DNA of 64,000 bases, taken from positions 34,516-98,515 of IMG/VR virus record IMGVR_UViG_3300028327_000833. One strand, written 5' to 3'. Every line of letters starts with the position of its first letter. Within the stretch, counting starts at the first letter, position 1. The translations under genes were made by a program, and so were the position numbers. Of this stretch, positions 1-64,000 are shown one piece after another. The notes under the pieces are model-generated. The model worked only from the letters and a program-made list of their open reading frames with translations. It ran no database searches and was not told where the DNA came from. Source of the stretch: a virus. Its lineage: Duplodnaviria > Heunggongvirae > Uroviricota > Caudoviricetes.

Positions 1-103
1 CCTCCTCTACTGCGGTACGCGCCTGAAGTCGGGGTTTTGTCTCACAGTATCTAAAGATACTGAAGATCCGCGCGGTTTCGCAAGGATTAAATAGCGCCTC
101 GAT

Positions 104-136
104 AAATTTCGGTTGCGAATGGCGTACTGTAGTAGA
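104..136 (+). promoter_or_regulatory. conserved intergenic motif copy 1 (AAATTTCGG-N-GAA-N-GCGTACTGTAGTAG), putative phage promoter
   Basis: core GCGTACTGTAGTAG at 122-135; same 14-mer recurs 8x, always intergenic, always + strand. Confidence 0.55.
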
Positions 137-265
137 TGGCCGTACCGATAGCGCGGTTGATTCCGAAGAAGATTCTGTATCGTCGATAGGCATGGAAGAA
201 GTCGCGCCCTTTTTGAGCGGCATTGCAATTAAACTAATCAACAAATATAATAAGGAGGCTGTAAA

Positions 266-544
266 ATGAACGAAGGCAAGAAAATCGAAATCGCCGGCGA
301 CGTCATCAGGGAGCTGCCGCCCGTCGCGCACACGGATTTCGAGACGATCTCCGTAACCGTGCACAAGAATTACGCCCGCAAACTCGGCAAGAGCATCTCG
401 AAGAACAAGTGCGAGACGCTCGCCGACGCTGTCAAAGCGAAAGAGTCGCTGGCGTTTCTGAAGTCGCTGAATGACGCAGGTCTCACGTGGGAGGAACTCG
501 AAGTCCCTGCAGAGATTCACAATTTCATACAGGCATATCTATAA
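266..544 (+). CDS. hypothetical protein (92 aa)
   Basis: ORF with AAGGAGG RBS 8 nt upstream of ATG. Confidence 0.5.
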   Translation: MNEGKKIEIAGDVIRELPPVAHTDFETISVTVHKNYARKLGKSISKNKCETLADAVKAKESLAFLKSLNDAGLTWEELEVPAEIHNFIQAYL

Positions 545-595
545 TCAAATTTATCGCTATATCTGAGGTCTAAGACGAAAAGTTGAGGGCAATTT

Positions 596-940
596 ATGGG
601 TCTTTATCATCCTGGTTGGTTAGATGACGGCGGTTCTTACAGCGAATATTCTAGTGCTTGTGACGAAGGCTTTGTTAGCGGCTATCTTAAAGGCTATAAA
701 GCCGCTCAAAACGGAGAACCTAATAAATACCAACATGTTCTTGATCGCAAGTTGGAGCGCGAAGAGCGCCGGCTCAAGTTTTTGCAGGAAGAGGCGGAAA
801 GACGCGCGAAGCAAGAAGCCGCGTGGAAAAAGGTAGTCTTAGAACACGGTTGTCGAGAGGCTACAAACAACCTTGGCGCGGCATGTCACGCCGTCCTTGA
901 GGAGAGTAAAAACCAATGTCAGCCTATTCCTGTCACATAG
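596..940 (+). CDS. hypothetical protein (114 aa), charged coiled-coil-like
   Basis: ORF; overlaps start of next gene by 25 nt. Confidence 0.4.
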   Translation: MGLYHPGWLDDGGSYSEYSSACDEGFVSGYLKGYKAAQNGEPNKYQHVLDRKLEREERRLKFLQEEAERRAKQEAAWKKVVLEHGCREATNNLGAACHAVLEESKNQCQPIPVT

Positions 941-2376
941 CCAAGCATCCCGCGTACCGTATGAAGATTACGGGCGACGCCGAACTGCTGGACTCGATTC
1001 ACGATTTTTTTCAAAGCGTGAAATTCGTCAAGCAGTGCCGCCGCATGTGGGGTCGTGTACAATGGCATACCGTCCGCGAAGACGTGAACCTTGTCGAGGG
1101 CGCGAAGTACGACCGGTTCAGACGCCGCACCGAATTGATCTGTCATCGTGGGTACTTCGCATACCTAATCTTGTTTTTGTACGATTTGAAGCGGAAGCAC
1201 GGAATTAAGTATAACACAGACATCGTCTACAAAGGCGAGATCAAACTCAGCCCGAAGTGGGCGGGGATTCTGCGGGATTATCAAGTCGAGGCGTTCGAGA
1301 AGATTACGAAGCTGAAGGGCGGGATTGTGCAACTTCAGACCGGCTCAGGGAAGACCGAAATTTTCACGGCGATTATAGACTCGTATTTGGAGAGTTATCC
1401 TCAACAATGCGCTCTAATCACCGTTCCGAAGAACGCGATTATGGATGAAGTCCTCGCGAGATTTGAACGGTATAATTTGAGCGGATATTTTGAGGGAGAT
1501 TCTCCGAAAGCGCGTGTGCTTAACCCGATGGGTTACGGGCGCAGCGGTATGTATCACGATAAAGCTATGGATAAGTGGTTAGCGAGAGTCGGGATAGTAA
1601 TTAGTGACGAATGCCACCACATTGTGGCGAACTCCTACAATAAGTTATATAACAAATGCGTCAATGCGGAATACTCCTACGGATTCTCCGCAACAGCGTC
1701 CACGAAACGTTTGGACGACACCTCGCGGTTTCGCGGGTTTCCGTACGAAGCCCAAGTCCGTATCGGGTTGACCGGGCCGGCGGCGGTGTTCAAATTCGCT
1801 AAAGATATGGGCAAAGAGTTAGACTACGTCGCCGTACACGGCAATTTCGGCAAGCCTGAAAAACGCGACGGCAAAGATTACGCCAAAATAGTGCATACGC
1901 TCTGCCACCGCCCGGCATTTTTGAACGCTGTGAAGACGATCGTCAATATGTGGGGCAACAAAGTCATATACATCCCGATCCCGTTTATTCAAGCAGGCGA
2001 GAGCATTTATAACTATCTATCCGCGCATAATATCGCGGCGATCCATTGGACTGGCGGATACTTATGCCAGCCGAAAGAACTTGACACTTTAGACAAAATA
2101 AAATCCGCAATCGACAGCGGTGAGTACCGTGTCTTAATATCGACGTCTACAAGCAACGAAGGCGTCGATATTTCAGGGCTTACCGCCGCGCTTCTTGTTT
2201 GCGGACGCGACCACAAGAATATCGTGCAGAGCGCCGGACGCGCGGGTCGCCGCGGCATTCCGACCGTCATAAACATGTATAATGAGGAATCACCGATTCT
2301 TTTGAATCAGGCTAAACAGCGGAACACTTGGATCCGTCTGAATTATAACGTCGAACCTAAAAAAATTGCAATATAG
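916..2376 (+). CDS. superfamily-2 DEAD/DEAH-box helicase
   Basis: Walker A LQTGSGKTEIF, DExH-like SDECHH, motif VI QSAGRAGRRG. Confidence 0.75.
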   Translation: MSAYSCHIAKHPAYRMKITGDAELLDSIHDFFQSVKFVKQCRRMWGRVQWHTVREDVNLVEGAKYDRFRRRTELICHRGYFAYLILFLYDLKRKHGIKYNTDIVYKGEIKLSPKWAGILRDYQVEAFEKITKLKGGIVQLQTGSGKTEIFTAIIDSYLESYPQQCALITVPKNAIMDEVLARFERYNLSGYFEGDSPKARVLNPMGYGRSGMYHDKAMDKWLARVGIVISDECHHIVANSYNKLYNKCVNAEYSYGFSATASTKRLDDTSRFRGFPYEAQVRIGLTGPAAVFKFAKDMGKELDYVAVHGNFGKPEKRDGKDYAKIVHTLCHRPAFLNAVKTIVNMWGNKVIYIPIPFIQAGESIYNYLSAHNIAAIHWTGGYLCQPKELDTLDKIKSAIDSGEYRVLISTSTSNEGVDISGLTAALLVCGRDHKNIVQSAGRAGRRGIPTVINMYNEESPILLNQAKQRNTWIRLNYNVEPKKIAI

Positions 2377-2557
2377 GAGGAATTATGCACAAGGTCGAAA
2401 CTCGTGTTGAAGTAAAAACTTGTATTGATTGTTTTTATTTAAACCGCGAATATCGCCCGGATTTTAATGAGCGCGGCGAATTACTGATCGGTTGCAACGT
2501 GTACGGTGCTCAGTATGAATTTCAATTTGCAGATCAATGTAACGGTTTCGGGGAGGC

Positions 2558-3869
2558 TTGAATGTCATGGACGTTTTCAAAAGCGCTGATGGAGAGCTAC
2601 GTGAACTCGCGCTGTTCGCGGGCGGAGGCGGCGGCATCCTCGGAGGAATCCTCTGCGGTTTCCGCACAGTATGCGCGGTTGAGGTCGATGCTTACTGCCG
2701 CGCTGTACTGTGCGCCCGACAAAATCAAGGAATACTCCCGCCTTTCCCGCTATGGGACGACATCCGCACCTTTGACGGACGCCCGTGGCGAGACGGTGTT
2801 GACGTGGTTTCTGCAGGATTCCCGTGCGTTGACATCAGTACAGCGAATCCGAAAGGCCGCGGACTCGCTGGAGAGAAGAGCGGATTATGGTTCGAGGCTC
2901 GGAGAGTTATCGGCGAAGTACGACCGCGATTCGTCGTCATTGAAAACAGCCCCAACATCGTTAATAAAGGCGGCGTCCGGGTTATTGCAGACCTTGCCGA
3001 AATGGGGTATGACGCGCAATGGGGAATTGTTTCGGCTGCCGACGCCGGAGCGCCTCACATCAGGAAGCGGTGGTGGTGCTTGGCCTACCCCCGACGCGAA
3101 GGGGTTTGTCGGGACGGGGGCGCTGAAAATGCTTGCGGAGAAAGCCTGCGACCGCGAGGAGTGGCTGGGGATGGCGACGCGGTCGGCGGTGTCGCGGAGG
3201 GAAGCCGTGTGGCCGACGCCTACGGTCAGAGAGTCGGAACCCCATGACGCTAAACTGACGCCGAACGGTCGGCGCATATCGAAAGACGGTAAGAGCGGCC
3301 ACAGTCTTAACCTTGCCGACACGGTAAGAATCGCCGAATCGCAAAATACGCTGTGGCCGACGCCTAACGTGCACGGGTTTACGAACGAAGGCTCCTTGAA
3401 AAAGCTAGCAAATGCGGTTGCTGACAAAGCGGAATACTCCGCGATGGCGTACCGCGCTGGTGCGAACATGAAAGACCGCCTCTGGCCGACACCGATGGCC
3501 AACGACGCGAAGAACCGCGCTAACGAAGGGCAGTTTAACCGCGTAACGGTGCCGCTGAATTGCGTAGTTGCTGAAAAACGCGGCGACGCGCTGAATCCTG
3601 ATTGGACAGAGTGGCTGATGGGATGGCCGTTGCATTGGACGCATTTATCGTCCGCAGACGCGCCGCGATACTTCGAGTGCTGGGAACAGCAGATGAAACG
3701 CGGCGAATGGTGGGACGCAGACCCGTCCGAGTCCGCTTTATGCGGAAGCATAATCCCGCGCGTTACGAACGATTCCACGAACCGTTGCAACAGGATCAGG
3801 CTTCTAGGCAACGGGCAGGTTCCGAAAGCCTTAGAGTTGTTCTGGAGATTGATGACTGACCATACCTAA
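2558..3869 (+). CDS. DNA (cytosine-5)-methyltransferase, split over two frames (frame A 2558-3247 carries motifs I/IV/VI/VIII; frame B continues from about 3088 to 3869 with motif X)
   Basis: LFAGGGG (motif I), GFPCVDIS (motif IV PC), VVIENSPN (ENV), APHIRKRWWCLAY (QxRxR) in frame A; RLLGNGQVPKALELFW (motif X) in frame B; frames join at the run of five C's, ~3090-3094. Confidence 0.65.
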
Positions 3870-3870
3870 T

Positions 3871-3903
3871 ATTTTTTCGTTGCAAAATGCGTACTGTAGT
3901 AGA
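3871..3903 (+). promoter_or_regulatory. conserved intergenic motif copy 2
   Basis: core GCGTACTGTAGTAG at 3889-3902 preceded by TTTTCGTTGCAAAAT. Confidence 0.55.
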
Positions 3904-3940
3904 TAGGGCAGGAAAAACGCATAATTTACGGAGATACCGA

Positions 3941-4324
3941 ATGAAGAACAAAATATTCGTCCCAGGTCAGAAGCATTCCGCGCCGAAGATCCGCGTCCCT
4001 CAGCCGGGCGACATAATTCCGTTTCGTCCCGCGCTTTCCGCGGCGAAGACCCTCGAAGACGAGGGCGAGATCAAGGAGCCGATGCTGATGATTCAGATGG
4101 CTTGCGGCTGCCGCACTCTCGCGGGAAGAAAGAAATGCACGTGCTTCGTCGCGGACGAGACTGACGCGGACTTCGGCGATTGCGCGGGGCTGCTGAATCC
4201 GCAGACGGGCGAGCGCGACGGGCTGTGCTGGAGCGGAAACGCCCTGTTCCAGTGGGCGCTGAAAGTGACGGAGATTGCGAAAAACGCCAAAGAGAAGGCG
4301 GATCGGCAGAAAGGCGACGCATAA
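3941..4324 (+). CDS. hypothetical Cys-rich protein (127 aa)
   Basis: ORF; ATG at 3941 downstream of motif, upstream ATG of track ORF lies inside the motif. Confidence 0.45.
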   Translation: MKNKIFVPGQKHSAPKIRVPQPGDIIPFRPALSAAKTLEDEGEIKEPMLMIQMACGCRTLAGRKKCTCFVADETDADFGDCAGLLNPQTGERDGLCWSGNALFQWALKVTEIAKNAKEKADRQKGDA

Positions 4325-4443
4325 TGTCGTATATGTGCGAAGTTTGCGGCAGGTCGAAGAAGAAAATCGACATTGCCGTACTGTTTCGCTATGAACCCGC
4401 CAGCTACCCTAAAGGGCGGCGGTTTTTTCGCGAAAGCTTATAA
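4324..4443 (+). CDS. small Zn-ribbon-like ORF (39 aa)
   Basis: MSYMCEVCGRSKKK; ATGA overlap with preceding stop. Confidence 0.3.
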   Translation: MSYMCEVCGRSKKKIDIAVLFRYEPASYPKGRRFFRESL

Positions 4444-4541
4444 ACAATCTCACAAGCGGAGGCTGTTGTGATTAACCCGTCCGAAGCTATACCGAATGAC
4501 GGAGTTGAATTGCCTGATACTTCTGCAAGCATTATGGCGAA

Positions 4542-5826
4542 GTATTTAATACATTTATAGGTTTTATTATCAAATATTGTTTTTTGTTATCAAATGTGTT
4601 ATCTTTGAGTTATGAAACTATCTAATTATGCTAAAAATCTCGGAATCTCTTAAAGGAACTTGAAAAATGAAGTTCAACAGAAGCGTCAAATGCCATTTCT
4701 CGAAGTGGATAACCGGAAGCAAGTCTGACCGTATAAAAGACTTGCTTTCTGAATATGACGCCGTAGCGACTTCGGCTATCGACGCTGTAAAAAGCCGTAT
4801 AGAAGACGGCGACTCTAAGTTCGACGTCTTTAAAAATTATAAAGTATCTGAAACGTGGCTGACAGCTAGAGCGAAACAAGTCGTTTTAGCTGAAACCTAC
4901 GGTATGGTAGACGGCCAGATTAAAAGTTGCAAAGAGTTAAAACAGCCGTATACGAAACCTAAACACTGCAAAACAAAAGCCGTTTTGTCGAGTCAGCTGG
5001 TATCTGTAAACCTTAACCCTGATTTAGAAGACTTTGATCTTCTAGTAGAGTTAAAATGTTTCGATAGCAGAAGGAAAGCGGTTAAAATAGCGATACCCTT
5101 GAAAAAGAACCGTTGTTTTGAAAAATGGAACTCTAAAGGCAAACTTTCAAGTTCCGTTATTTTAACGGATAAATATATCCAGTTTTCTTTTGAGGCTGAC
5201 GTCCCTAAGAAAACGGAAGGCGGCATTATAGGCTTAGACCCCGGAGCCACGAATCTTTTAACCTCTGACGAGGGCGTTGTTTACGGCGACCGGATAAAGC
5301 CGCTTTTACAGAAACTGAGACGTAAAAAACGCAATTCCAGATCTTGGAAGAAATGCAAAAAAGAAATTAAATACTATATCTCTAAAACATGTAAAGAGTT
5401 GCCTTTTAAGGAGACTAAATTAATTTGTATTGAAAATAACAGGGGTATTAAAAGGAACAGCAAAGTTAAAGGACGCTTAACTAAAAGTATGCGTTCAGTT
5501 CTCGACGGCTGGACAAGCGGGTTGCTGGACAGCAGGGTAGAAATGCTCTCGGAGGAAAACGGTGTTTCCCTCAGACGGGTGCCTGCTTTCCACAACTCCA
5601 CTACTTGTCCGGTCTGTGGTCACGTCGAGAAGGGGAACCGGTTAAGTCAAGAGGCGTTCAGGTGTCTGTCTTGTGACTATGCAGACAAAGCCGATACGGT
5701 CGGCGCCTTGAACACCCTTGGCCGCTTCTCCCTCGGAAAATATGGTTCCGGGTTCAAAACCGATTTTGTTAAAAAACATGGAGGCTACTATGCCTGCAAG
5801 ATTTGATAATAAAAGAGGTAACTATG
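4542..5826 (+). mobile_element. IS607-family derivative, copy 1 (tnpA deleted, tnpB intact)
   Basis: conserved left end GTATTTAATACATTTATAGGTTTTATTATC... and right end ...GCCTGCAAGATTTGATAATAAAAGAGGTAACTATG shared with copies at 7900 and 29279; 13-aa TnpA remnant MKLSNYAKNLGIS* at 4612-4653. Confidence 0.7.
4667..5806 (+). CDS. tnpB: TnpB (IS605 OrfB-family RuvC-like RNA-guided nuclease), 379 aa
   Basis: RuvC-I GLDPGATN, RuvC-II LICIENN, Zn finger CPVCGH...CLSC, RuvC-III YADKADTVGALN. Confidence 0.85.
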   Translation: MKFNRSVKCHFSKWITGSKSDRIKDLLSEYDAVATSAIDAVKSRIEDGDSKFDVFKNYKVSETWLTARAKQVVLAETYGMVDGQIKSCKELKQPYTKPKHCKTKAVLSSQLVSVNLNPDLEDFDLLVELKCFDSRRKAVKIAIPLKKNRCFEKWNSKGKLSSSVILTDKYIQFSFEADVPKKTEGGIIGLDPGATNLLTSDEGVVYGDRIKPLLQKLRRKKRNSRSWKKCKKEIKYYISKTCKELPFKETKLICIENNRGIKRNSKVKGRLTKSMRSVLDGWTSGLLDSRVEMLSEENGVSLRRVPAFHNSTTCPVCGHVEKGNRLSQEAFRCLSCDYADKADTVGALNTLGRFSLGKYGSGFKTDFVKKHGGYYACKI

Positions 5827-5843
5827 CTCAAATTTTACGTGAA

Positions 5844-6680
5844 ATGGGCATTTCAGAGGTATCCGCGGATGTACCGTTCACGCAAGCTAACGCCTATACG
5901 CTCGCAATGTGTATGGATAGGGTTAAGAGATCCGCGGACGCCGACCCGAAGAACGTGCATCTACGCCCGGATTGCATTGATTTAATGGCGGCCTTTTTTG
6001 ACGTAAATCCGAACCGTTATCTGGTGTCGCATCAATACGTTCAAAAAAGCCCTAGCCCCGTCTATGCCCGCAAAGGCGGCAAGCTTGCAAGTTACGAGTC
6101 CGCTCCTATAACTACGTATGGGGTCAGTCTCAAACACGCTAAAGATGTAACCGATTGTTTGGCGCGGCAGTACGGGCATTCAGGTTTTCAGCGGCAACTC
6201 GCAGACGACTCCGCAATGGAACTTGTCTACGCTTGCGCCGGTCTTGAATATAAAGTTGTTGTAGACGAGATGGTAAAGACAAGTCATGCGCGTAAAGAAC
6301 CCAAATCTAATCATCTCGCCTATGCGTTAGGCAGCGTAGACGCCGAATTTTTGCGCGCAGGCAGGGTTACTGCGAACCGTTACGTTATAAACCCCGGTTC
6401 CTTGCAACACTTCCTATCTTTACCGGGATTTGTTTTAAATACCGTGAGGTTCGGTTATGTTAAATGCGGAGAGTTTTTAAAACGCCCGGTGCTCGTTTCC
6501 GAGCACGTTCCTGAAGACGAAATCATCTGCACCTGCGCAGATACGGCAAGCCCGTTCGGATACCCGATTATCGTATCCTACGAGTGTCCTTTGACAGCGA
6601 CGGACTGCGGACATACCGCGATAGCTTGCGGTGTAAAAGTAGCGTTACCGGAACTCATTCAGAAAGTCGTGCTGAAATGA
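5844..6680 (+). CDS. hypothetical protein (start chosen after IS right end; track ORF 5718-6680 reads through IS end)
   Basis: long ORF; N-terminal extension MPARFDNKRGNY is encoded by the IS right end and is therefore not native. Confidence 0.4.
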   Translation: MGISEVSADVPFTQANAYTLAMCMDRVKRSADADPKNVHLRPDCIDLMAAFFDVNPNRYLVSHQYVQKSPSPVYARKGGKLASYESAPITTYGVSLKHAKDVTDCLARQYGHSGFQRQLADDSAMELVYACAGLEYKVVVDEMVKTSHARKEPKSNHLAYALGSVDAEFLRAGRVTANRYVINPGSLQHFLSLPGFVLNTVRFGYVKCGEFLKRPVLVSEHVPEDEIICTCADTASPFGYPIIVSYECPLTATDCGHTAIACGVKVALPELIQKVVLK

Positions 6681-6838
6681 GCGGCGAGGAGAAAGATTGC
6701 GTCTGCCAGACCTGCATGTGGCTTGCGTGGTTTGAGGGCGTGTGCTGCAACGGCGATTCGGAACACCGCGGCGGATGGCCGCCGTCCTGGCTGACCGAAT
6801 GCGAACACTTTACCGAGAAGACAGAGGATCAAAAATGA
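6677..6838 (+). CDS. small Cys-rich protein (53 aa)
   Basis: CVCQTCMWLAWFEGVCCNGDSEHRGGWPPSWLTECEH; ATGA coupling to upstream stop. Confidence 0.3.
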   Translation: MSGEEKDCVCQTCMWLAWFEGVCCNGDSEHRGGWPPSWLTECEHFTEKTEDQK

Positions 6839-6855
6839 AATACCGTGAACCAAAA

Positions 6856-7134
6856 GGAGGTTATATGTCTCACGAAAAAGCAACTAAAATCGCTGAGATT
6901 GCAAGGTCGCAGATTCAAGAAAAGTTCGACGCACTGTGCAAGACTACTGAAGGCGTCACAAAAGAAAACTTTGACTATTTCGCGTTTCAGGCGCTACTCC
7001 AAGCTGATCCAAAGGCCTTTAAAGATTTTTGGGAAGCGGTTGAAGAAGACGGGCGCAGCAGGAGTCTGTTTGAAATTAATTGTTTATGGGCTGAAGCATT
7101 ACAAATTAAAAAACCTGAATGGGCGACAATATGA
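6856..7134 (+). CDS. hypothetical protein (92 aa)
   Basis: AAAAGGAGG RBS then ATG at 6856. Confidence 0.4.
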   Translation, partial: GGYMSHEKATKIAEIARSQIQEKFDALCKTTEGVTKENFDYFAFQALLQADPKAFKDFWEAVEEDGRSRSLFEINCLWAEALQIKKPEWATI

Positions 7135-7784
7135 CACTTTCTAAGGATTGGTCAGGCAACAAGACGACTGTATTTTCGACAATAGGGTCTAGTAGCCATT
7201 CGGATCGGGAGAGGGCTGAGCGCGACCTATATACGACAAATCAGGTAGATTTCGTCAGATTTATCAAAGCGTTACGGAGGGACGGCATCCAAATTCAAGG
7301 GCCTGTGTGGGAGTGCGCTTCTGGGTGCCACCATCTTGTAGAGGTCTTAGAACGGCTCGGCTATGAGGTGGTGTCCACGGATATAGAAGATCGTTCAGAA
7401 TGGCCTGAGTTTAGAAAAACTAAAGCGAAGTTGCAGAAGATCGATGTGCTGGAGACTACAGGCGTTGATTTGATTAAGTGGGATGTGCGAAGCGTTATCA
7501 CGAATCCGCCCTACAGCATCGCCGACCAATTCGTATCTCACATTATGCCGATGTTGCAGGATAAGCAATATTTAATGCTTTTGCTTAGGATTCAATGGCT
7601 TGAGAGTAAGAAGCGGTACGCGCTCTTTAAGAAGCATAATTATAAGTATGTATATGTATACGTTAGTAGGGCAAATTGTTATAGGAATGCGCAAACTAAA
7701 GACGACGGTGGGGCGATCTGCTTTGCTTGGTTTATTTATGAAAAGGGATACACCGGGGACACAGTCGTGAGATTCATAGAATAG
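7131..7784 (+). CDS. putative DNA N6-adenine methyltransferase (NPPY motif)
   Basis: VITNPPYSIADQF motif IV; candidate SAM site VWECASGCHHL upstream. Confidence 0.5.
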   Translation: MTLSKDWSGNKTTVFSTIGSSSHSDRERAERDLYTTNQVDFVRFIKALRRDGIQIQGPVWECASGCHHLVEVLERLGYEVVSTDIEDRSEWPEFRKTKAKLQKIDVLETTGVDLIKWDVRSVITNPPYSIADQFVSHIMPMLQDKQYLMLLLRIQWLESKKRYALFKKHNYKYVYVYVSRANCYRNAQTKDDGGAICFAWFIYEKGYTGDTVVRFIE

Positions 7785-7899
7785 GAGGCGATATGCGGAA
7801 GAACTTATGCAATTACACCGCAGTCGATTATGACGGCGTCACGTTCAAGGACTACGCATTCTGCGAGGGCAAGACTGCGGAGGCTAGGATTCTGTGCAA

Positions 7900-9184
7900 G
7901 TATTTAATGCATTTATAGGTTTTATTATCAAATATTGTTTTTTGTTATCGAATGTGTTAGCTTTGAGTTATGAAACTATACAGTCGGGCTAAAATTTTTA
8001 GACTCTCTTAAAGGAACTTGAAAAATGAAGTTCAACAGAAGCGTCAAATGTCATTTCTCGAAGTGGATAACCGGAAGCAAGTCTGACCGTATAAAAGACT
8101 TGCTTTCTGAGTATGACGCCGTAGCGACTTCGGCTATCGACGCTGTAAAAAACCGTATAGAAGACGGCGACACGAAGTTCGACGTCTTTAAAAATTACAA
8201 AGTACCGGAAACGTGGCTGACAGCTAGAGCGAAACAAGTCGTTTTAGCTGAAACCTACGGTATGGTAGACGGCCAGATTAAAAGTTGCAAAGAGTTAAAA
8301 CAGCCGTATACGAAACCTAAACACTGCAAAACAAAAGCCGTTTTGTCGAGTCAGCTGTTGTCTGTAAATCTTAACCCTCAATTAGAAGCGTTCGATCTTC
8401 TAGTGGAGTTAAAATGTTTCGATAGCAGACAGCGGGCGGTTAAAATAGCGGTACCTTTGAAAAAGAACCGCTGTTTTGAAAAATGGAACACTAAAGGCAA
8501 ACTCTCAAGTTCCGTTATTTTAACAGACAAATACATCCAGTTTTCTTTTGAGGCTGACGTCCCTAAGAAAACGGAAGGTGATATTATAGGTTTAGACCCC
8601 GGAGCCACGAACCTTTTAACCTCTGACGAGGGCGTTGTTTACGGCGACCTGATAAAGCCGCTTTTACAGAAACTGAAACGGAAAAAACGCAACTCAAGGT
8701 CGTGGAAAAAGTGTAAAAAAGAAATTAAATATTACGTCTCTAAAACATGTAAAGAATTGCCTTTTAAGGAGACTAAATTAATCTGTATTGAAAATAACAA
8801 GGGTATTAAACGGAACAGCAAAGTTAAAGGGCGCTTAACTAAAAATATGCGTTCAGTTCTCGACGGCTGGACAAGCGGGTTGCTGGACAGCAGGGTAGAA
8901 ATGCTTGCTGAAGAAAACGGTGTTTCCTTACGGCGGGTACCTGCTTTCCACAACTCTACTACTTGTCCGGTCTGCGGTCACGTTGAGAAGGGGAACCGGT
9001 TAAGTCAAGAGGCGTTCAGGTGTCTGTCTTGTGGCTATGCAGACAAAGCCGATATGGTCGGCGCCTTGAACACCCTTGGCCGCTTCTCCCTCGGAAAATA
9101 TGGTTCCGGGTTCAAAACCGATTTTGTTAAAAAACATGGAGGCTACTATGCCTGCAAGATTTGATAATAAAAGAGGTAACTATG
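7900..9184 (+). mobile_element. IS607-family derivative, copy 2 (tnpA deleted, tnpB intact)
   Basis: same ends and same tnpA deletion junction (..CTCTTAAAGGAACTTGAAAAATG) as copy 1. Confidence 0.7.
8025..9164 (+). CDS. tnpB: TnpB, 379 aa
   Basis: about 95% aa identity to 4667-5806; all RuvC and Zn-finger motifs intact. Confidence 0.85.
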   Translation: MKFNRSVKCHFSKWITGSKSDRIKDLLSEYDAVATSAIDAVKNRIEDGDTKFDVFKNYKVPETWLTARAKQVVLAETYGMVDGQIKSCKELKQPYTKPKHCKTKAVLSSQLLSVNLNPQLEAFDLLVELKCFDSRQRAVKIAVPLKKNRCFEKWNTKGKLSSSVILTDKYIQFSFEADVPKKTEGDIIGLDPGATNLLTSDEGVVYGDLIKPLLQKLKRKKRNSRSWKKCKKEIKYYVSKTCKELPFKETKLICIENNKGIKRNSKVKGRLTKNMRSVLDGWTSGLLDSRVEMLAEENGVSLRRVPAFHNSTTCPVCGHVEKGNRLSQEAFRCLSCGYADKADMVGALNTLGRFSLGKYGSGFKTDFVKKHGGYYACKI

Positions 9185-9188
9185 GCGA

Positions 9189-9238
9189 GGAGTTTATATG
9201 AAAACCACTGAAGACGCAAGTTTAGAGCTAGAATTCGC
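9189..9238 (+). repeat. 50-bp near-identical (48/50) duplicate of the 5' end of gene 10329-10646, immediately after the IS copy-2 right end
   Basis: GGAGTTTATATGAAAACCACTGAAGACGCAAGTTTAGAGCTAGAATTCGC vs 10320-10369. Confidence 0.8.
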
Positions 9239-9282
9239 AGGGTAAGTTCGGCAACCGTTTCTCTTAACATAGGATACCGCAA

Positions 9283-9567
9283 ATGCGCATATACCAGTCG
9301 CATGACATCGGGTGCATAACCCGCGAACCGTATTTCAAAATCGAACTCAGCGACCTTGAGTTCGCGCACCTTGTGTGGCGGTATCAAAATTGCACGGATC
9401 CTGGCGACTACTACGCAACTGCAGACGGCAGTGGCGTTGATCAAACTATGCAAGCAGAAATAAATAAGTTTTGCAAGGAAAATAACCTCGACGTAGATAC
9501 AATATGCCGTCCGTGGAACACTGATGATTACTGGGAGGAGCCTGAAGATGAAATATATGGGCAGTAA
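9283..9567 (+). CDS. hypothetical protein (94 aa)
   Basis: ORF. Confidence 0.35.
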   Translation: MRIYQSHDIGCITREPYFKIELSDLEFAHLVWRYQNCTDPGDYYATADGSGVDQTMQAEINKFCKENNLDVDTICRPWNTDDYWEEPEDEIYGQ

Positions 9568-10315
9568 GTCGCGCATTGCCAAACATATCGTCCCAATAAT
9601 TCAAGGCATCCTTGATCGTCATAACGTAACCTGCTACGTCGAACCGTTTGTCGGCGGCGCGAATGTTATAGACAAGATCAAGTGCGAGCGACGTATCGGC
9701 ACCGACAGCAACAACTATCTCATCGCGCTCCTCAAGCAGGTTACGGAGTCTGATCCAGGTCTGCCGGACGAAGTCAGCCGTCCGATGTACAACGAAATCC
9801 GCAGCAATTATAAAACAGGGCTTTATCAAGATTGGGTCGTAGGATGCGTCGGCTTCCTCGCCTCCTACAACGGACGCTTTTTCGACGGCGGCTACGCACA
9901 GCCCGGATACGAGACCTTGAAAGACGGCAAAAAGCGCTACCGTGACTACTATCGCGAAGCCAAAGACAACCTTCTCGCGCAGATTCCGCTGCTGAAGGGC
10001 GTCCGTTTTGAATGCCGAGATTATAAGGACGCGATTAAAACATTCAGCGGAGGTCTTCGCGAGCATCCGACGCTATTCTATTGCGATCCGCCGTACCAGA
10101 ATAAAAAGCAATATGGCGAAATTAAACCTAAAGAGTGGTATGACGAATTTTGGCAGACGATAGAAAAGTTATCGTCCGAAGCCATTGTAATAGTAAGCGA
10201 AGAAAACGCCCCTGGAAATTGGACATGCATTTGGGGGCAAGAGGTCTCACGAAGCATAAAAGCATCGGACAAATCCAGAAGCGTCGAAAAACTGTTTATG
10301 TTGAATCCTAAGTAA
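9548..10315 (+). CDS. dam: DNA adenine methyltransferase, Dam-like (D12 class)
   Basis: N-terminal MKYMGSKSRIAKHIVPII and catalytic FYCDPPYQ. Confidence 0.8.
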   Translation: MKYMGSKSRIAKHIVPIIQGILDRHNVTCYVEPFVGGANVIDKIKCERRIGTDSNNYLIALLKQVTESDPGLPDEVSRPMYNEIRSNYKTGLYQDWVVGCVGFLASYNGRFFDGGYAQPGYETLKDGKKRYRDYYREAKDNLLAQIPLLKGVRFECRDYKDAIKTFSGGLREHPTLFYCDPPYQNKKQYGEIKPKEWYDEFWQTIEKLSSEAIVIVSEENAPGNWTCIWGQEVSRSIKASDKSRSVEKLFMLNPK

Positions 10316-10328
10316 AGGGGGAGTTTAT

Positions 10329-10646
10329 ATGAAAACCGCTGAAGACGCAAGTTTAGAGCTGGAATTCGCGCGGAGTGTTGTTCACGGACTCCGCAAAATG
10401 CTCGAAATCCAGACGATACAGGAGTCCCTGCTGAAAGACTTCTGCATCCGCCGTCTGAAACAAGACGGAGTCAAACTGCCTGAGAAGTACAGTTGCGGCA
10501 TAGTCCATTATACGCAGAACCATTTCATACTAGCAATTTGCGAATCGCCTATGTGGGAGTACGCACGTACCTTGGACATTAAATTTAACAGTATAGATTT
10601 CAGTTACACAATTATTAAGCGCGGACACGCAGAGGAGGAAGAATGA
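10329..10646 (+). CDS. hypothetical protein (105 aa)
   Basis: ORF; its first 40 nt are duplicated at 9200-9238. Confidence 0.45.
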   Translation: MKTAEDASLELEFARSVVHGLRKMLEIQTIQESLLKDFCIRRLKQDGVKLPEKYSCGIVHYTQNHFILAICESPMWEYARTLDIKFNSIDFSYTIIKRGHAEEEE

Positions 10647-11353
10647 AGATCGTCGAACCGTCTTATGAATTCATTACGCCCCTGAACCGCGACGCTATCT
10701 TGAAACGGATAGAGGAGTGCGGCAGAACCTGTTACCGTTCGGAAGGCAAGATCGGGGAAGGCACCGCCGAGAAGTTCGCGGCAATGATCGTGAACCGCCA
10801 TCACGAAAGCGTGTTGGAGCACATCTCGCTGTCAGTACGGTTCGTGACCGATAACGGCATTTTGCGCGAGTTGACCCGTCATAGGATTGCATCTTTCAGC
10901 GTAGAGAGCACCCGCTATTGTAATTATAGCGGCGACAAGTTCAGCAACGAGATTTCAGTCGTCCGACCGAGCAGTCTGACACCGCCTGATCCCGCGAGTC
11001 TGTTTTGGTACGATGCCTGCGGGTTGGCCGAAAAACATTACTTCAAGTTGCTCGAAAATGGGTGCAAACCTGAAATTGCGCGGAGTGTCCTGCCTTTATG
11101 CACCGCTACCACGATTGTGATGACCGCCAACCTGCGCGAGTGGCGGCACGTGCTGCGGCTCAGATGCGCTCCTGCCGCGCACCCCGATATGCGCTTGCTA
11201 ATGCGCCCGCTTCTGCAAGAGTTCAAGAAAGAACTTCCAGAAATATTCAGCGACGTCGGCGAACAAGAAATCACCCTAGAACAGTGCGCGGAATTCTTAG
11301 AGCAGAGCCGAAAGGAACAGGACGGTGTCGATTCCCGGTTCGAGCCGAAATAG
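10643..11353 (+). CDS. thyX: flavin-dependent thymidylate synthase ThyX
   Basis: ThyX signature LTRHRIASFSVESTRY (RHRx7S..RY). Confidence 0.8.
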   Translation: MKIVEPSYEFITPLNRDAILKRIEECGRTCYRSEGKIGEGTAEKFAAMIVNRHHESVLEHISLSVRFVTDNGILRELTRHRIASFSVESTRYCNYSGDKFSNEISVVRPSSLTPPDPASLFWYDACGLAEKHYFKLLENGCKPEIARSVLPLCTATTIVMTANLREWRHVLRLRCAPAAHPDMRLLMRPLLQEFKKELPEIFSDVGEQEITLEQCAEFLEQSRKEQDGVDSRFEPK

Positions 11354-11390
11354 TGTTTTGACTAAGAATAATAAATTTTATAAAAAAAAA

Positions 11391-11418
11391 GTCAAAACGA
11401 GAAGCGTACTGTAGTAGA
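11391..11418 (+). promoter_or_regulatory. conserved intergenic motif copy 3
   Basis: core at 11404-11417; preceded by inverted repeat GTTTTGAC(11356-11363)/GTCAAAAC(11390-11397). Confidence 0.5.
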
Positions 11419-11465
11419 GGGCAGTATGCTTTTTTTTACAACTAATTTTGTCAGGAGGTTAAAAA

Positions 11466-11942
11466 ATGATGATCACAGCTATTGCATGTGCAGGCGCAGC
11501 GGCGGCTCTTGCGAGCGCCGTGGCGGCAAAGAACTTCGCTACAGTTGTAAGCGGGCAGCGCTTAAACGAAAACGGCGAAGACATCCCGCCGGAAGAAAAA
11601 CAAGCCCGTAAGATCGATGCCGCTATCAACGGCGTTTCCAAACGCTGTGGATGGTGGTATAAAACGGACGGCGGTAAATATAAGTTCTGCGAAGGAGCGC
11701 TGCACGACAAGATTGTGGGAAGACCGTCAGATTTTGTCCACGGTCTGCTGTCTGGGTACGAGCTGATGCAAGGGGAGCGCTATTTGGCGGCTGAAACCGA
11801 CATTCCTAAACCGCTAAAAAGTCTAATGGAGGCTCTTGGGATGGATAGCTGTGATCCAGCCTCTGTGGAAGAGTACAGACGTTTAAGAAAGGTCTATGCC
11901 GAAACGGGCGAAGTTAGACTTGCGGCGTGCGGTAAAAATTAA
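11466..11942 (+). CDS. hypothetical protein (158 aa), N-terminal Ala-rich hydrophobic segment
   Basis: ORF with GGAGG RBS. Confidence 0.45.
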   Translation: MMITAIACAGAAAALASAVAAKNFATVVSGQRLNENGEDIPPEEKQARKIDAAINGVSKRCGWWYKTDGGKYKFCEGALHDKIVGRPSDFVHGLLSGYELMQGERYLAAETDIPKPLKSLMEALGMDSCDPASVEEYRRLRKVYAETGEVRLAACGKN

Positions 11943-11989
11943 TAAAATGTTGATATATAACTTTAACCTTCAATCAAAGGAGCAGTATC

Positions 11990-12667
11990 ATGGCTGACAT
12001 CAGCAACGCGAACGTAGCGCCGAATCTTGCCGTAGACAAGCTGGAAAACGAGAACGTCTGTCTAATATCTGTTTTACTGGATGAGTCAGGGTCTATGAGT
12101 CCCTATGAGCAGGTGATGAAGCAAAGCATCGACACCTTTAAGCAGAGCATAAAAAACTCTAAAAGCGCTGATGAAATCCTTGTCAGCATCACTCGGTTTA
12201 ATGGAAATATCCATAGCGGAGGATTTCAGCTTATCAATGATATAAGCACAGACTACGCGCCCGCAGGCTGTACGGCCTTGTACGACGCCATAGTTTTAGG
12301 CCAGCGGAATCTCCACGTAGGCGATAAAAGCGGTTATCTAGAGCAATTAAAAGCGAACGGCATCCGCACTAAAGCGGTTCTCGTAGTCTTCTCAGACGGC
12401 GAGGATACGGCAAGCACCAACAACATCCGGGCGGCTGTGGACGCCGTCAACATCCTGAAATCCCAGGAAATTCTGACGGCTTTTGTAGCGTTCGGGTCGA
12501 ATTCGAGGGGTATCGCGTCGCAGTTGGGCATTGCTGACGCCGACGTGCTAGAAACATCTGCGACGGAGAGTGAGCTTAGGAAGGTATTCGAGATCCTCTC
12601 AAAAAGCGCCATAAGCAGCTCGCAGAGCGCGTCAAGCACGGTATCCAGCGGCTCGTTCTTCATCTAA
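11990..12667 (+). CDS. von Willebrand factor A (vWA) domain protein
   Basis: MIDAS motif LLDESGSMS. Confidence 0.7.
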   Translation: MADISNANVAPNLAVDKLENENVCLISVLLDESGSMSPYEQVMKQSIDTFKQSIKNSKSADEILVSITRFNGNIHSGGFQLINDISTDYAPAGCTALYDAIVLGQRNLHVGDKSGYLEQLKANGIRTKAVLVVFSDGEDTASTNNIRAAVDAVNILKSQEILTAFVAFGSNSRGIASQLGIADADVLETSATESELRKVFEILSKSAISSSQSASSTVSSGSFFI

Positions 12668-12677
12668 CAGGTGCGCT

Positions 12678-13400
12678 ATGATACTCATACGGAAACCGGG
12701 GTCGGATCACATTTTACGGGACATCAACTGTCACGATATGGCGGTTACGATCCCTGTCGGAGGCCGAGAAATGAAATTGGTGATGGATGGGTGCGGCAGT
12801 ACGCCGTACCCAGACTCAGGCGTCAGACTCTTTGCGTATATGCTGTCGCAGAAGTTAATCGCCCGTAGCGATTGGGTTTTAACAAAAGGTGAGCCTCACG
12901 CCAACCTGAAAGCGGTTATTGCTACGGTATTTGAGAAAATATTGCAACTGCAATCAACAAAAAACGCTGACCAATTCATATTCGATTTTATGTTGTTCAC
13001 AATACTTATCGTCGTAGAGTTGCAAGATTCGTGGATGGTGCTGGCTTCAGGCGACGGTTACATCATAAGTCATGCGCATTGTGAAGACCGTATTGCTTTT
13101 GAGCCTCTTGACTGCGGCGAATTCCCTGCATATCAGGGGTACAATTATATTATCGACAAAAACAAACTGCTAAGTTATAAGGACGGGGTCGGGTGGCATT
13201 TAGACTATTATCCTAAAACCATATTCAAAAATGTCGGCGTAGCTTCGGACGGCATCCGTTTTTTGGTAAACTTGCCTGAGCATAACATTGAAAGACAGCG
13301 GTTCGTAGAATTCTTAAAAGAAGACAAATGCGGCAAAATTAAAATGCTGATCAACCGAAACCAGTCTTTACTTACCGATGACGTGAGCATCGTTTTTTAA
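12678..13400 (+). CDS. PP2C-like Ser/Thr phosphatase (putative)
   Basis: VMDGCGS (DGHGG-like), LASGDGY, C-terminal LTDDVSIVF (PP2C DDiTvivv motif). Confidence 0.5.
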   Translation: MILIRKPGSDHILRDINCHDMAVTIPVGGREMKLVMDGCGSTPYPDSGVRLFAYMLSQKLIARSDWVLTKGEPHANLKAVIATVFEKILQLQSTKNADQFIFDFMLFTILIVVELQDSWMVLASGDGYIISHAHCEDRIAFEPLDCGEFPAYQGYNYIIDKNKLLSYKDGVGWHLDYYPKTIFKNVGVASDGIRFLVNLPEHNIERQRFVEFLKEDKCGKIKMLINRNQSLLTDDVSIVF

Positions 13401-13413
13401 GGATACTAAGAAA

Positions 13414-15222
13414 ATGATTATCGAAAAAAGACAACTCAAGACGCTCATAGCTTGCGGCGGCGAAGCTGAAATTTATGAAGGCGATACCTCTGATACCGTG
13501 TTTAAGATCTTTCAAAAACACATAAATTTCGCCGTAAAAGAACAGAAAGTGAAAGCTCTGCTTCAGAGCGGTCGTTTTGCGTCTCCCGCGTCCCGCGTTG
13601 TCGCGCCGCTCGATATTCTGACCGACAAAAAAGGCGCGTTCGTCGGCTACAAAATGACCAAAATAACGGACGCTGAAGCCTTGCACCAGTTTACGAAGAC
13701 TAAGTTCTGCAATCTGCGGAAGATTACCAATCTCGACATCTTTAAGATATTGTGCGCTGTCGGCGAAGCACTGCAAACGATTATCCATAACGGAGCCGCG
13801 GCCGTTATCGGCGATTTAAACGATCACAACGTAGTCGTTAAAACCAGCGAAAAAGACTTCGGCAAAGCGGCGTTCTTCATCGACACCGACTCGTGGGGTA
13901 TCGGCAATCTTCCGCCTGACGCCTACACGGACGGTTTCGTGCCGTCCGAAGCCTACGGCAAAAAGATGTCCCTGACTCCGCTAACAGACAACTTCAGCTA
14001 CAACGTTATAGCTTGGAACCTGCTTACGAAGATTCATCCCTTCGGCGGGGTTTACAACGGGCATGACAATATGTCTGTTGTAGACAGAATCCACAAAGGC
14101 GCGTCCGTTTTGGGCAAACATAAGAAAGAAATCACGATACCTAAGATAATACAGTCATGGACGTGGATGTCTCCTGAACTTCAAGATTCGTTCAAAAAGT
14201 CTTTTGAGGACGGTCAGCGGGACACGGTTTATGAAATAATTCGCGATCAGTTGCAGAACTACCGCTATTGCAACGCTCACAACACCTACTTCTACGACAA
14301 GTACGGAACTTGCCCTCTTTGCAGCGGCAAAGCTAAGATAGCCGTCGCGGTCAAGAAAATATCTACAGGACAATTCGTTGTCACGGAAATCTTCTCCGCG
14401 CCTAATATCGATTTCTTTCTCGACTTCGATAAGTACGTTATCAAGGGTGTGGATCCGTCCGCGTTTATAAGGCACGTTCCGAGCGGCAGGACGATTCCTA
14501 GGGGCGATTACACGCAAGTCGAAATCATTGACGACGGTAATGTCCGTAACGACTGCTTCTTTTACGCAGATAAGATAATCATATCCGGCGATAATCTTGC
14601 AGAAATACCTCGGCAGCATAGATCGCCCTATCAAGTCGGCAAAAACACAATATGGTACATTAGCCCTGACGGTCAGTTGACGTCGTTAAAGTTGACCAAA
14701 GCTGGCAATGTGCAGACCGTTATTGTGCCGACTCACAACTCGCTGTTTTGCGCAAACGACTCTACAGGAGAAGTGTTTGTGTTGCAACGCTACCATCACA
14801 TGTCAATGATAACGCGGGTCTATAATACGTCTAACGGACATCAAACAAGCCTGACTAATGAGTTGCCGCCTATCGGCAGAATTGACGAGTATTTCATTCA
14901 AATGGACGCTATCGGGCGTACATGGGTCTTTATCTATAAAATGCCGAACGGCTTGTTCAGAACCCTGCTGTTTGACGCTCCCGGCGTAAAGGTTGACCGT
15001 ACAGATATACGGTATACTGCGGATTCCTTGAATAACATGTTCTACGTGAACAACACGGTTTACGACGCCGGCGACGGGAAGATTACCGCCACGAACCTAA
15101 TCAAGAACGCAGTAAAAGAATTTCCGTGCGCGGAGATAACAGAAAGCAGCAGACTTAGGTTTGTGGACGGACATTTCGAGTTTATTAGCGGGAACAAAAT
15201 ATACAAGATGGAAGTTGTTTAA
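13414..15222 (+). CDS. Ser/Thr protein kinase-like protein with long C-terminal extension (602 aa)
   Basis: Gly-loop GGEAEIYEG, VFKIF Lys, catalytic-loop-like IGDLNDHNVVV, DTDS (DFG-like); CPLCSG Zn ribbon. Confidence 0.5.
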   Translation: MIIEKRQLKTLIACGGEAEIYEGDTSDTVFKIFQKHINFAVKEQKVKALLQSGRFASPASRVVAPLDILTDKKGAFVGYKMTKITDAEALHQFTKTKFCNLRKITNLDIFKILCAVGEALQTIIHNGAAAVIGDLNDHNVVVKTSEKDFGKAAFFIDTDSWGIGNLPPDAYTDGFVPSEAYGKKMSLTPLTDNFSYNVIAWNLLTKIHPFGGVYNGHDNMSVVDRIHKGASVLGKHKKEITIPKIIQSWTWMSPELQDSFKKSFEDGQRDTVYEIIRDQLQNYRYCNAHNTYFYDKYGTCPLCSGKAKIAVAVKKISTGQFVVTEIFSAPNIDFFLDFDKYVIKGVDPSAFIRHVPSGRTIPRGDYTQVEIIDDGNVRNDCFFYADKIIISGDNLAEIPRQHRSPYQVGKNTIWYISPDGQLTSLKLTKAGNVQTVIVPTHNSLFCANDSTGEVFVLQRYHHMSMITRVYNTSNGHQTSLTNELPPIGRIDEYFIQMDAIGRTWVFIYKMPNGLFRTLLFDAPGVKVDRTDIRYTADSLNNMFYVNNTVYDAGDGKITATNLIKNAVKEFPCAEITESSRLRFVDGHFEFISGNKIYKMEVV

Positions 15223-15241
15223 CACTAAAGAGGAGGAGTAT

Positions 15242-16189
15242 ATGGGCCTGATTACAAAGTACGAAGAAATCGTAACCGAAGCAAACATCGGTCAGGGCGC
15301 GCCTGTAAACATTGGCGACGTACTGGCTAAAGCGTCGAAAGAAAGCCTGAGACCTGCCGTAGAAGACGGCAAGCGCAACTTGCTGTTGCTGATCGACTAT
15401 CAGCGGGATTTCTGCGACGAAAAAGGCTCGCTGACGGTATATCCGGGAGCGAAGCGCGACATCTCGAATATCACGAAGTGGATATACAACAATATGGAAG
15501 GGATCACGGACATCTACCTGACCCTCGACAGCCACTTCCCGTTGCAGATATTCTTTCCGAGCTTCTGGAAGACGGCTACCAATCAGGAGGTCGCCCCGTT
15601 TACGTTGATCGACTACAAGAGCGTGCAAGAGGGCAAGTTCAAGTCGGTGCACGGGAACCCGAAAAACGTCCTTGACTGCCTGAAGACGCTGGAAACGGAG
15701 GGCAAGGGCGGCGTCTGCGTTTGGCCGTACCACTGCCTCATCGGGACGCCGGGCCACACGCTCGAACACGAGCTGTCGAAGATGGTGGCTTTCCACGGTA
15801 TCGCCAAAGTCAGCAAAGCCAACTTCATTTTCAAGGGTACGGACACCTACAGCGAGCGGTACGGCGTGATCGAGCCGTGCTACAATCCGCAGAACACGGT
15901 CGAATGGAGCGTCCTGAACGCGATCGCCGACGTCGGAGGCGGCACCGGGAAGATCAATTACGACCAGATCTTCATCGCTGGCGAGGCGAGCAGCCATTGC
16001 GTGCTCGAATCCGCCGCCCAAATTCTGAAGCGGTTCGCTGGACAGCAGGAAGTTCTCAGCCGGATCACGATTTTGAGCGATTGCACTTCGCCAGTAACAG
16101 GGTTCGAGCAGCAAGCGGATGACGGTTTGAACAAGCTCAAGGCGCAGTACGGAATTCGCATAGCGAACTCCGTCGATATTGCGCTTTAA
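15242..16189 (+). CDS. isochorismatase-family hydrolase, nicotinamidase PncA-like (paralogue 1)
   Basis: LLLIDYQRDFC, VWPYHC, IAGEASSHCV align to PncA blocks. Confidence 0.6.
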   Translation: MGLITKYEEIVTEANIGQGAPVNIGDVLAKASKESLRPAVEDGKRNLLLLIDYQRDFCDEKGSLTVYPGAKRDISNITKWIYNNMEGITDIYLTLDSHFPLQIFFPSFWKTATNQEVAPFTLIDYKSVQEGKFKSVHGNPKNVLDCLKTLETEGKGGVCVWPYHCLIGTPGHTLEHELSKMVAFHGIAKVSKANFIFKGTDTYSERYGVIEPCYNPQNTVEWSVLNAIADVGGGTGKINYDQIFIAGEASSHCVLESAAQILKRFAGQQEVLSRITILSDCTSPVTGFEQQADDGLNKLKAQYGIRIANSVDIAL

Positions 16190-16257
16190 CGCCGATCGGA
16201 ATGGCCGCGCCCTTCGCGGACGCGCGAGCCGAACAATTTATAGCAAACCGCCGATAA

Positions 16258-16288
16258 ATTTTGATTGCGGGAGGCGTACTGTAGTAGA
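16258..16288 (+). promoter_or_regulatory. conserved intergenic motif copy 4, followed by hairpin AGAGGG-N8-CCCTCT (16284-16303)
   Basis: core at 16274-16287. Confidence 0.55.
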
Positions 16289-16390
16289 GGGGGTGACTGC
16301 CCTCTAACTTGTTTTCATCCAGCGCGCGGCGGACGGCCTCTCGCCTGCCGTCTTTCGCCGCGCGTCTTTTAATCCACTAAATTAGGAGGG

Positions 16391-16879
16391 TTGGACATGC
16401 TGACAATCATAGCGTCGGCCGTTGTCTTGGCGGCCGTCGCCGCCGGAGATTACATACTGTGGCGGTATATGCGGCGGACGATAACCGCCCGGCTTGACGC
16501 CGCGAAAGCCGAGATTTTAGACGAAGCGCTGAAGCGCGGAAAAGCCTCCGCCGAGACGCTGGTCGCGGAAGTGCAGGGCATTCTGGATGCCGCGGCCAAA
16601 GATACGGAGGGTTTGCTCGAAGAGAGCGCGCAACAGCAGTCCAAGGCGATAGCGGCGGTCATTGCCGGGCAAAGCTCCGTAAACAAGGATCATAAAGCGA
16701 GGATCGAGGAACTGCTCGAACTGACGAGTCTCCACAGCAAGATCCTGAGATTCGACATGGCCGACGTTGCGGGAGGAGCGTCGACGGCCGCTATGCAGAA
16801 GCGTCCGCCGTCGGACAAAAGCAATCCCGCGGCAGGATCGGAATACGGCGATTTCCGGGGTGACTCGGGTTTATTGTAA
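16391..16879 (+). CDS. hypothetical membrane-anchored protein (162 aa)
   Basis: N-terminal hydrophobic helix; GGAGGG RBS. Confidence 0.4.
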   Translation: MDMLTIIASAVVLAAVAAGDYILWRYMRRTITARLDAAKAEILDEALKRGKASAETLVAEVQGILDAAAKDTEGLLEESAQQQSKAIAAVIAGQSSVNKDHKARIEELLELTSLHSKILRFDMADVAGGASTAAMQKRPPSDKSNPAAGSEYGDFRGDSGLL

Positions 16880-16940
16880 GCGACGGCGGCCGAAAAGGCG
16901 GCCGAAGTCAATCTTAACAAACAGTATATAGGGGTTTTCG

Positions 16941-17654
16941 ATGCGCGCCGCACAATATGCAGAGGGCATTCAGATCGCGTATGAGACGCCGTCCGCTATG
17001 ATGGAGTCGCTGAAGTCTATCGCCGCAAGCCGTCAGACTTCCGTCAAACAGGCTCCAGCCAAAGACATGGCCTTCGGAACCGGCGCGCGTTTGTACGAGA
17101 TGCACGACGGCGGCCTCGTTCTCTGTTTTTCCGCCGACAGGTGGAAACCGGGCGACACCGTCCGAATATCTATTCCATATATAATAGTCCGCGACAAGAA
17201 AATCGCCGTTCCGAAAGACCTTTGGACGGCGGAGGACGACGGCACGGGCGAAGACGTCCTCGTCGAATTTATCGAAAAGCATTGGACGGACGGGTATGAG
17301 CGGCCCAAGCGCAAACGCAAGCTGAAATCTTTGAACGGAGCTTTCCCGCCGCTTTTGATCGACGTCGTGCACACCCTGGAGGAACTCTCCGCGATGGGGC
17401 TGACCGCCGACGGTTTGAGCGAAGACGTTGCGGATTACGAAGCTGCGGTATGGTTGCGGAAACTCGCCGGCGATACGCTCAAGAGCGCGGAGAAGTATTA
17501 CGAGTTTCTCGACAGCGTCCGAAACCGCGTCGAAACCTCCGAGCTCAACGGCATGGATTACGAGTCGGCGGTCGTTCGGATTGAGTTGCGGCATCCTAAA
17601 ATTTACGCCTTTTTAAACTCGCGAGGTTTCCTTTCGACCCCGAAAGACGGTTAA
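16941..17654 (+). CDS. hypothetical protein (237 aa)
   Basis: ORF. Confidence 0.4.
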   Translation: MRAAQYAEGIQIAYETPSAMMESLKSIAASRQTSVKQAPAKDMAFGTGARLYEMHDGGLVLCFSADRWKPGDTVRISIPYIIVRDKKIAVPKDLWTAEDDGTGEDVLVEFIEKHWTDGYERPKRKRKLKSLNGAFPPLLIDVVHTLEELSAMGLTADGLSEDVADYEAAVWLRKLAGDTLKSAEKYYEFLDSVRNRVETSELNGMDYESAVVRIELRHPKIYAFLNSRGFLSTPKDG

Positions 17655-17743
17655 TCCGTATCCGGGGTGACGCCGTTATATTGAAAACAATACGTTGTTT
17701 GACAGCCATAACCACCTTTAGCCTGAAAGAGGAGGCAGTTGAA

Positions 17744-18532
17744 ATGTCGGATGAAAACAGTCATGTACGCGGCCGCGATAAAAGGCGCGGCGCGAAACGG
17801 TCAAGAGCATCGGAGACGCAGGAGACCGGCGAGATACTGCGTATGAACAAAATCGATTGGAAGAAGGCTACGCAGGACGGGGGGCAGTTTCAGCGTATAT
17901 TCTGCGCTAAAACAGTCCGAGAGCAGGACTGGGACAAAAAAGAGTATTGCGCCAATATGGCGGTTTTCGGGGCCAAGCACGTAGGTTTTGTGGAGGCCGA
18001 CAAGCGTAGGCGGCAGAAGGCGCGTCCCGAGGACGCGTTCAGCGCGATCATGGAGCACTCGGGACAGTACAGCTCCGCGGAAGACGGCGATCTCGAAACC
18101 TCCTGGTGCATCGAGTCGAAAATCGTAACCGCGGACGACCTGCCTTGGTACGGGTACATTTCGGACGCGGACAGGGAAGCGTCTTTTCCGTCTTTCGAAG
18201 ATTCTTTCGACGCGGAACTTCTCGCCGAGCTGAGAAGGATTTCGGAAGAGTCCCAGATACTGCGCATGACTGTCGCGTGGTTCTTGTGGAAGAGCTGCTG
18301 CATCAACCGCCTGACCGACGAACAGGCCGCGTGCTGGGAGAAGGATTTTCAGCTTTTCGACATACTCGCGGGCGAGGGCAGAGATCAAACCGGAGTTTGG
18401 GTGCTTGAGTACGCTCACGTCAGCAGTGTGGCGTACTACGATCGCCTCGACTACCTCAAGCGGATTTTGTCGAAGTTCCGCAGGCGTTACCTGACGTGTC
18501 GTAAAACCCCGTGCCTCAGCTCGGAGATATGA
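17744..18532 (+). CDS. hypothetical protein
   Basis: AAAGAGGAGG RBS before ATG 17744. Confidence 0.4.
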   Translation: MSDENSHVRGRDKRRGAKRSRASETQETGEILRMNKIDWKKATQDGGQFQRIFCAKTVREQDWDKKEYCANMAVFGAKHVGFVEADKRRRQKARPEDAFSAIMEHSGQYSSAEDGDLETSWCIESKIVTADDLPWYGYISDADREASFPSFEDSFDAELLAELRRISEESQILRMTVAWFLWKSCCINRLTDEQAACWEKDFQLFDILAGEGRDQTGVWVLEYAHVSSVAYYDRLDYLKRILSKFRRRYLTCRKTPCLSSEI

Positions 18533-18696
18533 GGCGCGAAGCGGGGACGCCGTCTTTTACGCGGCCGGCGGAAGATCGCGCCGTTCGGTGCGGAGATTAT
18601 GCCGGAACGTAAAAAGCCTGAAACAGCGGCGGCGGGGCTTTGACTTGAGGGGCGGCGAAACCGCCTCTCTATTTTAACCTAAAAAAGGACGGTCTT

Positions 18697-19065
18697 ATGG
18701 AACAGCCGAAAAAATGTCAGTCGTATTATGTCATAGAACTCGAATTGACGCGCACGCACGTTCACAAGCTGAAATACCTTAAACGCGATTTGGACGTCGA
18801 CGTCAGACACCGCCTCGATCAGGCGTTGCGCGTCTGCGGATACAAAGATCCGCGTCCGGCCGCGGGCAAGAAGCCGGACGGCTTGAACGGAATCGGCGCG
18901 TCGTATCCGAAGAAACGCGTCGCGGAGCTGACCGTGCCGGTCGACGGCTTCGCCGACCCAGGATTCAGGCCGGGGGCGCTGCTTGACGCGTTAAGGACGG
19001 AATTCGGCGAGGTCGTCAAAGGCGACATCGCGTTCGTCCGTAAAACCGTGGAGGTCGAAGCATGA
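18697..19065 (+). CDS. hypothetical protein (122 aa)
   Basis: ORF. Confidence 0.4.
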   Translation: MEQPKKCQSYYVIELELTRTHVHKLKYLKRDLDVDVRHRLDQALRVCGYKDPRPAAGKKPDGLNGIGASYPKKRVAELTVPVDGFADPGFRPGALLDALRTEFGEVVKGDIAFVRKTVEVEA

Positions 19066-19442
19066 TATTCACATACTTAGCGATGCTTTTTTGCCATGTC
19101 GTCGACGATTTCTGTTTGCAGCAACCGTTTTTGGCGAAGGGCAAACAGCGGTCGTGGTGGGCCGAGAACACGCCCGACAGGAAGTACTGTTTCGACTGGT
19201 TTCCGTGTCTGCTCGCGCATTCGCTGTCGTGGGCGTTCGCCGTAATGCTGCCGATCGCATGGAAACTCGGTTTCGAAGTCGACGGGAAGTTCGTGCTCAT
19301 ATTTCTTCTGAACGCGGCCGTTCACGGCGTAATCGACCATTTAAAGGCCAATCTGCGGCTTATAACCCTTGTCACGGATCAGCTTCTGCACTACATGCAG
19401 ATTTCGATCACGTTCATGCTGCTGAAAGACGGCCTGGTGTGA
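19062..19442 (+). CDS. hypothetical membrane protein (126 aa)
   Basis: hydrophobic segments; ATGA overlap with upstream stop. Confidence 0.4.
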   Translation: MIFTYLAMLFCHVVDDFCLQQPFLAKGKQRSWWAENTPDRKYCFDWFPCLLAHSLSWAFAVMLPIAWKLGFEVDGKFVLIFLLNAAVHGVIDHLKANLRLITLVTDQLLHYMQISITFMLLKDGLV

Positions 19443-19515
19443 CGGTTCCGCATCCGGGGTGACTCCGTTATATTGTTTCCGTAAACGGAACGGTTGACTT
19501 TGACGGGGAGGTTTT

Positions 19516-19938
19516 ATGGTCGTAGATAAGATTAACAACGCGGTCGTCGCGAAGGAGCTTCTTCCCGCCGTATGGAAGACGAAGCCGGTCAGGGACAGGA
19601 TCGTCAAAATCGACATTATCGGCGATTTGACGCCGGATCGTCCGGTATACGTCATAAAGTCGTGGGGGTCGATAACGCCCGAGGAGTCGGCGTATTATTA
19701 CGCGGCGGCCGCCGACTGCGAGGACGAAGCCGTAAATAAGTTTATAAGGTATTGCAAAGCCGAGCATAAAACCTACGCTTTCGCGGACGAAACCCGCTAC
19801 CTGTCGCGATGCCGCGCCGTTCCGTCGGATGCGGACAGGTTCGCCAAGTACAGCGAAGGCTACATCGAAAAGGCTTTTTTCGACATTAGAAAGTTTGATT
19901 TAAAAGAGTTCGTCGTCAACTACATGAAAGTAATGTAA
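19516..19938 (+). CDS. hypothetical protein (140 aa)
   Basis: ORF. Confidence 0.4.
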   Translation: MVVDKINNAVVAKELLPAVWKTKPVRDRIVKIDIIGDLTPDRPVYVIKSWGSITPEESAYYYAAAADCEDEAVNKFIRYCKAEHKTYAFADETRYLSRCRAVPSDADRFAKYSEGYIEKAFFDIRKFDLKEFVVNYMKVM

Positions 19939-19962
19939 ACCCTTAAAAACAGGAGGCTGTAA

Positions 19963-20358
19963 ATGGCGAGAGGCAAGAATGCTGTAAACGAGGACGGCGC
20001 GCCGGTAAAAAGGAGGACGTATTCGCGCAAACCGAAGGCCGCCGGCGAAACCGCCGACGGAGACGTTCCGCCGAAGAAAACGAGACGGGCTAAAAAACCG
20101 TCCGCGGCAACCGCCGTCTTCGGGGCGCACGACGCCGTGTTCGAGCGGACGGTGTCGCAGTGGGAGCGGCAGGCCGACGTCGCGAAGATTATGCGCAAAC
20201 ATCTCGCCAACCTTATGGCCGAGATCGGCGGATCCGGCGGCGAGTTCGGCAAAGCCGTAATCGATAAGCTGACGCAGTGCGGAGCGGATCTGATTGCGGA
20301 AGCGGCTAAAAAACCTTATTCCGCGCCGAAGCTCGCGGATGACAAGAAGGACGCTTAA
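19963..20358 (+). CDS. hypothetical Lys/Arg-rich protein (131 aa)
   Basis: AGGAGG RBS; highly basic N-terminus. Confidence 0.4.
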   Translation: MARGKNAVNEDGAPVKRRTYSRKPKAAGETADGDVPPKKTRRAKKPSAATAVFGAHDAVFERTVSQWERQADVAKIMRKHLANLMAEIGGSGGEFGKAVIDKLTQCGADLIAEAAKKPYSAPKLADDKKDA

Positions 20359-20451
20359 CAGGCGTCTGCGTTATAGCGGTTTGCGGCGGGCCTTGAAACG
20401 GTCTGCCGCGCATAAACCGACGCCGTTTTAACCTTAACGCTGGAGAAAAAC

Positions 20452-21456
20452 ATGTCAACGCAAGCAAACGCCGCCGAAACGGCGGCAAAAAACTTTTACA
20501 CCGTCCGCCGCACTATCGACTTCACCGCGGACAGGATCGTGAGATACGACCCGTTGGCGGCCAACGACCGCAAATCCAAACTCGACTGGACTGCGGAAGC
20601 CTACTCGCCCGACTGCGGATGGTTCACGCTGAACCTGTTCGGATTCTCGAATCTGACGGGGGCTTTCGGGATCACCGGTACTCAGGCTATGAGAGCGACG
20701 CCCGCGCATCTGAACGACACGATCAAGAGCATCGCCATGAGGCGGGACGTCGTGACGGCTTTGGCGGTCGGCGAGTCGAACCACGTGTTCACCCGCGACG
20801 AAGCGGGCATCGTCACGGCGGCGAATCTTATGGATAAGTATGATTCGCGCAAATACTCGAATACGAAATCCGTGTCGCTGACGTTGAGCCGCGAACCGTT
20901 CGCGCCGACGGGATACGACGGCGACGATCATTACATCGACGGCATAGTGACGGCGAACGTCTCGTTCGGGGCGGTGAATTTTTCGACATACACGGAGATT
21001 CTGAGACAGATCTGCTCGAACGGCCTGACGCGGACGATTAGCAAGTCGTCCTGTAAAAACCGATATAGCGCGGATTGGATACCGCAAGCCGTGGAAATTA
21101 CAAAGCGGAACGCGGTTGAGATTAAAAATTCGGTAGACGCTTTGGCATCGTCGAAGGTTAAAGACGAAGAGAAGTTCGTGGAGTCTTTGCGCGTGAGCGG
21201 GCTTCCGGCATGGGTCGGCGACGACGCCGAAATTCTGCTGAAAACAGCCAAGTCGGGAGATATGGCGGAAAACGTGCGCGAGGAAGCGTGCCCTTACGGG
21301 ATCGCCACGCCGTGGGACTACGTCAACCTCTGGACTTACGCCATGCGCAGAATAAAAGATCTCGGGGCGAAGCAAAAGCTTCAGACCCGGCTTTTCAACT
21401 GCATTTTCAGGAGCCTGTACATTAACTCGCTGAAAGAAGCGGCAATCATCGCATAG
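20452..21456 (+). CDS. hypothetical protein (334 aa)
   Basis: ORF; followed by intrinsic terminator. Confidence 0.45.
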   Translation: MSTQANAAETAAKNFYTVRRTIDFTADRIVRYDPLAANDRKSKLDWTAEAYSPDCGWFTLNLFGFSNLTGAFGITGTQAMRATPAHLNDTIKSIAMRRDVVTALAVGESNHVFTRDEAGIVTAANLMDKYDSRKYSNTKSVSLTLSREPFAPTGYDGDDHYIDGIVTANVSFGAVNFSTYTEILRQICSNGLTRTISKSSCKNRYSADWIPQAVEITKRNAVEIKNSVDALASSKVKDEEKFVESLRVSGLPAWVGDDAEILLKTAKSGDMAENVREEACPYGIATPWDYVNLWTYAMRRIKDLGAKQKLQTRLFNCIFRSLYINSLKEAAIIA

Positions 21457-21463
21457 TTTTCGA

Positions 21464-21494
21464 CAGCCCCGCGTATAACGCGGGGCTGTTTTTC
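21464..21494 (+). terminator. rho-independent terminator
   Basis: CAGCCCCGCG-TATAA-CGCGGGGCTG followed by TTTTT. Confidence 0.6.
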
Positions 21495-21522
21495 GGACGC
21501 GGCTTAAGAAAGGAAAACAATT

Positions 21523-21792
21523 ATGCTCATCGAAAAACTAACGCCGGGCGCGGAGTACCGCCTGACGCTCTCGATCAAGCAACTGTCGGCGATCGAACGC
21601 GGGCTATATAAACTGACGAAGCACGCTAACGACCCTGACAGTTACAGTTTGCAGTTTGAGCTGAAAGACTTTCTCCGCAAAGAGCTTGCGGAACTTAAGC
21701 GGCGCGACGCCGCGCCTAAAGAGACGGAGTCGGCGGACAAACTTAACTTGTTGTACAAGGACGAAGACGGGCGGAAAATTAAAACCGTCTGA
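21523..21792 (+). CDS. hypothetical protein (89 aa)
   Basis: ORF. Confidence 0.4.
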   Translation: MLIEKLTPGAEYRLTLSIKQLSAIERGLYKLTKHANDPDSYSLQFELKDFLRKELAELKRRDAAPKETESADKLNLLYKDEDGRKIKTV

Positions 21793-21836
21793 CGGCGGCG
21801 CCGTCCTAATAATTAACCTCAGCAAGGAGACGGGCA

Positions 21837-22228
21837 TGACTGCGGAAGACGAGCTTTTCGTTAATGAGTTTATGGAAAAAGTCCGTGAGAAGTTCGAGAC
21901 GACCAAGCGATATATCGTCGAGTTCACCAAGCATTGCAGGGAAGAGGGGCCGCTGAGTTTGCGCGGGCTGGCGGACGCTCGATTTCCAGAAATCGAAAAG
22001 GACTGCAGGCTCCTATACGACGGTTTAGAGTTAGTCGTCGACGGTACGGACAACGAACTGATCGAAGGGTGGTTTGACGACGTGTCGCTTCTTACGGATA
22101 ATTGGGTGGAGGCGGCTTACGTCGGACTGGTTAAACGCGGAATCCTCTACATTAACGACGGACTCCGCCCTGAAACTGTAAAGAAATTGCTCGACAGCGG
22201 TTTCGACTTCAACCGAAAGATACTATAG
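21837..22228 (+). CDS. hypothetical protein (130 aa)
   Basis: RBS AAGGAGA before ATG 21837. Confidence 0.4.
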
Positions 22229-22321
22229 CCTTTCGCGCACACGGGGTTCGATTTAGTGTCTTAAACGCTATTCATACGTAATCAAATTTAATCTTTTTGA
22301 CATCGATAAGGAGGGCGGGAT

Positions 22322-22525
22322 ATGCGGATAACATCGCCGGCATGCCCGTGCGGAGGCGGATACGAGTGCAAAGACGGAAGCATAACTTGCAAAGTCTGCG
22401 GAAAACCCATACACTCGGAATTCGACGACAAAGAGGAGATTTCAGGTCTGGATCAAAACCGTCTCGATCACGGTCTTCTTCCGCAGGGTTCGATTCAGCG
22501 TCTTAAATCCTATTCGAACGTGTAG
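22322..22525 (+). CDS. small Zn-ribbon protein (67 aa)
   Basis: CPCGGGYECKDGSITCKVCG. Confidence 0.35.
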   Translation: MRITSPACPCGGGYECKDGSITCKVCGKPIHSEFDDKEEISGLDQNRLDHGLLPQGSIQRLKSYSNV

Positions 22526-22601
22526 AGGCCGTATAGTCGGAACGGAGACAAGAACTGTCTTTGCAACAAGAACGATTCATCTTAAACCTTGGGAGGCAAC
22601 T

Positions 22602-22955
22602 ATGCTAGCTGCACAAGACGCGAGAGATTTAGAGCAAGCGTCGTCAGTGTGCTTGAAGTGGGCGGCTTTTTGCGCGTCAATAAGAACCGAGTTCGACGAT
22701 GTGCTGGAGCGTCTTGTCAAGAGAGCCGCAGAACGCGGCAACCGTGAGATATGCTTGACAAAGCTCTGCACCGCGTTTATCAAACGTTTCGGAAAATACG
22801 CCGGAAAGGAAAGTTTAGCCCGGTATCGAGCGGCTTCGACTGAATTTCAAGTTCAATGCATAAAGCGGCTTATCGGATATGACGGACTCCTGGTGTTAGG
22901 ATATACCTTGCGTCAAGACAAAGACGGCATGTTTTTATCATGGAGAAGATACTGA
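22602..22955 (+). CDS. hypothetical protein (117 aa)
   Basis: ORF. Confidence 0.4.
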   Translation: MLAAQDARDLEQASSVCLKWAAFCASIRTEFDDVLERLVKRAAERGNREICLTKLCTAFIKRFGKYAGKESLARYRAASTEFQVQCIKRLIGYDGLLVLGYTLRQDKDGMFLSWRRY

Positions 22956-23015
22956 AGAGGGTGCGGAATACCTCGTCCGCGACGCGTCGTACTTCAAATA
23001 CAAGGAGACTGAAAC

Positions 23016-23549
23016 ATGCCGGCCAAGAACAAACGCGGCCGCCCTGAAAAAGGCGTTGTAATGCGCATAGGGTGCTATAAGCGGGAGAAAGAAGCGACAG
23101 TGACCCGTCCTGAGTCTAAGAATTACGAGAAAGACTCTTTCGTGATGGATCGCCGTCTTACGGGTTTGCTCGGACGTACGCATTGGCGGCCTATGTCCAA
23201 GCGGTGGGATTACATCGTGAACGGCAACAAGGTCAGGCTCGCCGACTTGATTATGGAAACGCCTAAAGGCAAGCGCGTGCATTATATCGACGGCAACCCT
23301 AAGAATCTGTGCAAACGGAACTTGGCGTTGGTCGACCACGGCGAGCTTATGCACTTATGGAAGCGGAAACCTAACGTTACCGGGTATCGCGGAGTTTATG
23401 AATCCGGTTGCAAGTTCAGAGCGGAGATAAAGTACAACCGCAAGAACGTTTATTTGGGGACTTTTCCGACCAAGATACTGGCCGCGCAGGCCTACAACCG
23501 GGCGGCTCGAAAGTATTACGGAAGGCTCGCGGTTTTGAACAAGTTTTAA
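23016..23549 (+). CDS. HNH endonuclease with C-terminal AP2 DNA-binding domain (homing-endonuclease-like)
   Basis: HNH: HYIDGNPKNLCKRNLALVDH; AP2: YRGVYESGCKFRAEIKYNRKNVYLGTFPTKILAAQAYNRAARKYYG. Confidence 0.7.
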   Translation: MPAKNKRGRPEKGVVMRIGCYKREKEATVTRPESKNYEKDSFVMDRRLTGLLGRTHWRPMSKRWDYIVNGNKVRLADLIMETPKGKRVHYIDGNPKNLCKRNLALVDHGELMHLWKRKPNVTGYRGVYESGCKFRAEIKYNRKNVYLGTFPTKILAAQAYNRAARKYYGRLAVLNKF

Positions 23550-23606
23550 TTTAATCCAGGTGCGGCGGTATGCCTGAGAGGGGCGGCGGCGTTGAAAAAA
23601 TCGAAT

Positions 23607-24491
23607 ATGTCCGTTAGCGAAGACAAGAGTCTGGCGCTCTATTTCAAGGAGATAGGGGGCATTCAGCCGCTCACCTCCGAGCGCGAGGCGGAACTGGCCG
23701 CCAAAATCAAGCGCGGCGACCGTAAAGCCGTGCACGCGCTTGTAAAGGCCAACTTGCGCTTCGCGGTCAGCGTGGCCCGCAACTATCAGAATCAGGGGCT
23801 TTCCCTTAGCGATCTGATAAACGAAGGGAATATAGGGCTCGTCAAGGCGGCCGAACGGTTCGACGGAACGAAGAACTTCCGCTTCATTTCCTACGCCGTA
23901 TGGTGGATCAGGCAGACCATTCTGCAGGCGCTGGCGGATCATTCGCGGGGTATGCGTCTGCCGCTTAACCGCGTCGGGGCGATACATAAGATAAATAAGG
24001 CGCAAATCGACCTTGAACAACGTCTCAACCGTATGCCCGACACCGCCGAACTCGCCCGCGAACTGTCGATGACGGAGACCGGCGTCGCGGACGCGTTGGC
24101 GATGGCGGACAGCTGCAGTTCGCTCGACGCGCCTATGGCCGACGGCGGCTCCCCGCATATAAGCGGACTGGCGGACATATCGGCCGTCAACGGGCCGGAC
24201 GAGATACAGGCGAAATCCACGCACGAAGAACTCGAACGGATACTTGAGTGCCTGTCCGACCGCGAGCGGGAAGTCGTCAAAATGTCGTACGGCGTAGACT
24301 GCGACGCGGGTTACACTTTGGAAGAGATAGGGCGTAAATTGAAACTTACGCGGGAGCGGGTGCGGCAGATAAAAGACAAGGCGATGCGTCAGTTAAGGAG
24401 CTCTCAGGGCGTGGATCAGCCGGTGCGCAAGCGGAGGCCTAAAGCGGGTTCGCGCGACAGATCGTGCAATGCGTCGAAAGGCAAGGTCTGA
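23607..24491 (+). CDS. RNA polymerase sigma factor, sigma-70 family
   Basis: region 2 FRFISYAVWWIRQTI; region 4.2 HTH TLEEIGRKLKLTRERVRQIKDKAMRQLR. Confidence 0.8.
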   Translation: MSVSEDKSLALYFKEIGGIQPLTSEREAELAAKIKRGDRKAVHALVKANLRFAVSVARNYQNQGLSLSDLINEGNIGLVKAAERFDGTKNFRFISYAVWWIRQTILQALADHSRGMRLPLNRVGAIHKINKAQIDLEQRLNRMPDTAELARELSMTETGVADALAMADSCSSLDAPMADGGSPHISGLADISAVNGPDEIQAKSTHEELERILECLSDREREVVKMSYGVDCDAGYTLEEIGRKLKLTRERVRQIKDKAMRQLRSSQGVDQPVRKRRPKAGSRDRSCNASKGKV

Positions 24492-24493
24492 CG

Positions 24494-26206
24494 ATGGCCG
24501 TCAAATACCCTATATCCCGAATCGAGACGGTTTTCCGCCGGCTTATGCGGCACGTCCGCGGTATGCGCGAAACGGGCGAACCCGTCTTATCGGTCGCCGA
24601 GGTTGACCGCCTCGTCGGCAAAATTCGTAAAATTTCGCCAGGGCACCCGTCGCTTGAAATCTGTCCGTGGGGTTGGCGCGTCGGCCCGACCTATGAACAC
24701 CCTGAATTATGCGGACAGGTCATTCCTCGCATTCCGGCGGTTTACCGCAGCGCTTCCGAACTTCCAAAACCCGTGGAAGGAGATTCGCTGATTATAACGC
24801 CGAAATTCGAGGGAGTCTCTGTCGTCTGCCACTACCGTAAAGGTATATTGTTGCAATGTTCCGCGCAAATGGACGGGCGGTGCGGGTGGGACGTCACGAA
24901 TAACGTGATTTCACGCATACCGCTTGTAATTCGCCCGTATTCGCAGCGCAGAGAGCGGTTTACTGGATATATTCAGTGCGTCGCCACCGTCAACGCGAAA
25001 GAGTTTTTCAGGAAATTTCCGAAAGTAACCGCTTATGTCACCGACAACCCGCTCAAAGAAACTATCAGCAACCTACTGTGGGCTAAAACGGATGTTCCGC
25101 GAAGCTCGTGCTATATAAAGATTATCCCTGTGAATATCTATCACAGCGGCGAGGGGCAATTCGTGCGCGTCGGAAGCATGGGATGGCGCGGCTATACGCA
25201 AGATTTTAAGGATCAGTTGCAATACCGAAAGGTTGAGTTCAGTTCCAGGTGCGACCTCGGGCTGACGGAACGCACTGCGTCGGAGCTGGCAGGGCCGCAC
25301 CCGCACAACGGGCTTGTGGCGCGGATGTATAATGAAGACCTTGTGTTTAAAAAGATATTTGTATATAAACTGAAAGGGGATGTTATGTCTCATCAGACTA
25401 CGGTCGTAGAAACTAAATGGTTTACCTCCGACAGCGGCAGACTGGATCCTATGATCTTCTGTACGCCTGTTGACGTTGACGGTCGGTTTGTAGAATCAGT
25501 CTGGGGGCAGTCGCATCAATTCATTGCCGCAAACAAAATAAGCGCTGGAGCGAAACTAGAAATAGTTCGAAAACCGGGAGGACAGGTGGTTGTTCAAAAC
25601 GTCGCGCGCGGCGCGAACCCGTTCAATCCTAACGTGCGTTGCCAGTTCGGGTGCGACCCTGAATTTATCGAGATTGATACGGTTCACGCATACTGCCGCA
25701 ATCCGAGATGTCCGGGTACAACGTTAAACATGCTCGACAAACTGTGCTACATCTTCGCGCCGCAATTTTTCAATAAAGAAACGCGGCGGAAGATATTGGA
25801 TTATTTTCATAACAACATTTTCGAGTTTATTGACTTTTACAAAAACATGGAAGATTTAAGCGGTTTCTCAGCCAAAATCGACGGCGTGAAAGGGTTAGAC
25901 CACTACAGTTGGATAAAGTACGGACGCATGCTGGAGCGGGTATTGAAGTGGGAACTGACGCTCCCGCAGCTTTGCTACCTTGCCGGCATTGAATCTATGG
26001 GCGGGACTCAGGCGGATTTGATAAGCCGCAGGGCGTCATCCGACAAAGAGCTTACCGAGTGGGCTAAGGAAACTTCCGCGCTTCCGAGAGACTGGGGGAT
26101 CAAGCCGAGGGCGTCGGAGAATTGGGCCCGGCGGCATTACATGGTTAAAGAAATACTGAAATCTTTCAAACTGAGAAAGGACGGAAAAAGTGGTAAAGTT
26201 GCTTGA
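24494..26206 (+). CDS. divergent NAD-dependent DNA ligase (LigA)-like protein, no BRCT
   Basis: adenylation motif ITPKFEGVSVVCHYRKG (KxDG-like); LigA-type Zn finger CQFGCDPEFIEIDTVHAYCRNPRCPG. Confidence 0.55.
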   Translation: MAVKYPISRIETVFRRLMRHVRGMRETGEPVLSVAEVDRLVGKIRKISPGHPSLEICPWGWRVGPTYEHPELCGQVIPRIPAVYRSASELPKPVEGDSLIITPKFEGVSVVCHYRKGILLQCSAQMDGRCGWDVTNNVISRIPLVIRPYSQRRERFTGYIQCVATVNAKEFFRKFPKVTAYVTDNPLKETISNLLWAKTDVPRSSCYIKIIPVNIYHSGEGQFVRVGSMGWRGYTQDFKDQLQYRKVEFSSRCDLGLTERTASELAGPHPHNGLVARMYNEDLVFKKIFVYKLKGDVMSHQTTVVETKWFTSDSGRLDPMIFCTPVDVDGRFVESVWGQSHQFIAANKISAGAKLEIVRKPGGQVVVQNVARGANPFNPNVRCQFGCDPEFIEIDTVHAYCRNPRCPGTTLNMLDKLCYIFAPQFFNKETRRKILDYFHNNIFEFIDFYKNMEDLSGFSAKIDGVKGLDHYSWIKYGRMLERVLKWELTLPQLCYLAGIESMGGTQADLISRRASSDKELTEWAKETSALPRDWGIKPRASENWARRHYMVKEILKSFKLRKDGKSGKVA

Positions 26207-26396
26207 AGTTGAAAAGCATTATATCTTGGCTAAGATTCCCGACAATGAATTGGAGCTTGTGACATTTAAAAACGGTAAGACAGGATACGTCCGCTATACT
26301 TTTGTCAAGACGACTCCTGCAATTCTAAAGGAGATCGAAAACGGTTCGGATAAATATAGAACTCACCACAGGTCTACGGAAAGGAGCAAAAACTAA

Positions 26397-27239
26397 ATGG
26401 CTTTCAACGAGATGAGCACTCTGGAAAATTTATACGACCCGCGAAAAGAAAAGCGGCGGTTAAGGATAAGTCCGTCCGTAATTTGCAATTTGAAGTGCCC
26501 GTATTGCAACACCGCGCCGTGGATCAATAAGGGATGCAACGTCCCGATTTGGCCAGTAAATATTATTGAATTTTGCAAAATATACCGCCCGACTGAGATA
26601 ATCCTGTGCGGAACTGGTGAGACTGTCTTATGTCCTAATTTTTTAGACCTCTGGAAAGCGGTAAATAGCGTCGAATCGGTCACAAACATACGGCTGATCA
26701 GCAATATTATAGCCCGTCCAAAGCAGTGGTGGGATGCGTGTATTTTATCACGCAATCCTGCAATAGATGTCGGAATAATAGGGTCGGTGCATTTAGACCA
26801 GGGCAACATAGGCGCCGTCAAAGCGTTAATGCACGATTATGCGACCATCCGTAAAAAGACGGTCAACTCGGAGAATTTTTTGCATCTCGATAAAAAATTA
26901 CAAATATCAGCAAATATTTTAATCAGCTGCGGCTCCTCGGTTATTCTGAAAACCGAATATCAAAAAGACCCGGTTTGGTTTACCGAGCCGAATGTGTCGT
27001 TTTTTTGGGACTGTTTTATCGCCGAAACAGAAAAGAGTGAAATTATGCGGGAATTAGGCGTTTTATCCAGTATCCTGAATATTAGCCAACTACGCAGAGC
27101 TGACGATGCTAGTCTTAACTGCGAGTTTGATGCCGACTCTGTGGCGATAGCCTTAACCGACAAAAAAAATCTCTTAGTCATTAAAATCGATGCAGACTTA
27201 AAACAGTATTTGCTGTGTGACATAGTAAACAGGCCGTAA
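26397..27239 (+). CDS. radical SAM protein (small, single-cluster type)
   Basis: CNLKCPYC (Cx3Cx2C), CGTGETVL. Confidence 0.65.
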   Translation: MAFNEMSTLENLYDPRKEKRRLRISPSVICNLKCPYCNTAPWINKGCNVPIWPVNIIEFCKIYRPTEIILCGTGETVLCPNFLDLWKAVNSVESVTNIRLISNIIARPKQWWDACILSRNPAIDVGIIGSVHLDQGNIGAVKALMHDYATIRKKTVNSENFLHLDKKLQISANILISCGSSVILKTEYQKDPVWFTEPNVSFFWDCFIAETEKSEIMRELGVLSSILNISQLRRADDASLNCEFDADSVAIALTDKKNLLVIKIDADLKQYLLCDIVNRP

Positions 27240-27277
27240 ACTAAATCTGAATATTACTTGAAAAAGGAAATGCAGAT

Positions 27278-28093
27278 ATGCCGAATGAACAACCTATATG
27301 GGAAGCTGACAAAGTCGCGGTCTTCTCGCCGCATCACACTTGCAATTTCAAGTGCCCATACTGTATATCCGCGACGCAGACCGAGGCGAAGCCCGACTCG
27401 CGGGTATACGATAGCTCTATATGGATCGATTTAGTCCAAAATAACTGGATGATCGAAATTTCAGGCGGCGAGCCTCTATTATCGCCGCAAACTATCATGT
27501 TCGCCAACAAATTGGTCGCAATGGGCGGCAGAGTCCTGATTCTGACGAATGGCACGAATTTGCAGGAGTACGAGCGTCTGCTGTCGGACGGCGTCGGAGT
27601 CCTTGCCTGTTGGCACCCGTCACAAATACCGCTGAGGGAGTTTTATTGCGTGAGCGAGCGTAAGAACACGAAATACAAGTACATGCTGCATCCACAGTAC
27701 TTGGAGCAATGCGGGCGGTTTTGGCGGGATATGGAGCAATGGAAGTCCGCCGCAAAAAAAAACGTGCTTAACATCGGAGTGTTTGAAGGGGAAATTCAGG
27801 GAGAGTTCCTTTGCGCTGACCATCCGCGATACAGATTTTTGACAGAAGACGGACGGGACAGCTACATACGGCACCTGTTCATGCCAAGAAAGAACCTGAT
27901 AATCGAAAGTAATGGAAGCGTATACGGGAACTACTATATGGATCAGCCTATGGGCAGTGTGTTCGACTATGACATGAGGAATCTTGAAACGCTGCCGCCG
28001 AAACCATACATAGCGATCCGCAAGGATCTGAGGGATTTGGAAAAAGCGCAGATTGCGTATGCGAAGGCGATAGACAAAGTGTTTCAACCGTAA
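27278..28093 (+). CDS. radical SAM protein, paralogue of 26397-27239
   Basis: CNFKCPYC, ISGGEPLL. Confidence 0.65.
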   Translation: MPNEQPIWEADKVAVFSPHHTCNFKCPYCISATQTEAKPDSRVYDSSIWIDLVQNNWMIEISGGEPLLSPQTIMFANKLVAMGGRVLILTNGTNLQEYERLLSDGVGVLACWHPSQIPLREFYCVSERKNTKYKYMLHPQYLEQCGRFWRDMEQWKSAAKKNVLNIGVFEGEIQGEFLCADHPRYRFLTEDGRDSYIRHLFMPRKNLIIESNGSVYGNYYMDQPMGSVFDYDMRNLETLPPKPYIAIRKDLRDLEKAQIAYAKAIDKVFQP

Positions 28094-28102
28094 CCGAAAG
28101 AA

Positions 28103-28135
28103 AAATTTCGGCACCGAATAGCGTACTGTAGTAGA
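28103..28135 (+). promoter_or_regulatory. conserved intergenic motif copy 5, followed by perfect 10-bp hairpin GAGACTCCGT-GCAGAT-ACGGAGTCTC (28146-28171)
   Basis: core at 28121-28134. Confidence 0.55.
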
Positions 28136-28221
28136 AGCGTTTCGCGAGACTCCGTGCAGATACGGAGTCTCCTGATCTAACGCAATAACGAACCACAATC
28201 TATCCCTATGAGGCAACCGTT

Positions 28222-29295
28222 ATGTCACAAGTACAAGTAGATACGACGCCGCTGACCGAAGCCCAGCAAAAACGCTTAAAAAAACTTCTGAAAAAAGAGG
28301 CGCAGATAGAAGCGGAGCATAAGGAGTTGATCGAGTTGAAGTACGCCGACCCTGAGTTTTGGCGGCGGTCGCACGACCCCAAGCGATGGACGGTAACGGC
28401 TAAAGAGCGCTGGAAAAGCCGCGCCGAAAGGTGGCTGGAGGCTCCGGCGGACTATCGCCGTCAGGTGACCCGCAACGTTTCTTTGGGGGAGGTAGGAAAG
28501 AAGGCGCGAGTCAGTTGCGAAATTGTCGTGCCGTCGGTTAAAATCTACGAATACTTAAAAAGCAAAGCAAATTTACCCGAAACCGCCAGCGCGTCGAGTA
28601 AAGCCTACGAATACCCAAAAAGCGGAGCAGATTTACCTGAAATCGCCATCGCGCAGACGGTGCTGTCTATAGAGGCCGCCATAGAACGCAATTTTTTAGA
28701 TTGTAATTATACGGCGGTCTTTGCAATTCCAGAAGACCACATCAAATTCTGCATAACGCACGGATTTCTGTGGAGAGCCCCGTTTGCGAATCTCGAAGCG
28801 GCGGATTATATCTGCGGTCTCATACGCGAAGCCAACGTAGGTCATACTTTGCAAGTTGAGGAGTATATCGACGAAGCCGAGATCAAGAGCGCACGGTTGG
28901 CGGAGGCGGCAGCCGACCCTTCCCGCGCGATTAAATTCGTTAATGTGACTGTGACCGAAGAGCGCGAGTTCGTCATACCGACAGCTAAGATAAACCAATA
29001 CCTGAAAAAAATGCTGAAGTTTCCTGACGACGAAATCTCTGCGACGGTGACGGCGATCAGCAAGATAATAAAACAGGCGAACAAGAACGACGCTTCCGAC
29101 ATTCTTGTCATACCTTGGGTGTTGATTAAGGGTTGCTTAATGGGGAAAACTGGGCGCACGGATTACCAGTCGCAGCTGCTTATAGACGCCCTCTATTCTT
29201 TCTTCAAAGACGCCAACTACGGCAAGGTGTCTGCGAATGAAGGCGAAATCGTAGACGATTACGAGTTGCCGAGGCCGGTATTTAATACTTTATAG
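28222..29295 (+). CDS. hypothetical protein (357 aa) with internal 60-bp imperfect tandem repeat (28537-28656)
   Basis: KIYEYLKSKANLPETASAS / KAYEYPKSGADLPEIAIAQ; C-terminal codons and stop supplied by IS left end. Confidence 0.45.
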   Translation: MSQVQVDTTPLTEAQQKRLKKLLKKEAQIEAEHKELIELKYADPEFWRRSHDPKRWTVTAKERWKSRAERWLEAPADYRRQVTRNVSLGEVGKKARVSCEIVVPSVKIYEYLKSKANLPETASASSKAYEYPKSGADLPEIAIAQTVLSIEAAIERNFLDCNYTAVFAIPEDHIKFCITHGFLWRAPFANLEAADYICGLIREANVGHTLQVEEYIDEAEIKSARLAEAAADPSRAIKFVNVTVTEEREFVIPTAKINQYLKKMLKFPDDEISATVTAISKIIKQANKNDASDILVIPWVLIKGCLMGKTGRTDYQSQLLIDALYSFFKDANYGKVSANEGEIVDDYELPRPVFNTL

Positions 29296-29346
29296 GTTTT
29301 ATTATCAAATATTGTTTTTTGTTATCAAATGTGTTATCTTTGAGTT

Positions 29347-29904
29347 ATGAAACTATCTAATTATGCTAAAAATCTCGGAATCTCTTATTTGACCGCGTAC
29401 AGGCACTACAAAGCAAATAAGATTAAAGGCGCTTATCAGCTAGAGTCTGGGACAGTAATTGTTCCAGACTTAAATTCCGTAAGTAAACCTGACTATACTG
29501 TTATTTACAGCAGAGTCAGTTCGTCTGAAAATAAAAGCAACCTGGAGAGCCAGGCAGAGAGGCTTATGCAATTCTGTAATGCAAAAGGGTGGGTTGTTAA
29601 AGAAGTTATAAAAGAATGCGCATCAAGGTTAAACGATAACCGCCCTAAATTATTGAAGTTATTTAAGGAGAGGCGGGCAACTAGACTCGTGGTGGAGCAT
29701 AAAGACCGCCTAACCAGGTTTGGATTTAATTACATAAAAGAACTTTATAACGAGTGTGAAATTGTAATTTTAAATGAAGCTGAAAATCGAAATGATTTAA
29801 TGCAAGACTTTGTTTCGTTAGTAACCTCTTTTTGCGCTATGTTATATGGACAACGAAGGACAAAACGACAGACAGAAAAGTTAATCAAGGAACTTGAAAA
29901 ATGA
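29347..29904 (+). CDS. tnpA: IS607-family TnpA, serine recombinase with N-terminal MerR-like HTH
   Basis: catalytic serine motif VIYSRVSSSENKSNLESQ; 185 aa. Confidence 0.8.
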   Translation: MKLSNYAKNLGISYLTAYRHYKANKIKGAYQLESGTVIVPDLNSVSKPDYTVIYSRVSSSENKSNLESQAERLMQFCNAKGWVVKEVIKECASRLNDNRPKLLKLFKERRATRLVVEHKDRLTRFGFNYIKELYNECEIVILNEAENRNDLMQDFVSLVTSFCAMLYGQRRTKRQTEKLIKELEK

Positions 29905-31040
29905 AGTTCAACAGAAGCGTCAAATGCCACTTCTCGAAGTGGATAACCGGAAGCAAGTCCGGCCGTATAAAAGACTTGCTTTCTGAGTATGACGCCGTAG
30001 CGACTTCGGCTATAGACGGTATAAAAAACCGCATAGAAGACGGCGACTCTAAGTTCGACGTCTTTAAAAATTACAAAGTACCGGAAACGTGGCTGACGGC
30101 CAGAGCGAAACAAGTCGTTTTAGCCGAAACCTACGGCGTGGTAGACGGCCAGATTAAAAGTTGCAAAGAGTTAAAACAGCCGTATACGAAACCTAAACAC
30201 TGCAAAACAAAAGCCGTTTTGTCGAGTCAGCTGGTATCTGTAAACCTTAACCCTGATTTAGAAGACTTTGATCTTCTAGTAGAGTTAAAATGTTTCGACA
30301 GCAGAAGGAAAGCGGTTAAAATAGCGATACCCTTGAAAAAGAACCGTTGTTTTGAAAAATGGAACACTAAAGGCAAACTTTCAAGTTCCGTTATTTTAAC
30401 GGATAAATATATCCAGTTTTCGTTTGAGGCTGATGTCCCTAAGAAAACGGAAGGTGGCATTCTAGGCTTAGACCCCGGAGCCACGAATCTTTTAACATCA
30501 GACGAGGGCGTTGTTTACGGCGACCGTATAAAGCCGCTTTTACAGAAACTTAAACGTAAAAAACGCAACTCAAGGTCGTGGAAAAAATGTAAAAAAGAGA
30601 TTAAATATTACATTTCTAAAACATGTAAAGAGTTGCCTTTTAAAGAAACTAAATTAATCTGTATTGAAAATAACAAGGATATTAAAAGAAACAGCAAAGT
30701 TAAAGGACGCTTAACTAAAAATATGCGTTCAGTTCTCGACGGCTGGACAAGCGGGTTGCTGGACAGCAGGGTAGAAATGCTCTCAGAGGAAAACGGTGTT
30801 TCCCTCAGACGAGTGCCTGCTTTCCACAACTCCACTACTTGTCCGGTCTGCGGTCACGTCGAGAAGGGGAACCGGTTAAGTCAAGAGGCGTTCAGGTGTC
30901 TGTCTTGTGGCTATGCAGACAAAGCCGATATGGTCGGCGCTTTAAACGTCCTTGGCCGCTTCTCCCTCGGAAAATATGGTTCCGGGTTCAAAACCGAGTT
31001 TGTTAAAAAACATGCAGGTTATTACGCCTGCAAGATTTGA
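29901..31040 (+). CDS. tnpB: TnpB, 379 aa
   Basis: GLDPGATN, LICIENN, CPVCGH..CLSCGY, ADKADMVGALN. Confidence 0.85.
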   Translation: MKFNRSVKCHFSKWITGSKSGRIKDLLSEYDAVATSAIDGIKNRIEDGDSKFDVFKNYKVPETWLTARAKQVVLAETYGVVDGQIKSCKELKQPYTKPKHCKTKAVLSSQLVSVNLNPDLEDFDLLVELKCFDSRRKAVKIAIPLKKNRCFEKWNTKGKLSSSVILTDKYIQFSFEADVPKKTEGGILGLDPGATNLLTSDEGVVYGDRIKPLLQKLKRKKRNSRSWKKCKKEIKYYISKTCKELPFKETKLICIENNKDIKRNSKVKGRLTKNMRSVLDGWTSGLLDSRVEMLSEENGVSLRRVPAFHNSTTCPVCGHVEKGNRLSQEAFRCLSCGYADKADMVGALNVLGRFSLGKYGSGFKTEFVKKHAGYYACKI

Positions 31041-31057
31041 TAATAAAAGAGGTAACT

Positions 31058-31498
31058 ATGTACATAATGCTGTCGATTCATCCGCAGTACGCCGAAAAAA
31101 TTCTCGACGGGACGAAGCTGTGGGAATACCGCAAAACCTTGCCGACAACGCATCTCCTCGACGTAACGGGAGTTGTGGTGTACGCCACAGCGCCCGTGTC
31201 GAGAATTGTCGGCGAGTTCGAAACGGATTTGACGAAGACGCGTACGGCGTCCCCGTGCAAGCTGTGGCATGAAACGGACGGCGAACGAGACGGAGGCATC
31301 ACCAAAGAAGCCTTCGACAAATATTTCGAGGGGCACGACTACGGGTACGCGATCCCGGTCTTGCTGTATTCGGGCGGAAGTTCCGCCGTAAGATACGACG
31401 TCCCTCGGAGGCTCGCGGATTTCGGATTGAAAAAGCCGCCGCAAGGGTTCGCATATTTGAAGAAATATAACGGCTTAAAAACAATAGGCGCGGAATAA
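31058..31498 (+). CDS. ASCH/PUA-like domain protein; start ATG and RBS supplied by IS right end
   Basis: MLSIHPQYAEKILDGTKLWEYRKT resembles the ASCH N-terminus. Confidence 0.45.
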   Translation: MYIMLSIHPQYAEKILDGTKLWEYRKTLPTTHLLDVTGVVVYATAPVSRIVGEFETDLTKTRTASPCKLWHETDGERDGGITKEAFDKYFEGHDYGYAIPVLLYSGGSSAVRYDVPRRLADFGLKKPPQGFAYLKKYNGLKTIGAE

Positions 31499-31550
31499 AC
31501 AATGCCGCGCGAGGCTATAACTAAACATTCAACAATAAGGAGCAGGTTTT

Positions 31551-32465
31551 ATGAAGCAGGTTGATTTTAACGGGAAGTCTGTAGCCGCTGCCGTGATAGG
31601 GGTTACGCTGTTAATCGTCGCGATCGGGGCGTTCACTATCATAGGCCCTACGGACAGGGGCATTCTGCATACGCTCGGAAAGCCGTCCCAAGAGGTGCTG
31701 ACGCCGGGTCTTCAGTTCAAACTGCCTCTCGTGCAAAGAATTAAGAAATGGACGGTGGTGCCGAAGCTCTACAGAGTCAATGTCGGCATCGGGGACGACG
31801 GAGCGATCACGAAAGACAACCAGGTGATCGGCGCGACGATACGGTTGCAGTACGCCTACGACGAAGCCCGCTTGTACGAAGCGGCCACGAAATTCGACCG
31901 TTCGACTATCGAGCGCGGCATCGAGGCGCTCTCGGTAGCCTCCTTGAAAGCCGTCATCGGCAATTACACGATATTCGACGTAGCAGTGAACCAAGATACG
32001 ATAGTCCGTCAGGTCGGGTCGCGGATAAAAGACAATATAGGGCAATACCCTATCATCATCAGCCAGATCACGCTCGAAAATTTCGATTGGAGCGACAATT
32101 TCGACAAACAAATCCAAGAAACTATGGCGGCGGCTCAGAAAGTGAAACGGGCGGAACAAGAAGCCAACATCGCGGAACAAGAAAATAAAAAGAAAAAGAT
32201 AGTCGCGGAAGCCACGGCGCAAGCGGCTATCGCGGAAGCTGAGGGGCGTTATAAAGCGGCGGAACTGGATGCCAAAGCGGAGATCGAGAGGGCGAGGGGC
32301 AAGAGCGAGGCCAACCGTATGTTGCAACAGAATCTGGCGGTCGAGATCAAGATCAGGGAACTCGATATTGAGAAACTCCGCGCCGAACGCTGGGACGGGC
32401 GGCAAATTCCGACTTATCTTCCGCTCAACCCTGCAGGCGGCGTTGTTACGCTGCCGTCGAAGTAA
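31551..32465 (+). CDS. SPFH/band-7 (prohibitin/HflC-like) membrane protein
   Basis: N-terminal TM, SPFH-like core, C-terminal coiled coil EAEGRYKAAELDAKAEIERARGKSEANRM. Confidence 0.6.
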   Translation: MKQVDFNGKSVAAAVIGVTLLIVAIGAFTIIGPTDRGILHTLGKPSQEVLTPGLQFKLPLVQRIKKWTVVPKLYRVNVGIGDDGAITKDNQVIGATIRLQYAYDEARLYEAATKFDRSTIERGIEALSVASLKAVIGNYTIFDVAVNQDTIVRQVGSRIKDNIGQYPIIISQITLENFDWSDNFDKQIQETMAAAQKVKRAEQEANIAEQENKKKKIVAEATAQAAIAEAEGRYKAAELDAKAEIERARGKSEANRMLQQNLAVEIKIRELDIEKLRAERWDGRQIPTYLPLNPAGGVVTLPSK

Positions 32466-32475
32466 GGGGGACGCT

Positions 32476-32640
32476 GTGATTGAAGAGCTGAGCAAAAGTT
32501 GTCCGAATCACGTGAAGAACGAAATTAACGCGACGTTTGCCAAGAACGTAGTGAATCCTGACTTTACGGATAACTGCAACAAGCTGGCGAAACAAGCGGC
32601 AGGCAGAGTCAAACAACCTAAAGGCGAAGGACGGCTATGA
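32476..32640 (+). CDS. small hypothetical protein (GTG start)
   Basis: GGGGGA RBS; overlaps pncB start by ATGA. Confidence 0.3.
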   Translation: MIEELSKSCPNHVKNEINATFAKNVVNPDFTDNCNKLAKQAAGRVKQPKGEGRL

Positions 32641-33845
32641 TTATCACATCGCTGTTAGACTGCGATCTGTACAAATTTAGCATGGGAGCCGCGTATTTTG
32701 ACGGGTTTGCCAATACTACTGCGCGGTTTGTGTTCAAAGACCGTACTAATAAAATCCCAGTTACCGAGTTATTTATCGAAAGGCTCGGGCGCGAGGTCGA
32801 TTCGTTATGCAAGTTGAAATTCAGTACCGAAGAGTTAGATTATCTTTTCGGACTTAGATTTATGAAAGATAAGGTCGGGTATAGGGAATATTTGCGGAAC
32901 TTCCGACTCAATCCCGATTGGATTCATATTTACGGAGTAAATGACGGCGGCAAACTTGCGGCGGTAGAGATTCATACAGCAGAAGCCCCGCTGATAGCCG
33001 TCAGTATGTTTGAAATTTATATCCTTGCAATCGTGAACGAGTTGTATTGCCAGGATAACAACGTGTACCCTCCTCGGTATGAGCGCCAACTTGCGGAGGA
33101 CACTGCGAAGCGGTTTGATGCGCTCGAATGCCCTTTCATCGAAATGGGTACGCGAAGGCGAATATCGGGAAGTTTTCAAGATAAACTAATTGGCGAGTTA
33201 AAAAAGAATTCTAAATTTCTGGGGACAAGCAATGTTTATCTTGCGATGAAGCACGGCGTAACCCCAAGCGGGACGCAAGCTCACGAGTATTTGTGTACCG
33301 GGCAAGGACTTCCTCATGTGCCCGTAGCCGACAGTCAGCGGTATATGTTCGATTTCTGGGCGCGACACTTCAACGGGGACTTGGGCATAGCCTTGTCGGA
33401 TAATCTAGGCACGGACAAGTTTTTGGAAGACTTCACTTGCTACTATGCCAAACTGTTCGACGGTGTCAGACATGACTCAGGTGACCCGTTCGTATGGGGC
33501 GAGCAGATGATTAAAATGTACGAGGGTTACGGGATCGACCCGAAATCCAAAAAATTGGTATTCAGCGACAGTCTATCTCTGGAAAAGGCCAACGCTATCT
33601 ACCGCAAATTTAAGGATAGAGTCAAAGTTGTAGCTGGAATCGGGACGGCGTTGACGAATCCGATCAAGGATAAGGCGACCAATATCGTGATGAAGATGGT
33701 CAGTTGCAACGGGCGGCCTGTGGCTAAGTTATCAAACAACCCAGGCAAACAAATGTGCGAGAATGCCGATTATGTGCGTTATTTGAAACAGGTGGTTAAG
33801 TTCAATGACAGCTACGAACTGTCCGAAGAGGATGGCTGGGAATAA
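32637..33845 (+). CDS. pncB: nicotinate phosphoribosyltransferase (PncB)
   Basis: blocks GTRRRISGSF, GTSNVYLAMKHGVTPSGTQAHE, LGIALSD, GVRHDSGDPFVWGE, LVFSDSL, GIGTALTN, NIVMKMVSCNGRPVAKLSNNPGK align to E. coli PncB. Confidence 0.85.
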   Translation: MIITSLLDCDLYKFSMGAAYFDGFANTTARFVFKDRTNKIPVTELFIERLGREVDSLCKLKFSTEELDYLFGLRFMKDKVGYREYLRNFRLNPDWIHIYGVNDGGKLAAVEIHTAEAPLIAVSMFEIYILAIVNELYCQDNNVYPPRYERQLAEDTAKRFDALECPFIEMGTRRRISGSFQDKLIGELKKNSKFLGTSNVYLAMKHGVTPSGTQAHEYLCTGQGLPHVPVADSQRYMFDFWARHFNGDLGIALSDNLGTDKFLEDFTCYYAKLFDGVRHDSGDPFVWGEQMIKMYEGYGIDPKSKKLVFSDSLSLEKANAIYRKFKDRVKVVAGIGTALTNPIKDKATNIVMKMVSCNGRPVAKLSNNPGKQMCENADYVRYLKQVVKFNDSYELSEEDGWE

Positions 33846-33947
33846 ACTTTTAACCTTCTAAGGAGGGCGTTATGAGTGAACATAAGAAGCCTGGCGAGGT
33901 TCTTACTGAAGCCGAGGCGGGTTTTATCAGCGCAACGGAGGGAAAAA

Positions 33948-34835
33948 ATGTATACTTACAAGTTTGATGTAGAGAAAGTGACGAAAGATTGCGTCGCGTG
34001 GATAAAAAGATGGTTTGCCGAGAATGGCGGCGAGAGACCTGCCGCGATTGTCGGCGTCAGTGGAGGCAAGGACAGCGCGGTCGTCGCGGCATTGTGCGCC
34101 GAAGCTCTCGGCAAGGACAACGTTATAGCGGTGCTGATGCCGAACGGCGAGCAAAAGGACATTGCGGATTCCTGGAAAATTATATATCACATAGGTTTGA
34201 AGAGAATTATCCTCTCTAACATCAGCGACACTGTCAATGGGCTATTCGCTAATTGCGGTGTTGTTGAAGATTGTGTTAAGTACAACCTAAACCAACGGTT
34301 TTGGTATCCAGAAACAGCAAGCATTGCTTGGAACAATCAAGCCGCGGTAAACGCACCTGCGCGGATTCGGATGGCTACGCTGTACGCGATGGCGGCTCAA
34401 TACGGCGGTCGGGTGGCGAACACCTGCAACCGCAGCGAGGATGTGTGCGGGTACGCGACCCTCTACGGCGATTCGGCTGGCGACTTCAGTCCGCTGTCCA
34501 AGCTAACTGTGACGGAAGTCATCGCAATCGGCGAATACTTGGGTTTGCCACAAGAGATTACTCGTAAGACTCCGAGCGACGGCCTGTGCGGGAAGTCGGA
34601 TGAGGAATCTTTGGGCATGAAGTACGCCGAACTCGATGAGTGGCTCCGCGAAAGTAAGCGCGAGAGTACTATCGGCATCAAAGTCTGGGATATGTGGATG
34701 AGCCGCGGAAGGTTCAAACTATCTCTGATAAATCTACCGTCTTTCGACCCCGACCTTTATGACAGGATAGAAGATGTGGATTATGAGCGCAATCAACCAA
34801 GAGGCGAAGTAAGACTCATAAAGAGTATGCCTTGA
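33948..34835 (+). CDS. nadE: NH3-dependent NAD+ synthetase (NadE)
   Basis: PP-loop VGVSGGKDSAV; RBS ACGGAGGG before ATG 33948. Confidence 0.85.
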   Translation: MYTYKFDVEKVTKDCVAWIKRWFAENGGERPAAIVGVSGGKDSAVVAALCAEALGKDNVIAVLMPNGEQKDIADSWKIIYHIGLKRIILSNISDTVNGLFANCGVVEDCVKYNLNQRFWYPETASIAWNNQAAVNAPARIRMATLYAMAAQYGGRVANTCNRSEDVCGYATLYGDSAGDFSPLSKLTVTEVIAIGEYLGLPQEITRKTPSDGLCGKSDEESLGMKYAELDEWLRESKRESTIGIKVWDMWMSRGRFKLSLINLPSFDPDLYDRIEDVDYERNQPRGEVRLIKSMP

Positions 34836-35388
34836 TATGCCTGAATACTATTGCAATAAGCTGGCGGAGCAGGCGGCGAGCAGGATTAAGCCGGAAAAGT
34901 CGACGGCGAGGAATTACCGTGCTCTTGCGTAGTTAAGGGGTACGATAACGCTATCATAATCAAGTGGTAATACCGGAGGTGTAGAATGGAATGGAACCTT
35001 ACGCTCGACGGCGGTCAGTTGAATTTCCTGCACGATCTTGTAGCGGAGTACATGAAACAAGCGGAAAAACCGTCTTTAGCGAGCGTCTACCCGACAGGCA
35101 TCGCGCTTGAAGTCTATGACGCATTACAGGGAGCGTTGCCTAAAGAAAGGACGGCATAATGTCGGAAGAGCGCACCGTCTATCGCTGTCTGCACGAAACG
35201 GCGGGTCAGAACCAATGCCCTACCCTCGGCATGGCTAAAAACGACATCTATTGCAGATACGCCTGTTACGTCTGCAAAGACGAAGTCGCCGTGGATAAAA
35301 AATTCAAATGTCCGTTGGAAGCTAAATGAGCTATACGCTACGTTGATACTGTTTATAAACGAAGCTTTATGCGACGAGGAGGATATAG

Positions 35389-36504
35389 ATGCTGAATAGA
35401 GACCTTTCAGTTGTCATAGGACGGTTTCAGCCGTTGACGTCTGGACACACTGCGCTTATCAACGAAGCCCTTGACAGCCACTCCGACCTGCTCGTGATAG
35501 TCGGCGGGGCGAATGTCAGCCGAAGCATCAAGAATCCGTTTACGGCGTCCGAGCGAGTCGATATGCTCCGCAACTACTTTCAAGGCGGCTATCTGTCCGA
35601 GCGGAAATATGCTAATCCGATTATGGTTACTATAGCCTGTGTCGACGACTCAGATTACGACTCCGAATGGTGGGAGATTGCCGTAAGGGAATGCGTGTCG
35701 AAAGTCGCAGACGGACGCCGCGTTACCCACTACGGGCACAAGCGGGACGCTTCCTCATATTACATGGGCGATGCGCTCGTAGGAATCGCTGAGTATAAAG
35801 AGATTGAAGCCCTCGCGAAGAACATCAGCGCGACGAAAGTACGCAAAGCGTTATTTGAATGCGATGACGGAACTGTGAAAATTTATACGCCTTCTTGCGT
35901 ATCCTCGTTTTTGCGCGAATTCGTGGAATCGCGAGAGTACACTCATTTGACTGCGCAATATACGCGGATTCAGGAATACAAGGAAAAATGGAAATCCGCG
36001 CCGTACCCTCCAACCTTCGTAACAGTGGACGCTACAGTGTTCTGGTGCAAGACACTCGGCGATCACGACGGATGCCAAACGGAGACTCGAGTCTTGCTGA
36101 TTAGGCGACGGGACAACGGCTTATGGGCTGTCCCCGGCGGCTTCCTTAACCCTGACGAGCCGCTTAATAAAGCTGTGTGCAGAGAGTTATTCGAAGAGAC
36201 TAGAATCGATCTTGACGCAAAAAACGCCAACGTGTGTAGCGTTTTCGACGATCCTGACAGGGACTTGCGCGGACGTATTATAACCTACAACTACGCGTGG
36301 GTTTTCAACGGTCGTTGGTTAGCGGATCCAATCGCCTCAGATGACGCAATACAAGCGAAGTGGGTTCCGCTGGAATGGGTACGTCAAAATCCGACGCAAT
36401 TTTACGCCGACCACTTTAAAATGCTGAACGTTATGGCGCAAAAAGCGGGGGTGCTGGAACCGAGAGTACCTTGCGTTCTGATGCAAGAAATTAATCTTAA
36501 CTGA
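35389..36504 (+). CDS. bifunctional NMN/NaMN adenylyltransferase (NadM-type) with C-terminal Nudix hydrolase domain
   Basis: VVIGRFQPLTSGH (HxGH-type); Nudix box GGFLNPDEPLNKAVCRELFEETRI. Confidence 0.8.
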   Translation: MLNRDLSVVIGRFQPLTSGHTALINEALDSHSDLLVIVGGANVSRSIKNPFTASERVDMLRNYFQGGYLSERKYANPIMVTIACVDDSDYDSEWWEIAVRECVSKVADGRRVTHYGHKRDASSYYMGDALVGIAEYKEIEALAKNISATKVRKALFECDDGTVKIYTPSCVSSFLREFVESREYTHLTAQYTRIQEYKEKWKSAPYPPTFVTVDATVFWCKTLGDHDGCQTETRVLLIRRRDNGLWAVPGGFLNPDEPLNKAVCRELFEETRIDLDAKNANVCSVFDDPDRDLRGRIITYNYAWVFNGRWLADPIASDDAIQAKWVPLEWVRQNPTQFYADHFKMLNVMAQKAGVLEPRVPCVLMQEINLN

Positions 36505-36509
36505 GCGTC

Positions 36510-36540
36510 TAATTTCGGGGTCAATTTAGCGTACTATTGC
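36510..36540 (+). promoter_or_regulatory. degenerate copy of conserved motif (AATTTCGGGGTCAATTTAGCGTACT|ATTGCC), truncated at the cassette junction
   Basis: 26/30 identical to 37262-37291 up to GCGTACT, then diverges. Confidence 0.5.
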
Positions 36541-36576
36541 CACTTGCGGTTTGGTGTTACATGAAGGGCTTTCTAT

Positions 36577-37233
36577 ATGAACGATCTAAAAATGATTTGG
36601 CAAATATCGTGGTGTAGAAAACTTATTTTAATACACCTATTATATGTTTTTAATTATTTTACAGCTAGTATATTTTTTCGTACATTGATAGGACAATTTC
36701 CAAATGAATCTGTAGCATTAGATAAAATTTTCGTGCCGTCAATAATGCTATTATGCACCATATTTTTATTGTCTAATTCATTTAAGGAAAAATTTGTACA
36801 GAAAGAATATTTATTCGGCATAGCATTAATATCAATAGGATCTATAGGAATTGTTGCCGACGTTATTATATTATGCGGATATATGACATGGCATCTATAT
36901 TTGCTGCAAACAATATCAGATATAATGGGAATGATTTTCGCTTATCCTGTTTTAGAATATTTTAAAAATACGCATTTGATAAATAAGATAGTTAAAGGTG
37001 AGACAATGACTGCTTTTAATCAAATTGATAATGTATTAGGTGGAACTGTTTTAGGAATACTCGGAGGAATCGTTGCTTTGTCAATTATGAACTCGATAAA
37101 AACACCCTTAAATTTATTAATGTTTACGGCTTGGTTTGATATATTCGCTAATATTCTATATCCGTTAGCATATTGGATAACTTATAAAACGTATAAAAAT
37201 TTGAATTGTTTGAACAAGATAATCACACAGTGA
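36577..37233 (+). CDS. multi-pass membrane protein in AT-rich cassette (218 aa)
   Basis: strongly AT-rich ORF, I/L/F/N/K-rich with about 5 TM helices, against a ~50% GC background. Confidence 0.5.
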   Translation: MNDLKMIWQISWCRKLILIHLLYVFNYFTASIFFRTLIGQFPNESVALDKIFVPSIMLLCTIFLLSNSFKEKFVQKEYLFGIALISIGSIGIVADVIILCGYMTWHLYLLQTISDIMGMIFAYPVLEYFKNTHLINKIVKGETMTAFNQIDNVLGGTVLGILGGIVALSIMNSIKTPLNLLMFTAWFDIFANILYPLAYWITYKTYKNLNCLNKIITQ

Positions 37234-37261
37234 TAGGGAGACGTAAGGCTGAGCGCATAAT

Positions 37262-37291
37262 TTCAAGGTCAATTTAACGTACTGTAGTAGG
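37262..37291 (+). promoter_or_regulatory. conserved intergenic motif copy 6 (core ACGTACTGTAGTAG)
   Basis: core at 37277-37290; GGAGG RBS follows. Confidence 0.5.
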
Positions 37292-37320
37292 AGGCTGTTA
37301 TATGAACGACGGAGGTTTAA

Positions 37321-37488
37321 ATGGCGATAACGGTTAAAATGGGCGGCCTCGACTTGGCGGACTATATGCCGGAAGTGGTGGCGGATTTGGAAGCTCGAAT
37401 GGCGCAAACGGATGCAGAGTATGAACGCTTGCGCGCGCAGGGATTAAGCGAAGAGGAAGCAATTAGAACGCTCAATGAGGAGGATTAG
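37321..37488 (+). CDS. small hypothetical protein (55 aa)
   Basis: ORF after motif and RBS. Confidence 0.3.
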   Translation: MAITVKMGGLDLADYMPEVVADLEARMAQTDAEYERLRAQGLSEEEAIRTLNEED

Positions 37489-38400
37489 GTGTTTCATAGG
37501 GAAGCAGTGCCCGAGTACGGAATCTTGCTGATAATTGACGTTCAAAACGATTTTTGCGAAGGCGGAAGCATCGCCCGCAAAGGCGGACGGAAGATAGTGC
37601 CTATAATAAACGACCTGATGAAGCAGGATCGGATCCATTTGGTTGTCGCGACGCAGGACTGGCATCCGAAGAATCACATATCGTTCGCGAGCAGCCACAT
37701 GGACGGCGAACGCGTAGGGACTGAACCCTTACAGGGCGAGATCGCGCCGTTCAAGAGGGCGCTGGTGAGAAGCCCGAATACTGTGAGTTACGCGCCTGGG
37801 ACGGGCAAAGTCGATAAAATGCTGTGGCCCGACCACTGCGTAGCCGGAAGCATCGGGTCAGGGTTTTACTATCAGCAGAGCGGCGACTTATGGCTTGACT
37901 ATAAAAATATCGACCTGATTTACCGTAAAGGGACGGATTCCGAGTTGGACGCTTATGACGTTCTGTGGGACGAAATAGGACGTCCCAGTGCGTTACACTT
38001 TTTATTCGAGTCCATGATACGAAATATGGACAACGATTTGGCGTTCTACATCGTTGGAATCGCCACCGACGGTTGCGTGGCGTACACTGCCGACAGGTTG
38101 GTTCAACTCATCAGCAGCGTAAAAGAGCAGCACGAACCCAAAGTCTGTATGGAGCGCGGCTGTTTCGGAGATCCGAAGGCGTCCTTAGATAAAAAGGTAA
38201 CGGTAAAAGTCGTCTCCAACGCTTGTGTCGGGACGTCTGAAGAAGAGCACCAAAATGCGCTTGAGCGCTTGAAAACCACATCGATTGAAGTCGTCGAGCA
38301 CATCATACCATTTCCGCATAATTGCGGCAGAGCGGCAGAATTACGTAAAGACGGGCTTACTGAGGCTGAAATCACATACATAATTGAGGAGGGTAAGTAA
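37489..38400 (+). CDS. pncA: nicotinamidase PncA (paralogue 2, with C-terminal extension)
   Basis: LLIIDVQNDFCEGGSIA, VATQDWHPKNHISFAS, LWPDHCV, IVGIATDGCV align block by block to E. coli PncA; GTG start. Confidence 0.85.
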   Translation: MFHREAVPEYGILLIIDVQNDFCEGGSIARKGGRKIVPIINDLMKQDRIHLVVATQDWHPKNHISFASSHMDGERVGTEPLQGEIAPFKRALVRSPNTVSYAPGTGKVDKMLWPDHCVAGSIGSGFYYQQSGDLWLDYKNIDLIYRKGTDSELDAYDVLWDEIGRPSALHFLFESMIRNMDNDLAFYIVGIATDGCVAYTADRLVQLISSVKEQHEPKVCMERGCFGDPKASLDKKVTVKVVSNACVGTSEEEHQNALERLKTTSIEVVEHIIPFPHNCGRAAELRKDGLTEAEITYIIEEGK

Positions 38401-38444
38401 AGTGTCTGACTATTTCAAATTCAGCAGAGCAATGGAAGCGCGTA

Positions 38445-39296
38445 ATGCCTGAATACTATAAATTCATCTACGGCAAAGACATCCTGGAAGCCTTCTATGA
38501 CGAGGTCTTCGGGACGCATCCGTTGCGGTCAGAGGACGAGTACCGTCTCGTAGCGGCGTCGTCCAGAAACAAGGAGCTGACCAAGGAAGAGCGGGAACGC
38601 TACGGAATCAGCGACAAAGAGATGTACAAGACGGAGCCGATTTATCAGGGCGACTGGACGTCGTTCCATAGCGCGATTTGCAAATTCGAGTGCAACGTCA
38701 ACGGGTTTATGACGAAGCTGAAGCAGGTGCCCCTGCCTCAGAAGTCGCTGACGTTATATATGAACCTAAATCCTATTTCGATTAGGAAGTCGTTTTTGTA
38801 CAAGCATAAGCAGATGAGCGAGGTATTTGAGTTTGTCATTAATAATCAAAACGCGGTCGCGGTCGGCAGCAAAGACCAATGTACGAATCTGATGCGGAAG
38901 TGTCTTAAGTTACCGAACGCGGTGGCTATGGAGTGTCTGGCTCGGCGAGATTGGATCGACTACGACATCGACTTCGAGGACGCCGACAACGCGCCCTGCG
39001 TCGCCAAAGAAAAGATCAAATCTGCGCTGAAAGACGTGATGTCGAAGGGGCGGTATATCATAGTCCGTTCTAAGGGCGGGTTACATTTGCTGATTCCGAC
39101 CGATTTATTTGACCACAAAACGAATCCGACGACGATTAAGGCGGCGTTGATAAACTCTATTGCCGGATACGGGTGCAAGGAGATCGGCGAGGTTAAAGGC
39201 GGGGTGCCGTTGCCTGGGTGCTTGCAACGCGAGTTCCCCGTAACGTTCGAGACAGTCAGCTGGGACGGGACGTCAGAAATAGGGTACAAACCTTAG
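38445..39296 (+). CDS. hypothetical protein (283 aa)
   Basis: ORF. Confidence 0.4.
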   Translation: MPEYYKFIYGKDILEAFYDEVFGTHPLRSEDEYRLVAASSRNKELTKEERERYGISDKEMYKTEPIYQGDWTSFHSAICKFECNVNGFMTKLKQVPLPQKSLTLYMNLNPISIRKSFLYKHKQMSEVFEFVINNQNAVAVGSKDQCTNLMRKCLKLPNAVAMECLARRDWIDYDIDFEDADNAPCVAKEKIKSALKDVMSKGRYIIVRSKGGLHLLIPTDLFDHKTNPTTIKAALINSIAGYGCKEIGEVKGGVPLPGCLQREFPVTFETVSWDGTSEIGYKP

Positions 39297-39317
39297 CAAG
39301 GTCGATGGGCGGTCGTT

Positions 39318-39518
39318 ATGGCGAAGAGACGCGTGAAGAAGATCAGGAAGAAAGAAGCGGTAAGGAAATTTCGTCAGATGCAGAATTATATAGCTAAGAG
39401 ATATGGGCATATTCTCACCGAGGAGTGCATAAGCGCGGCTGATTTCGGAATAGAGGCTTATCACATCGCATTTTTGATAGAGCCTTATCTTGCAATGCAA
39501 AAGGAGAGCGAATCTTGA
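39318..39518 (+). CDS. small basic protein
   Basis: ORF. Confidence 0.3.
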   Translation: MAKRRVKKIRKKEAVRKFRQMQNYIAKRYGHILTEECISAADFGIEAYHIAFLIEPYLAMQKESES

Positions 39519-39841
39519 ATAGTAATATTCTTATGCCGAAAAACTGTAACGGCGCCGTTTTCAGTGCGCGTAGAGACATAGATACTGCGTGCGATGTTTT
39601 GCTAGAAAAAATCGCGCGGATTTCTAAGACAAAGAGGAAGCGGGTAACTAAGAGGATTGCGCGAAAGAGGTATAACCGCGCCAAACGCGAGTATGAAGAC
39701 GATTGCGCCAATCCGTTAAACATAGGTACAGGCAGGTCGCGATCGGCCGTACTGCGTTTGCTGAAGTTTATGCTATATATTGGAACCTATTGCCATAGCA
39801 AACGACCGTTTCTCAGGACGTCGCATGCCGGTCGCGTATGA
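39515..39841 (+). CDS. small basic protein (KR-rich)
   Basis: ORF. Confidence 0.3.
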   Translation: MNSNILMPKNCNGAVFSARRDIDTACDVLLEKIARISKTKRKRVTKRIARKRYNRAKREYEDDCANPLNIGTGRSRSAVLRLLKFMLYIGTYCHSKRPFLRTSHAGRV

Positions 39842-40008
39842 TGAAGGTCGCGCCGAAGCCGTCTTCGGCGAATTCTGGGCGAACGTGGCGAAGACTCGCC
39901 GTGATCCTCCGCGCGCGGAGACTTCCTCACGGGACTCTGAAACCGCGAAAAAGGACACGTTGCTGGAGATTCTGTCGCAATTATTAATATTAGACACGGG
40001 AGGCGAAG

Positions 40009-40242
40009 ATGATTGCTTGCAGTCCGAATGAGACCGTTATAATTAGCAATGGTAAGGCAGAAGTCGTAGATTTTCGCGTAAATTTTCGCGAGCGCATGAC
40101 CGCTTATAGAGAATTGGACGACACGCCGGAGGAGCGATGGCGTAATCATTGCGTTATCAAGGCTGAAGTGGCGCGCGACCTCGCGCAACGTGAACTTGAA
40201 CGTTGCGAAAAAGAACTAAATGAATTGCGAGGAATAACGTGA
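40009..40242 (+). CDS. hypothetical protein (77 aa)
   Basis: ORF. Confidence 0.35.
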   Translation: MIACSPNETVIISNGKAEVVDFRVNFRERMTAYRELDDTPEERWRNHCVIKAEVARDLAQRELERCEKELNELRGIT

Positions 40243-40354
40243 GCGAGCGGAACCTTTACGACGAATATGAAGCATTTTCGGACAGTACCGAAAACGAAGC
40301 CCTTGGCACGTTGCCAAAAATCACGGCGGATATGATCCCGAAAGGAGTAATGAT

Positions 40355-41575
40355 ATGTTAGGGTTAGATCGAATTGAAGTCAAAAAAGTGTTTATCAGCC
40401 AGCCGATGAGACGCAAGTCCGAAGCCGAGATCAAGGCTGTTCGCGAGGAAATCGTCAAATTTCTCGGCAAGAAGTTCGGGACGCAGGGTTTTACCGTCAT
40501 AGACTCATACCATCCTGAGTGGGCCGAAGAACTCAAAGCGGGCTCCGACAAGCGCGTCTTCTTCCTCGGCAAAAGCATTCAGATGCTGGCCGACGCCGAC
40601 TATGCGTTTTTCGCAGACGGCTGGAGCGAATTTGACGGGTGCTTAATTGAACATGACGTGTGCAGACTGTACAAAATTCCTAACAATATCTACCGGATTC
40701 GCGAGGATTCCGCGCGGAACTCCGCCGAAATTGACGGGGAATCGGCGGCTTCCGAAACGCCGTGCGGCGGGGCGTCCGCCGAAGACCGTGCCGACGGCGG
40801 CGAAACCGCGCGGAACGGCATTTTCACCGACACGGTGAAAATAATTCTGCAAGGCGCTAGGGACGCGGCGGTGAGGCTCGGCAACGATTATGTCGGCACG
40901 GAACACTTGCTGTTCAGTATACTCAAGCACGGCGGCAACTCCGCCGCGGAGATTTTGCAGAATCTAGACATAGAACTTAGCGCCTTGATCGATCTCGTCG
41001 TGCGCGACATACTCAGTGTCGGCCAGTCAGGGACGGAGCAGAGGTTGCCGTTTACGCCGAGATTGAAAAGGGTTTTGGAAAACGCCGCAAGGCAGGCGAG
41101 AGAGGTATCCGACAGGCACATAAGCACGCAATATCTGCTTCTCGCGCTGCTGAAAGATTCTGAGTCCCCTGCGGCTCAGTTGCTTATCAGAATGGGAGTC
41201 GATTATGTCAGCGTATTGAACGAAATCCGCCGGATTCGCGAGGATTCCGCGCGGAACTCCGCCGAAATTGACGGGGAATCGGCGGCTTCCGAAACGCCGT
41301 GCGGCGGGGCGTCCGCCGCAAACACGGCATCCGACGGCAGTACGCGGAGTGAAGAACCGATATATAAAATTCTCCGCTCTTATAACATTAACCATGAGTT
41401 AGAGCTATTCAAGCTGGCGGTTGATATAACTAACAGCACTACGGACTACCTGACAGACTACTTATGCGGTGATAAACCGTGGGAAGACCGCAATAAACTT
41501 GAAGCGAACATCATGGCGGCATACAGCCTGCTCCGCGAAACATGGGAGCGGATTAAGCAGGAGCGCGGAATATGA
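40355..41575 (+). CDS. protein with Clp N-terminal (Clp_N) repeat domain flanked by an 88-bp perfect direct repeat
   Basis: Clp_N repeats GTEHLLFSILKHGGNSAAEILQNL and STQYLLLALLKDSESPAAQLL. Confidence 0.5.
   Translation: MLGLDRIEVKKVFISQPMRRKSEAEIKAVREEIVKFLGKKFGTQGFTVIDSYHPEWAEELKAGSDKRVFFLGKSIQMLADADYAFFADGWSEFDGCLIEHDVCRLYKIPNNIYRIREDSARNSAEIDGESAASETPCGGASAEDRADGGETARNGIFTDTVKIILQGARDAAVRLGNDYVGTEHLLFSILKHGGNSAAEILQNLDIELSALIDLVVRDILSVGQSGTEQRLPFTPRLKRVLENAARQAREVSDRHISTQYLLLALLKDSESPAAQLLIRMGVDYVSVLNEIRRIREDSARNSAEIDGESAASETPCGGASAANTASDGSTRSEEPIYKILRSYNINHELELFKLAVDITNSTTDYLTDYLCGDKPWEDRNKLEANIMAAYSLLRETWERIKQERGI
40693..40780 (+). repeat. 88-bp direct repeat, copy 1 (identical to 41230-41317)
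   Basis: CCGGATTCGCGAGGATTCCGCGCGGAACTCCGCCGAAATTGACGGGGAATCGGCGGCTTCCGAAACGCCGTGCGGCGGGGCGTCCGCC. Confidence 0.85.
41230..41317 (+). repeat. 88-bp direct repeat, copy 2
   Basis: identical to 40693-40780; encodes RIREDSARNSAEIDGESAASETPCGGASA twice in one ORF. Confidence 0.85.
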
Positions 41576-42009
41576 GCGAAGAGGTAATAGCGGTTAAACA
41601 ACAGATCACCGAACTTAAGACAGTTAAATTCGACAGGCCTTTCGGCGGGATACCTGATCCGTTCAGATACTGGAGCAACCTTGAAGAGGGCGAGGCGTTA
41701 GATTTGCTCCCGCTCTTTGAAATAGCGGTTCGCGAGCGTAAATTGACCGAATCCGACGATATTGAAGCCGCAGAAAAAATGCTGCGGGATTTGCAAAGCG
41801 GCGAAGCGGTCGGTCAAATATATTTTCGCGGAGATGACGAGAAGGGCGGGAAGACACTAGATACGCTTATCGCGAAAATCAAGGCGACCCTGACGGAAGC
41901 CGAACAAAATGCGGTTAAGAAGCATTGTCAGGAACGGCCAATGACGGCGGCGGAGCGAGGGATAACGGACGGTTACATTAAACTTGCCGAGGCAATCAGA
42001 AATGACTGA
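41572..42009 (+). CDS. hypothetical protein (145 aa)
   Basis: ATGA overlap with upstream gene. Confidence 0.4.
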   Translation: MSEEVIAVKQQITELKTVKFDRPFGGIPDPFRYWSNLEEGEALDLLPLFEIAVRERKLTESDDIEAAEKMLRDLQSGEAVGQIYFRGDDEKGGKTLDTLIAKIKATLTEAEQNAVKKHCQERPMTAAERGITDGYIKLAEAIRND

Positions 42010-42356
42010 AATACCTAAGATAGACATGACTCTCACAGAGACACCTGTAGAAGCTGACGTCCGCGAGCTCCCATACGCCCGTCCGTTAAACTTACGCTAT
42101 TAATTTTGAAAAATCGGCGCGAAACGGTTATCTTTAGTAAGCAGGTTAGCAAGACCGCGTCACGAACCGTACGACTGATGGAGTGCTGTATGTGGGATGA
42201 AAAAGTAGTCGAGGCGTACTATAAGCCCGTCTTTAAAAGGCCTTGCATATTGTCGCGGTTGCGGCAGACTTTAAGACTCGCATATAAGCGGCTTTTGTCG
42301 CGGGACTTTCCGCTATTCGGGTACAGAATCTGGAAACCGTAGCTAAAAAGACATAC

Positions 42357-42428
42357 CGCGGGGTACAGTAGGAGTTACTGACGAGGCCCATAACCTCGGA
42401 CACGCAGGTGCAAATCCTGCCCCCGCTA
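42357..42428 (+). tRNA. tRNA-Met/Ile2 (anticodon CAT); position 1-72 is a C-U mismatch
   Basis: hand-folded cloverleaf: D stem CAGT/ACTG, anticodon stem CGAGG/CCTCG, loop CCCATAA, T arm GCAGG-TGCAAAT-CCTGC, acceptor CGCGGGG/CCCCGCT. Confidence 0.55.
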
Positions 42429-42435
42429 ATTACAT

Positions 42436-42510
42436 ATCGGCGCGGCTCAATAGGTTTAGAGCGCTACCTTGCCGAGGTAGATGTTGCGGGTTCGAGACCC
42501 GCTATCGGTT
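42436..42510 (+). tRNA. tRNA-Gly(GCC)-like with weak acceptor stem (3 G-U pairs, 1 mismatch)
   Basis: D arm GCTC-AATAGGTTTA-GAGC, anticodon arm CTACC-TTGCCGA-GGTAG, T arm GCGGG-TTCGAGA-CCCGC. Confidence 0.4.
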
Positions 42511-42530
42511 CCGCGATAAAGGAGGACGCT

Positions 42531-42761
42531 ATGAAAGACAAAGGAAATTGGGACTACGACCATCGGGAAGAATTCAGGACGAAAGGCCACGTCCCGTACT
42601 CTATGCTCGACAGAAGCCATACGAGCAGTTCCAAGTGGGCGCAGGATAGGCGTCAGCATAGTTCGTCCGAAGCCCGCAGACGATATAAGTCGTCTGCGAA
42701 CAAGCATACGCGGCAGTATCTAAACAAGCGAATGGAAGAGGCGATTCAAGATGATAATTAA
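42531..42761 (+). CDS. hypothetical protein (76 aa)
   Basis: AAAGGAGG RBS; the longer track ORF overlaps the tRNAs. Confidence 0.35.
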   Translation: MKDKGNWDYDHREEFRTKGHVPYSMLDRSHTSSSKWAQDRRQHSSSEARRRYKSSANKHTRQYLNKRMEEAIQDDN

Positions 42762-43215
42762 AGCCGAGATAAACGTTCCCGATAAAATCAAGGGCAAGTG
42801 TTATAATAACGACGACCACCCGGAAAGACCGAGCGAACATTGCGACTGGCTTGAAACATGTTTAGACGGAGGAAACTTTTGCATAGTTTTTGAGCAGGAC
42901 GTGAACGCCGCTATGGATAAATGCGAGAAGTGCGAAACGCAATGCAGATCGCAGGAGGCCGCGGCATCCGACGAATTCGCCTTGGACGCTCTCGGAAACC
43001 ATGTGAGGGTCGGCGACTACGTCATACATCAGTGGCGGCTAAGGAAATCAAAGTGGTACCACGGCAAAACCCTAATGTTGCAGTCGAAAGTGGCGGAGGT
43101 GTACCCTGACCGGCGGCGAATACGTGTCGCGGCGTACCAATCGCTAATAGCGTGGGACAGAGAGAACAGCCCCGACACTATGGTTATCAGGCATTTCGTT
43201 CTTTTAAAGAAATGA
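42751..43215 (+). CDS. hypothetical Cys-rich protein (154 aa)
   Basis: ORF. Confidence 0.4.
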   Translation: MIIKAEINVPDKIKGKCYNNDDHPERPSEHCDWLETCLDGGNFCIVFEQDVNAAMDKCEKCETQCRSQEAAASDEFALDALGNHVRVGDYVIHQWRLRKSKWYHGKTLMLQSKVAEVYPDRRRIRVAAYQSLIAWDRENSPDTMVIRHFVLLKK

Positions 43216-43220
43216 TTTTT

Positions 43221-43302
43221 GGCGGGGTAGACTAACGGCAAGTCAGCGGCCTCGAATGCCGCCGGCCTCACGGCCTTCTGGGTTCAAATCCTAGTCCCGC
43301 CG
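43221..43302 (+). tRNA. tRNA-Ser (anticodon CGA), long variable arm
   Basis: acceptor GGCGGGG/TCCCGCC, anticodon arm GCGGC-CTCGAAT-GCCGC, variable hairpin GGCC-TCAC-GGCC, T arm CTGGG-TTCAAAT-CCTAG. Confidence 0.6.
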
Positions 43303-43308
43303 AGTTTA

Positions 43309-43395
43309 GGAGGAGCGCGTTGACTGTAAGCAACCTGCTTTGAAAGTAGGCGATGCCTTGAAATAGGCGTCGGGAGTTCAAATCTCTCCTCCGTT
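43309..43395 (+). tRNA. tRNA-like (anticodon arm CCTGC-TTTGAAA-GTAGG = UGA, long variable arm, T arm GGGAG-TTCAAAT-CTCTC); acceptor pairing not resolved by eye
   Basis: partial cloverleaf only. Confidence 0.3.
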
Positions 43396-43405
43396 ATCAG
43401 GCATA

Positions 43406-43441
43406 AATATTTTTCGGTGTCGAAAGGCGTACTGTAGTAGG
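43406..43441 (+). promoter_or_regulatory. conserved intergenic motif copy 7, followed by nested hairpins 43441-43495
   Basis: core at 43427-43440. Confidence 0.55.
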
Positions 43442-43511
43442 ACACGCGCCCGTAACTCAGTCGGGAGACTTCCGCCCTTTCGGAGCGCGTCTAACCATCT
43501 GGGAGGCTGTC

Positions 43512-43850
43512 ATGGATGTTGCAGGAACTCTTTCGGTTCAGTCGGCGATAGCCGCCGTTTTGATGATAGCCGCGCTCGCGATGCTTTCGGCGGTGACGGT
43601 TCTCGACCTCTACGTGTGCAGCGGAATGCGCGACTTCCTGCATGACGCGCGGGAATACCTGTCAGCCGCCACCGGAGCGTGGAAAAGAGCCCTAGAGCTA
43701 AGAGCGGACATAGAGGTGAAACTGATGGGATTCGCCGACGGCTCCGCCGAAACGCCGCCGCGCGTCTCCGGCGCGGCAACGGAAGACGCCGAAATTTGCG
43801 GCGAAAATACGGCGAAGCCTTCGGCGGACGGCGCAGGCCGAGCCGGTTAG
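43512..43850 (+). CDS. hypothetical protein (112 aa), N-terminal hydrophobic
   Basis: ORF. Confidence 0.35.
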   Translation: MDVAGTLSVQSAIAAVLMIAALAMLSAVTVLDLYVCSGMRDFLHDAREYLSAATGAWKRALELRADIEVKLMGFADGSAETPPRVSGAATEDAEICGENTAKPSADGAGRAG

Positions 43851-43990
43851 AGGCCGCGAAGGATTCGGTAATCAAAGGAGGCTATATGCGTAAGGCGATG
43901 CTATGGGCGGTCAACGCGGTTATCCGAAAACTATATGCCGTTCAGCGTCTTCTGTGGTTCTCGCTGTACGGACGGAAGAACTGAGGAGGG

Positions 43991-44455
43991 TTGAAAATGC
44001 GCGACATATTGTCGCAAGACGAAATCGACGCGTTGCTTAACGGGTTGGGCTGTCAGGACGTTATTTTTTCCAAACCTAACGATTGGAGGGACTGTATGGG
44101 GTACGGACGCGATACAACCAACTGTTCGGAGTGCGCCGTAAATATCAACGGGATGTGTCACAGCGGTTATACCCGCAAAACCGTCATCGACGAGATTAAG
44201 CGCGGATGGAAACAGCTGGACGAGCACATTCCTGAAAATTTGAAGACCACGAAGTACGAAAAAATGATCCATTACTTTTTGGAAGTGATGGATTCCGTCG
44301 CTAAGAACGGCGTTCCGTTGCCGAAGTGCACTTTCAACAATTCGTGCTTTACGGCAAAACCGGATGCCTGCGGGGAGGGGCGCAAATCGGAGACGGATTG
44401 CGAAGACGGCCCCGGAGATATGTTGACCGCCCTATTCGGGGACGACGGTGATTAA
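43991..44455 (+). CDS. hypothetical Cys-rich protein (154 aa)
   Basis: ORF with GGAGGG RBS. Confidence 0.4.
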   Translation: MKMRDILSQDEIDALLNGLGCQDVIFSKPNDWRDCMGYGRDTTNCSECAVNINGMCHSGYTRKTVIDEIKRGWKQLDEHIPENLKTTKYEKMIHYFLEVMDSVAKNGVPLPKCTFNNSCFTAKPDACGEGRKSETDCEDGPGDMLTALFGDDGD

Positions 44456-44501
44456 GGAGACGAATCTTGCCCCGAATGCTTAACTGGTTTAGGAGGTTAA
44501 T

Positions 44502-45377
44502 TTGAGCAATGTACTGTCACAAGAGGAAGTAACCGCGCTGCTGAACGCTAAAGCCGACGGCAAACTCGCCGATTCTGCGGACAAGCCGAAGTACGACAGC
44601 AACGACAGCCCGATCGCGAGCTATATGACTTGCGGGCATATCGATAAGCTGTATGCGGAAGGAATCGCTGACGATAGGCGTTCCGAGCGCTATTCTAAAA
44701 AGCAGATAAGATTGTTTACAGAGTTGTTTGAAGACGTTGTCGAGAAGGTTTCAGGCGACTGTTCGGAGCACCTGAAAAAGAAATGCGAGCTGGAACTTGT
44801 ATCTGTAGACGAGCTTACGACAAGCGAGTATATCTGTTCAATGTCGAATCCGTGCTACGTGAAACTGTTCAAATTGCCGAAAGCCGCGGATCGCGGGATC
44901 TTTGAAATGTCGCCGCATTATTTAAAGATGTTCGGCGCTCCTGACGACGCGAAAGACATCGACTGGAAGCCGCAGCCTCCGACCGTAGAGGAAAAACGAA
45001 TCGGCGAATATTTCGGCAAATGTCTTTTTACGAGAATTGCCGAGGCGTTTAATACCGTGTCGAGAATAAAGTTCGAGTATGCCGACAAATACACCGTCAC
45101 ATCGCCGCTACGGATTGACGCCGAGTCAGTGACGCCTAACGTGTTATTAGTCTGCATAGAGGCGAGAATGTCTTACGGAAGCGGATTGGTGTCGCTCGCG
45201 TTTCCACAATCGTATGTGAATTTTTTACTGCTGACGCAGAATCTTAAAAAGACGTCGGACTGCGTTAGGGACAATTTCAACAAAAACTGCATGTGCTGTA
45301 AACTGTTGCAGGATTATCTGAGAAATAACTTCGAGGATTTAAGAAAGATAGAGAAGGAATATTACTACGAGTCATAG
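44502..45377 (+). CDS. hypothetical protein (291 aa), TTG start
   Basis: AGGAGG RBS before TTG. Confidence 0.4.
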   Translation: MSNVLSQEEVTALLNAKADGKLADSADKPKYDSNDSPIASYMTCGHIDKLYAEGIADDRRSERYSKKQIRLFTELFEDVVEKVSGDCSEHLKKKCELELVSVDELTTSEYICSMSNPCYVKLFKLPKAADRGIFEMSPHYLKMFGAPDDAKDIDWKPQPPTVEEKRIGEYFGKCLFTRIAEAFNTVSRIKFEYADKYTVTSPLRIDAESVTPNVLLVCIEARMSYGSGLVSLAFPQSYVNFLLLTQNLKKTSDCVRDNFNKNCMCCKLLQDYLRNNFEDLRKIEKEYYYES

Positions 45378-45447
45378 CCCTGTTAAGCAAATCGACTTGA
45401 TTTTTCAGACTGCGAAATGAAAAAAAAAACGGAAAGAGATATATCTT

Positions 45448-45867
45448 ATGACGGCTTATCAAAAAACATATTTTTGGCGGCATGACAATCCCGTGTGGAC
45501 AGAATGTTATGCTCACGGAGATATACCGACCACAGCCGAGATTTATAACTGGGAGCCGGTAGGGCCTAAAACCGTCGGTCTTAACGGAAAAGAATATTAC
45601 GTCGAAAGCAGTTTTCCGGGATATTTGTACTCTCCGCCGGTAAATTCGCTGGTAAATTTTTATTTTAATCCGTCAAATAGAACAATAGCTCTGAACTGGT
45701 CGTTTTCTTACGGCATCGTTCAGAAGTCTGTCGAATTCAAAGCCGTAGACAAAACGCGGCTTCCGTCGGGCTGTCCCGAATTCAGCGAGGACTCGCTGTA
45801 TTTTATAATCTCTGATAAAGGCGGTTTAAGCGTAATAGCGGTGCAACTCTGTTCGCCTGACGAGTAG
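45448..45867 (+). CDS. hypothetical protein (139 aa)
   Basis: ORF. Confidence 0.4.
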   Translation: MTAYQKTYFWRHDNPVWTECYAHGDIPTTAEIYNWEPVGPKTVGLNGKEYYVESSFPGYLYSPPVNSLVNFYFNPSNRTIALNWSFSYGIVQKSVEFKAVDKTRLPSGCPEFSEDSLYFIISDKGGLSVIAVQLCSPDE

Positions 45868-45946
45868 GCGCCGGACTACGGACGTGGTGATTAAGGGTTC
45901 GAGTCCTTTATGAAGTGTTTAAACTTAAACTTAAAGGAGGCGTAAC

Positions 45947-46189
45947 ATGTCGGATTATGTAGCGGTGCTTGCCATTGTTGTGGCGATAATCAGTCTCGTT
46001 CTCGCGATTTATGCCGATAAAAAGTCGAGGTCGGCTTTAGCGCACGTGATTTGGCTGTCGAAAGAATACGGCAAGCTGATTAAACTCGGAAAAGAAACCT
46101 TAGAGATTGTCGAATCCAAACCGGTTGTGACGTTGCATACGATTCACGAGGTTCCGGCTGAGAAGAAGGATGCGCTTGAAGCGGATTGA
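45947..46189 (+). CDS. small membrane protein (80 aa)
   Basis: N-terminal TM helix; AAGGAGG RBS. Confidence 0.4.
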   Translation: MSDYVAVLAIVVAIISLVLAIYADKKSRSALAHVIWLSKEYGKLIKLGKETLEIVESKPVVTLHTIHEVPAEKKDALEAD

Positions 46190-46217
46190 TACAGCGCCTC
46201 GTCAGTCTAATTGATTT

Positions 46218-46294
46218 AGGGCGGCCGCCTAACGGCTGTGGCGTCGGTCTCCAAAACCACTTTTCGCGGGTTCGACTCCTGCCCGCCCTGTTAA
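46218..46294 (+). ncRNA. tRNA-like RNA: acceptor AGGGCGG/CCGCCCT, D arm, T arm GCGGG-TTCGACT-CCTGC, but no foldable canonical anticodon arm
   Basis: all 5+7+5 anticodon-arm registers in the 46239-46265 segment fail. Confidence 0.35.
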
Positions 46295-46307
46295 AGAAAG
46301 GCGTAGC

Positions 46308-46604
46308 ATGGTACAGTTAAAACAAAATTTCGAGGCGTACCGTGCGCATATTACGGCGAGCGTCGCGCAAAACCGCGTCCATCCGAACGTGCCGTACGCT
46401 ACGTTCGAGTCTTGGATTACAAGCATTCTGACGAATGTCGGCGCGATGATTGACGCGGCATCCGCGCGGAATGCGCCGTCATACTCTGCGCCGCCGTCCG
46501 TGCCGCCGAAGCTGTACGAGACGATTTGCGACACGCCGCAGAACACGGCGATATTTGAGATGCAGTCTGCAACAGTGCTGCCTCAAACGAATATTTTCTA
46601 TTAA
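46308..46604 (+). CDS. hypothetical protein (98 aa)
   Basis: ORF. Confidence 0.35.
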   Translation: MVQLKQNFEAYRAHITASVAQNRVHPNVPYATFESWITSILTNVGAMIDAASARNAPSYSAPPSVPPKLYETICDTPQNTAIFEMQSATVLPQTNIFY

Positions 46605-46618
46605 AATAGGAGGCGTTA

Positions 46619-46950
46619 TGGACGAAATTAACGAGGTAAAATCCGGCCCGAACGACGCTCTCGGCTGCCGTTGCGCCAAGTGCAAATTCCGTGTCGCCGT
46701 TGACGGCGGCGGGTTGGAGTCGAACGACTACTGCTCGAACCCTGAAAACCAAAAAACAGGGCTCGGCGTGCTGACCACAGTTTGGCGGCAGACCAAGGAA
46801 TTGTACGAGCACAACATTCTGACGCATTCGGCGTCTAAGAGCATTGAAAACGCTATAAAAAGCGGTATAGACTATATTCAGGATTACGGCATTCCGCTGA
46901 ATACGCCTTACGGACAGCGGTGTTTCGTCGCGAAAGAGACGGTTGAATGA
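46619..46950 (+). CDS. hypothetical protein (110 aa)
   Basis: AGGAGG RBS before ATG 46619. Confidence 0.35.
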
Positions 46951-47219
46951 GCGATTACATAAAATTGGACGTCCGAATTAACGGGACATGCAAAGCCGCG
47001 ACGTCCGACGAGGTCGGGTCATGCGACGGTTTCCGCGAAGGCCGAAGCGACGGAGGCAAACGCAGGTGCGCACACCGTCGCAACAACGGCGTCTATTGGA
47101 CGTGCGACCGGTACGCGCCGCTGATAGATTCGGCGAAGGACTATCTTGAACGTCTTTTCAAGCAATATCCGCCGAATAAGGATGGAGCGTCGGATCGCGT
47201 CTTCGAAAACTATAAATAA
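46947..47219 (+). CDS. hypothetical protein (90 aa)
   Basis: ATGA overlap. Confidence 0.35.
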   Translation: MSDYIKLDVRINGTCKAATSDEVGSCDGFREGRSDGGKRRCAHRRNNGVYWTCDRYAPLIDSAKDYLERLFKQYPPNKDGASDRVFENYK

Positions 47220-47250
47220 ATTTTGACGGCGAAAGGCGTACTGTAGTAGG
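47214..47250 (+). promoter_or_regulatory. conserved intergenic motif copy 8
   Basis: core at 47236-47249. Confidence 0.55.
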
Positions 47251-47373
47251 GGGAGCCGTGCAGGACGGGCGAAGTCAGGAACGGAGCGGTCTTTGACAAT
47301 GCGGGGGTTCAGCAGCGCGCGGCGGATCCATGCTGTTCGGGGCCAGCTACCCTACCCCCGCAGGTTTTTTTTT
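47250..47373 (+). ncRNA. candidate ~120-nt small RNA: promoter motif upstream, closing stem GCGGGGG(47301-07)/CCCCCGC(47355-61), then T9 (47365-47373)
   Basis: no coding ORF in the segment; long-range stem plus U tract typical of an sRNA 3' end. Confidence 0.35.
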
Positions 47374-47592
47374 GCAGATGTTTAATGCGTTGAAATATGC
47401 CCTGATGCGCAGTCGAGGAGTTCCTCCTGATAAGAGCGAGGCAGCGGGTTCGACTCCCGCCGTCCAACGGCGAAAGCCTGCGGTTAGTAGCTCAACGGCA
47501 GAGCGCGATACTCTTTGACGCATTTCTCAGGGCTACTTTATTTTTGAGACATTAAGGCTGCGATGTGAGTTATTGGTTACTTCTATTCGATT

Positions 47593-47662
47593 GCGGATAT
47601 AGCTTAACGGTAAAGCGCCCGATTTATAGTCGGGAGATGAGGGTTCAAATCCCTATAGCCTA
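47593..47662 (+). tRNA. tRNA-Ile(TAT)-like: clean D arm, anticodon arm CCCGA-TTTATAG-TCGGG and T arm, but acceptor ends do not pair
   Basis: partial cloverleaf. Confidence 0.35.
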
Positions 47663-47979
47663 TAACGCTTTTCACGCAGCCTTATCTCTCTTAGGGAGGC
47701 GCGGCGATGTGGTCTAAAATATTTTCCGTGCTTTCGGTTACAACTTGCGTTTGTTTTATGTTCGCCATTAAATACCATGCGGCTAACGCCGTTTGCGTCG
47801 GCTTAAGCATAGTAAGCACGGTCAGCAGTGCCTTGAGCCTATTATTATTATTAGGCGCGGAATGCCTCTCTAGCGATATTGACGGTGCGCCTGAACCTAA
47901 ACGCGCAAAGAGCCTGAAAAATTGCCGGATTTGTGCGCCTATACTGAAATGCTGTCGTAGCGTAACAAGGAGCCTCAAA

Positions 47980-49560
47980 ATGGCTAAGTTCAACAAATTG
48001 ACGGAGCCGCCGGTTAAAACCGCCAACCTGCAGGGATTCCCGGCCTACAAGCTGAACGACGAAGCGACCCTGACGTCCCAGGCGTTTACCACTTTCTTCG
48101 GCGAGCCTAAGTTCTACAAATCAGGCGGCGATGCGGACGGCCTCGTCAAGCTCGCCGCGGCCGTCGCGCAAAAGGATCCTGAATATGTCGCGAATCTCGC
48201 GGTATATGCGCGAACCGTCTTCAATATGCGTTCGGTTTCGCATGCCCTTACCGCGATTCTCGCGAAACTATATCGACTTAAGGCTCTCGACAGAGATTAC
48301 GGCAATCAGCGGGGACTTGTCCGCCGCCTCGTGAATAATGTCGTAATCCGGCCCGACGACATGACCGAAATTATAGCGTGTTATATCGGGATGTTCGGGA
48401 AACCGTTGCCTCAGAGCTTGAAGCGCGGCGTAGCCGACTGTTTAAATCGAACCGATTCCTACGGTATGGCCAAATATAAGGGGAACGGTCACGAGGTCAA
48501 GATGAAAGACCTAATCAACCTCTGCCACCCCAAACCTAAAGACAGGGAGCAGGAAGCCTTGTTCAAGCGTTGCCTTGAGGACAAGCTGGAGACCCCCGTG
48601 ACTTGGGAGACCGAGCTTTCGGCGAAGGGGAACAAGAAGGAAGTTTGGGAAAACCTAATCGAGGGTAAGCACCTTGGCGGGATGGCCTGTCTGAGGAATC
48701 TGCGCAATATTCTACAGGCCGGGGTTTCCGAAGCTCACCTTAACGAAGTTATATACAAAATATCGAATAAAGCGGATGTCTTGAAGAGCCGTCAGCTTCC
48801 GTTCCGCTACTTGTCGGCATACAAGGAACTGCAGGACGTCCCGGAAGCCGGCTCCAAGGTTTTCGACGCACTTGAAACCGCGCTGGAGCACAGCGTCGAT
48901 AATCTGCCTAAGTTCGACGGGCGGACGGCCGTGATCGCGGATGTGTCAGGTTCGATGGACGCGCCCGTCAGCAAAAAAAGCAAAATGACTTGCTCGGAAA
49001 TCGGTTTGCTGTTAGGAAGCATAGCCGCCAAGTTATCGCCCGACACCGTATTCTTGACTTTCGATTCTGAAGTTTACCCGCAATCGGTGTCCGCCAAGGG
49101 CAGGATTCTGAGCCAGGTCAAGAGTATTCAGGGACTGTTCGGCGGCGGCACGGCTGTCTACAAACCTATGGAATACCTTTTAACTAAAAAGATAAAGGTT
49201 GACAGAATTATTTTGCTGTCAGACAATGAGGCGAACGTGTTCAGCGCCGAATACTATTACAACAAGTTGCCGTTCGAGACGTTCTGTGACAGAGCGCCGA
49301 AAGGCGCTGCCGCGCAAGCGGTCGTGAACTCGTACCGCAAGAATGTGAACCCCGACGTTTGGGTGCACGCCGTCGATTTGCAGGGGTACGGAACCGTGCA
49401 GTTCAATCCGCACGACAATCGCGTGAACTATATTGCCGGTTGGTCGGAGAAACTGTTGCAGTTTATACAATACGCGGAAGCCGGAGTCACGACGCTCGTA
49501 AAGACCGTGCGCGATTTCAAAATCGACCGGGCCGGGCGCGAGGAAGCGGAAGCGGCGTAA
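47980..49560 (+). CDS. rsr: Ro60/Rsr orthologue (TROVE domain + C-terminal vWA)
   Basis: N-terminal FTTFFGEPKFYKSGGD resembles the Ro60 FLCFGSEGGTYY block; C-terminal MIDAS DVSGSMD; 526 aa from ATG 47980 (RBS AAGGAG). Confidence 0.7.
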   Translation: MAKFNKLTEPPVKTANLQGFPAYKLNDEATLTSQAFTTFFGEPKFYKSGGDADGLVKLAAAVAQKDPEYVANLAVYARTVFNMRSVSHALTAILAKLYRLKALDRDYGNQRGLVRRLVNNVVIRPDDMTEIIACYIGMFGKPLPQSLKRGVADCLNRTDSYGMAKYKGNGHEVKMKDLINLCHPKPKDREQEALFKRCLEDKLETPVTWETELSAKGNKKEVWENLIEGKHLGGMACLRNLRNILQAGVSEAHLNEVIYKISNKADVLKSRQLPFRYLSAYKELQDVPEAGSKVFDALETALEHSVDNLPKFDGRTAVIADVSGSMDAPVSKKSKMTCSEIGLLLGSIAAKLSPDTVFLTFDSEVYPQSVSAKGRILSQVKSIQGLFGGGTAVYKPMEYLLTKKIKVDRIILLSDNEANVFSAEYYYNKLPFETFCDRAPKGAAAQAVVNSYRKNVNPDVWVHAVDLQGYGTVQFNPHDNRVNYIAGWSEKLLQFIQYAEAGVTTLVKTVRDFKIDRAGREEAEAA

Positions 49561-49868
49561 TTTTTAACACGACCGAGTAAGACTCTGCGGCTATCCAAAA
49601 TTATTCGAAAGAAGGTACTTATGGTGTGGCTGATATGTTTTTTACTGATGATGGTCTTAGTGGTTGCAATTTCTCGCATGTGAAGAATCGCAGGGCCGAT
49701 CGTTTAAGGCCGGCCGTAACAAGCCGTCTGAAGACGGCCGCTCCCCTGCCTCATTATAGACGGAGTCAAAGGTCGCGGTTAAATAACCCGTTTCGACAGC
49801 GGCGGGGGATTCGCGAGGGCCTGACATGCGCCTTTTCAGCCGAGTAAGCTCCGTCTTTTTTTTTACGC
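49561..49868 (+). ncRNA. candidate structured ncRNA (possible Y-RNA-like partner of Rsr) ending in U9
   Basis: nested complementarity: GCCGTC-TGAA-GACGGC; CCCCTGCC(49743-50)/GGCGGGGG(49801-08); GACGGAG(49760-66)/CTCCGTC(49848-54) followed by T9; the only ORF is a 73-aa low-complexity basic one. Confidence 0.3.
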
Positions 49869-49878
49869 CGACTGCAAC

Positions 49879-49951
49879 GCCTCGTTAGCCTAGCGGATCA
49901 GGCGGTAGCCTTCTAAGCTACATGAGAATGGTTCAACTCCATTACGGGGTG
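49879..49951 (+). tRNA. tRNA-Arg (anticodon TCT)
   Basis: acceptor GCCTCGT/ACGGGGT, D arm GCCT-AGCGGATC-AGGC, anticodon arm GTAGC-CTTCTAA-GCTAC, T arm AATGG-TTCAACT-CCATT. Confidence 0.65.
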
Positions 49952-49957
49952 TTTTCT

Positions 49958-50257
49958 ATGACTGTCGTATACGCGTTCCGTTATCTATGGGGCTTGCCGA
50001 TTATCGCCCCTTGCAAACATTGCAGGGTCTCCGTCAAAGTCTTCCGCAACGCGCGCAACCGCCCGTTCGACGCGTTCTATCTCTGCAACGCCGGCAACGA
50101 TAAGACGCAATGCAACGGAAACACGGGAGCGTCGCCCGAAGCGGCGGCGCCGTTCGCCGAACCCGAGCGTCCCGAAGACATGATCGCGAAACGCGGCGAC
50201 GCCAATCTCAACCAGGACGAAATCAGCGCCCTCTTCGCGAAGGCTAGTAAAACATGA
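49958..50257 (+). CDS. hypothetical Cys-containing protein (99 aa)
   Basis: ATG after tRNA; ATGA overlap with next gene. Confidence 0.35.
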   Translation: MTVVYAFRYLWGLPIIAPCKHCRVSVKVFRNARNRPFDAFYLCNAGNDKTQCNGNTGASPEAAAPFAEPERPEDMIAKRGDANLNQDEISALFAKASKT

Positions 50258-51006
50258 CCTGCCGAATCAAAAATATCGACGCTGTCGAAGGCATGTCGGA
50301 ACTCGCCGGCAAAAGCGTCGACATGATTTTCGTCGATCCTCCCTACGGCAAAACCGCCCTGAAATGGGACAATGTAATTCCGTTCGACCGTTTGTGGCCG
50401 CAATTCAACCGCATAATCAAGGACAACGGCGCAATCGCGATAACCTGCCGCCAGCCGTTCACATCCGCGTTAATTATGAGCAATCTGAAGATGTTCCGTC
50501 AGACTTGGGTCTGGGACAAGGTCATTGCTACGAATTTTATGAACGCCCGTAAAATGCACACGCAGGGATTCGAGGACGTCGCCGTCTTCTACAAGGAGCC
50601 GCCGACCTACAACCCGCAGATGGAACCGGGCGAGCCGTACAAAGACGGCAGATCGACTTCGCACAGGACTTCCACGGAAGCTCTATGCAGCCGGGCGAAG
50701 TACGTCGCGCAAGACAACAAGGGCGAGCGGTTTCCGCGAGGAATCGTACGAATATCCGCGCGAAACAATTCGCCCGTTCACCCGACGCAGAAACCCGTGG
50801 AATTGTGCGAATACTTCATCAGGACGTACACGAACGTAGGCGATACGGTGTTAGACTGCTGTATGGGCAGCGGAAGCATAGGCGTCGCCGCCTTGAATCT
50901 GGGCAGAAGTTTCATCGGCTTCGAGATCGACGAAGGCTACTTCAAAACCGCCGAAGGGCGGCTGAAGGCGGCGGGCGCGGAAACCGAGACCGCGCCTGTT
51001 ACGTAA
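50254..51006 (+). CDS. DNA N6-adenine/N4-cytosine methyltransferase (beta class, DPPY)
   Basis: motif IV IFVDPPYG precedes motif I LDCCMGSGSIGVAA. Confidence 0.75.
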   Translation: MTCRIKNIDAVEGMSELAGKSVDMIFVDPPYGKTALKWDNVIPFDRLWPQFNRIIKDNGAIAITCRQPFTSALIMSNLKMFRQTWVWDKVIATNFMNARKMHTQGFEDVAVFYKEPPTYNPQMEPGEPYKDGRSTSHRTSTEALCSRAKYVAQDNKGERFPRGIVRISARNNSPVHPTQKPVELCEYFIRTYTNVGDTVLDCCMGSGSIGVAALNLGRSFIGFEIDEGYFKTAEGRLKAAGAETETAPVT

Positions 51007-52168
51007 AAGAAGCGTATTGAATGAATAAGTAGACGTCGGTTACTCCCACTGTAATTTCGCTGCCGTCGGGTTTTTGCCCGGCAGACGGAACGATATGCGG
51101 GTCGTAAATAAATAAACGCAACCCGTCCGGTGACCCTTCTTGCAGTTTGGCTTTATATATCCATTTTGCAATACCCCAGCGGGGGTTAGAATGGCGAGGG
51201 CAGCCCATAGCCACGCTTACAATAGCCGTGTTTTTGCTGTCGAATATCGGCGGGACTTGAACAACTAACGGCCCGTTATTGTTTATTGCAAATGTTTCTT
51301 TACCGCCCGTTACCCCATTGTCTCCGCGCTCGAAACTACCGGAAATTGTCCCGCCCTTCTCCAGTCTCAAAGTTATCGAGTGGTATTGCACGTTTTGCAG
51401 CAAGTTTATGTTATTGCCGGACAGTTTGCAAGGGTCGTCGTTTTCTGGCGCGCTGCCGGGTTCTCCTGCTATAGCGTCGGCTATGGAGAGCAAGGACTTC
51501 ACCATTTGGCTTTCCCTTACGCCGTATTCCCATTCTTTGTTTTCGGAGGTCACGCCCCTGACGCCGTTATGATCCACCGTCGCGCGGTGATCCGGATTCC
51601 CTCCGCGCAACTGCAACCCGTCCGAGCTTATCCACACGCCGCTGGAGCCGCTGTCGCGGTTCAATCCTTTGCCGCCCGTAATCTCGAACTTCCGGCCCTG
51701 CACGCGGTCGGCGTCCAAACCCCACATGTCCGTGTTCGCGACCGCGCCGACGGTTCTGTCGGCGGCGTCGGGGAGGCTGGTTCCCCACACCTGCGCCACG
51801 TTTATGCCGAAATTTCCGTTCGTCTCGGTTCCGCCGTCAAGGAGGTTCTTCTGACGATACCCTATAACCTGATTGACGCGGTGCGCGATATGAGGGCCGT
51901 TTTCCGTCCCTATCAAAAGGGAACCGTTATTATAGTTTAATTTATCGCCGTCGGTCATAAGCGCCACGTTGCCGTAATTGCTTATGGCGTTTTCAACGTG
52001 TTTTCGAATAGAGGCGAAATTCTCGACCTTGAATTCCGCGCCGTCGAAGAAGCGGAAAACGACTTCGGCGGGATCGGGGGACAGCATCTCCTGCCACTTC
52101 GCCACAAGCTCCCGCATGTCGTAGTGGGAGTTCGCGAGAATGTTTAAAACATCGTCGAATGATTTCAT
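50999..52168 (-). CDS. putative tail fibre/receptor-binding protein 1
   Basis: N-terminal about 60 aa (ELVAKWQEML..FRFFDGAEF..NFA) paralogous to N-terminus of 52181-53797; Gly/Asn-rich C-terminus. Confidence 0.45.
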   Translation of the reverse strand: MKSFDDVLNILANSHYDMRELVAKWQEMLSPDPAEVVFRFFDGAEFKVENFASIRKHVENAISNYGNVALMTDGDKLNYNNGSLLIGTENGPHIAHRVNQVIGYRQKNLLDGGTETNGNFGINVAQVWGTSLPDAADRTVGAVANTDMWGLDADRVQGRKFEITGGKGLNRDSGSSGVWISSDGLQLRGGNPDHRATVDHNGVRGVTSENKEWEYGVRESQMVKSLLSIADAIAGEPGSAPENDDPCKLSGNNINLLQNVQYHSITLRLEKGGTISGSFERGDNGVTGGKETFAINNNGPLVVQVPPIFDSKNTAIVSVAMGCPRHSNPRWGIAKWIYKAKLQEGSPDGLRLFIYDPHIVPSAGQKPDGSEITVGVTDVYLFIQYASFT

Positions 52169-52180
52169 ATAGGTTCCTCG

Positions 52181-53797
52181 TCAGTCGTCGTTAATTAGCT
52201 CGGAATCGAGATTATCGGTGATAAAATGAAACATCCCGTTATATACCATAGGGGGTTCTAGAGCAGAAGGCAAACCGCTTCCGGTTAGGTGGACTCCGTA
52301 GATAACTTCCCATAGCGGCTGCCACACTCGACACACTTCGGCGCGACCGGTATCAGCTAAGATATTCGCGGACGGCGGATACAGTTGCCTAATCTGATGA
52401 GATGCAGCATCGCGTTCTGATGCGTTGCGCACCAGTTTCGCGAAACTACGACCTTGCGAACGCGTTTCATGGTCGTTGTCCCACACCCAAAACCTACGGC
52501 CCTTGCTATATTTACCGCCGTCTGTTTCGCCAGGCGCGGTAGGTCTGTATAAAAGCGATAAATCTTCCGCTCGATAGAGTTTATTGTCAGTGCCTTTTAC
52601 AACGTCTCCGGTATCAATCTCGGCTTTCTCGCTCCACAGCGGAACATTACGAAGTCGCTTAGAAGCTACGGCGTATAACTGACTCTCCGTAATATTAAAA
52701 TTTGCTACCAGCCCATTCGGTAATTTAAAACTTAAATATCCCCAATTTATCGCATTGAAATATGTCTGCGCCAATTTATGTCGCGGGTTGGTTGTTTTAC
52801 CATCGATAGTTTCAGAGTCGGCGGTAGTCTCTAAAGCATCTAATAAGTCTTTAGGGAAGGGGATAACAAAATCGTATATGCCGTTTAGCCACAGCTTATT
52901 AGGGTATACGGTGTTGAAGACATTTACATCCAGGGCTGTCAGATTTTCCCATTTAAAACCTAGCGCTGAGTTGGCATACGCCGCTAGAGGCTTTTCTTCC
53001 TTTTCCGTCAAGCGTCCTACAACCAACCTAGTAGACTCTACCGACTGATTGAATTTGATGTGATTGGCCGACATGGAAAAGATCCCGTTTTCGGAATTTC
53101 CCCACAGCGCGTCCGCACGGAGCGCCGCCGATCTCGTATGCCCGGCCGCGCTTCTAGACGCGTGAGTATTGAGATATAAGTACGGGCCTGATTTGTCCGT
53201 GCCAGTCCCGTCGTCAATGCTCCACACGGTATCGTACTCGGAATCTATAACTCTGTCCGAGCGATAGTTGATGCCGTTCTTGCTCACGGTCAAAGCGCCT
53301 CCCGACTTCGGTTTCATCGTGAGTCGCGGATCGCTGTCCGCGCCGCCTCTAGTGAGTTTGATAACCTCCGGGGCTCCTTCTCTGCCGCCTAACCCGTCCC
53401 CGTAAACGGTAAGCCCGTCCCAATTATGTCTTGCGCTGTATGCTTGAGCCTTACTGAACTCCCCGTCCGGGGCGTGTTTTATATCCGTCCAGCAAGGGTT
53501 TATTTCGGTTTTGCAGCGCCCGTCCTCCAATCCGACGTTCTTAGCGGTTATGCCGCCGCGCTCGTCTCTCAGCACCAGCGTGCCCGGATCGCTCGCGGCG
53601 CTCCACACGGTCATCTGTCCCAGCATTTTGGCGAAATTCGGAATAGTATACATGGATCCGTCGAAGAAATGAAACTCGACGCAACCGGGCTCGGTATTGA
53701 GCATCTCTTTCCACTTCGACACGAGTTCTTTCACGTCCTCTTGAGCCTCGGACATGAATTTAAGAGCGTTTTCCCACTGCTGAAACGGATGGTTCAT
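52181..53797 (-). CDS. putative tail fibre/receptor-binding protein 2
   Basis: N-terminus ELVSKWKEML..FHFFDGSMY..NFA shared with neighbour; start at ATG 53797 sharing a base with the upstream stop. Confidence 0.45.
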   Translation of the reverse strand: MNHPFQQWENALKFMSEAQEDVKELVSKWKEMLNTEPGCVEFHFFDGSMYTIPNFAKMLGQMTVWSAASDPGTLVLRDERGGITAKNVGLEDGRCKTEINPCWTDIKHAPDGEFSKAQAYSARHNWDGLTVYGDGLGGREGAPEVIKLTRGGADSDPRLTMKPKSGGALTVSKNGINYRSDRVIDSEYDTVWSIDDGTGTDKSGPYLYLNTHASRSAAGHTRSAALRADALWGNSENGIFSMSANHIKFNQSVESTRLVVGRLTEKEEKPLAAYANSALGFKWENLTALDVNVFNTVYPNKLWLNGIYDFVIPFPKDLLDALETTADSETIDGKTTNPRHKLAQTYFNAINWGYLSFKLPNGLVANFNITESQLYAVASKRLRNVPLWSEKAEIDTGDVVKGTDNKLYRAEDLSLLYRPTAPGETDGGKYSKGRRFWVWDNDHETRSQGRSFAKLVRNASERDAASHQIRQLYPPSANILADTGRAEVCRVWQPLWEVIYGVHLTGSGLPSALEPPMVYNGMFHFITDNLDSELINDD

Positions 53798-54981
53798 TAT
53801 GTCCCCCTGCCTATTTTGAATTCTTTCCAAATTGCGGAATTTGTGCCGGGTTCCGGGTTGGAAGCGGTCGAAGTCTTGCACCTGTAAAACAGTCTTCCGC
53901 GCCACACGACTATCCGGCCTCCCGGATAAAGCTTGCCGTCAAGGGTTCCGTCCCACGTGTCGATCAGGTTGATTATTTCGCGGCTTAAATGCACCCAAGA
54001 AATTACGGCCGTCGGATTGGACGTCCCGACCCACTCGACTTGAGCGTTGTTCGGATCGGGAAACCTTTTTAGGCTTTTTAAAAGCTGATTGCCGCTCCAA
54101 TTCGTACTGTTCACCATAATCCATAGGCGCCCGTCCTTCTTTACGACGTCGCCGCGGGAGTACGCTTTGTCCGCAACGAACTCCCCCTGCAGACTTTTAA
54201 CCGCCACCTCCGCTATCCGCTGTTCGTTTCTGGCCGCTCTCATGGCTTGGCTTATGTTTTCCAAATACGCCAGCTGAACTTCGGGGAAGCCGTGCGCGTC
54301 TTCGGGCGGCAGGTATATCGCGTCAGCCTGCTCTTCGCGCAGCTCTATGTCGAGCGTGTACTTGATCGCCGTCTGATTGTCCAGGCAAATCGGGTGCGCG
54401 CGCTTCGAGACGACGTAAAAAAGGAAAGGGTCGCCCTCTTCGCCCGGTATCGGATACCATCGCTGATGCGTAAGCGTCTGTTCGGCCGCCGGCCTCGGCA
54501 GCCGCAACCACGCCTCTCCGGCGGCCAACGCGGCTCCGTTGGCGGGTTTCAGGCTTCGGAACAGGCCGCCGTCCGCAGGATTTACGACGACGTCCCCGAA
54601 TCGGTACTGACGCCCCGAATCGTACTCTGGCGGGTTGTTCTGACAGATCTGCGCGTATATCCCGATTTCGTGAAACCGCTCGAAGCTGTCGTCCTTGACG
54701 GAATTTCTGTCGATCAGGATCGAAACCCGCGCGGCGAAATTTCCGTCGCCGTAGGAAGTCCCCGATACGTTGTTTATGGGGATCATTGAACCGTCCGACG
54801 GCTCTTCGCGCCCTTGCAGCCTCTCTAAATTTCTGAGGCTGTCGGGAGCGTCGGATGCGTCCGGGTATCCGTCTACGTTCGACAGTTTGGCCCCGCAAAG
54901 CATGAACCTTACGGTCGGGCGCAGATATGCGCGGTTGAACTCGCGCGAACCCTTGACGGTTATGAATCCTGGTTTGTCCAT
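53797..54981 (-). CDS. hypothetical structural protein (394 aa)
   Basis: ORF in tail module with GGAGG RBS. Confidence 0.4.
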   Translation of the reverse strand: MDKPGFITVKGSREFNRAYLRPTVRFMLCGAKLSNVDGYPDASDAPDSLRNLERLQGREEPSDGSMIPINNVSGTSYGDGNFAARVSILIDRNSVKDDSFERFHEIGIYAQICQNNPPEYDSGRQYRFGDVVVNPADGGLFRSLKPANGAALAAGEAWLRLPRPAAEQTLTHQRWYPIPGEEGDPFLFYVVSKRAHPICLDNQTAIKYTLDIELREEQADAIYLPPEDAHGFPEVQLAYLENISQAMRAARNEQRIAEVAVKSLQGEFVADKAYSRGDVVKKDGRLWIMVNSTNWSGNQLLKSLKRFPDPNNAQVEWVGTSNPTAVISWVHLSREIINLIDTWDGTLDGKLYPGGRIVVWRGRLFYRCKTSTASNPEPGTNSAIWKEFKIGRGT

Positions 54982-55364
54982 ACTACAGCCTCCGTTGAAA
55001 ATCTAGGACGCAGTTCCACGTCCCCGCGCGTCAAGTACAGCGTAAACCCGCCCCCTTCGCGGCCCGCCCCGTCTTTCGGGTCGGTTTCATCGACGGGTTC
55101 CCAGTCGGCGGGATTCCGGTGCGGAGGAACCGCGGGGTTCCGTCCGCTCAGGTTTCTGTAAAACAGTCCGTAACGCTTAAAACCGTCTTTTATCGTAATT
55201 CCCATGCCCATAGACAGGGTTTCGTCCCTAGGGGCGTCCGGGTCGTATACGTAATATCCGGCAGGATACTCCATATCGGGGAACCACTCGTTCGGAATCC
55301 CCGTCTTTATGAAACCGGGACGCCCGTTCCTGACGCGCGCGAGAATAAGTTCCGCGTCCGGCAT
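54960..55364 (-). CDS. hypothetical protein (134 aa)
   Basis: ORF. Confidence 0.35.
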   Translation of the reverse strand: MPDAELILARVRNGRPGFIKTGIPNEWFPDMEYPAGYYVYDPDAPRDETLSMGMGITIKDGFKRYGLFYRNLSGRNPAVPPHRNPADWEPVDETDPKDGAGREGGGFTLYLTRGDVELRPRFSTEAVVWTNQDS

Positions 55365-55369
55365 CCGCG

Positions 55370-56467
55370 TCAGTCCCCGCCTAACTCGTTGATGAGCTCT
55401 TCGGCGCTGTTGATAGCCCCGATAAGCTCCCTGCCGCGATCCGTCAAAATAGCGATCTGCTGTTTGTACTCGGTGATCCTGGCGTCGATTTGGCTGAACT
55501 CCAGTCGGTACTTATCCAGCTTCGTGATAAGTTTCTGCCTGAAGGGCGTCGGATCGCCGGTAAGCGCAGTCTCCCCCGCTTCGCGCAAGGGCTTTGCCGT
55601 TACCGCCTGAACATGGTTTACGTCTAAATTCGGAGCTTCCACTTTCAACTCTCCTGTGGTTAGTTTGTTTATGGAATAGTTAGGGTCGTACCAGTCGTCT
55701 AAAACGTTGCCTATCGGTTTCGGATCCTGCCAGCACCCGATCACGTCTCCCGCGAAGTAATCGAAACCGCGCACGATGATGTTTTTGTAACCGGGTCTGC
55801 AGGCGCAGTGCGGCCCTCCGTGACAGTATTCGGGATGCACCAAAGCCATCTCTTCGGGCGTGTAGTACGGCGTGCGGCTGCGCCCCGCGATCGGTTTGAA
55901 GTCCTGAATCCGGAACTCAATGCCTTGCGCCTCCGCGCTCGCTTTGTGTTCCAGGATACTCTGCTTCAGATACGGAAACAGTATCTCTTTTATGTAGACG
56001 GTAAAACCCGCGTTCTTGAACAGATAGACGGTTTTGTAGAACTTGTCTATCGCGGCTTGCGGATCGGGCGTCTTATCGATAGACTTTCTATGATAAGTGA
56101 AACCTATCCTGTCGATGACGTCTTTCCGCTTGACGACTTCGTTGTAGAAGTCCTCGTCTCCGAGGCCGTTCGTCTGAAGCTGAAAAGAACTCTTGCCTAA
56201 GTTGTCGAGAACGTTCAGCACGTACTCTTGACACTTAGGGTGGGACATCTCGCCGCCCGAGAGCTCGACGAGGAACTCGCTCGCGTCCGCGAGGTGCTTG
56301 TCGCGCCACGCTTTGAACCGGTCGAGCGTGAAGACGCAGACGTCCTCGTACTTTTCAAGGAATTTTTCGCGGCTTTCCGCTTGCAGTTTCCAAGCCTCGG
56401 AGTGGAAACAGTACGGGCATTGCAGCCCGCATTCGATTGGAATCGGAAATTCCAAGTAGTATTTCAC
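55370..56467 (-). CDS. radical SAM protein (third paralogue), GTG start
   Basis: CGLQCPYC, LSGGEMS; AGGAGG RBS. Confidence 0.6.
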   Translation of the reverse strand: MKYYLEFPIPIECGLQCPYCFHSEAWKLQAESREKFLEKYEDVCVFTLDRFKAWRDKHLADASEFLVELSGGEMSHPKCQEYVLNVLDNLGKSSFQLQTNGLGDEDFYNEVVKRKDVIDRIGFTYHRKSIDKTPDPQAAIDKFYKTVYLFKNAGFTVYIKEILFPYLKQSILEHKASAEAQGIEFRIQDFKPIAGRSRTPYYTPEEMALVHPEYCHGGPHCACRPGYKNIIVRGFDYFAGDVIGCWQDPKPIGNVLDDWYDPNYSINKLTTGELKVEAPNLDVNHVQAVTAKPLREAGETALTGDPTPFRQKLITKLDKYRLEFSQIDARITEYKQQIAILTDRGRELIGAINSAEELINELGGD

Positions 56468-56481
56468 AGCTAACCTCCTAA

Positions 56482-57477
56482 CTACGGTTGATTCTGTAAG
56501 GTTTTAAGTAAAGCGTAAATATCTGTTATTCCGGTACTGTCGTCGTCTTTAGTTAAAGACAAGGCGTTTCCGTTTGCCGTGAATGTAAACTCGCCTATTT
56601 TTAAGCTGGCTGTCGTGCCTTGTAAATTGACAAACGCGGATCGACTGTTCGCCGTTCCGCAAATAAGCATAGGCGAGTTACCTTGTATCTTGACTGTCGC
56701 GCCGGCCGAGTCTTCCGTTCCGCAAATAATACGGGATCCGTCGCCGTGAACTTGAAGCGTATTGCCGCTAGCCCCCAAACCGATGTTTACGTCGCTACGA
56801 CCGTGCATACTAAACTCGTTAGAATTCCCCATCATGTGCAACTCGCGTTTACTCTGCAGACCAGTGCCGATATACACATACGAGTCGTTGTGTTCGTCGC
56901 CAAAAACAGCGGACACAGCCGGTCTGCTATCGCCGATTCCGAGATATAGCTCGTGCGAAGACAAATACGTGCCAGTGTATCTGTCAAAAGAACCGTATGG
57001 AAGCTGAATGCCGCTCCAATTTTCTGAGGATACAATGTCGTACAAGGTCGAACCCGACTCATGCTTCCAGTAGGCGGAGGTGTATCTGGTGCAGAAAGAG
57101 TATCTTCCGGCTCCGAACTTCAGTGTCGTATCTTCATCGCCGTTGACACTGATATGAGAATTTTGATCTATACGGGTATGGACGTCCTTACTGAACGAAA
57201 TGCCACCCCTGGAGTAGACTGTGTCTGTGCTCGCAACTACATGATCGCGGTTTAACACCTCTTTCGAGGGAACGAAACTTAGACAGTTAATACTCTTTTT
57301 GTCCCCTCGGTCGCCTATCAGTCCTCCGCCGTTCCAGATAAAATCGGCGTCTATCTTTTGAAAATTATAGTTTAAATCAGCCACCCGGACATTGTCGGTT
57401 CTGTCAGGCAAGGCTAAGTCCGCTTTCGGCGTCCACTTCCCGTCGGGATTCAACTCAGGTTTCTCGAAATTGCTCAT
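56482..57477 (-). CDS. putative tail fibre/beta-helix protein (331 aa)
   Basis: start at MSNFEKPE (RBS AGAGGAG); repetitive Gly/Ser/Thr-rich beta-strand-like segments. Confidence 0.4.
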   Translation of the reverse strand: MSNFEKPELNPDGKWTPKADLALPDRTDNVRVADLNYNFQKIDADFIWNGGGLIGDRGDKKSINCLSFVPSKEVLNRDHVVASTDTVYSRGGISFSKDVHTRIDQNSHISVNGDEDTTLKFGAGRYSFCTRYTSAYWKHESGSTLYDIVSSENWSGIQLPYGSFDRYTGTYLSSHELYLGIGDSRPAVSAVFGDEHNDSYVYIGTGLQSKRELHMMGNSNEFSMHGRSDVNIGLGASGNTLQVHGDGSRIICGTEDSAGATVKIQGNSPMLICGTANSRSAFVNLQGTTASLKIGEFTFTANGNALSLTKDDDSTGITDIYALLKTLQNQP

Positions 57478-57481
57478 TTTT

Positions 57482-59530
57482 TTAGTCTCCTCTCGTGTTA
57501 CAGCAGGCATATCGCGAAGTTCCGTTATTGCCGCTAATATCCGCCCACCGCGTATTCGCCCATCTCCCCCACGCCGTAGGTTCCATATCCATCCACCGCC
57601 CGTCGCTTCCGCAGTCCGCAACCCTGAAATGCGGCAGGTAGTGGTACGAGTTCAGCAGCGACCACCGCTGAAAACCGTCCGCGGCCGCGACTCCGCTTTC
57701 CAACGACCCCCACGTCCGTATCTCATACTCCCGCCACGCATGAGGCTCCAAATCCCGCCAGCGTTTGCCGCCGCCCGTAAGCCTTGCCGTCAGTTTCACT
57801 TTTTGGAACGCCGGAACCCTGACCTTCAGCGTCGCGTCAGGGTACTTTCCGTCCATATAGTTTTCCCGCCAATAATAACCTTTTATCTCCCCGCTCAAAA
57901 CCCGCCCGTCCATTTCCGCGTCGGAAACCAATGCGTCCCGCTCCGTCAGCCCGAACTCGGAACCGTCCTCCCTTACGCCTACGGCGTCCGTACGGGAAAT
58001 CCATGCCCCCATAGGCCCTATGCAGGGAAGCACGGTCAAAGTGTGCGGCTCTGCCCCGACGGAATCCTGCGGCGGAAAAACCCCGAAACTCGACGCGTGG
58101 TTTAAAACGCCGCCGTCCGCCCGATCCAGTAAATAGACTTCGCTCTCCATCCTGATCCACGCGGGGATCAGGAACTCGATCAGTCCGCGCAGATGGCAGG
58201 TTATGCGCTGCTGCGCTTCGGGATTCGTAACCGACCCGTCGGCGTTCGCGTCCGGCCCTAAAAAATTCGCCAAATGCAGACGGTACATACTATTGTCGGG
58301 ATTGTAATTCGCCGTCCACAGACGCAACTCTTTCGACAGCTCTTTATAGTACCCCGCCTCGCGCGTAATTACTTTATAAGTGTATATCCATTCCCAATCG
58401 TCGGAATCCCGCGCCTTTCCGTCCGAATCGGGTTCGGGAGGCCTGATCGGATTTTCACGGTTTTCCCAATCGCGTTTCTTCCTGAAAAGCAGACATCCGC
58501 GATAATCTTTCCCGCCGCCGTTCCCTGTCCAGTTTAAGAAACAGTAGTCGCCGGCTTTAAAATCCTTGTTCGCTTCGCGGTCTTCGTCAGACCACGCTTT
58601 TCCGCGTATGTGCGTAAATCCGCCGGCCGCGTTTTTGACTCCTAAACCGAATTCAGGTTCCGCGAAGCTGTCTCTTAAGCGTTCGAACTCCTGATAATTC
58701 CGTTTCAGGCGGCTGTCGAAGTCCTTTAACGCCTCTTCGAGTTTAAGTTTTATCGCGGCGTTGAATTCGTACGCCTCTTCAGGCTTCAGCCTTTCGACGT
58801 CGGCCTCCAAGTTTATCAGGTTCAGGTACGCTTTCAGCCCGTAAACCGTCCCTCTTACCGAACGGAGCAGGTCGACGACGCCTTTAAGCTGCCGCCTCGA
58901 ATCGGGATGTCCGAGCAAATCGTAATAGTACCAAGCCGGCACGCCCTTCGACAAAACGAACGCGTCCAGCAGCTGCGGCTGCACGGACTGCAGCCTCACG
59001 TATTTGTTAGGATATTGCGTAACCTCTTCCGTCACGTTCTCCCAGACGGACGGCTTCCAAAAACAACGGCCGTCGGAATCCCGATGCGTCAGTTCCGCTT
59101 TTACTCCGCCGCCGGAATTCGACGGCGCTAAATAATAAGCCCCGCCGATTTCGCGGATTTCCGACGGGACGGGTTCCGCGCCGCCGGCCTCCCTGTACGT
59201 CACCCGCAAGGCCGGACGGCGGTTCAGGTTCATGGACTGCCTGAATTTGTCCGGAGATTCGGCGCGGGCGGCCTCGATTTCGTCGGGAGCCGCGACCCAC
59301 CACCGCGGAGGTTTGCGCAGCTTGCCTGTTTCGTCCGCGTAGCCCGCGATTTCCGCTCCCGGCGGAAGACCGTCCGTCTTCCCGTCCGCTCCCAGAATCC
59401 TGACCTCGCCCTCGGCGTCCGCAAGATCGCCTTCGGAGTACCTTACGTCGGGACGCCACCGCCCTTTTAACCGTCCGGGCGCGGGAGGCGCGTCAAGCTG
59501 GAAATAGGTCTCGGAAGTTTCGGTAGCCAT
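57482..59530 (-). CDS. large structural (baseplate-like) protein (682 aa)
   Basis: long ORF at head of the - strand operon. Confidence 0.4.
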   Translation of the reverse strand: MATETSETYFQLDAPPAPGRLKGRWRPDVRYSEGDLADAEGEVRILGADGKTDGLPPGAEIAGYADETGKLRKPPRWWVAAPDEIEAARAESPDKFRQSMNLNRRPALRVTYREAGGAEPVPSEIREIGGAYYLAPSNSGGGVKAELTHRDSDGRCFWKPSVWENVTEEVTQYPNKYVRLQSVQPQLLDAFVLSKGVPAWYYYDLLGHPDSRRQLKGVVDLLRSVRGTVYGLKAYLNLINLEADVERLKPEEAYEFNAAIKLKLEEALKDFDSRLKRNYQEFERLRDSFAEPEFGLGVKNAAGGFTHIRGKAWSDEDREANKDFKAGDYCFLNWTGNGGGKDYRGCLLFRKKRDWENRENPIRPPEPDSDGKARDSDDWEWIYTYKVITREAGYYKELSKELRLWTANYNPDNSMYRLHLANFLGPDANADGSVTNPEAQQRITCHLRGLIEFLIPAWIRMESEVYLLDRADGGVLNHASSFGVFPPQDSVGAEPHTLTVLPCIGPMGAWISRTDAVGVREDGSEFGLTERDALVSDAEMDGRVLSGEIKGYYWRENYMDGKYPDATLKVRVPAFQKVKLTARLTGGGKRWRDLEPHAWREYEIRTWGSLESGVAAADGFQRWSLLNSYHYLPHFRVADCGSDGRWMDMEPTAWGRWANTRWADISGNNGTSRYACCNTRGD

Positions 59531-59603
59531 TTCCTAAAGATAGCGAAATACCTGAAAATTTACAACCGTTGTATTTTTTGCAAATTTTCGCTATATTTAT
59601 AAC
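59531..59603. promoter_or_regulatory. divergent promoter/operator region
   Basis: 9-bp inverted repeat ATAGCGAAA(59540-48)/TTTCGCTAT(59586-94) enclosing palindrome ACAACCGTTGT; AT-rich. Confidence 0.5.
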
Positions 59604-60437
59604 ATGGCTACCGCGCGAAAAATCATCGAACTTTACGCCCAGACGCGGCCGAACGGCTTCGATTCGGCCAAAATAGGCCGCGCGGACGCTTCGCGCTTCT
59701 ACGGCGCGTGTTTCGCGCCCGATCGTCCGCAGACCGGAAACCCCGTCGCCGACCGTCAAAGCCGTTATTTGACGGACAATCTTAAACGGTGTAAGTCGGA
59801 CGGAGCCCGATACTTTGACCGCGAACGCCCGCTGAAAACGACGACCGCCGATTCTTCGCCGCCGCCTCCGATTATAGGCGGCATGGCCGAAAATTCGGGC
59901 GATCCGGCGAATCCGCCGAATCCGTCGAACGCCCCGCGCGAACCTGCGGAAAAAGAGCGCGAACACGACGGAGGCGGCGAAGACATCGCCAAAGCCCAAA
60001 AAGACAGTTTAAGCAAATTTTCCAAACCCGCAAACTCTACGTTTCAGGAGGATGTTATGGATGAATTGGACGCCGCGGTTCAAAGGATTTTGAAGCTGTA
60101 CGAGAACGTGCCCGAAGACGGGTACGGCGAGATCGACGAGGGCAAACGTCTCCGCACCGCCGCCATGATCGGCATGATGGGGCTGTCCGCTTTGGGGGCG
60201 GGCAAAGCCAGAGCCCAAGACCACGCCTCCGACTGGGGCAGGTTCCCGTCTGGCGGGGAACAGACGCTCTCGTGGCAGCACAGCCATCCCGACAGCACGG
60301 CGAGGCATACGGTTTCGGGCAAAGACAATATCGACAGCCACGTCAAAGAGCGCGGCCATAAAAACCTCGACTCGTTTATAAAAGACATGTCGCAGCGCGG
60401 CTACAACACCCGTTTCAGCACCCGCAAAACGGACTGA
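59604..60437 (+). CDS. hypothetical protein with Pro/Gly-rich low-complexity region (277 aa)
   Basis: ORF. Confidence 0.4.
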   Translation: MATARKIIELYAQTRPNGFDSAKIGRADASRFYGACFAPDRPQTGNPVADRQSRYLTDNLKRCKSDGARYFDRERPLKTTTADSSPPPPIIGGMAENSGDPANPPNPSNAPREPAEKEREHDGGGEDIAKAQKDSLSKFSKPANSTFQEDVMDELDAAVQRILKLYENVPEDGYGEIDEGKRLRTAAMIGMMGLSALGAGKARAQDHASDWGRFPSGGEQTLSWQHSHPDSTARHTVSGKDNIDSHVKERGHKNLDSFIKDMSQRGYNTRFSTRKTD

Positions 60438-60447
60438 GGGGGAGCTT

Positions 60448-60759
60448 ATGGCGGCGTCGAAATTCGCGGAAAAGAATTTCGCTGAGTTCGTCGACGGAGA
60501 CAGCGACATTATCGGCGACAGATTTTTCGATTATCTGTGCAACCACGCGACAATCAGAAAATACCGCGTCAACCAGCGGGAAGAGTACCGCATGGACTTG
60601 ATAGCCGACAATATATGGGGCAATAAGAATCTATACTGGATATTGAGACGGTTAAACGCGATTCTGTGCATTACCGAGCTTTCGGCGGGAGCGGTGATCG
60701 ACTATATCGACATGCCCGATTTGGAATCCGCCTACATGCACTGGAAGAGCGTAAAATGA
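60448..60759 (+). CDS. hypothetical protein (103 aa)
   Basis: ORF. Confidence 0.35.
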   Translation: MAASKFAEKNFAEFVDGDSDIIGDRFFDYLCNHATIRKYRVNQREEYRMDLIADNIWGNKNLYWILRRLNAILCITELSAGAVIDYIDMPDLESAYMHWKSVK

Positions 60760-61991
60760 TACAGCTGAACAATCAAGTCTACTTCCGAATGGATTTCGGC
60801 AATATCGAAGACGTGGTAGGGCCGGAAACGGCCGTCGACGTGTCTATCGCCGAACGGCTCGGCAACGACATCCCGTGCGCCGCCGTGACCTTAGATTTCG
60901 CTTCGGAAATTCAAGACTATATGCTGCACGAACTGACTTCCGTAAACATGGTCATAGGGTTTTCGGAGGATGTCGCGGCGCACAGCCGCTGGCAAGTGGC
61001 GGGGCATAGAAAATCCGCCGGCGGATTTGTGATGGCTCTTACGTCGAACCGCGACTACGTGAACGTCAGCGGGTATAAAGCGTACAAGAACAAAGATTCC
61101 GTCGGAGCGATAAAAGACGCCGTAAAGGAGTATTTCTGCATAGAAGACGCGGACGGCAAATCCACGCTGGAAGCGTCCAACTACAACGATAAGATGACAT
61201 GGCTGCGAAGGGAGCAGACCGCGCGGGAGTTCGTGGACTCCGTGTGGCTGCATTCGTACAAGGCGGGGAGCCTCATGGTTCCGGGGATCACCGGCAACAT
61301 TCTAGGCAAAGGCGAAGACAAGTTCGGCACGTTCAGATTGATTGATCTATACCAACGCAACAAAATTATAGAACTCAGGCGCGACTCCAAAGACGCCGAA
61401 GTCTCCGTCGACGACGGAACTCCGATGAAAGACACGACCTTGATGTCGGACGACGCGTACGCCAGCAGCTCCGCGCTGTTCAACTACCGCGTGGGCAGCA
61501 GAAAGCTTAACCAATTCGACGTCGACACCGCGGACGGCGTGTGCAAACCCGTGGACTCGGAACCGATTTTCAAAGGCGTTTTTAACGCCGCCCCGCAGGC
61601 GAAAGACAACGACGGGTTTTACGGCAAAAGTTCGGTTCGGGCTTACGCCGGAGCCGACAGATTCGTCAGCGGCAATGTTCATAAACACTATCACGAAGCG
61701 GCGATATTGAACATGAACCGCCTGAGCAAATTCGGCGGGACGTCCAAAATGCTTCAAATCGCAGACAGGCGGAAAGTGCCGATAATGGTAGGGGATTTCG
61801 TCAGAGTCCATTCGCTGATTCCCGGCACGTCGATGAATTCCGAAGTTCAGTCCGGGGATTACGTGGTGACGGGCGTTCTTACCAAAGTAGTCTCGAACCC
61901 GCAAACGAGAGCTTTCGCCAAGACCTTGCTGTTAAACCGAGACGCGTTGGACATTCAAGAATACGACGGCTTTTTCAAGCCGCCGAAATGA
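60756..61991 (+). CDS. hypothetical structural protein (411 aa)
   Basis: ATGA overlap with upstream gene. Confidence 0.45.
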   Translation: MIQLNNQVYFRMDFGNIEDVVGPETAVDVSIAERLGNDIPCAAVTLDFASEIQDYMLHELTSVNMVIGFSEDVAAHSRWQVAGHRKSAGGFVMALTSNRDYVNVSGYKAYKNKDSVGAIKDAVKEYFCIEDADGKSTLEASNYNDKMTWLRREQTAREFVDSVWLHSYKAGSLMVPGITGNILGKGEDKFGTFRLIDLYQRNKIIELRRDSKDAEVSVDDGTPMKDTTLMSDDAYASSSALFNYRVGSRKLNQFDVDTADGVCKPVDSEPIFKGVFNAAPQAKDNDGFYGKSSVRAYAGADRFVSGNVHKHYHEAAILNMNRLSKFGGTSKMLQIADRRKVPIMVGDFVRVHSLIPGTSMNSEVQSGDYVVTGVLTKVVSNPQTRAFAKTLLLNRDALDIQEYDGFFKPPK

Positions 61992-62001
61992 GGAGGGCGT
62001 T

Positions 62002-62445
62002 ATGAGAGGAATCGAACTGCTGCATCCAGACGTACGGAAACAAGCCGAACAGCTTGTCGTCGAAGCCGCGAAGGAAGGTTTGCCCGTGCTGATCACGGAA
62101 ACGTTCAGAAGCCGGTCGGAGCAGGACAAGCTGTACGCGCAAGGCCGAACGACGCCGGGAAAGCAGGTCACGTGGGTGCAATATCCGAATTCCGCGCATA
62201 ATTGGGGAGTCGCTTTTGATTTTTGCCGCAATGCGCGCGGGAAAGAATACGACGACGACGACGGTTTTTTCGCGCGGGTCGGGGCGATCGCCAAACGCAT
62301 AGGCTTGTTTTGGGGCGGCGATTTCCGTATTTCGAAAGATAAGCCGCATTGCGAGAGTCCTTTGTATTTTCCGGGAAATTGCGCGGAAACGCTCATAGCT
62401 AAGTACGGGACGCCGGAAGAATTCAAGAAGACTTGGGCGGCGTAA
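62002..62445 (+). CDS. peptidase M15 (VanY/L-alanyl-D-glutamate peptidase-type) endolysin
   Basis: Zn-site motif NSAHNWGVAFDF and downstream DKPHCES. Confidence 0.7.
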   Translation: MRGIELLHPDVRKQAEQLVVEAAKEGLPVLITETFRSRSEQDKLYAQGRTTPGKQVTWVQYPNSAHNWGVAFDFCRNARGKEYDDDDGFFARVGAIAKRIGLFWGGDFRISKDKPHCESPLYFPGNCAETLIAKYGTPEEFKKTWAA

Positions 62446-62488
62446 GCGAACTTTAAGCGTTAAATCCGCGCCGCCGCGGGAGGTTCCA

Positions 62489-62920
62489 ATGTTCGAATAC
62501 GGAATTTTGAAGCCGAACACCGGTTATCGAACCGAGGACGCCTGCCCGCTGAAGTTCGGAGGCGGGGGCGACGGCCTAGACGCCGCGGTCAAACATATAA
62601 TCAAGCGAGGAGAACCGTTCAAAATGACCGATACAGAACTGCCGGAATACGCGGTCGGCAACACGCCGCCGAAAAAGATACGACTGGAGGACGTCGCAGG
62701 GCCTGAGCTGCTCGCGAAATATTACGCGCAGGAGGGGCTCGTCGAGACCGACGAAAAGATTGAGCGCCTTTTGAAACTCACCGGAGTTATAGCGTATCGC
62801 GCGGATCCGCCGCAGTTTAAGCCTGAATGGCTGCTGAGTCTGCTCGAAGAGTCGGTTTACGACGGGCGTTGGACAGCCTTTTCGGATCGCAAGGATGCTT
62901 GCCGTGACATCGGAAGCTAA
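62489..62920 (+). CDS. hypothetical protein (143 aa)
   Basis: ORF. Confidence 0.4.
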   Translation: MFEYGILKPNTGYRTEDACPLKFGGGGDGLDAAVKHIIKRGEPFKMTDTELPEYAVGNTPPKKIRLEDVAGPELLAKYYAQEGLVETDEKIERLLKLTGVIAYRADPPQFKPEWLLSLLEESVYDGRWTAFSDRKDACRDIGS

Positions 62921-63122
62921 AACCTATGAAGACTGTCTGCGGGAAGCGCGGAGCGTAAGCAAAGAGCGATTGCAGGAGCTGTACGCCGCGACGGCGTTTC
63001 TCGTACGCGGACGGCGGGGGTCTCTGTTGGATTTTAAACCGTGCGGGAGTCCGAGCGGAGCGGACGTGAAATATTTTGCAAACAGCCGGACGGACGGCTG
63101 ATCCGGCCGTCGAAGCGGTCAA

Positions 63123-63683
63123 TCACAAAACCTCGTAATTGCTGTATTTCAAATCCACGGTGCAGGTCATAAACTGCCCGTCGTTCGACGGATTGCTTAA
63201 GACGACGTTCGTAGGCTGCACGTCGAACATCTCAAACGACATCGTCGGGACGGTGCGGCTCCCCGTATAAAGCCACAGGAAGACCCCTCGCGGCAAACTG
63301 ACCCACTTCCGCGTCAAATGCGAGAACGTTTTAGCCGAGTTCATTCCAAGGTCGCGCCACACGGTGAATAATCTGTAATTTATATGCAGGTCGTCCTCAT
63401 AGATTACGAGCTGTATGGAATTGGATTGCTCCGCGTCTATAATTTGCGTAGTCCGAAGCCCGTACACTTTAGCGGTCGCCGTTTTCAGCGTAGTGGTGAG
63501 CATCGTCGCGGACGTGCATTTGATGTTCGGAGACATTGCGCCTGCGATAGCTTTAGACACGTCTCCCGGTATGAGGCTGATGAGTCCGCTGAGAAGATCG
63601 ATAGGGAGGACTAGATCCCAGTTGTGAGAGAGCGCGAACCTTTGCGTCCTTAATTTGCCGTAATCTGGAGAAACGAACGACAT
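63123..63683 (-). CDS. hypothetical protein (186 aa)
   Basis: internal ATG 63683 with GGAGGCGC RBS preferred over the TTG start at 63731. Confidence 0.4.
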   Translation of the reverse strand: MSFVSPDYGKLRTQRFALSHNWDLVLPIDLLSGLISLIPGDVSKAIAGAMSPNIKCTSATMLTTTLKTATAKVYGLRTTQIIDAEQSNSIQLVIYEDDLHINYRLFTVWRDLGMNSAKTFSHLTRKWVSLPRGVFLWLYTGSRTVPTMSFEMFDVQPTNVVLSNPSNDGQFMTCTVDLKYSNYEVL

Positions 63684-63694
63684 ATAGCGCCTCC

Positions 63695-64000
63695 TTACAC
63701 GGTACGCTTTTTGCCGTCGCCCGACATCCAAGTTTTGGAGTTTCCGAGATAGTCGGCGTCGCTGTTTCCGTCCTTATCCTTTATCTGCTGATACGCGGGA
63801 ATGCCGTCCGCGTTATACACGATAATGCCGTAATTCGCGCTCTGCAGAGTTACGCTGACTTGCTGAAGCGACCCCGATCCTTGCGGATCCGAGATAGCCG
63901 CGGATGCGCAAAAAGTCTCGTACAGCGGATAATCTATGACGGACTTATTCCTGTCATGCGTAAGCAGACTGATGACCGCCCCGCTGTGGATCCTGCACTC
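63695..64000 (-). CDS. 3' end of a CDS continuing beyond the window (partial)
   Basis: open frame from window edge to stop TAA (complement of 63695-63697). Confidence 0.4.
   Translation of the reverse strand, partial: ECRIHSGAVISLLTHDRNKSVIDYPLYETFCASAAISDPQGSGSLQQVSVTLQSANYGIIVYNADGIPAYQQIKDKDGNSDADYLGNSKTWMSGDGKKRTV

Follow-up and report, generated by a model that had tools for sequence, protein, structure and literature searches.

Diverged, Multi-Copy IS607-Type TnpB Elements with a Predicted Omega-RNA in a Large, Uncultured, Probably Viral Genome

Location and Organization of the IS607 Elements

Within the analyzed window (i.e., the whole 64-kb stretch of DNA subjected to this study), three IS607 elements were distinguished, all of them on the plus strand (Table 1). 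Each encodes a TnpB protein of 379 aa, and one of them (copy 3) additionally encodes a 185-aa transposase, TnpA. By tblastn, TnpB was detected exactly three times in the window and a full TnpA once, which agrees with the first-pass annotation of this DNA, where three diverged elements, one with tnpA and two with tnpB only, had been proposed. Counted as encoded TnpBs, at least six full copies as well as a fragment are present on the source contig of 204,996 bp.

Table 1. Features of the three IS607 elements and their predicted RNAs, guides and TAM
Feature	Position	Strand	Basis or remarks
Copy 1, non-autonomous, tnpA-deleted	4542..5825	+	Deletion junction identical to that of copy 2
Left-end subterminal repeats TTATCAAAT (two, 20 nt apart), copy 1	4567..4595	+	Candidate TnpA binding sites
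tnpB, copy 1, 379 aa	4667..5806	+	
Predicted omega-RNA scaffold, copy 1	5632..5824	+	Coordinates transferred by alignment; 33/36 pairs form
Inverted TTATCAAAT over tnpB stop codon, copy 1	5801..5809	-	
Predicted guide-encoding flank, copy 1	5825..5844	+	TGCTCAAATTTTACGTGAAA
Copy 2, non-autonomous, tnpA-deleted	7900..9183	+	Left end the most divergent (86% identical to copy 3)
Left-end subterminal repeats TTATCAAAT (two, 20 nt apart), copy 2	7925..7953	+	Candidate TnpA binding sites
tnpB, copy 2, 379 aa	8025..9164	+	
Predicted omega-RNA scaffold, copy 2	8990..9182	+	33/36 pairs form
Inverted TTATCAAAT over tnpB stop codon, copy 2	9159..9167	-	
Predicted guide-encoding flank, copy 2	9183..9202	+	TGGCGAGGAGTTTATATGAA
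Predicted TAM (GGTA), copy 3	29277..29280	+	G at -3 and TA core in six independent left junctions; analogy to C. botulinum IS607
Copy 3, autonomous	29278..31059	+	Limits of copy-to-copy similarity
Left-end subterminal repeats TTATCAAAT (two, 20 nt apart), copy 3	29302..29330	+	Candidate TnpA binding sites
tnpA, IS607-type serine recombinase, 185 aa	29347..29904	+	NF033518, PF00239
tnpB, copy 3, 379 aa	29901..31040	+	PF07282, invariant residues, AlphaFold model, Foldseek
Predicted omega-RNA scaffold, copy 3	30866..31058	+	RNAalifold and pair counts, 52 relatives; 31/36 pairs form
Helix H1, copy 3	30866-74/30957-65		
Helix H2, copy 3	30890-96/30941-47		
Helix H3, copy 3	30897-902/30916-21		
Helix H4, copy 3	30966-72/30981-86		
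Helix H5, copy 3	30993-31000/31046-53		
Inverted TTATCAAAT over tnpB stop codon, copy 3	31035..31043	-	
Predicted guide-encoding flank, copy 3	31059..31078	+	TGTACATAATGCTGTCGATT; directly 3' of conserved right-end terminus

The elements share two blocks, a left end of 111 nt and a segment of approximately 1174 nt that begins 14 nt ahead of tnpB and extends to the right end. Copy 3 is composed, in order, of a left-flank G (29278), the core TA (29279-29280), the left end, tnpA, tnpB, the right end terminating in AACTA (31058) and a conserved T (31059), and its GC content is 39.8%, compared with 51-52% in the DNA around. The left and right ends are unrelated in sequence and lack terminal inverted repeats. 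Multiple subterminal repeats, a trait of IS607, are present at the ends as copies of TTATCAAAT, for which binding of TnpA is a candidate role; of the 11 exact copies of this motif found in 64 kb, eight lie inside the three elements.

The assignment to IS607, made previously from the sequence, was confirmed by the match of TnpA to the NCBIfam model NF033518 ("IS607 family transposase"), with 161.4 bits at a cut-off of 110 and coverage of model positions 2-187 out of 187. The Resolvase catalytic domain of this protein (Pfam PF00239, E = 4e-15) comprises residues 52-178 of 185, and the DNA-binding region is placed N-terminally to it. The tnpA and tnpB genes of copy 3 overlap by 4 nt (ATGA). In copies 1 and 2 tnpA is cut down to its first 13 codons (in copy 1 positions 4612-4650, followed by a stop codon), and the deletion, corresponding to 29388-29886 in copy 3 numbering, is common to both. 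As copies 1 and 2 share a single internal deletion, the tnpA-less derivative arose once and subsequently moved, while independent losses of tnpA are ruled out by the identical deletion junction.

Divergence, Selection and Nuclease Features of TnpB

The three tnpB genes share 92.8-94.8% nucleotide and 94.7-95.5% amino acid identity in pairwise comparisons (about 93% nucleotide identity had been estimated before). The dN/dS ratios among them amount to 0.098-0.118, far from 1, with dS of 0.19-0.29 (Nei-Gojobori method), and the reading frames of all eight full-length (379 aa) cluster members are free of frameshifts and stop codons. This shows strong purifying selection on tnpB, including both copies that are unable to transpose alone.

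The divergence had been read earlier as a sign of long-term maintenance and not of recent hopping. The first part of this statement stands, since dS of about 0.2-0.3 indicates that the copies are old, but the second cannot be upheld in this form: the identity between copies is patchy, the copies are mosaic, and the sister contigs show exchange between copies, with the 5' part of one copy fused to the 3' part of another and with wholly different upstream flanks. Part of the pattern is therefore due to gene conversion or recombination.

The Cas12f1-like TNB domain (Pfam PF07282) was recognized in all three TnpBs (score 41-47, cut-off 26.3). The presence of intact RuvC and zinc-finger motifs, noticed at first reading, was substantiated by the invariance of D191, E256 and D343, as well as of the zinc finger C314/C317/C333/C336 (CxxC..CxxC), across 48 family sequences. 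The AlphaFold model of copy 3 TnpB (pLDDT 89.3) resembles Cas12f/TnpB/Fanzor2 structures across its whole length in Foldseek searches, including AsCas12f (E = 6e-17), ISFba1 TnpB (E = 1e-13), and ISDra2 TnpB (E = 7e-12). The scores obtained with curated NCBIfam models are below the cut-offs, i.e., 76.8 vs 100 for NF040570 (guided_TnpB) and 15 vs 350 for NF038280 (IS607_TnpB), which makes this protein a distant family member by sequence, whose membership rests on the fold and motifs.

Predicted Omega-RNA

An omega-RNA spanning the 3' end of tnpB and the right end, as suggested in the first-pass annotation, is supported by strong covariation. The predicted structure comprises 36 pairs in five helices, and its 3' limit coincides exactly with the right end. 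Across 52 relatives, 91.1% of the helix positions are paired, in comparison to 72.5% after shuffling (0/500) and 39-53% when the helices were slid, and the covariation score is 0.548 vs 0.225 (shuffled, 0/500) and 0.08-0.19 (slid). An all-against-all screen of column pairs permitting G-U gave too much noise, and a helix-based screen was used in its place. Double changes were found in 29 of the 36 pairs, and in helix 4 the pairing is preserved while the encoded amino acid varies (R/C/G/Q/E). The copy 3 RNA has two mismatches, in H2 and H5, that are absent from copies 1 and 2. No Rfam model matched the region 29100-31300 at E <= 1 or the window at the gathering score. The three points on which the earlier reading had been staked, i.e., a conserved omega-RNA structure, unaltered RuvC residues, and a dN/dS ratio distinct from 1, all hold.

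Core Dinucleotide, Predicted TAM and Guides

The right-end terminus of 52 unique relatives has the form AAC-NN-T, where NN is GG in 43, TA in seven, and GA in two of them, and T follows this core in 50. In every lineage examined a matching core is found in the left flank, i.e., G-TA|T at six independent junctions of the element described here (and apparently also at L010, L039, and L071), and GGG|T at L004, L005, L006, L008, and L046. TA followed by T occurs at both junctions of every copy, while GG followed by T occurs in most relatives. The same core at both junctions is a trait of IS607, although the sequence of this core, TA, departs from the usual GG.

The sequence at a fourth right-end junction, independent of the other three (L002, position 291), is AACTAT|A, which shows that the last G of AACTATG, originally included in the right end, is flanking DNA; the ends proposed as shared between the copies are real, and it is their boundary that had to be corrected. 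Similarly, the register of the proposed guides was 2 nt off. With a TA(T) core in place of the GG(T) usual in the family, the TAM is predicted to be N-G-T-A, and the putative guides begin 2 nt before the proposed start, at the T directly after AACTA, reading TGCTCAAA.., TGGCGAGG.., and TGTACATA... As position -4 of the putative TAM varies, the motif may be of 3 nt only.

For clostridial IS607 it was shown experimentally that the core is GG, the TAM is TGGG, the scaffold ends with UCGG, and G at position -3 is discriminating (bioRxiv 10.1101/2023.11.20.567912). In the element analyzed here position -3 is occupied by C in the right end and by G in the six left flanks (G-T-A), and thus the paired TA/GG cores together with C vs G at -3 seem to reproduce the logic of the clostridial element.

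No second match of the guides, beyond their own flanks, was found in the window (up to three mismatches in 16 nt for copy 3) or in the related (sister) contigs. Empty-site alleles of the copy 3 and copy 1 loci were sought in the protein collection through neighbouring proteins, i.e., a 357-aa ORF and an ORF located downstream of copy 1, and were not found; each ORF retrieved only itself, and the insertion was present in all recovered contigs. Comparison of copies is therefore the basis on which the precise limits of the element, the TAM and the existence of homing targets are predicted. That the right-end GAGG..ATG could provide downstream genes with a built-in start does not hold as a general claim, since it is in frame for copy 3 only and the TG of this ATG is flank.

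Host Replicon and Distribution of Relatives

Relatives of the element were retrieved with flanks at 67 loci, all on IMG/VR viral contigs, and in several of the large phage contigs the element is present more than once. When the single protein was used for a peptide scan of IMG/VR, no close relatives emerged. Among 185,579 GTDB species genomes, two scans, with only one and two peptide patterns, respectively, found no relative, which makes the absence from bacterial genomes suggestive. Within GenBank phages, neither megablast with the element (no match) nor tblastn with TnpB (50,697 records, nothing at E <= 1e-10) revealed a relative, while the metagenome scan yielded one 1956-bp contig only.

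Among the recognized genes are those for a helicase, an NAD-dependent ligase, three DNA methyltransferases, NAD salvage, a sigma factor, a Ro60/TROVE protein, and five tRNAs, and the ORFs, mostly of unknown kind, are arranged in long co-directional blocks. Capsid, portal, terminase, and tail genes were not recognized with PHROGs or Pfam, either among the large window ORFs or in the L001 and L002 flanks. The host replicon is likely a large, uncultured viral (phage) genome. A tRNA-like flank suspected in L074 was not confirmed by ARAGORN.

Comparison with Known Systems

The element represents a known transposon family, of which it forms a new branch that is apparently carried by phages, and not a new type of system. 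It shares with the IS607 family (e.g., Helicobacter pylori IS607 and the Clostridium botulinum IS607 IStron of Zedaveinyte et al.) a TnpA of the serine recombinase type whose DNA-binding domain is N-terminal, the overlapping tnpA/tnpB operon, asymmetric ends, an identical short core at both junctions, an omega-RNA (here predicted) overlapping the tnpB 3' end and stopping at the right end, and C at -3 in the right end as opposed to G in the (here predicted) TAM. It differs from the usual IS607 in its TA core (vs GG), the predicted TAM N-G-T-A (vs TGGG), a very divergent TnpB, and relatives found on viral contigs only. Unlike in the IStron, a group I intron (Intron_gpI) was not found by Rfam in 29100-31300 at E <= 1, and the left end comprises only 69 nt before tnpA.

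A pair of an IS607-type recombinase and TnpB is also known from the large genome of the Microcystis phage Ma-LMM01 (gp135/gp136) (PMC5584929), for which a single such pair was described, whereas here there are at least six to seven copies per genome, most of them tnpA-deleted. ISDra2 and other IS200/IS605 elements have the same nuclease fold, D-E-D triad, guide encoded by the right-end flank, and presumed role, i.e., cutting of the empty donor site, after which the element would be copied back. Their partner, however, is a Y1 HUH transposase acting on single strands and their TAM is TTGAT-like, in contrast to the serine recombinase acting on double-stranded DNA and the G-containing TAM predicted here.

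The Seg and Mob homing endonucleases of T4-like phages are likewise multi-copy selfish nuclease genes located between phage genes, and a similar spread between co-infecting relatives by break repair may be expected for the element. In their case the protein alone recognizes the target, while here a guide RNA would be used and the transposase offers a route to new sites. In contrast to TldR, the nuclease-dead, TnpB-like repressors of phages in which the RuvC site is mutated and the transposon context lost, the triad is intact and invariant, and the ends and TnpA are present. Unlike in type V CRISPR-Cas systems (Cas12f, Cas12j), an array was not found, the only nearby tandem repeats being the 20-nt left-end repeats.

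Proposed Mechanism and Alternative Explanations

We propose, with a probability of roughly three in four, that this is a selfish IS607/OMEGA element of a large, uncultured, probably viral genome, retained by RNA-guided homing. TnpA of copy 3 would bind the TTATCAAAT repeats, release the element in circular form, and insert it through crossover at a TA core, while copies 1 and 2, as descendants of the single tnpA-deleted derivative, would be mobile only with TnpA supplied in trans. Each copy would provide TnpB and an omega-RNA of about 190 nt, covering the last ~175 nt of tnpB and 18 nt past its stop codon, whose 3' extension, transcribed from the DNA just beyond the right end, would serve as the guide. 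The TnpB-omega-RNA complex could then cut element-free copies of the same locus (i.e., N-G-T-A followed by a guide match), either the excision scar or the empty allele of a co-infecting relative, and recombinational repair would copy the element back, resulting in homing or retention. The occupied site, with the right end reading A-C-T-A, would escape cutting because C replaces G at -3.

It was also considered that TnpB and its omega-RNA have been co-opted by the phage, beyond their own retention, as weapons against competing phages or host DNA, as the first-pass annotation had suggested with respect to competitor genomes. The selection acting even on the two copies that cannot transpose alone, a family known here from viral contigs only, and the large phage contigs with more than one copy are consistent with such a role, and phage homing endonucleases can double as interference weapons (review PMC13565253). 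The guides, however, speak against it, each being the DNA beside its own right end, with no other match in the window or sister contigs, and the ends, the candidate TnpA-binding repeats, and the autonomous copy are intact, as in a live transposon. Moreover, the selfish model itself predicts cutting of element-free relatives, so the two readings are inseparable by sequence alone; homing into element-free co-infecting relatives is the natural expectation of the selfish mechanism and does not constitute co-option, which we consider unlikely.

The replicon is unlikely to be something other than a phage, such as a plasmid, a different extrachromosomal element or an island in a bacterial genome, in which case the copies would be ordinary IS607 elements of cellular DNA. 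Such an origin would fit the lack of recognizable virion genes reported above; nevertheless, the gene content and the long co-directional blocks are phage-like, and the flank-retrieved relatives derive from IMG/VR in 67 of 67 cases, compared with none in the two species-genome scans. Finally, the view that the copies are decaying relics with non-functional tnpB and RNA, similar to each other due to recent duplication or gene conversion, which could draw on the absence of tnpA from two of the three copies and on the mosaicism showing that conversion could homogenize them, is scarcely tenable in light of the dS values, dN/dS of about 0.1, uninterrupted reading frames, invariant catalytic and zinc-finger residues, and 31-33 of 36 RNA pairs preserved per copy.

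Significance

Phage genomes are said to contain insertion sequences only rarely (PMC5584929). To our knowledge, TnpB-driven homing has so far been demonstrated for bacterial chromosomes and plasmids only. With six or seven diverged copies under selection, a phage would constitute a natural test system for RNA-guided homing between co-infecting viruses, a process that has so far been conceptual (review PMC13565253). The core has apparently switched naturally from GG to TA, together with a corresponding change of the left flank, which predicts co-evolution of the TnpA target and the TnpB TAM. The 379-aa nuclease, with a defined scaffold of ~190 nt and a predicted TAM that is not G-rich, may also be of interest for genome editing.

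A broader and rather doubtful picture may be drawn, in which this TnpB/IS607 lineage would be essentially confined to large phages, forming a set of RNA-guided homing endonucleases that passes from one co-infecting genome to another by "non-restorative homing", having switched the core and the TAM from GG to TA, and in which the copies would act as portable homology reshuffling the genome. The joins of 5' and 3' parts of different copies in the sister contigs, with their different upstream flanks, fit the idea of portable homology.

Organization and family assignment of the elements

The window carries a real, well-delimited IS607-family element composed of tnpA, tnpB and an omega-RNA (the guide RNA overlapping the 3' end of tnpB), present as one autonomous copy (copy 3) and two deletion derivatives (copies 1 and 2), which is a new, divergent representative of the known IS607/TnpB type. 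The first-pass annotation had listed three intact TnpB proteins and a TnpA in copy 3 only, and this was borne out by the ORFs and by tblastn searches with copy 3 as a query, which found exactly three tnpB genes and one full tnpA in the window; copies 1 and 2 keep the first 13 TnpA codons. The elements have a G+C content of 40-41% vs. 51-52% for the replicon.

Predicted features of the three element copies
Feature	Position	Strand	Description
Copy 1, tnpB	4667-5806	+	379-aa ORF
Copy 1, omega-RNA scaffold (predicted)	5632-5824	+	~193 nt
Copy 1, guide (predicted)			TGCTCAAATTTTACGTG, starts at T after ..AACTA
Copy 2, tnpB	8025-9164	+	379-aa ORF
Copy 2, omega-RNA scaffold (predicted)	8990-9182	+	~193 nt
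Copy 2, guide (predicted)			TGGCGAGGAGTTTATAT, starts at T after ..AACTA
Copy 3, tnpA	29347-29904	+	185-aa ORF; ATGA overlap with tnpB of copy 3
Copy 3, tnpB	29901-31040	+	379-aa ORF
Copy 3, omega-RNA scaffold (predicted)	30866-31058	+	~193 nt
Copy 3, guide (predicted)			TGTACATAATGCTGTCG, starts at T after ..AACTA

TnpA matched the NCBIfam model NF033518 (IS607 family transposase) over its full length with 161 bits (cut-off 110), and its Resolvase domain spans residues 52-178. TnpB carries the Pfam Cas12f1-like TNB domain, scores 76.8 against NF040570 (guided_TnpB), i.e., under the cut-off of 100, and matches PDB sequences in its C-terminal third only; judged by sequence, it is a distant family member. 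In an alignment of 48 TnpB homologues (32-96% identity), residues D191, E256, D343 and C314/C317/C333/C336 are invariant, and hence the RuvC motifs and the zinc finger are intact, as first described. The AlphaFold model built from this alignment (pLDDT 89.3) was matched by Foldseek, over its whole length, to AsCas12f, ISFba1 TnpB, ISDra2 TnpB and mimivirus Fanzor2 (E = 6e-17 to 9e-11). The invariant residues and the predicted fold together place TnpB firmly in the family.

Pairs of tnpB copies show 59-82 differences in 1140 nt (92.8-94.8% identity, close to the initial estimate of ~93%) and their products 17-20 in 379 residues, with a dN/dS of 0.098-0.118 and dS of 0.19-0.29 (Nei-Gojobori). 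This divergence had been read as a sign of long-term maintenance; the purifying dN/dS supports that part of the reading, but the patchy identity among the window copies points to gene conversion as well and weakens a reading of the ~93% identity as undisturbed old age alone. Removing positions 29388-29886 from copy 3 gives the form of copies 1 and 2, and the deletion junction is identical in both, so the tnpA-less form has a single origin and was subsequently mobilised or copied to a second site.

Conserved structure of the predicted omega-RNA

The last 220 nt before the core (the dinucleotide found at both junctions) were aligned for 52 unique relatives, originating from the window, sister contigs, 44 IMG/VR loci and two metagenome loci. 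RNAalifold indicated four helices with compensatory changes in 21 of 28 pairs, and a stacked-pair screen added a fifth, in which the segment just after helix 4 pairs with the bases just before AAC-NN. The five helices (36 pairs) were 91.1% paired, compared with 72.5% in column shuffles (0/500 as high) and 39-53% after sliding the partner by 1-3 columns; the corresponding covariation scores were 0.548, 0.225 and 0.08-0.19. Copies 1, 2 and 3 form 33, 33 and 31 of these pairs, respectively. The conserved RNA structure expected by the first-pass annotation was thus recovered, alongside unmutated RuvC residues and a dN/dS far from 1. Searches of Rfam returned no family matching the omega-RNA and no group I intron in the element.

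Helix 4, which lies inside tnpB (window positions 30966-30986, 5732-5752 and 9090-9110), has 99.4% of its cells paired. The codon on its 3' strand, encoding the residue next after the conserved Y-G-(S/A), varies between R, C, G, Q and E, and these amino-acid changes track synonymous third-base changes of the Thr/Leu codon on the 5' strand. Such in-step changes clearly signal that the RNA is under selection, and its pairing steers protein evolution at this helix.

A lone 127-nt right-end fragment, 97% identical to the right end of copy 3, was found in reverse orientation on the related contig L002 (L002:6012-6138, minus strand). Since it covers helices 4-5 only, it is a remnant rather than a complete omega-RNA gene.

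Element ends, predicted TAM and guides

Independent junctions were taken from the window and three related contigs (L001, L002 and L003). The sequence is N-G-TA-TTTAAT... at all six left junctions and ...GGTAAC-TA-T at the four right ones, where the next base is G in three and A in the fourth. As the fourth has A, not G, at this position, the terminal G originally included in the element belongs to the flank. Among the 52 unique relatives the right end is AAC-NN-T, where NN is GG (43/52), TA (7/52) or GA (2/52), and the T was present in 50 of them in a search that did not impose it. Wherever it could be located, the left flank core matches the right-end core: the flank reads GGG/T (the slash follows the core) in L004, L005, L008, L006 and L046, and G-TA/T in the window element and apparently also in L010, L039 and L071.

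For a clostridial IS607 element, it was shown experimentally that the core is GG, that the TnpA target and the TnpB TAM (the motif beside the target) are both TGGG, and that the scaffold ends with UCGG, the G at -3 separating the TAM from the right end (bioRxiv 10.1101/2023.11.20.567912). The window element has the same arrangement of ends, with TA and a predicted N-G-T-A in place of GG and TGGG. By this analogy, we predict that TA is the crossover core, that N-G-T-A is the TAM, that the right end, reading A-C-T-A, escapes cutting, and that the guides begin at the T after the core (Table), this first T being either scaffold or guide.

Each left end contains two TTATCAAAT motifs, 20 nt apart, and each right end one inverted TTATCAAAT over the tnpB stop codon; the three elements account for 8 of the 11 exact occurrences in the 64 kb. 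They are candidate binding sites, in keeping with the subterminal repeats bound by TnpA that have been described for this family.

Further right-end core variants were observed in L037 (..AACGA/T, GA), L075 (..TTTACTG/T) and L062 (..CAACTG/T; both TG), and the occurrence of GA and TG beside GG and TA suggests that the core dinucleotide may be evolvable in this lineage. Of the six independent insertions, three (window 4531-4544, L001:9865-9878 and L002:9263-9276) have an ATG within 10 nt of the core in the left flank, and two read ATGTA/T; these sites, too few to judge a preference, may reflect an extended target/TAM preference or a tendency to insert at gene starts.

Within the window and L001-L003, each guide matches its own flank only, which is what a retention/homing role would predict; the co-option or retargeting of TnpB considered earlier gains no support from this search. 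The evidence best supports the published IS607/IS605 model, in which TnpA would move the element, TnpB with its omega-RNA would cut element-free copies of the same site, and recombination would then reinstall the element. In a phage, element-free targets would include co-infecting relatives.

Insertion sites and mosaicism of the copies

The copy 3 insertion is present in 8 of 8 contigs encoding the neighbouring 357-aa protein (five read as DNA, from five samples), and contigs encoding the neighbouring proteins revealed no empty allele of the copy 3 or copy 1 locus, so that both insertions appear to be fixed in the populations sampled. Copy 3 lies within the upstream ORF, 8 nt ahead of the stop codon; the last five codons and stop of this ORF are provided by the left end. 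The insertion also lies at the beginning of a PHROG_3136 gene. Copy 2 lies between genes, and copy 1 splits off what may originally have been codons 1-4 of the gene downstream.

In the reconstructed empty site of copy 3 (..CCGGTA/TGTACATAATGCTG..; window 29278-29295 and 31059-31075), the upstream ORF would end with ..PVCT and its stop would overlap the next start as TAATG. When the element is there, this ORF ends with ..PVFNTL within the left end, and the right-end AGAGG lies 7 nt before an in-frame ATG of the PHROG_3136 gene. The right ends of copies 1 and 2 contain GGAGG-N5-ATG in another frame, absent in copy 3. The copy 1 ATG (5790) opens a 296-aa ORF (window 5790-6680), MPARFDNKRGNY followed by AQILREMG.., which reads into the downstream gene, and public gene callers start its protein (P0103) there. 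The native start of this gene may have been ATGGCGAAGTA, which directly adjoins the left end (from 4531-4541 onwards), and copy 1 may provide a new start to the gene it truncated.

In the L002 element (L002:9274-10558), the 5' ~400 nt differs from copy 1 at 36 positions and encodes the N-terminus of P0097, another TnpB of the source contig; over the 3' 880 nt of this element and the 2,071 nt beyond, the sequence equals that of the window. The L001 element (L001:9876-11160) combines the 5' ~1000 nt of the copy encoding P0098 (also a source-contig TnpB) with the 3' 285 nt of copy 1, and has the same downstream flank as L002 (2,071 nt, 100% identical to the window, compared with positions 4542-7897). 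Upstream, neither contig has a flank related to window 1-4541. The related contig L076 shows a similar patch in tnpB of copy 3. Because other contigs break inside the element, these mosaics could reflect either dispersed copies recombining and rearranging the genome or assembler joins at shared stretches.

Replicon and distribution of the TnpB clade

An exact protein look-up placed the three window TnpBs in one 90% cluster of nine members, i.e., six full-length proteins and one 105-aa fragment from a single 204,996-bp JGI contig and two proteins from ENA contigs, and the source genome therefore has at least six full copies and one fragment. The window consists of long co-directional blocks of unknown ORFs, among which a helicase, three DNA methyltransferases, a NAD-dependent ligase, NAD-salvage enzymes, a Ro60/TROVE protein, a sigma-70-like factor and five tRNAs were distinguished, a content typical of large phages. 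As no capsid, portal or terminase was recognised with PHROGs and Pfam among the large ORFs of the window, L001 and L002, the viral assignment is likely, not proven, and a jumbo phage is probable. In the ligase, identity to the nearest GenBank phages is only about 21-25%.

Members of the TnpB clade occur at 67 loci of IMG/VR viral contigs, many of them 60-420 kb long; an IS607-type tnpA lies upstream in about half of them, and several contigs have two copies. In loci L004-L070 of this set, the downstream genes point the same way as the element in 26 cases, the opposite way in 11 and are unclear in 10. The clade had no match in 50,697 GenBank phage records or in 185,579 species genomes, which were scanned twice; as these two scans used few peptide patterns, its restriction to viruses is put forward as a hypothesis. 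The TA core with the predicted N-G-T-A TAM, the copy number for a phage and the apparently viral distribution are what is unusual in this element.

The five tRNAs (Met-CAT, Gly-GCC, Ser-CGA, Ile-TAT and Arg-TCT; window 42357-49952) surround the Ro60/TROVE-vWA gene (47707-49560), and a weak tRNA-like Rfam match, not called by ARAGORN, lies at 46218-46290. In window regions 32637-36504, 23592-24491 and 13414-15222, the NAD-salvage genes (nicotinamide phosphoribosyltransferase-like and NadR-like adenylyltransferase/NUDIX), the sigma-70-family factor, named via Pfam matches on the same gene in L076, and a weak protein-kinase-like ORF are typical accessory genes of large phages.

Follow-up and report, generated by a model that had tools for sequence, protein, structure and literature searches.

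Host immune systems that deplete NAD+ yield nicotinamide and ADP-ribose (ADPR). A 64-kb stretch of viral DNA, referred to here as the window, carries an island of four genes for NAD enzymes (Table 1). The locus raises the question of whether these enzymes can lead from nicotinamide back to NAD+, and what a phage would gain by it. The island probably encodes a complete, phage-borne, four-step deamidating nicotinamide salvage route with a Preiss-Handler entry; judged from its sequence, its likeliest benefit would be survival of NAD+-depleting immunity and support of phage replication.

The source element is a large phage. The longest contig carrying it is 204,996 bp. A replication module that includes a DNA polA gene with an intein and NrdD lies upstream; an M15 peptidase (endolysin-like) and a tail-tube protein lie downstream. 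PHROG matches include ThyX, a sigma factor and methyltransferases. The island block is retained at 100% PncB identity in five of six places among the matches listed, and eight contigs are on record.

Table 1. Coordinates of the island and of other features in the window
Feature	Position	Strand	Basis
VWA-like, PP2C phosphatase and Ser/Thr-kinase-like genes	11990..15222	+	Pfam VWA_CoxE (below cutoff), PP2C_2, Pkinase (below cutoff)
Second nicotinamidase-like protein (315 aa), 'nicotinamidase-related amidase' family	15242..16189	+	hhalign, AlphaFold/Foldseek, family residues
LigA-like ligase	24494..26206	+	PHROG matches
pncB, predicted nicotinate phosphoribosyltransferase (402 aa)	32637..33845	+	Pfam and NCBIfam HMMs, PDB match 1yir
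nadE, predicted single-domain NH3-type NAD synthetase (295 aa)	33948..34835	+	Pfam, TIGR00552, PP-loop
Two small ORFs (57 and 56 aa), nadE-nadM gap	34986..35329	+	Gene calls on all identical contigs
NadM-Nudix fusion, predicted (Na)MN adenylyltransferase and ADP-ribose pyrophosphatase-type Nudix domain (371 aa)	35389..36504	+	Pfam, PHROG, PDB, motifs
Left copy of 37-nt imperfect direct repeat	36501..36537	+	Begins at nadM stop codon
Multi-helix membrane protein (218 aa)	36577..37233	+	At least 4 hydrophobic segments, AT-rich cassette
Right copy of 37-nt direct repeat	37249..37285	+	31/37 identical to left copy
55-aa ORF abutting pncA	37321..37488	+	Gene call on all identical contigs
pncA, predicted nicotinamidase (303 aa), two insertions and C-terminal tail	37489..38400	+	Pfam, PDB, invariant residues

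Enzymes of the island

A preliminary description of this DNA had named four enzymes, and all four open reading frames are present where it placed them on the + strand, with strong HMM support. NAPRTase, NAD_synthase, Isochorismatase, CTP_transf_like and NUDIX are all matched among them. The motifs that it had listed (the PncB blocks, the NadE PP-loop, the adenylyltransferase motif with its Nudix box and the PncA blocks) are likewise all found. The four genes share one direction, lie close together and are presumably co-expressed.

PncB contains both the N-terminal domain (Pfam NAPRTase_N, 4.4e-22) and the catalytic domain (NAPRTase, 2.8e-61). It scores above the cutoffs of two NCBIfam models (PRK05321, 428 bits, cutoff 379; TIGR01514, 359 bits, cutoff 269) and matches PDB 1yir at 4.8e-71. 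The expected phosphohistidine is present as H216: GTQAHE (residues 212-217) aligns with GTMAHE of 1yir, and the motif form GTxAHE is invariant across the phage PncB alignment.

The mechanical nadE reading frame (33876-34835) opens with GTG; gene callers on identical contigs place the start at the ATG at 33948, which gives 295 aa. NAD_synthase (4.4e-46) is the sole domain, without a glutaminase domain; TIGR00552 scores 153 bits (cutoff 64), and the PP-loop SGGKDS is of the SGGxDS type. The 57-aa and 56-aa ORFs that follow nadE have no match in Pfam or PHROG.

The next gene encodes a single polypeptide with GRFQPLTSGH, ISATKVR and a C-terminal Nudix box, GFLNPDEPLNKAVCRELFEE (REx2EE). Its N-terminal part thus carries both the (H/T)xGH HIGH-type motif and ISxTxxR. 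Pfam assigns CTP_transf_like (6e-10) and NUDIX (2e-15). The alignment is full-length to phrog_395 (2.1e-50) and to PDB 2qjo (4.5e-45; residues 7-349) and 2qjt (9e-42). The best NCBIfam equivalog score is 210.7 bits, below the cutoff of 397; by sequence, the protein has the architecture of the family yet is no close equivalog. NaMN is its presumed substrate.

PncA matches Pfam Isochorismatase (4e-12) and PDB nicotinamidases, with E-values as low as 1.3e-20. Every column that is invariant among 28 canonical PncAs is retained: D17, D57/H59/H63, W113-P114-H116-C117, K147 and C196. The D-K-C catalytic triad (D17-K147-C196) and the metal site (D57, H59 and H63, H116) are therefore intact, and the PDB alignments agree. 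Against NCBIfam PRK11609 the score is 102 bits, below the cutoff of 174; the insertions split the match. Since both NadM-Nudix and PncA fall below NCBIfam equivalog cutoffs, their exact specificity is not assured. The 55-aa ORF next to pncA gives no family match in Pfam or PHROG.

Predicted route and known pathways

In the predicted route, PncA would convert nicotinamide to nicotinate and NH3, and PncB would make NaMN with PRPP and ATP. The NadM domain would adenylate NaMN to NaAD, which the NH3-dependent NadE would amidate to NAD+. The fused Nudix domain would split ADPR into AMP and ribose-5-phosphate, and host Prs would turn the latter into PRPP. With expression during infection, the route would increase or restore the NAD+ pool.

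The preliminary description had fixed the route through NaAD. The enzyme set from nicotinamide to NAD+ holds, but its last two steps could come in either order, as NadM and NadE can act via either NaAD or NMN (PMC3376133). In a Francisella-type order NadE would be an NMN synthetase converting NaMN to NMN, NadM would convert NMN to NAD+, and NaAD would never be formed; this order is unlikely here. Among the PDB matches of NadE, 3fiu, presumably a Francisella enzyme, ranks second (96.8 bits) and speaks for it, whereas 2e18, which is taken to be archaeal NadE (P. horikoshii), ranks first (107.8 bits) and speaks against it. NadE is partnered here by NadM, not NadD, and in Francisella the same replacement accompanies NadE as NMN synthetase (PMC3376133). 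However, the archaeal single-domain NadE for which activity was assayed (M. jannaschii) is an ordinary NAD synthetase without NMN synthetase activity, and NadM from Acinetobacter and from archaea takes NaMN as substrate and pairs with conventional NadE (PMC3376133). Acinetobacter-type salvage (PncA-PncB-NadM-NadE) shares its PncA and PncB entry from nicotinamide with the island; both it and the archaeal NadM and NadE pair use NadM for NadD together with a NadE-family amidating enzyme, as the island does (PMC3376133). These are cellular housekeeping routes, whereas the island genes are phage-borne and clustered.

Three phage pathways of NAD+ restoration are established experimentally, and the island is distinct from all of them. 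NARP1 (Adps and Namat) and NARP3 (PnuC and NadR; PMC13464706) are phage-encoded and restore NAD+, as is proposed for the island. NARP2 (Osterman et al. 2024) pairs Nampt with an Nmnat of the NadM type from Vibrio phage KVP40. Its starting compounds, nicotinamide and PRPP, its NadM-Nudix-type adenylyltransferase (of the same phrog_395) and its end product, NAD+, are shared with the island; NARP2 takes two steps via NMN, without deamidation or NadE, whereas the island with PncA, PncB and NadE would take four. In the window, phmmer finds no PRPS-like, Nampt-like or NadR-like ORF; the genome spans at least 205 kb, of which the window is 64 kb, and further NAD genes may lie outside it. Within these 64 kb, the Adps (PRPS-like) and Namat (Nampt-like) pair of NARP1 is absent. 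Of NARP2, the Nmnat has a homologue here, whereas PncB stands in place of Nampt as the phosphoribosyltransferase. NARP3 is represented neither by a NadR-like ORF nor by the membrane protein of the island, which matches no family.

The closest parallels are computational. 'NAD-jumbo phages' with complete Preiss-Handler clusters, for example pncB-nadD-nadE in Kuafu_71, have been catalogued, and phage-encoded pncA is mentioned in the same work (Microbiome 2024, PMC11662467). The island likewise belongs to a large phage, has clustered pncB, adenylyltransferase and nadE genes and is a purely computational inference. It has all that defines these clusters (a jumbo phage with pncB, a NaMN adenylyltransferase, the use of NaMN being presumed, and nadE), with pncA in addition. 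It differs by its NadM-Nudix fusion in place of NadD, and by a canonical PncA inside the cluster with a second nicotinamidase-like gene elsewhere. Viral pncA, pncB, nadM and nadE have also been listed as auxiliary metabolic genes (PMC12647753).

Similar sets recur in other phages. IMG/VR holds 437 viral PncB stretches, and PncA and NadE are both present at 42 of the 80 viral PncB loci examined. All four enzymes, including the NadM-Nudix fusion, are found on three IMG/VR contigs of 198-329 kb (loci L083, L072 and L067). In GenBank, phage MT835470.1 has PncA-PncB-NadE-AAA-NMNAT-Nudix and phage LR756501.1 has PncB-NadE-...-NadR-like-PncA. According to a survey of cultured phage genomes, NadM is always accompanied by NadV (PMC9503650); the wide recurrence in IMG/VR suggests that cultured-phage surveys have undercounted this route. 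The source phage has no close relative among the loci compared: its PncB reaches no more than 48% identity in those from IMG/VR, and 45% in the related phage contig L021. In L021, PncB has no NadE, NadM or PncA1 next to it, so the enzyme set varies within the lineage. The preliminary description had presented the route as a different solution from those reported for phages. It is unlike NARP1, NARP2 and NARP3, but its novelty was overstated in view of PMC11662467, PMC12647753 and the recurrence in public phage sequences. Because the same enzyme set recurs in giant phages and has already been catalogued computationally, the island is a good candidate but no new kind of system.

Second nicotinamidase-like gene and ligase-like gene

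The preliminary description had counted a second PncA as a paralogue of the first. Sequence matches of this protein are merely marginal. However, profile-profile comparison with canonical PncA (hhalign) gives 99.3% probability, and the top 21 Foldseek PDB matches of its AlphaFold model (pLDDT 94.6) are nicotinamidases; target-normalised TM scores are 0.76-0.82, except for a longer Drosophila chain (0.54). The catalytic triad and the metal site are present, with D52, D96/H98, H164, K198 and C253 as family invariants. The second PncA is real at the fold level, but it is no plain paralogue: it belongs to a separate NAD-gene-linked family, the bacterial homologues of which adjoin NrtR, NadE and a NAPRTase-family gene.

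The VWA, PP2C and kinase genes precede it in a conserved block, of which this gene is the last. From its sequence, it probably supplies the same chemistry as PncA within this different module. Syntenic homologues of the block have 36-58% identity in loci L018 and L019 and 39-60% in L021, and in five IMG/VR loci the block with its nicotinamidase-like gene recurs next to PncB and NadE. Its closest bacterial relatives are named Candidatus Nomurabacteria and Saccharibacteria.

The LigA-like gene had been described as NAD-dependent. It matches the PHROG NAD-ligase families phrog_3869 (5.8e-22) and phrog_3359 (1.8e-12), but its 25.2 bits against Pfam DNA_ligase_aden fall short of the cutoff (27), and KFEG replaces KxDG of motif I. 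The call of an NAD-dependent ligase is thus weak, and NAD use is not established.

Proposed role of the island and the AT-rich cassette

A role in counter-defence is plausible by analogy, as it fits the published NARP logic: NARP2 salvage enzymes, including the NadM-type Nmnat, defeat Thoeris and DSR2 (10.1101/2024.02.11.579819). For NARP2 this was shown experimentally, whereas the island is known from sequence alone. The predicted route is dearer in ATP than Nampt and Nmnat and still needs host PRPP, which counts against the favoured reading. A stronger form of that reading may be put forward tentatively. The four-step deamidated route would be a true fourth way for phages to reconstitute NAD+, by which jumbo phages escape TIR/SIR2/DSR-type NADase immunity, recycling both nicotinamide (by PncA, PncB and NadE, the freed NH3 being used again) and ADPR (by Nudix, to ribose-5-phosphate); the second nicotinamidase-like gene with the VWA, PP2C and kinase genes would be a separate regulated module answering NAD breakdown.

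The same enzymes could instead be auxiliary metabolic genes for general support, increasing the NAD+ available to phage replication and to those phage enzymes that use NAD, in a host whose NAD synthesis is limited and independently of NADase immunity. This is possible but rather doubtful. Jumbo-phage NAD pathways have been framed as an independent supply that complements host pathways (PMC11662467), and NARP2 increases NAD+ also when no defence system is present (10.1101/2024.02.11.579819). The ligase-like gene and the reduced metabolism of the bacterial relatives of the second nicotinamidase block also fit. However, NAD use by the ligase is in doubt, and the start from nicotinamide together with an ADPR-cleaving Nudix fusion matches both products of NADase effectors. 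It should be noted that metabolic support and counter-defence are not mutually exclusive.

It is very improbable that the island chiefly clears immune metabolites, with PncA removing nicotinamide, Nudix destroying ADPR or derived signals, and PncB and NadE incidental. ADPR derivatives have been put forward as substrates of phage Nudix domains from the NadM clade (PMC9503650), and phage enzymes that degrade ADPR-based signals are known (PMC13232231). However, the active-site motifs of PncB and NadE are intact, and their co-occurrence with PncA at about half of the viral loci is far too frequent to be incidental.

If the island works as predicted, phages own at least four biochemically different routes of NAD+ restoration. 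This would be the sole one to pass through nicotinate, and would thus need neither a Nampt nor a NadR step. As a compact four-gene cassette, it could be used for engineering phages against NADase-defended hosts.

The AT-rich membrane-protein cassette between nadM and pncA was described correctly; its GC content (27-33%, against about 50% in its surroundings) is the lowest of the window. The 17-mer core of the flanking repeat occurs twice in the window, against 0.12 expected. The membrane protein has no match in Pfam, NCBIfam, PHROG, PADLOC or PDB, and no similarity to PnuC or another family in the searched databases. The cassette shows no link to NAD, and the membrane gene is probably an inserted, unrelated moron. 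Its single homologue among 1.84 billion representative sequences lies on a phage-like contig without NAD genes.

Enzymes of the NAD+ island

The island consists of four genes on the + strand, encoding PncB, NadE, a NadM-Nudix fusion and PncA. The ORF positions in the preliminary description are exact, and Pfam and HMM searches bear out all four of its enzyme calls; the four-enzyme interpretation is well supported. PncB scores 428 bits against NCBIfam model PRK05321 (cutoff 379) and 359 bits against TIGR01514 (cutoff 269), and can be aligned over its whole length to 1yir, a Pseudomonas PncB (4.8e-71). The phosphohistidine motif is kept (GTQAHE versus GTMAHE in 1yir). NadE scores 153 bits against TIGR00552, for which the cutoff is 64, and has the PP-loop SGGKDS; a Pfam/NCBIfam domain search finds no glutaminase domain in it. 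Gene calls on identical contigs start NadE at the ATG at 33948, giving a protein of 295 aa.

The NadM-Nudix protein is a member of phage family phrog_395 (PHROG). Residues 7-349 align to the NadM-Nudix structures 2qjo (Synechocystis, 4.5e-45) and 2qjt (Francisella, 9e-42). It carries the motifs GRFQPLTSGH and ISATKVR and a Nudix box with intact REx2EE; its score is below the NCBIfam equivalog cutoffs. PncA keeps both the catalytic triad (D17/K147/C196) and the metal site (D57/H59/H116), and retains all columns that are invariant in an alignment of 28 canonical PncAs. Its HMM score is below cutoff, which is explained by two insertions and a C-terminal tail.

Positions of the NAD+ island enzymes and associated features
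Feature	Position	Strand	Remarks
PncB	32637-33845	+	Passes curated NCBIfam cutoffs; both Pfam NAPRTase domains present
NadE	33948-34835 (mechanical ORF from GTG at 33876)	+	Pfam NAD_synthase, 4.4e-46
NadM-Nudix fusion, 371 aa	35389-36504	+	Pfam CTP_transf_like and NUDIX domains
Imperfect direct repeat, 37 nt	36501-36537 and 37249-37285		Flanks the membrane cassette; 31/37 positions identical
PncA	37489-38400	+	Matches to solved nicotinamidases down to 1.3e-20
VWA-like, PP2C and Ser/Thr-kinase-like genes	11990-15222		Block ending in the second nicotinamidase-like gene
Second nicotinamidase-like gene	15242-16189		

In the proposed route, PncA would convert nicotinamide to nicotinate and NH3, PncB would make NaMN from nicotinate, PRPP and ATP, NadM would convert NaMN to NaAD, and NadE would form NAD+ from NaAD and NH3. 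The Nudix domain would split ADPR into AMP and ribose-5-phosphate. It is established that, in Acinetobacter and archaea, NadM can replace NadD as the partner of NadE (PMC3376133). The Francisella pair works in another order, from NaMN through NMN to NAD: there NadE serves as NMN synthetase (PMC3376133). The best two PDB matches of the phage NadE are 2e18 and 3fiu; the order of the last steps is thus not settled by sequence. Together the four enzymes would form a closed nicotinamide-to-NAD+ route; their activities, co-expression and biological role are inferred. A putative role in counter-defence is plausible.

Known pathways and recurrence in viral sequences

Three phage NAD+ reconstitution pathways have been shown experimentally: NARP1, consisting of Adps and Namat, NARP2, consisting of Nampt and Nmnat (10.1101/2024.02.11.579819), and NARP3, consisting of PnuC and NadR (PMC13464706). 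The island matches none of these, and no Nampt, PRPS/Adps-like or NadR-like ORFs are found within the window. The proposal that it represents a new solution was nevertheless overstated, as the deamidated route has already been noted computationally in phages (PMC11662467, PMC12647753). A 2024 study describes 174 "NAD-jumbo phages" in which a salvage or Preiss-Handler pathway is complete; it includes a pncB-nadD-nadE cluster and mentions phage pncA (PMC11662467). Surveys of viral AMGs list pncA, pncB, nadM and nadE (PMC12647753). The island is one more case of a kind already catalogued by computation, with variant features of its own: the pairing of NadM-Nudix with PncB, the presence of two kinds of nicotinamidase and the inserted membrane cassette. 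It is of most use as a candidate, ready for testing, for a fourth NAD+ reconstitution route.

A comparison of gene content shows that the same enzyme set recurs in public phage sequences. Few GenBank phage records carry PncB (13/50,697). In LR756501.1, a 735-kb phage, the order is PncB, NadE, TonB-dependent receptor, NadR-like gene, PncA. The receptor gene, between NadE and the NadR-like gene at 22797-24953 of that record, hints that this phage encodes a means of precursor uptake. In the human-gut phage scaffold MT835470.1, genes for PncA, PncB, NadE, an AAA protein, NMNAT and Nudix are contiguous. Moraxella phage Mcat17 also has a PncB match, and the PncB of Atu_ph07 does not cluster with NadE or PncA. 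Two Acinetobacter "phage" records that match PncB were rejected; the one inspected has a plainly bacterial gene context, and the second has matching coordinates.

When viral sequences were first scanned with one PncB as query, a single locus came up, in which PncB has an in-frame stop. Scanning IMG/VR with an alignment of phage PncBs gave 437 viral stretches. Among the best 80 of these, a PncA-like gene is found within 10 kb in 57 and NadE in 48, with both in 42; 19 also have an adenylyltransferase and six also a Nudix domain, all these figures being contig counts from low-sensitivity queries that include some duplicates. Three contigs of 198-329 kb (L083, L072 and L067) encode all four enzymes just as the island does, NadM-Nudix fusion included, as Pfam confirms. 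Neither these nor the other loci compared are close kin of the window phage (PncB identity at most 48%, GC 28-43%).

The membrane cassette and the second nicotinamidase-like gene

The AT-rich membrane-protein cassette recognised earlier between the NadM-Nudix and PncA genes is real: at 36.5-37.3 kb, GC content is 27-33% compared with 51% overall, the lowest in the window. It encodes a protein of 218 aa with at least four hydrophobic segments. The 17-mer core of the flanking repeat occurs in the two flanking copies and nowhere else in the window, and the left copy starts at the nadM stop codon. This placement fits an insertion of the cassette that duplicated intergenic sequence. A metagenome scan with the 17-mer core found no cassette-free relative; it gave 37 loci, none of which (0/37) encodes relatives of window proteins, and these look like chance matches.

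The cassette protein has no match in Pfam, NCBIfam, PHROG, the PADLOC defence library or PDB, even at lax thresholds, and its single-sequence AlphaFold model is unusable (pLDDT 52). Among 1.84 billion representative sequences it has a single homologue (44% identity), on a phage-like contig of 37-43% GC which carries a family B polymerase and lacks NAD genes. A transporter of niacin or nicotinamide riboside was considered; the lack of any family match and the NAD-unrelated context of the sole homologue leave this idea with no support of any kind, and it was rejected. We read the cassette as an unrelated inserted moron.

The gene at 15242-16189 had been described as a second PncA. It is of nicotinamidase type by profile and fold, but it is not a plain paralogue of the island PncA. 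At the sequence level its likeness to PncA is marginal. Its 293 homologues, about 304 aa long, come from Bacteroidota, Candidatus Nomurabacteria and Saccharibacteria and are annotated as "nicotinamidase-related amidase" or "cysteine hydrolase". Across the family, the Asp, Lys, Cys and Asp/His/His positions are invariant; the family matches the PncA profile with 99.3% probability in a profile comparison. The protein model has a pLDDT of 94.6, and nicotinamidases occupy the first 21 places among its PDB neighbours. In Sphingobacterium (L015, 2729-7620) the gene order is PRPS-like, NAMPT-like, NadE, nicotinamidase-like homologue, NrtR; the first two genes recall the Adps/Namat or prs-nadV pairing. 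On another bacterial contig (L018) the homologue adjoins NrtR, and NadE and a NAPRTase-family gene are nearby. Given the fold, the invariant residues and the NrtR and NadE neighbours, a putative role in NAD metabolism is credible.

The VWA-like/PP2C/kinase-like block that this gene terminates has syntenic homologues on L018 (10001-14253, 36-58% identity) and on a related phage contig, L021 (4434-10945, 39-65%). The block is also found, whole or in part, beside PncB and NadE in five IMG/VR loci (L075, L101, L119, L122 and L125).

Phage context

The window encodes a helicase, ThyX, DNA methyltransferases, a phage-family sigma factor, a Ro60/TROVE protein, a LigA-like ligase and radical SAM proteins. 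Contigs overlapping its ends add an intein-bearing DNA polymerase A and an anaerobic ribonucleotide reductase upstream, and an M15 peptidase and a tail-tube protein (a weak match to Pfam Phage_TTP_2) downstream. Window proteins are also found on contigs as long as 204,996 bp. The element can reasonably be read as a large tailed phage. It has no close relative among the 50,697 GenBank phage records (island megablast, no matches), its putative structural proteins have no tblastn match in that collection, and a scan of genome contigs found no PncB relatives. A promoter and terminator scan gave a signal no better than shuffled sequence.

There are three TnpB copies in the window, mutually 95% identical. 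One forms an IS607-like pair with a serine resolvase (29347-31040) directly upstream of the island, ahead of ASCH and Band_7 genes; the further copies, about 95% identical, are at 4667-5806 and 8025-9164. The ORF at 56482-57621(-) is of equal length, yet unrelated to them. Contig L001 matches the window at 99.9% identity from 30693 onward only, a point within the TnpB 3' end; upstream of the equivalent point (8.7 kb compared) it does not align to window 22001-30692. This break at a repeated element suggests a rearrangement or an assembly join. The ASCH-domain protein (31037-31498) matches PDC-M11B, a component of a PADLOC phage-defence candidate (1.5e-33). The LigA-like ligase (24494-26206) has KFEG in place of motif I KxDG and is just under the Pfam adenylation-domain cutoff. 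The Ro60/TROVE-vWA protein is encoded at 47707-49560, and a 406-aa protein with Clp_N repeats, the N-terminus of which resembles nucleoside 2-deoxyribosyltransferase, at 40355-41575.

What the first reader, a model, noticed from the sequence alone, without database searches (positions are those of the whole stretch)
47980..49560. Ro60/Rsr orthologue embedded in a tRNA and tRNA-like cluster
The 526-aa protein has a TROVE-like N-terminus (FTTFFGEPKFYKSGGD) and a C-terminal vWA MIDAS (DVSGSMD), the Ro60 architecture. Bacterial and phage Rsr genes are typically adjacent to Y RNAs, which contain a tRNA-like module. Around this gene are canonical tRNAs (Met/Ile2-CAT, Ser-CGA, Arg-TCT). There are also several tRNA-like elements that fold D and T arms (GGTTCGA-type) but lack a canonical anticodon arm or acceptor pairing, at 46218-46294, 47425-47470 and 47593-47662. 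Two non-coding structured segments, 47250-47373 and 49561-49868, end in U tracts. These are candidates for Y-RNA/YrlA-like RNAs that tether Rsr to exoribonucleases.
Basis: partly seen in the sequence, partly recalled or inferred. Interest (0 to 1): 0.65.

Follow-up and report, generated by a model that had tools for sequence, protein, structure and literature searches.

The report
Phage Ro60 gene with two Y RNAs
A probable large phage carries a Ro60/Rsr RNA-binding protein gene preceded by two small tRNA-mimicking Y RNA genes, a known kind of RNA-handling module; one of the two RNAs had been read as an ordinary isoleucine tRNA.

Summary
The protein call is right. Window 47980-49560 (+) encodes a 526-aa TROVE + Ro60-type vWA protein with an intact MIDAS motif. 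It is full-length similar to the solved Thermus phage phiLo Ro60.

The Y RNA idea is also right, but at other coordinates. I built a covariance model from 56 rsr-adjacent RNAs of Clostridia and relatives, with the window excluded. It finds two tandem same-strand RNAs just upstream of rsr.
- **Y1 (47397-47536):** 58 bits, E=1e-14. It has the YrlA architecture: closing stem, internal loop, inner stem, V hairpin, T arm, hairpin, D arm, then a U tract.
- **Y2 (47555-47683):** 22 bits, E about 3e-4. It has the same stem/loop module and an exact GGUUACUUC. Its interior is the element ARAGORN calls tRNA-Ile(TAT), in normal D-anticodon-T order with a defective acceptor stem.

46218-46290 scores as a weak tRNA.

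Phage Ro60 with upstream Y RNAs is already described, so this is a new member of a known kind. The normal-order tRNA-like Y2 is an uncommon variant. Expression and Rsr binding are inferred, not shown.

The parts
47980..49560 (+). rsr: 526-aa Ro60/Rsr-family protein (TROVE HEAT-repeat ring plus Ro60-type vWA domain)
   Evidence: Pfam TROVE 1.5e-36 and vWA_Ro60 2.5e-12. PHROG 850 7.5e-51. PDB phiLo Ro60 9kop/9l5y E=3e-39 over residues 14-501. 2912 homologues found, all listed ones carrying TROVE+vWA_Ro60.
47967..47972 (+). Ribosome-binding site AAGGAG, 7 nt before ATG 47980
   Evidence: Read from the sequence. The RBS and start are conserved in L005, while the upstream sequence is not.
48940..48954 (+). 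MIDAS motif D-V-S-G-S (D321, S323, S325) of the vWA domain
   Evidence: Invariant columns D321 S323 G324 S325, plus T391 and D415, in a 28-sequence alignment.
47397..47536 (+). Y1: YrlA-class Y RNA (whole gene)
   Evidence: Model R1 was built without the window. Hit of 58.2 bits, E=1e-14, full length 1-138, with no non-canonical pair. Rfam YrlA partial hit of 20.3 bits at 47437-47507. MFE -57.1 kcal/mol, z=-2.0.
47399..47405 (+). Y1 outer (closing) stem, 5' strand GCCCUGA. It pairs with UCAGGGC at 47527-47533.
   Evidence: The homologous stem covaries in the family (columns 3-8/160-165).
47406..47411 (+). Y1 5' internal-loop motif UGCGCA(G). The family consensus is CAGUGCAG; L006 has UGCGCAG.
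47412..47421 (+). Y1 inner stem, 5' strand GUCGAGGAGU. It pairs with 47510-47519. It contains GUCGAGG, a 6/7 match to the GNCGAAN0-1G motif of YrlA.
   Evidence: The family inner stem shows compensatory changes (columns 17-25/144-151). The motif is defined in PMC4201824. The Rfam consensus places GGCGAAUG in this stem.
47423..47441 (+). Y1 V hairpin (CCUCCU-GAUAAG-AGcGAGG)
   Evidence: MFE fold. It sits where the family V hairpin sits. This feature is inferred.
47444..47460 (+). Y1 T arm GCGGG-UUCGACU-CCCGC
47461..47487 (+). Y1 acceptor-stem-equivalent (AS) hairpin region. It is irregular, with a GGC-GAAA-GCC tip, and is longer than in most relatives.
   Evidence: The model treats it as a 25-nt local insert. 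The pairing was read by hand from the sequence and is inferred.
47488..47504 (+). Y1 U8-A9 equivalents plus D arm (UA GCUC-AACGGCA-GAGC)
47520..47526 (+). Y1 3' internal-loop motif (C)GCAUUUC. The family has CGnUUUUnUC; L006 has CGCUUUUC.
47537..47545 (+). U-rich tract UUUAUUUUU after the Y1 closing stem. Possible terminator or 3' end.
   Evidence: Sequence. Inferred.
47555..47683 (+). Y2: second Y-like RNA, with a normal-order tRNA-like interior
   Evidence: R1 hit of 22.4 bits, E=2.7e-4 (1.4e-5 on the 4.6-kb region), full length. MFE equals centroid at -46.1 kcal/mol, z=-4.16, 0 of 200 shuffles fold as well.
47554..47562 (+). Y2 outer stem, 5' strand AAGGCUGCG. It pairs perfectly (9 bp) with CGCAGCCUU at 47675-47683.
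47569..47576 (+). Y2 inner stem, 5' strand GUUAUUGG. It pairs 7/8 with CCUAUAAC at 47659-47666.
47575..47583 (+). Y2 GGUUACUUC, an exact match to the most conserved motif of the family
   Evidence: Invariant columns T25 C27 T28 T29 C30 of A2. Exact match at 47575.
47594..47662 (+). Y2 tRNA-like core: D arm 47602-47616, anticodon arm 47618-47634 (loop UUUAUAG), T arm 47640-47654. ARAGORN calls it tRNA-Ile(TAT).
   Evidence: The acceptor stem pairs at only 4/7 positions in the standard register and 5/7 in ARAGORN's register, read from the sequence.
47667..47674 (+). Y2 3' internal-loop motif GCUUUUCA. AACGCUUUUC is identical to L006 Yb.

Best explanation
The locus is a Ro60-Y RNA ribonucleoprotein module carried by what is most likely a large phage.

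Components:
- rsr (47980-49560) encodes a ring-shaped TROVE/vWA RNA-binding protein.
- Two small non-coding RNAs are encoded in tandem, 444 and 297 nt upstream on the same strand.
- Each RNA pairs its 5' and 3' ends into a two-part stem interrupted by a conserved internal loop: 5' UG(C/U)G(C)AG and 3' CGC(A/U)UUUC.
- In Y RNAs the 5'/3' stem region carries the Ro60/Rsr-binding site, so this module is inferred to be where Rsr binds.
- The distal part of each RNA mimics tRNA. Y1 has the circularly permuted YrlA layout (V hairpin, T arm, closed 'acceptor' hairpin, D arm). Y2 has a D arm, a complete anticodon arm and a T arm in natural order, but no usable acceptor stem.

Inferred mechanism, by analogy with D. 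radiodurans Rsr/Yrn1/PNPase and phage phiLo Ro60/Yrl/PNPase:
- The RNAs dock on Rsr through the stem module.
- They use the tRNA-like module to recruit or compete for host tRNA-binding or RNA-decay proteins.
- This retargets structured-RNA decay or quality control during infection.

Shown here by computation only: protein family membership, RNA family membership, family-wide covariation of the stems, and synteny. Inferred: transcription, processing, Rsr binding, the partner protein and the biological role.
For: Protein:
- TROVE and vWA_Ro60 are above the Pfam cut-offs.
- MIDAS residues are invariant.
- Full-length match to the solved phiLo Ro60 at 3e-39, and to D. radiodurans Rsr and Xenopus Ro60.

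RNA family:
- In the 80 genome loci fetched through Rsr relatives, a T arm followed by a D arm about 35-45 nt later was found by regex upstream of rsr at 72 sites, the window's included.
- In a 56-sequence MAFFT alignment without the window, RNAalifold predicts 29 pairs, 24 of them with compensatory changes.
- The tRNA Levitt 15:48 position covaries: G:C 33, A:U 21, other 2.

The window's RNAs:
- Model R1 from that alignment hits Y1 at 58.2 bits, E=1e-14, full length, all pairs canonical. It hits Y2 at 22.4 bits, E=2.7e-4.
- With filters off over 4.6 kb, nothing else is significant.
- The closest relative with an upstream flank (L006, Rsr 61% identical) has two tandem small RNAs with the same loop sequences, GA|UGCG(C/U)AG and AACGCUUUUCUC.
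- The Y2 fold has z=-4.16.
- No gene is called in 47220-47706 on the identical public contig.

Literature:
- YrlA RNAs lie within 4 kb of rsr on the same strand in 254 bacteria and 22 phages (PMC4201824).
- phiLo has two Yrl RNAs upstream of its Ro60 that bind it and PNPase (PMC12135203).
Against: - There is no expression or binding data for this sequence.
- Rfam YrlA scores Y1 at only 20.3 bits (gathering score 69, E=0.86) and does not hit Y2.
- Y1 lacks the Levitt pair (A15/A48). It has an irregular, over-long acceptor-equivalent hairpin, and its junction reads GUUCCUCC instead of GGUUACUUCG.
- The Y1 fold is only modestly better than shuffles (z=-2.0, 7 of 200).
- The Y2 score is modest. 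Its interior does not fit the family T-AS-D layout, and ungapped motif scans rank its 5' and 3' motifs only 64th and 187th of 128,000 positions.
- The protein is far below the NCBIfam Rsr equivalog cut-off (45.7 versus 900).
- Phage origin of the window is inferred from gene content. No structural gene was recognised.
Confidence: 0.8

Rival explanations
1. Y2 is not a Y RNA. It is a genuine phage tRNA-Ile(UAU) gene that decodes AUA, and the complementary flanks are only a pre-tRNA leader and trailer removed by RNase P and RNase Z.
For: - ARAGORN calls tRNA-Ile(TAT), and Rfam tRNA gives 47.6 bits, above the gathering score of 29.
- The anticodon arm is perfect, with U33 and A37. D and T loops carry G18, G19 and UUCAAAU.
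- ATA is 32% of Ile codons in 30 ORFs of the window, so an AUA decoder would be useful.
- Other tRNAs are encoded nearby.
Against: - The acceptor stem has 3 mismatches of 7, including positions 1-72 and 2-71, in the standard register. ARAGORN's register gives 5/7 but leaves a single nucleotide between the acceptor and D stems.
- The first T-stem pair is G.A, and no CCA is encoded.
- The flanks carry the family's specific motifs (exact GGUUACUUC, AUGUGAG, AACGCUUUUC), a 9-bp outer stem and a 7/8 inner stem in the right order.
- The inner stem uses the would-be 3' acceptor strand.
- In the MFE, which equals the centroid, the 5' acceptor strand is sequestered in a 6-bp hairpin.
- An independent locus (L028 1963-2103) shows the same design.
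Confidence: 0.2
2. Y1 and Y2 are decaying tRNA relics (pseudo-tRNAs or dimeric tRNA remnants) in a phage tRNA cluster. They have no function, and their resemblance to Y RNAs is incidental.
For: - Chen et al. warn that the T arm of one tRNA plus the D arm of the next can mimic YrlA. That false positive does occur in this window at 42404-42466, from the Met and Gly tRNAs (19.8 bits).
- Degenerate tRNA-like elements exist nearby: 46218-46290 and 45846-45917.
Against: - Y1 has no anticodon arm or acceptor strands around its T and D arms.
- Y1 matches the model over its full length, including the non-tRNA stem/loop module (58 bits).
- The module sequences are shared with relatives whose Y RNAs have no tRNA-like part at all (L006).
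- Position and strand relative to rsr are those of the family.
Confidence: 0.05
3. The Y RNAs are, the U-tract-terminated segments 47250-47373 and/or 49561-49868.
For: - Both are non-coding and end in U9 tracts.
- Bacterial Rsr loci can hold Y RNAs that escaped bioinformatic detection (PMC4201824).
- 49561-49868 is framed by an exact 9-mer, CCGAGTAAG, that also precedes a U9 tract downstream of rsr in L005.
Against: - R1 with filters off gives 3.6 bits (E=4) for 47283-47379 and nothing on the + strand in 49561-49868.
- No Rfam hit at E<=10.
- Folds are not better than shuffles, z=+0.88 and +0.24.
- They have no T or D arm and no family loop motifs.
- Alignment of 49540-49960 with L005 1621-2000 shows little similarity between the rsr stop and the downstream tRNA.
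Confidence: 0.05

Closest known systems
YrlA Y RNAs with Rsr (S. Typhimurium, M. smegmatis, mycobacteriophages; Rfam RF02553; Chen et al. 2014, PMC4201824)
   Same: - Y1 lies upstream of rsr on the same strand and within 4 kb.
- Its 5' and 3' ends pair.
- It has the permuted tRNA-like domain: V hairpin, T arm, closed acceptor-like hairpin, D arm, with U8, A14, G18, G19 and UUCGA equivalents.
- More than one Y RNA per locus.
   Different: - Y1 scores only 20 bits with Rfam YrlA. Its Clostridial relatives score 32-46 bits, all below the gathering score of 69.
- The family has an additional outer stem and a conserved internal loop (CAGUGCAG / UCGnUUUUnUC) outside the Rfam model.
- The GNCGAAN0-1G motif is not conserved. 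Y1 has GUCGAGG and Y2 has none.
- Y1 lacks the 15:48 Levitt pair.
Thermus phage phiLo Ro60 with Yrl1 and Yrl2 (PMC12135203; PDB 9KOP, 9L5Y)
   Same: - A phage-encoded Ro60 with two Y RNA-like genes directly upstream.
- It is the closest solved structure to the window's protein (E=3e-39 over the full length).
- The RNAs have a stem-bulge-stem layout.
   Different: - About 29% protein identity.
- The phiLo Yrls were defined by a CGAA-containing bulge. The passages read describe a stem-bulge-stem layout and no tRNA-like domain.
- The host lineage differs (Thermus versus probably Clostridia).
D. radiodurans Yrn1 with Rsr and PNPase
   Same: As described by Chen et al., Yrn1 differs from YrlA in the order of its tRNA-like elements relative to the 5' end. 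The stem-loop between them occupies the anticodon-arm position rather than the acceptor position. That is the topology of Y2.
   Different: - Yrn1 has no full D arm, and its 'anticodon loop' has 6 nt.
- Y2 has a full D arm, a 5-bp anticodon stem and a 7-nt loop.
- There is no detectable sequence relationship apart from the T loop.
Rsr-adjacent Y RNA arrays of Clostridia and relatives (assembled here from public genomes; not, as far as I could check, a named family)
   Same: - Y1 and Y2 match a covariance model built from these RNAs.
- Same position and strand relative to rsr.
- Tandem copies are the rule: up to six hits upstream of one rsr (L012, L001), often interleaved with real tRNAs.
   Different: - The window's RNAs are divergent members: 58 and 22 bits, against 90-130 bits for typical members.
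- About 300 nt separate Y2 from rsr, against 30-100 nt in most loci.
- A normal-order tRNA-like interior was found in only 4 of 243 regex-defined module candidates, and only the window's Y2 and L028 carry a D arm, anticodon arm and T arm together.

Membership tests
Ro60/Rsr (TROVE + vWA) proteins | TROVE (HEAT-repeat ring) domain above the curated cut-off | tested here: met
   PF05731, 127 bits versus cut-off 23.
Ro60/Rsr (TROVE + vWA) proteins | C-terminal Ro60-type vWA domain with MIDAS (DxSxS...T...D) | tested here: met
   PF25045, 47.5 bits versus 27.7. D321, S323, S325, T391 and D415 are invariant in 28 sequences.
Ro60/Rsr (TROVE + vWA) proteins | Full-length sequence similarity to Ro60 proteins of solved structure | tested here: met
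   phiLo Ro60 at 3e-39 over residues 14-501. D. radiodurans Rsr at 7.8e-8 and Xenopus/human Ro60 at 4e-6 and 1e-5 over the residue 218-421 region only.
Ro60/Rsr (TROVE + vWA) proteins | NCBIfam 'RNA-binding protein Rsr' equivalog score | tested here: not met
   NF041674, 45.7 bits versus cut-off 900. The protein is a divergent family member, not an equivalog of the curated Rsr set.
Ro60/Rsr (TROVE + vWA) proteins | Ring-shaped fold; binds Y RNA on the outer surface and RNA 3' ends in the cavity | not tested
   No structure prediction was run, and binding cannot be tested with these tools.
YrlA-class Y RNA | Rfam RF02553 gathering score | tested here: not met
   Y1 scores 20.3 bits versus 69 (E=0.86); Y2 has no hit. 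The eight relatives' loci tested also fall short, at 32-46 bits.
YrlA-class Y RNA | Encoded within about 4 kb of rsr on the same strand | tested here: met
   Y1 ends 444 nt and Y2 297 nt upstream of ATG 47980, both on the + strand.
YrlA-class Y RNA | tRNA-like domain in the order T arm, closed acceptor-like hairpin, D arm | tested here: met
   Y1: T arm 47444-47460, hairpin region 47461-47487, D arm 47490-47504. Y2 does not meet this; its order is D arm, anticodon arm, T arm.
YrlA-class Y RNA | 5' and 3' ends pair into a stem interrupted by a loop or bulge (Ro-binding module) | tested here: met
   Y1 has 7-bp and 8-10-bp stems. Y2 has a 9-bp stem and a 7/8 stem. The homologous stems covary in the family.
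YrlA-class Y RNA | GNCGAAN0-1G motif near the 5' end | tested here: inconclusive
   Y1 has GUCGAGG (6/7) at 47412-47418, in the stem that aligns with the motif-bearing stem of the Rfam consensus. Y2 and the Clostridial consensus lack it.
YrlA-class Y RNA | Levitt-type 15:48 pair (G:C or A:U) | tested here: not met
   Y1 has A15 (47495) and A48 (47443). In the family the pair is G:C or A:U in 54 of 56 sequences.
YrlA-class Y RNA | Significant match to a covariance model of rsr-adjacent RNAs built without the query | tested here: met
   Y1 58.2 bits, E=1e-14; Y2 22.4 bits, E=2.7e-4. E-values are rough because calibration was shortened.
YrlA-class Y RNA | Stable transcript bound by Rsr; tRNA-type modifications (pseudouridine 55, dihydrouridine) | not testable with these tools
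   Requires RNA-seq or Northern blots, immunoprecipitation and modification mapping.
Canonical elongator tRNA (for 47594-47662) | Detected by tRNA finders | tested here: met
   ARAGORN calls Ile(TAT). Rfam tRNA gives 47.6 bits, local match to positions 3-68.
Canonical elongator tRNA (for 47594-47662) | 7-bp acceptor stem with paired 1-72 and 2-71, and a two-nucleotide 8-9 linker | tested here: not met
   Standard register: 4/7 pairs, with 1-72 G.A and 2-71 C.U. ARAGORN's register: 5/7 pairs with a one-nucleotide linker. The 3' strand is shared with the Y2 inner stem.

The most novel reading that the evidence does not exclude
Y2 is a true hybrid: a nearly complete, natural-order tRNA-Ile(UAU)-like cloverleaf whose leader and trailer have become the Rsr-binding module.

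Two readings follow.
- It presents an intact anticodon arm on an Rsr scaffold. There it could act as a decoy or sensor for host anticodon nucleases or other tRNA-targeting defences. A competitive-inhibitor role for the YrlA tRNA-like domain was floated in PMC7790460.
- Alternatively, it is an Rsr-chaperoned precursor from which an AUA-decoding tRNA is released.

The same design in L028, a full cloverleaf 'tRNA-Pro(UGG)' inside a Y module, would make this a recurrent and so far undescribed class of Y RNA.
Probability: 0.15. Interest if true: 0.7.

Novelty: new member of a known kind. Interest (0 to 1): 0.35.

Why it matters
- It adds a divergent, probably Clostridia-infecting phage to the list of viruses that carry their own Ro60-Y RNA module.
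- Standard annotation misreads such loci. Rfam's YrlA model misses both RNAs, and tRNA finders call one of them tRNA-Ile.
- The comparison set assembled here shows that Clostridial rsr genes are usually preceded by arrays of Y RNAs with a conserved stem/loop module that lies outside the Rfam model.
- A rare subclass carries a natural-order tRNA mimic.
- That gives concrete RNAs and loop and stem positions to mutate when asking what phage Ro60 does during infection.

Tried and rejected
- **Rfam at gathering thresholds on the whole window:** only tRNAs were found, no YrlA.
- **blastn of 46000-50300 against 50,697 phage records:** no match.
- **Folding of 47225-47375 and 49561-49872:** not better than shuffles. 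The covariance model with filters off finds nothing there. Both were rejected as Y RNAs.
- **Metagenome and IMG/VR scans with the protein:** no relative closer than 50% identity. Y1 and Y2 therefore could not be tested for compensatory changes among close orthologues. The only close relatives are L005 (74%, just 60 nt of upstream flank) and L006 (61%).
- **Dimeric-tRNA artefact for Y1:** considered and rejected. No acceptor or anticodon parts flank its T and D arms, and the model match is full length.
- **The 617-aa reading of rsr from ATG 47707:** rejected. Homologues start at MAKFN, and L005 is dissimilar upstream of the RBS.
- **Ungapped PSSM scan for the loop motifs:** too weak to be decisive, with ranks 64 and 187 of 128,000.
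- **First two regex attempts to delimit the RNAs:** too strict or badly anchored. They were replaced by a fixed-window MAFFT alignment.
- **Literature not available:** the supplementary tables of Chen et al. 2014 and the two Wolin-lab reviews are not held. I could not check whether Clostridial YrlAs, or normal-order variants, were already listed.
- **Structure prediction:** not run, because sequence matches to solved Ro60 structures were sufficient.
Full report
**The protein**

The mechanical ORF runs 47707-49560 (617 aa). The real start is ATG 47980, giving 526 aa.
- An AAGGAG lies 7 nt upstream of it.
- The 27 homologues aligned with it start at the nearly invariant M-x-K-F-N.
- In the closest relative (L005, 74% identical) similarity begins at the ribosome-binding site and not before.

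Family evidence:
- Pfam gives TROVE at 127 bits and Ro60-type vWA at 47.5 bits, both above the curated cut-offs.
- PHROG 850 'RNA-binding protein' covers residues 5-502.
- The MIDAS residues are invariant in the family alignment.
- The best solved relative is the Ro60 of Thermus phage phiLo (E=3e-39, residues 14-501). D. radiodurans Rsr and Xenopus/human Ro60 match over the residue 218-421 region.
- The protein is far below NCBI's Rsr equivalog cut-off, so it is a divergent family member.
- Its nearest relatives are TROVE proteins of Oscillospiraceae, Ruminococcaceae and other Clostridia at 45-50% identity.
- TROVE homologues occur in 441 phage records, none above 33% identity.

**Finding the RNAs**

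ARAGORN and Rfam at curated thresholds see only tRNAs. With a permissive threshold, Rfam YrlA gives a weak partial hit of 20.3 bits (E=0.86) at 47437-47507. A T arm is followed by a hairpin and then a D arm. That is the circularly permuted order that defines YrlA (Chen et al. 2014).

By eye, GCCCUGA (47399-47405) pairs with UCAGGGC (47527-47533) around this core, and a U-rich tract follows.

To test this properly I fetched 80 genome loci through Rsr relatives. A T arm followed about 35-45 nt later by a D arm was found at 72 sites (the window's included), nearly all upstream of rsr on the same strand.

A MAFFT alignment of 56 such RNAs, with the window excluded, shows a common architecture:
- an outer stem;
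- a conserved 5' loop, CAGUG-YAG;
- an inner stem;
- an almost invariant GGUUACUUCG;
- a V hairpin;
- a T arm;
- an acceptor-like hairpin;
- GU plus a D arm;
- a spacer;
- the inner-stem return strand;
- a conserved 3' loop, UCGnUUUUnUC;
- the outer-stem return strand.

RNAalifold predicts 29 pairs, 24 of them with compensatory double changes. The tRNA 15:48 Levitt position covaries almost perfectly: G:C 33, A:U 21, other 2. So this is a real, structured, tRNA-mimicking RNA family. Rfam YrlA scores its members at 32-46 bits, which is significant but below the gathering score of 69. The Rfam model covers only the inner stem and the tRNA-like part.

**The test on the window**

A covariance model (R1) built from that alignment hits the window twice.

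*Y1, 47397-47536:* 58.2 bits, E=1e-14, full length, with every modelled pair canonical.

*Y2, 47555-47683:* 22.4 bits, E=2.7e-4, or 1.4e-5 when only 4.6 kb is searched with filters off. Its features are:
- a perfect 9-bp outer stem, AAGGCUGCG/CGCAGCCUU;
- a 5' loop, AUGUGAG;
- a 7/8 inner stem;
- an exact GGUUACUUC;
- a 3' loop, GCUUUUCA.

The interior of Y2 is the element ARAGORN calls tRNA-Ile(TAT). It has a D arm, a perfect anticodon arm and a T arm in natural order. The whole 135-nt RNA folds to a single dominant structure at -46.1 kcal/mol, with z=-4.16 and none of 200 shuffles folding as well.

Evidence against a working tRNA:
- The 'tRNA' has a bad acceptor stem. In the standard register 4 of 7 positions pair, and both terminal pairs are mismatched. 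ARAGORN's register gives 5 of 7 but leaves a one-nucleotide 8-9 linker.
- Its first T-stem pair is G.A.
- No CCA is encoded.
- Its 3' acceptor strand is used by the Y2 inner stem.
- Its 5' acceptor strand is sequestered in a 6-bp hairpin in the predicted fold.

Independent support:
- L006, the closest relative with upstream sequence (Rsr 61% identical), has two tandem small RNAs just before rsr. Their loops are nearly identical to the window's: GA|UGCGCAG, GA|UGCGUAG and AACGCUUUUCUC. They have no tRNA-like interior.
- L028, a Bacilli MAG, has a Y module enclosing a complete natural-order cloverleaf that ARAGORN calls tRNA-Pro(tgg).

A rough regex census found natural-order interiors in 4 of 243 module candidates, against 77 clear T-then-D cases. 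Most 'T only' cases were also T-then-D with variant D arms. On inspection, only the window's Y2 and L028 among those four have a D arm, anticodon arm and T arm together. L001 has an anticodon-like arm plus a T arm, and L064 was not resolved.

**What is not a Y RNA**
47283-47379 scores 3.6 bits, and nothing on the + strand scores in 49561-49868.
- They have no Rfam hit and fold no better than shuffles.
- 46218-46290 passes Rfam's tRNA threshold at 35.3 bits. Its anticodon stem is weak (3 bp; loop CUCCAAA) and ARAGORN does not call it. It has no Y module.
- The Met and Gly tRNAs at 42357-42512 produce the dimeric-tRNA false positive that Chen et al. warned about (19.8 bits, partial). This shows what an artefact looks like next to Y1.

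**Deviations of the window's RNAs from their family**
- Y1 reads GUUCCUCC where the family has GGUUACUUCG.
- Y1 has A15/A48 instead of a Levitt pair.
- Y1 has a longer, irregular acceptor-like hairpin with a GAAA-capped tip.
- Y1 carries GUCGAGG, a 6/7 match to the GNCGAAN0-1G motif of proteobacterial and actinobacterial YrlA. It lies in the stem that aligns with the motif-bearing stem of the Rfam consensus.
- Y2 lies about 300 nt from rsr, rather than the usual 30-100 nt.
- A sigma-70-like match inside the 3' part of Y1 (TTGACG, 18 nt, TATTTT; 47515-47544) would start transcription at about the 5' end of Y2. This is a consensus match only.

**Context**

The window looks like part of a large phage.
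- Genes are mostly co-oriented and many have no known family.
- It encodes a helicase and an NAD-dependent ligase-like protein.
- It carries a four-gene NAD+ salvage set, plus ThyX and radical SAM proteins.
- It also has three paralogous TnpB-like genes, DNA methyltransferases and five or six tRNAs.
- No structural gene was recognised, so phage origin is likely but not shown.
- An identical Rsr protein sits on a 30.8-kb public Logan contig from SRR5247074, on which no gene is called between 47219 and 47707 in window coordinates.

**Mechanism**

Shown by computation:
- a Ro60-family protein;
- two upstream same-strand RNAs belonging to a covarying, tRNA-mimicking family that is syntenic with rsr.

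Inferred from D. radiodurans (Rsr-Yrn1-PNPase), Salmonella and M. smegmatis (YrlA), and phage phiLo (Ro60-Yrl-PNPase):
- the stem/loop module binds Rsr;
- the tRNA-like module engages a second protein, such as an exoribonuclease or a tRNA-recognising enzyme;
- this redirects RNA decay or quality control in the infected cell.

For Y2, whose anticodon arm is intact, a decoy role against tRNA-targeting nucleases is conceivable. The idea was floated for YrlA in PMC7790460. ATA is 32% of Ile codons in the window's genes, so a decoding role cannot be excluded either. I put that rival at about 0.2.

**Novelty and verdict**

Phage-encoded Ro60 with upstream Y RNAs is established:
- 22 phages in Chen et al. 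2014;
- jumbo phages;
- phiLo in 2025;
- a Listeria phage candidate.

This is therefore a new, divergent member of a known kind, and current RNA annotation misses it.

Three observations go modestly beyond the literature I could read:
- the natural-order tRNA-like Y2;
- the outer-stem/loop module of the family;
- the long Y RNA arrays in Clostridial loci.

I could not check these against the 2014 supplementary tables or the reviews.

Confidence:

| Claim | Confidence |
|---|---|
| Rsr plus Y1 is a Ro60-Y RNA module | about 0.85-0.9 |
| Y2 is a Y RNA | about 0.65-0.7 |
| The stated explanation overall | 0.8 |

Noticed in passing
window 49561-49868: A 300-nt non-coding stretch lies between the rsr stop and tRNA-Arg(TCT). 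It is framed by the only two exact copies of CCGAGTAAG in the window (49573, 49840). It has a U6 tract near 49637-49642 and a U9 tract at 49857-49865. The relative L005 has GCCGAGTAAGCCTGATCTTTTTTTTT about 100 nt after its rsr stop. It is not a Y RNA by model R1, has no Rfam hit, and folds no better than shuffles. It may hold the rsr terminator plus an unrelated small transcript. Unexplained.
   Followed up: partly
window 47707-47979: 91 in-frame codons lie upstream of the rsr start, with their own GGGAGG RBS and two hydrophobic segments. Gene callers fuse them to rsr (617 aa). The stretch is not conserved in L005, so it is probably a 5' leader. A membrane-anchored long isoform is not excluded.
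   Followed up: partly
window 44502-45377 (+): A 291-aa protein matches Pfam FliM, the flagellar motor switch protein (47.9 bits, cut-off 27; N-terminus MSNVLSQEEVTALLNA). This is an odd gene for a phage-like genome.
   Followed up: no
window 32637-38400 (+): A contiguous NAD+ salvage set: NAPRTase (32637-33845), NAD synthase (33876-34835), NMNAT/Nudix-type cytidylyltransferase (35389-36504) and an isochorismatase/nicotinamidase-like protein (37489-38400). It resembles phage NAD+-reconstitution counter-defence gene sets.
   Followed up: no
window 4667-5806, 8025-9164, 29901-31040 (+): Three 379-aa ORFs. The first has a Cas12f1-like TNB domain. The other two hit the same PHROG transposase families. 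They are possibly three copies of an IS200/IS605-type element within 64 kb.
   Followed up: no
window 46218-46290 and 45846-45917 (+): Two degenerate tRNA-like elements in intergenic gaps. The first passes Rfam tRNA (35.3 bits), has a perfect 7-bp acceptor stem but only a 3-bp anticodon stem (loop CUCCAAA, CCA = Trp), and ARAGORN does not call it. The second scores 19.3 bits, below threshold. Neither has a Y RNA module.
   Followed up: partly
L012 1578-2458; L001 3115-3956; L055, L046, L060 upstream of rsr: Clostridial and viral rsr loci carry arrays of up to six tandem Y-like RNAs. Some are full YrlA-type and some are about 75-nt module-only RNAs. In several genomes (L016, L064, L032, L051) they are interleaved with bona fide tRNA genes.
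   Followed up: partly
L028 1963-2103: A Y RNA module (CUAUUAGG / UAGUGAUAG / AAUACAG / UUACUUCG ... CUGUAUU / CACCCCCUUUCUC / CCUAAUAG) encloses a complete natural-order cloverleaf. ARAGORN calls it tRNA-Pro(tgg) and Rfam tRNA scores it at 54.8 bits. This is the same design as the window's Y2.
   Followed up: partly
L060 929-999, L060 1313-1383 and L022 2235-2308: ARAGORN calls 'tRNA-Cys', 'tRNA-Asp' and 'tRNA-Asn(att)' inside YrlA-type RNAs. Y RNAs of this family can be mis-annotated as tRNAs in public genomes.
   Followed up: no
L004 3454-3542 and 3756-3901: Rfam tRNA hits with 22-nt and roughly 75-nt insertions lie next to two Y-like RNAs on a 65-kb viral contig from a gut metagenome. The second hit joins a D arm after one Y RNA to the T arm of the next and is probably an artefact. 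The first may be an intron-containing or otherwise unusual tRNA.
   Followed up: no
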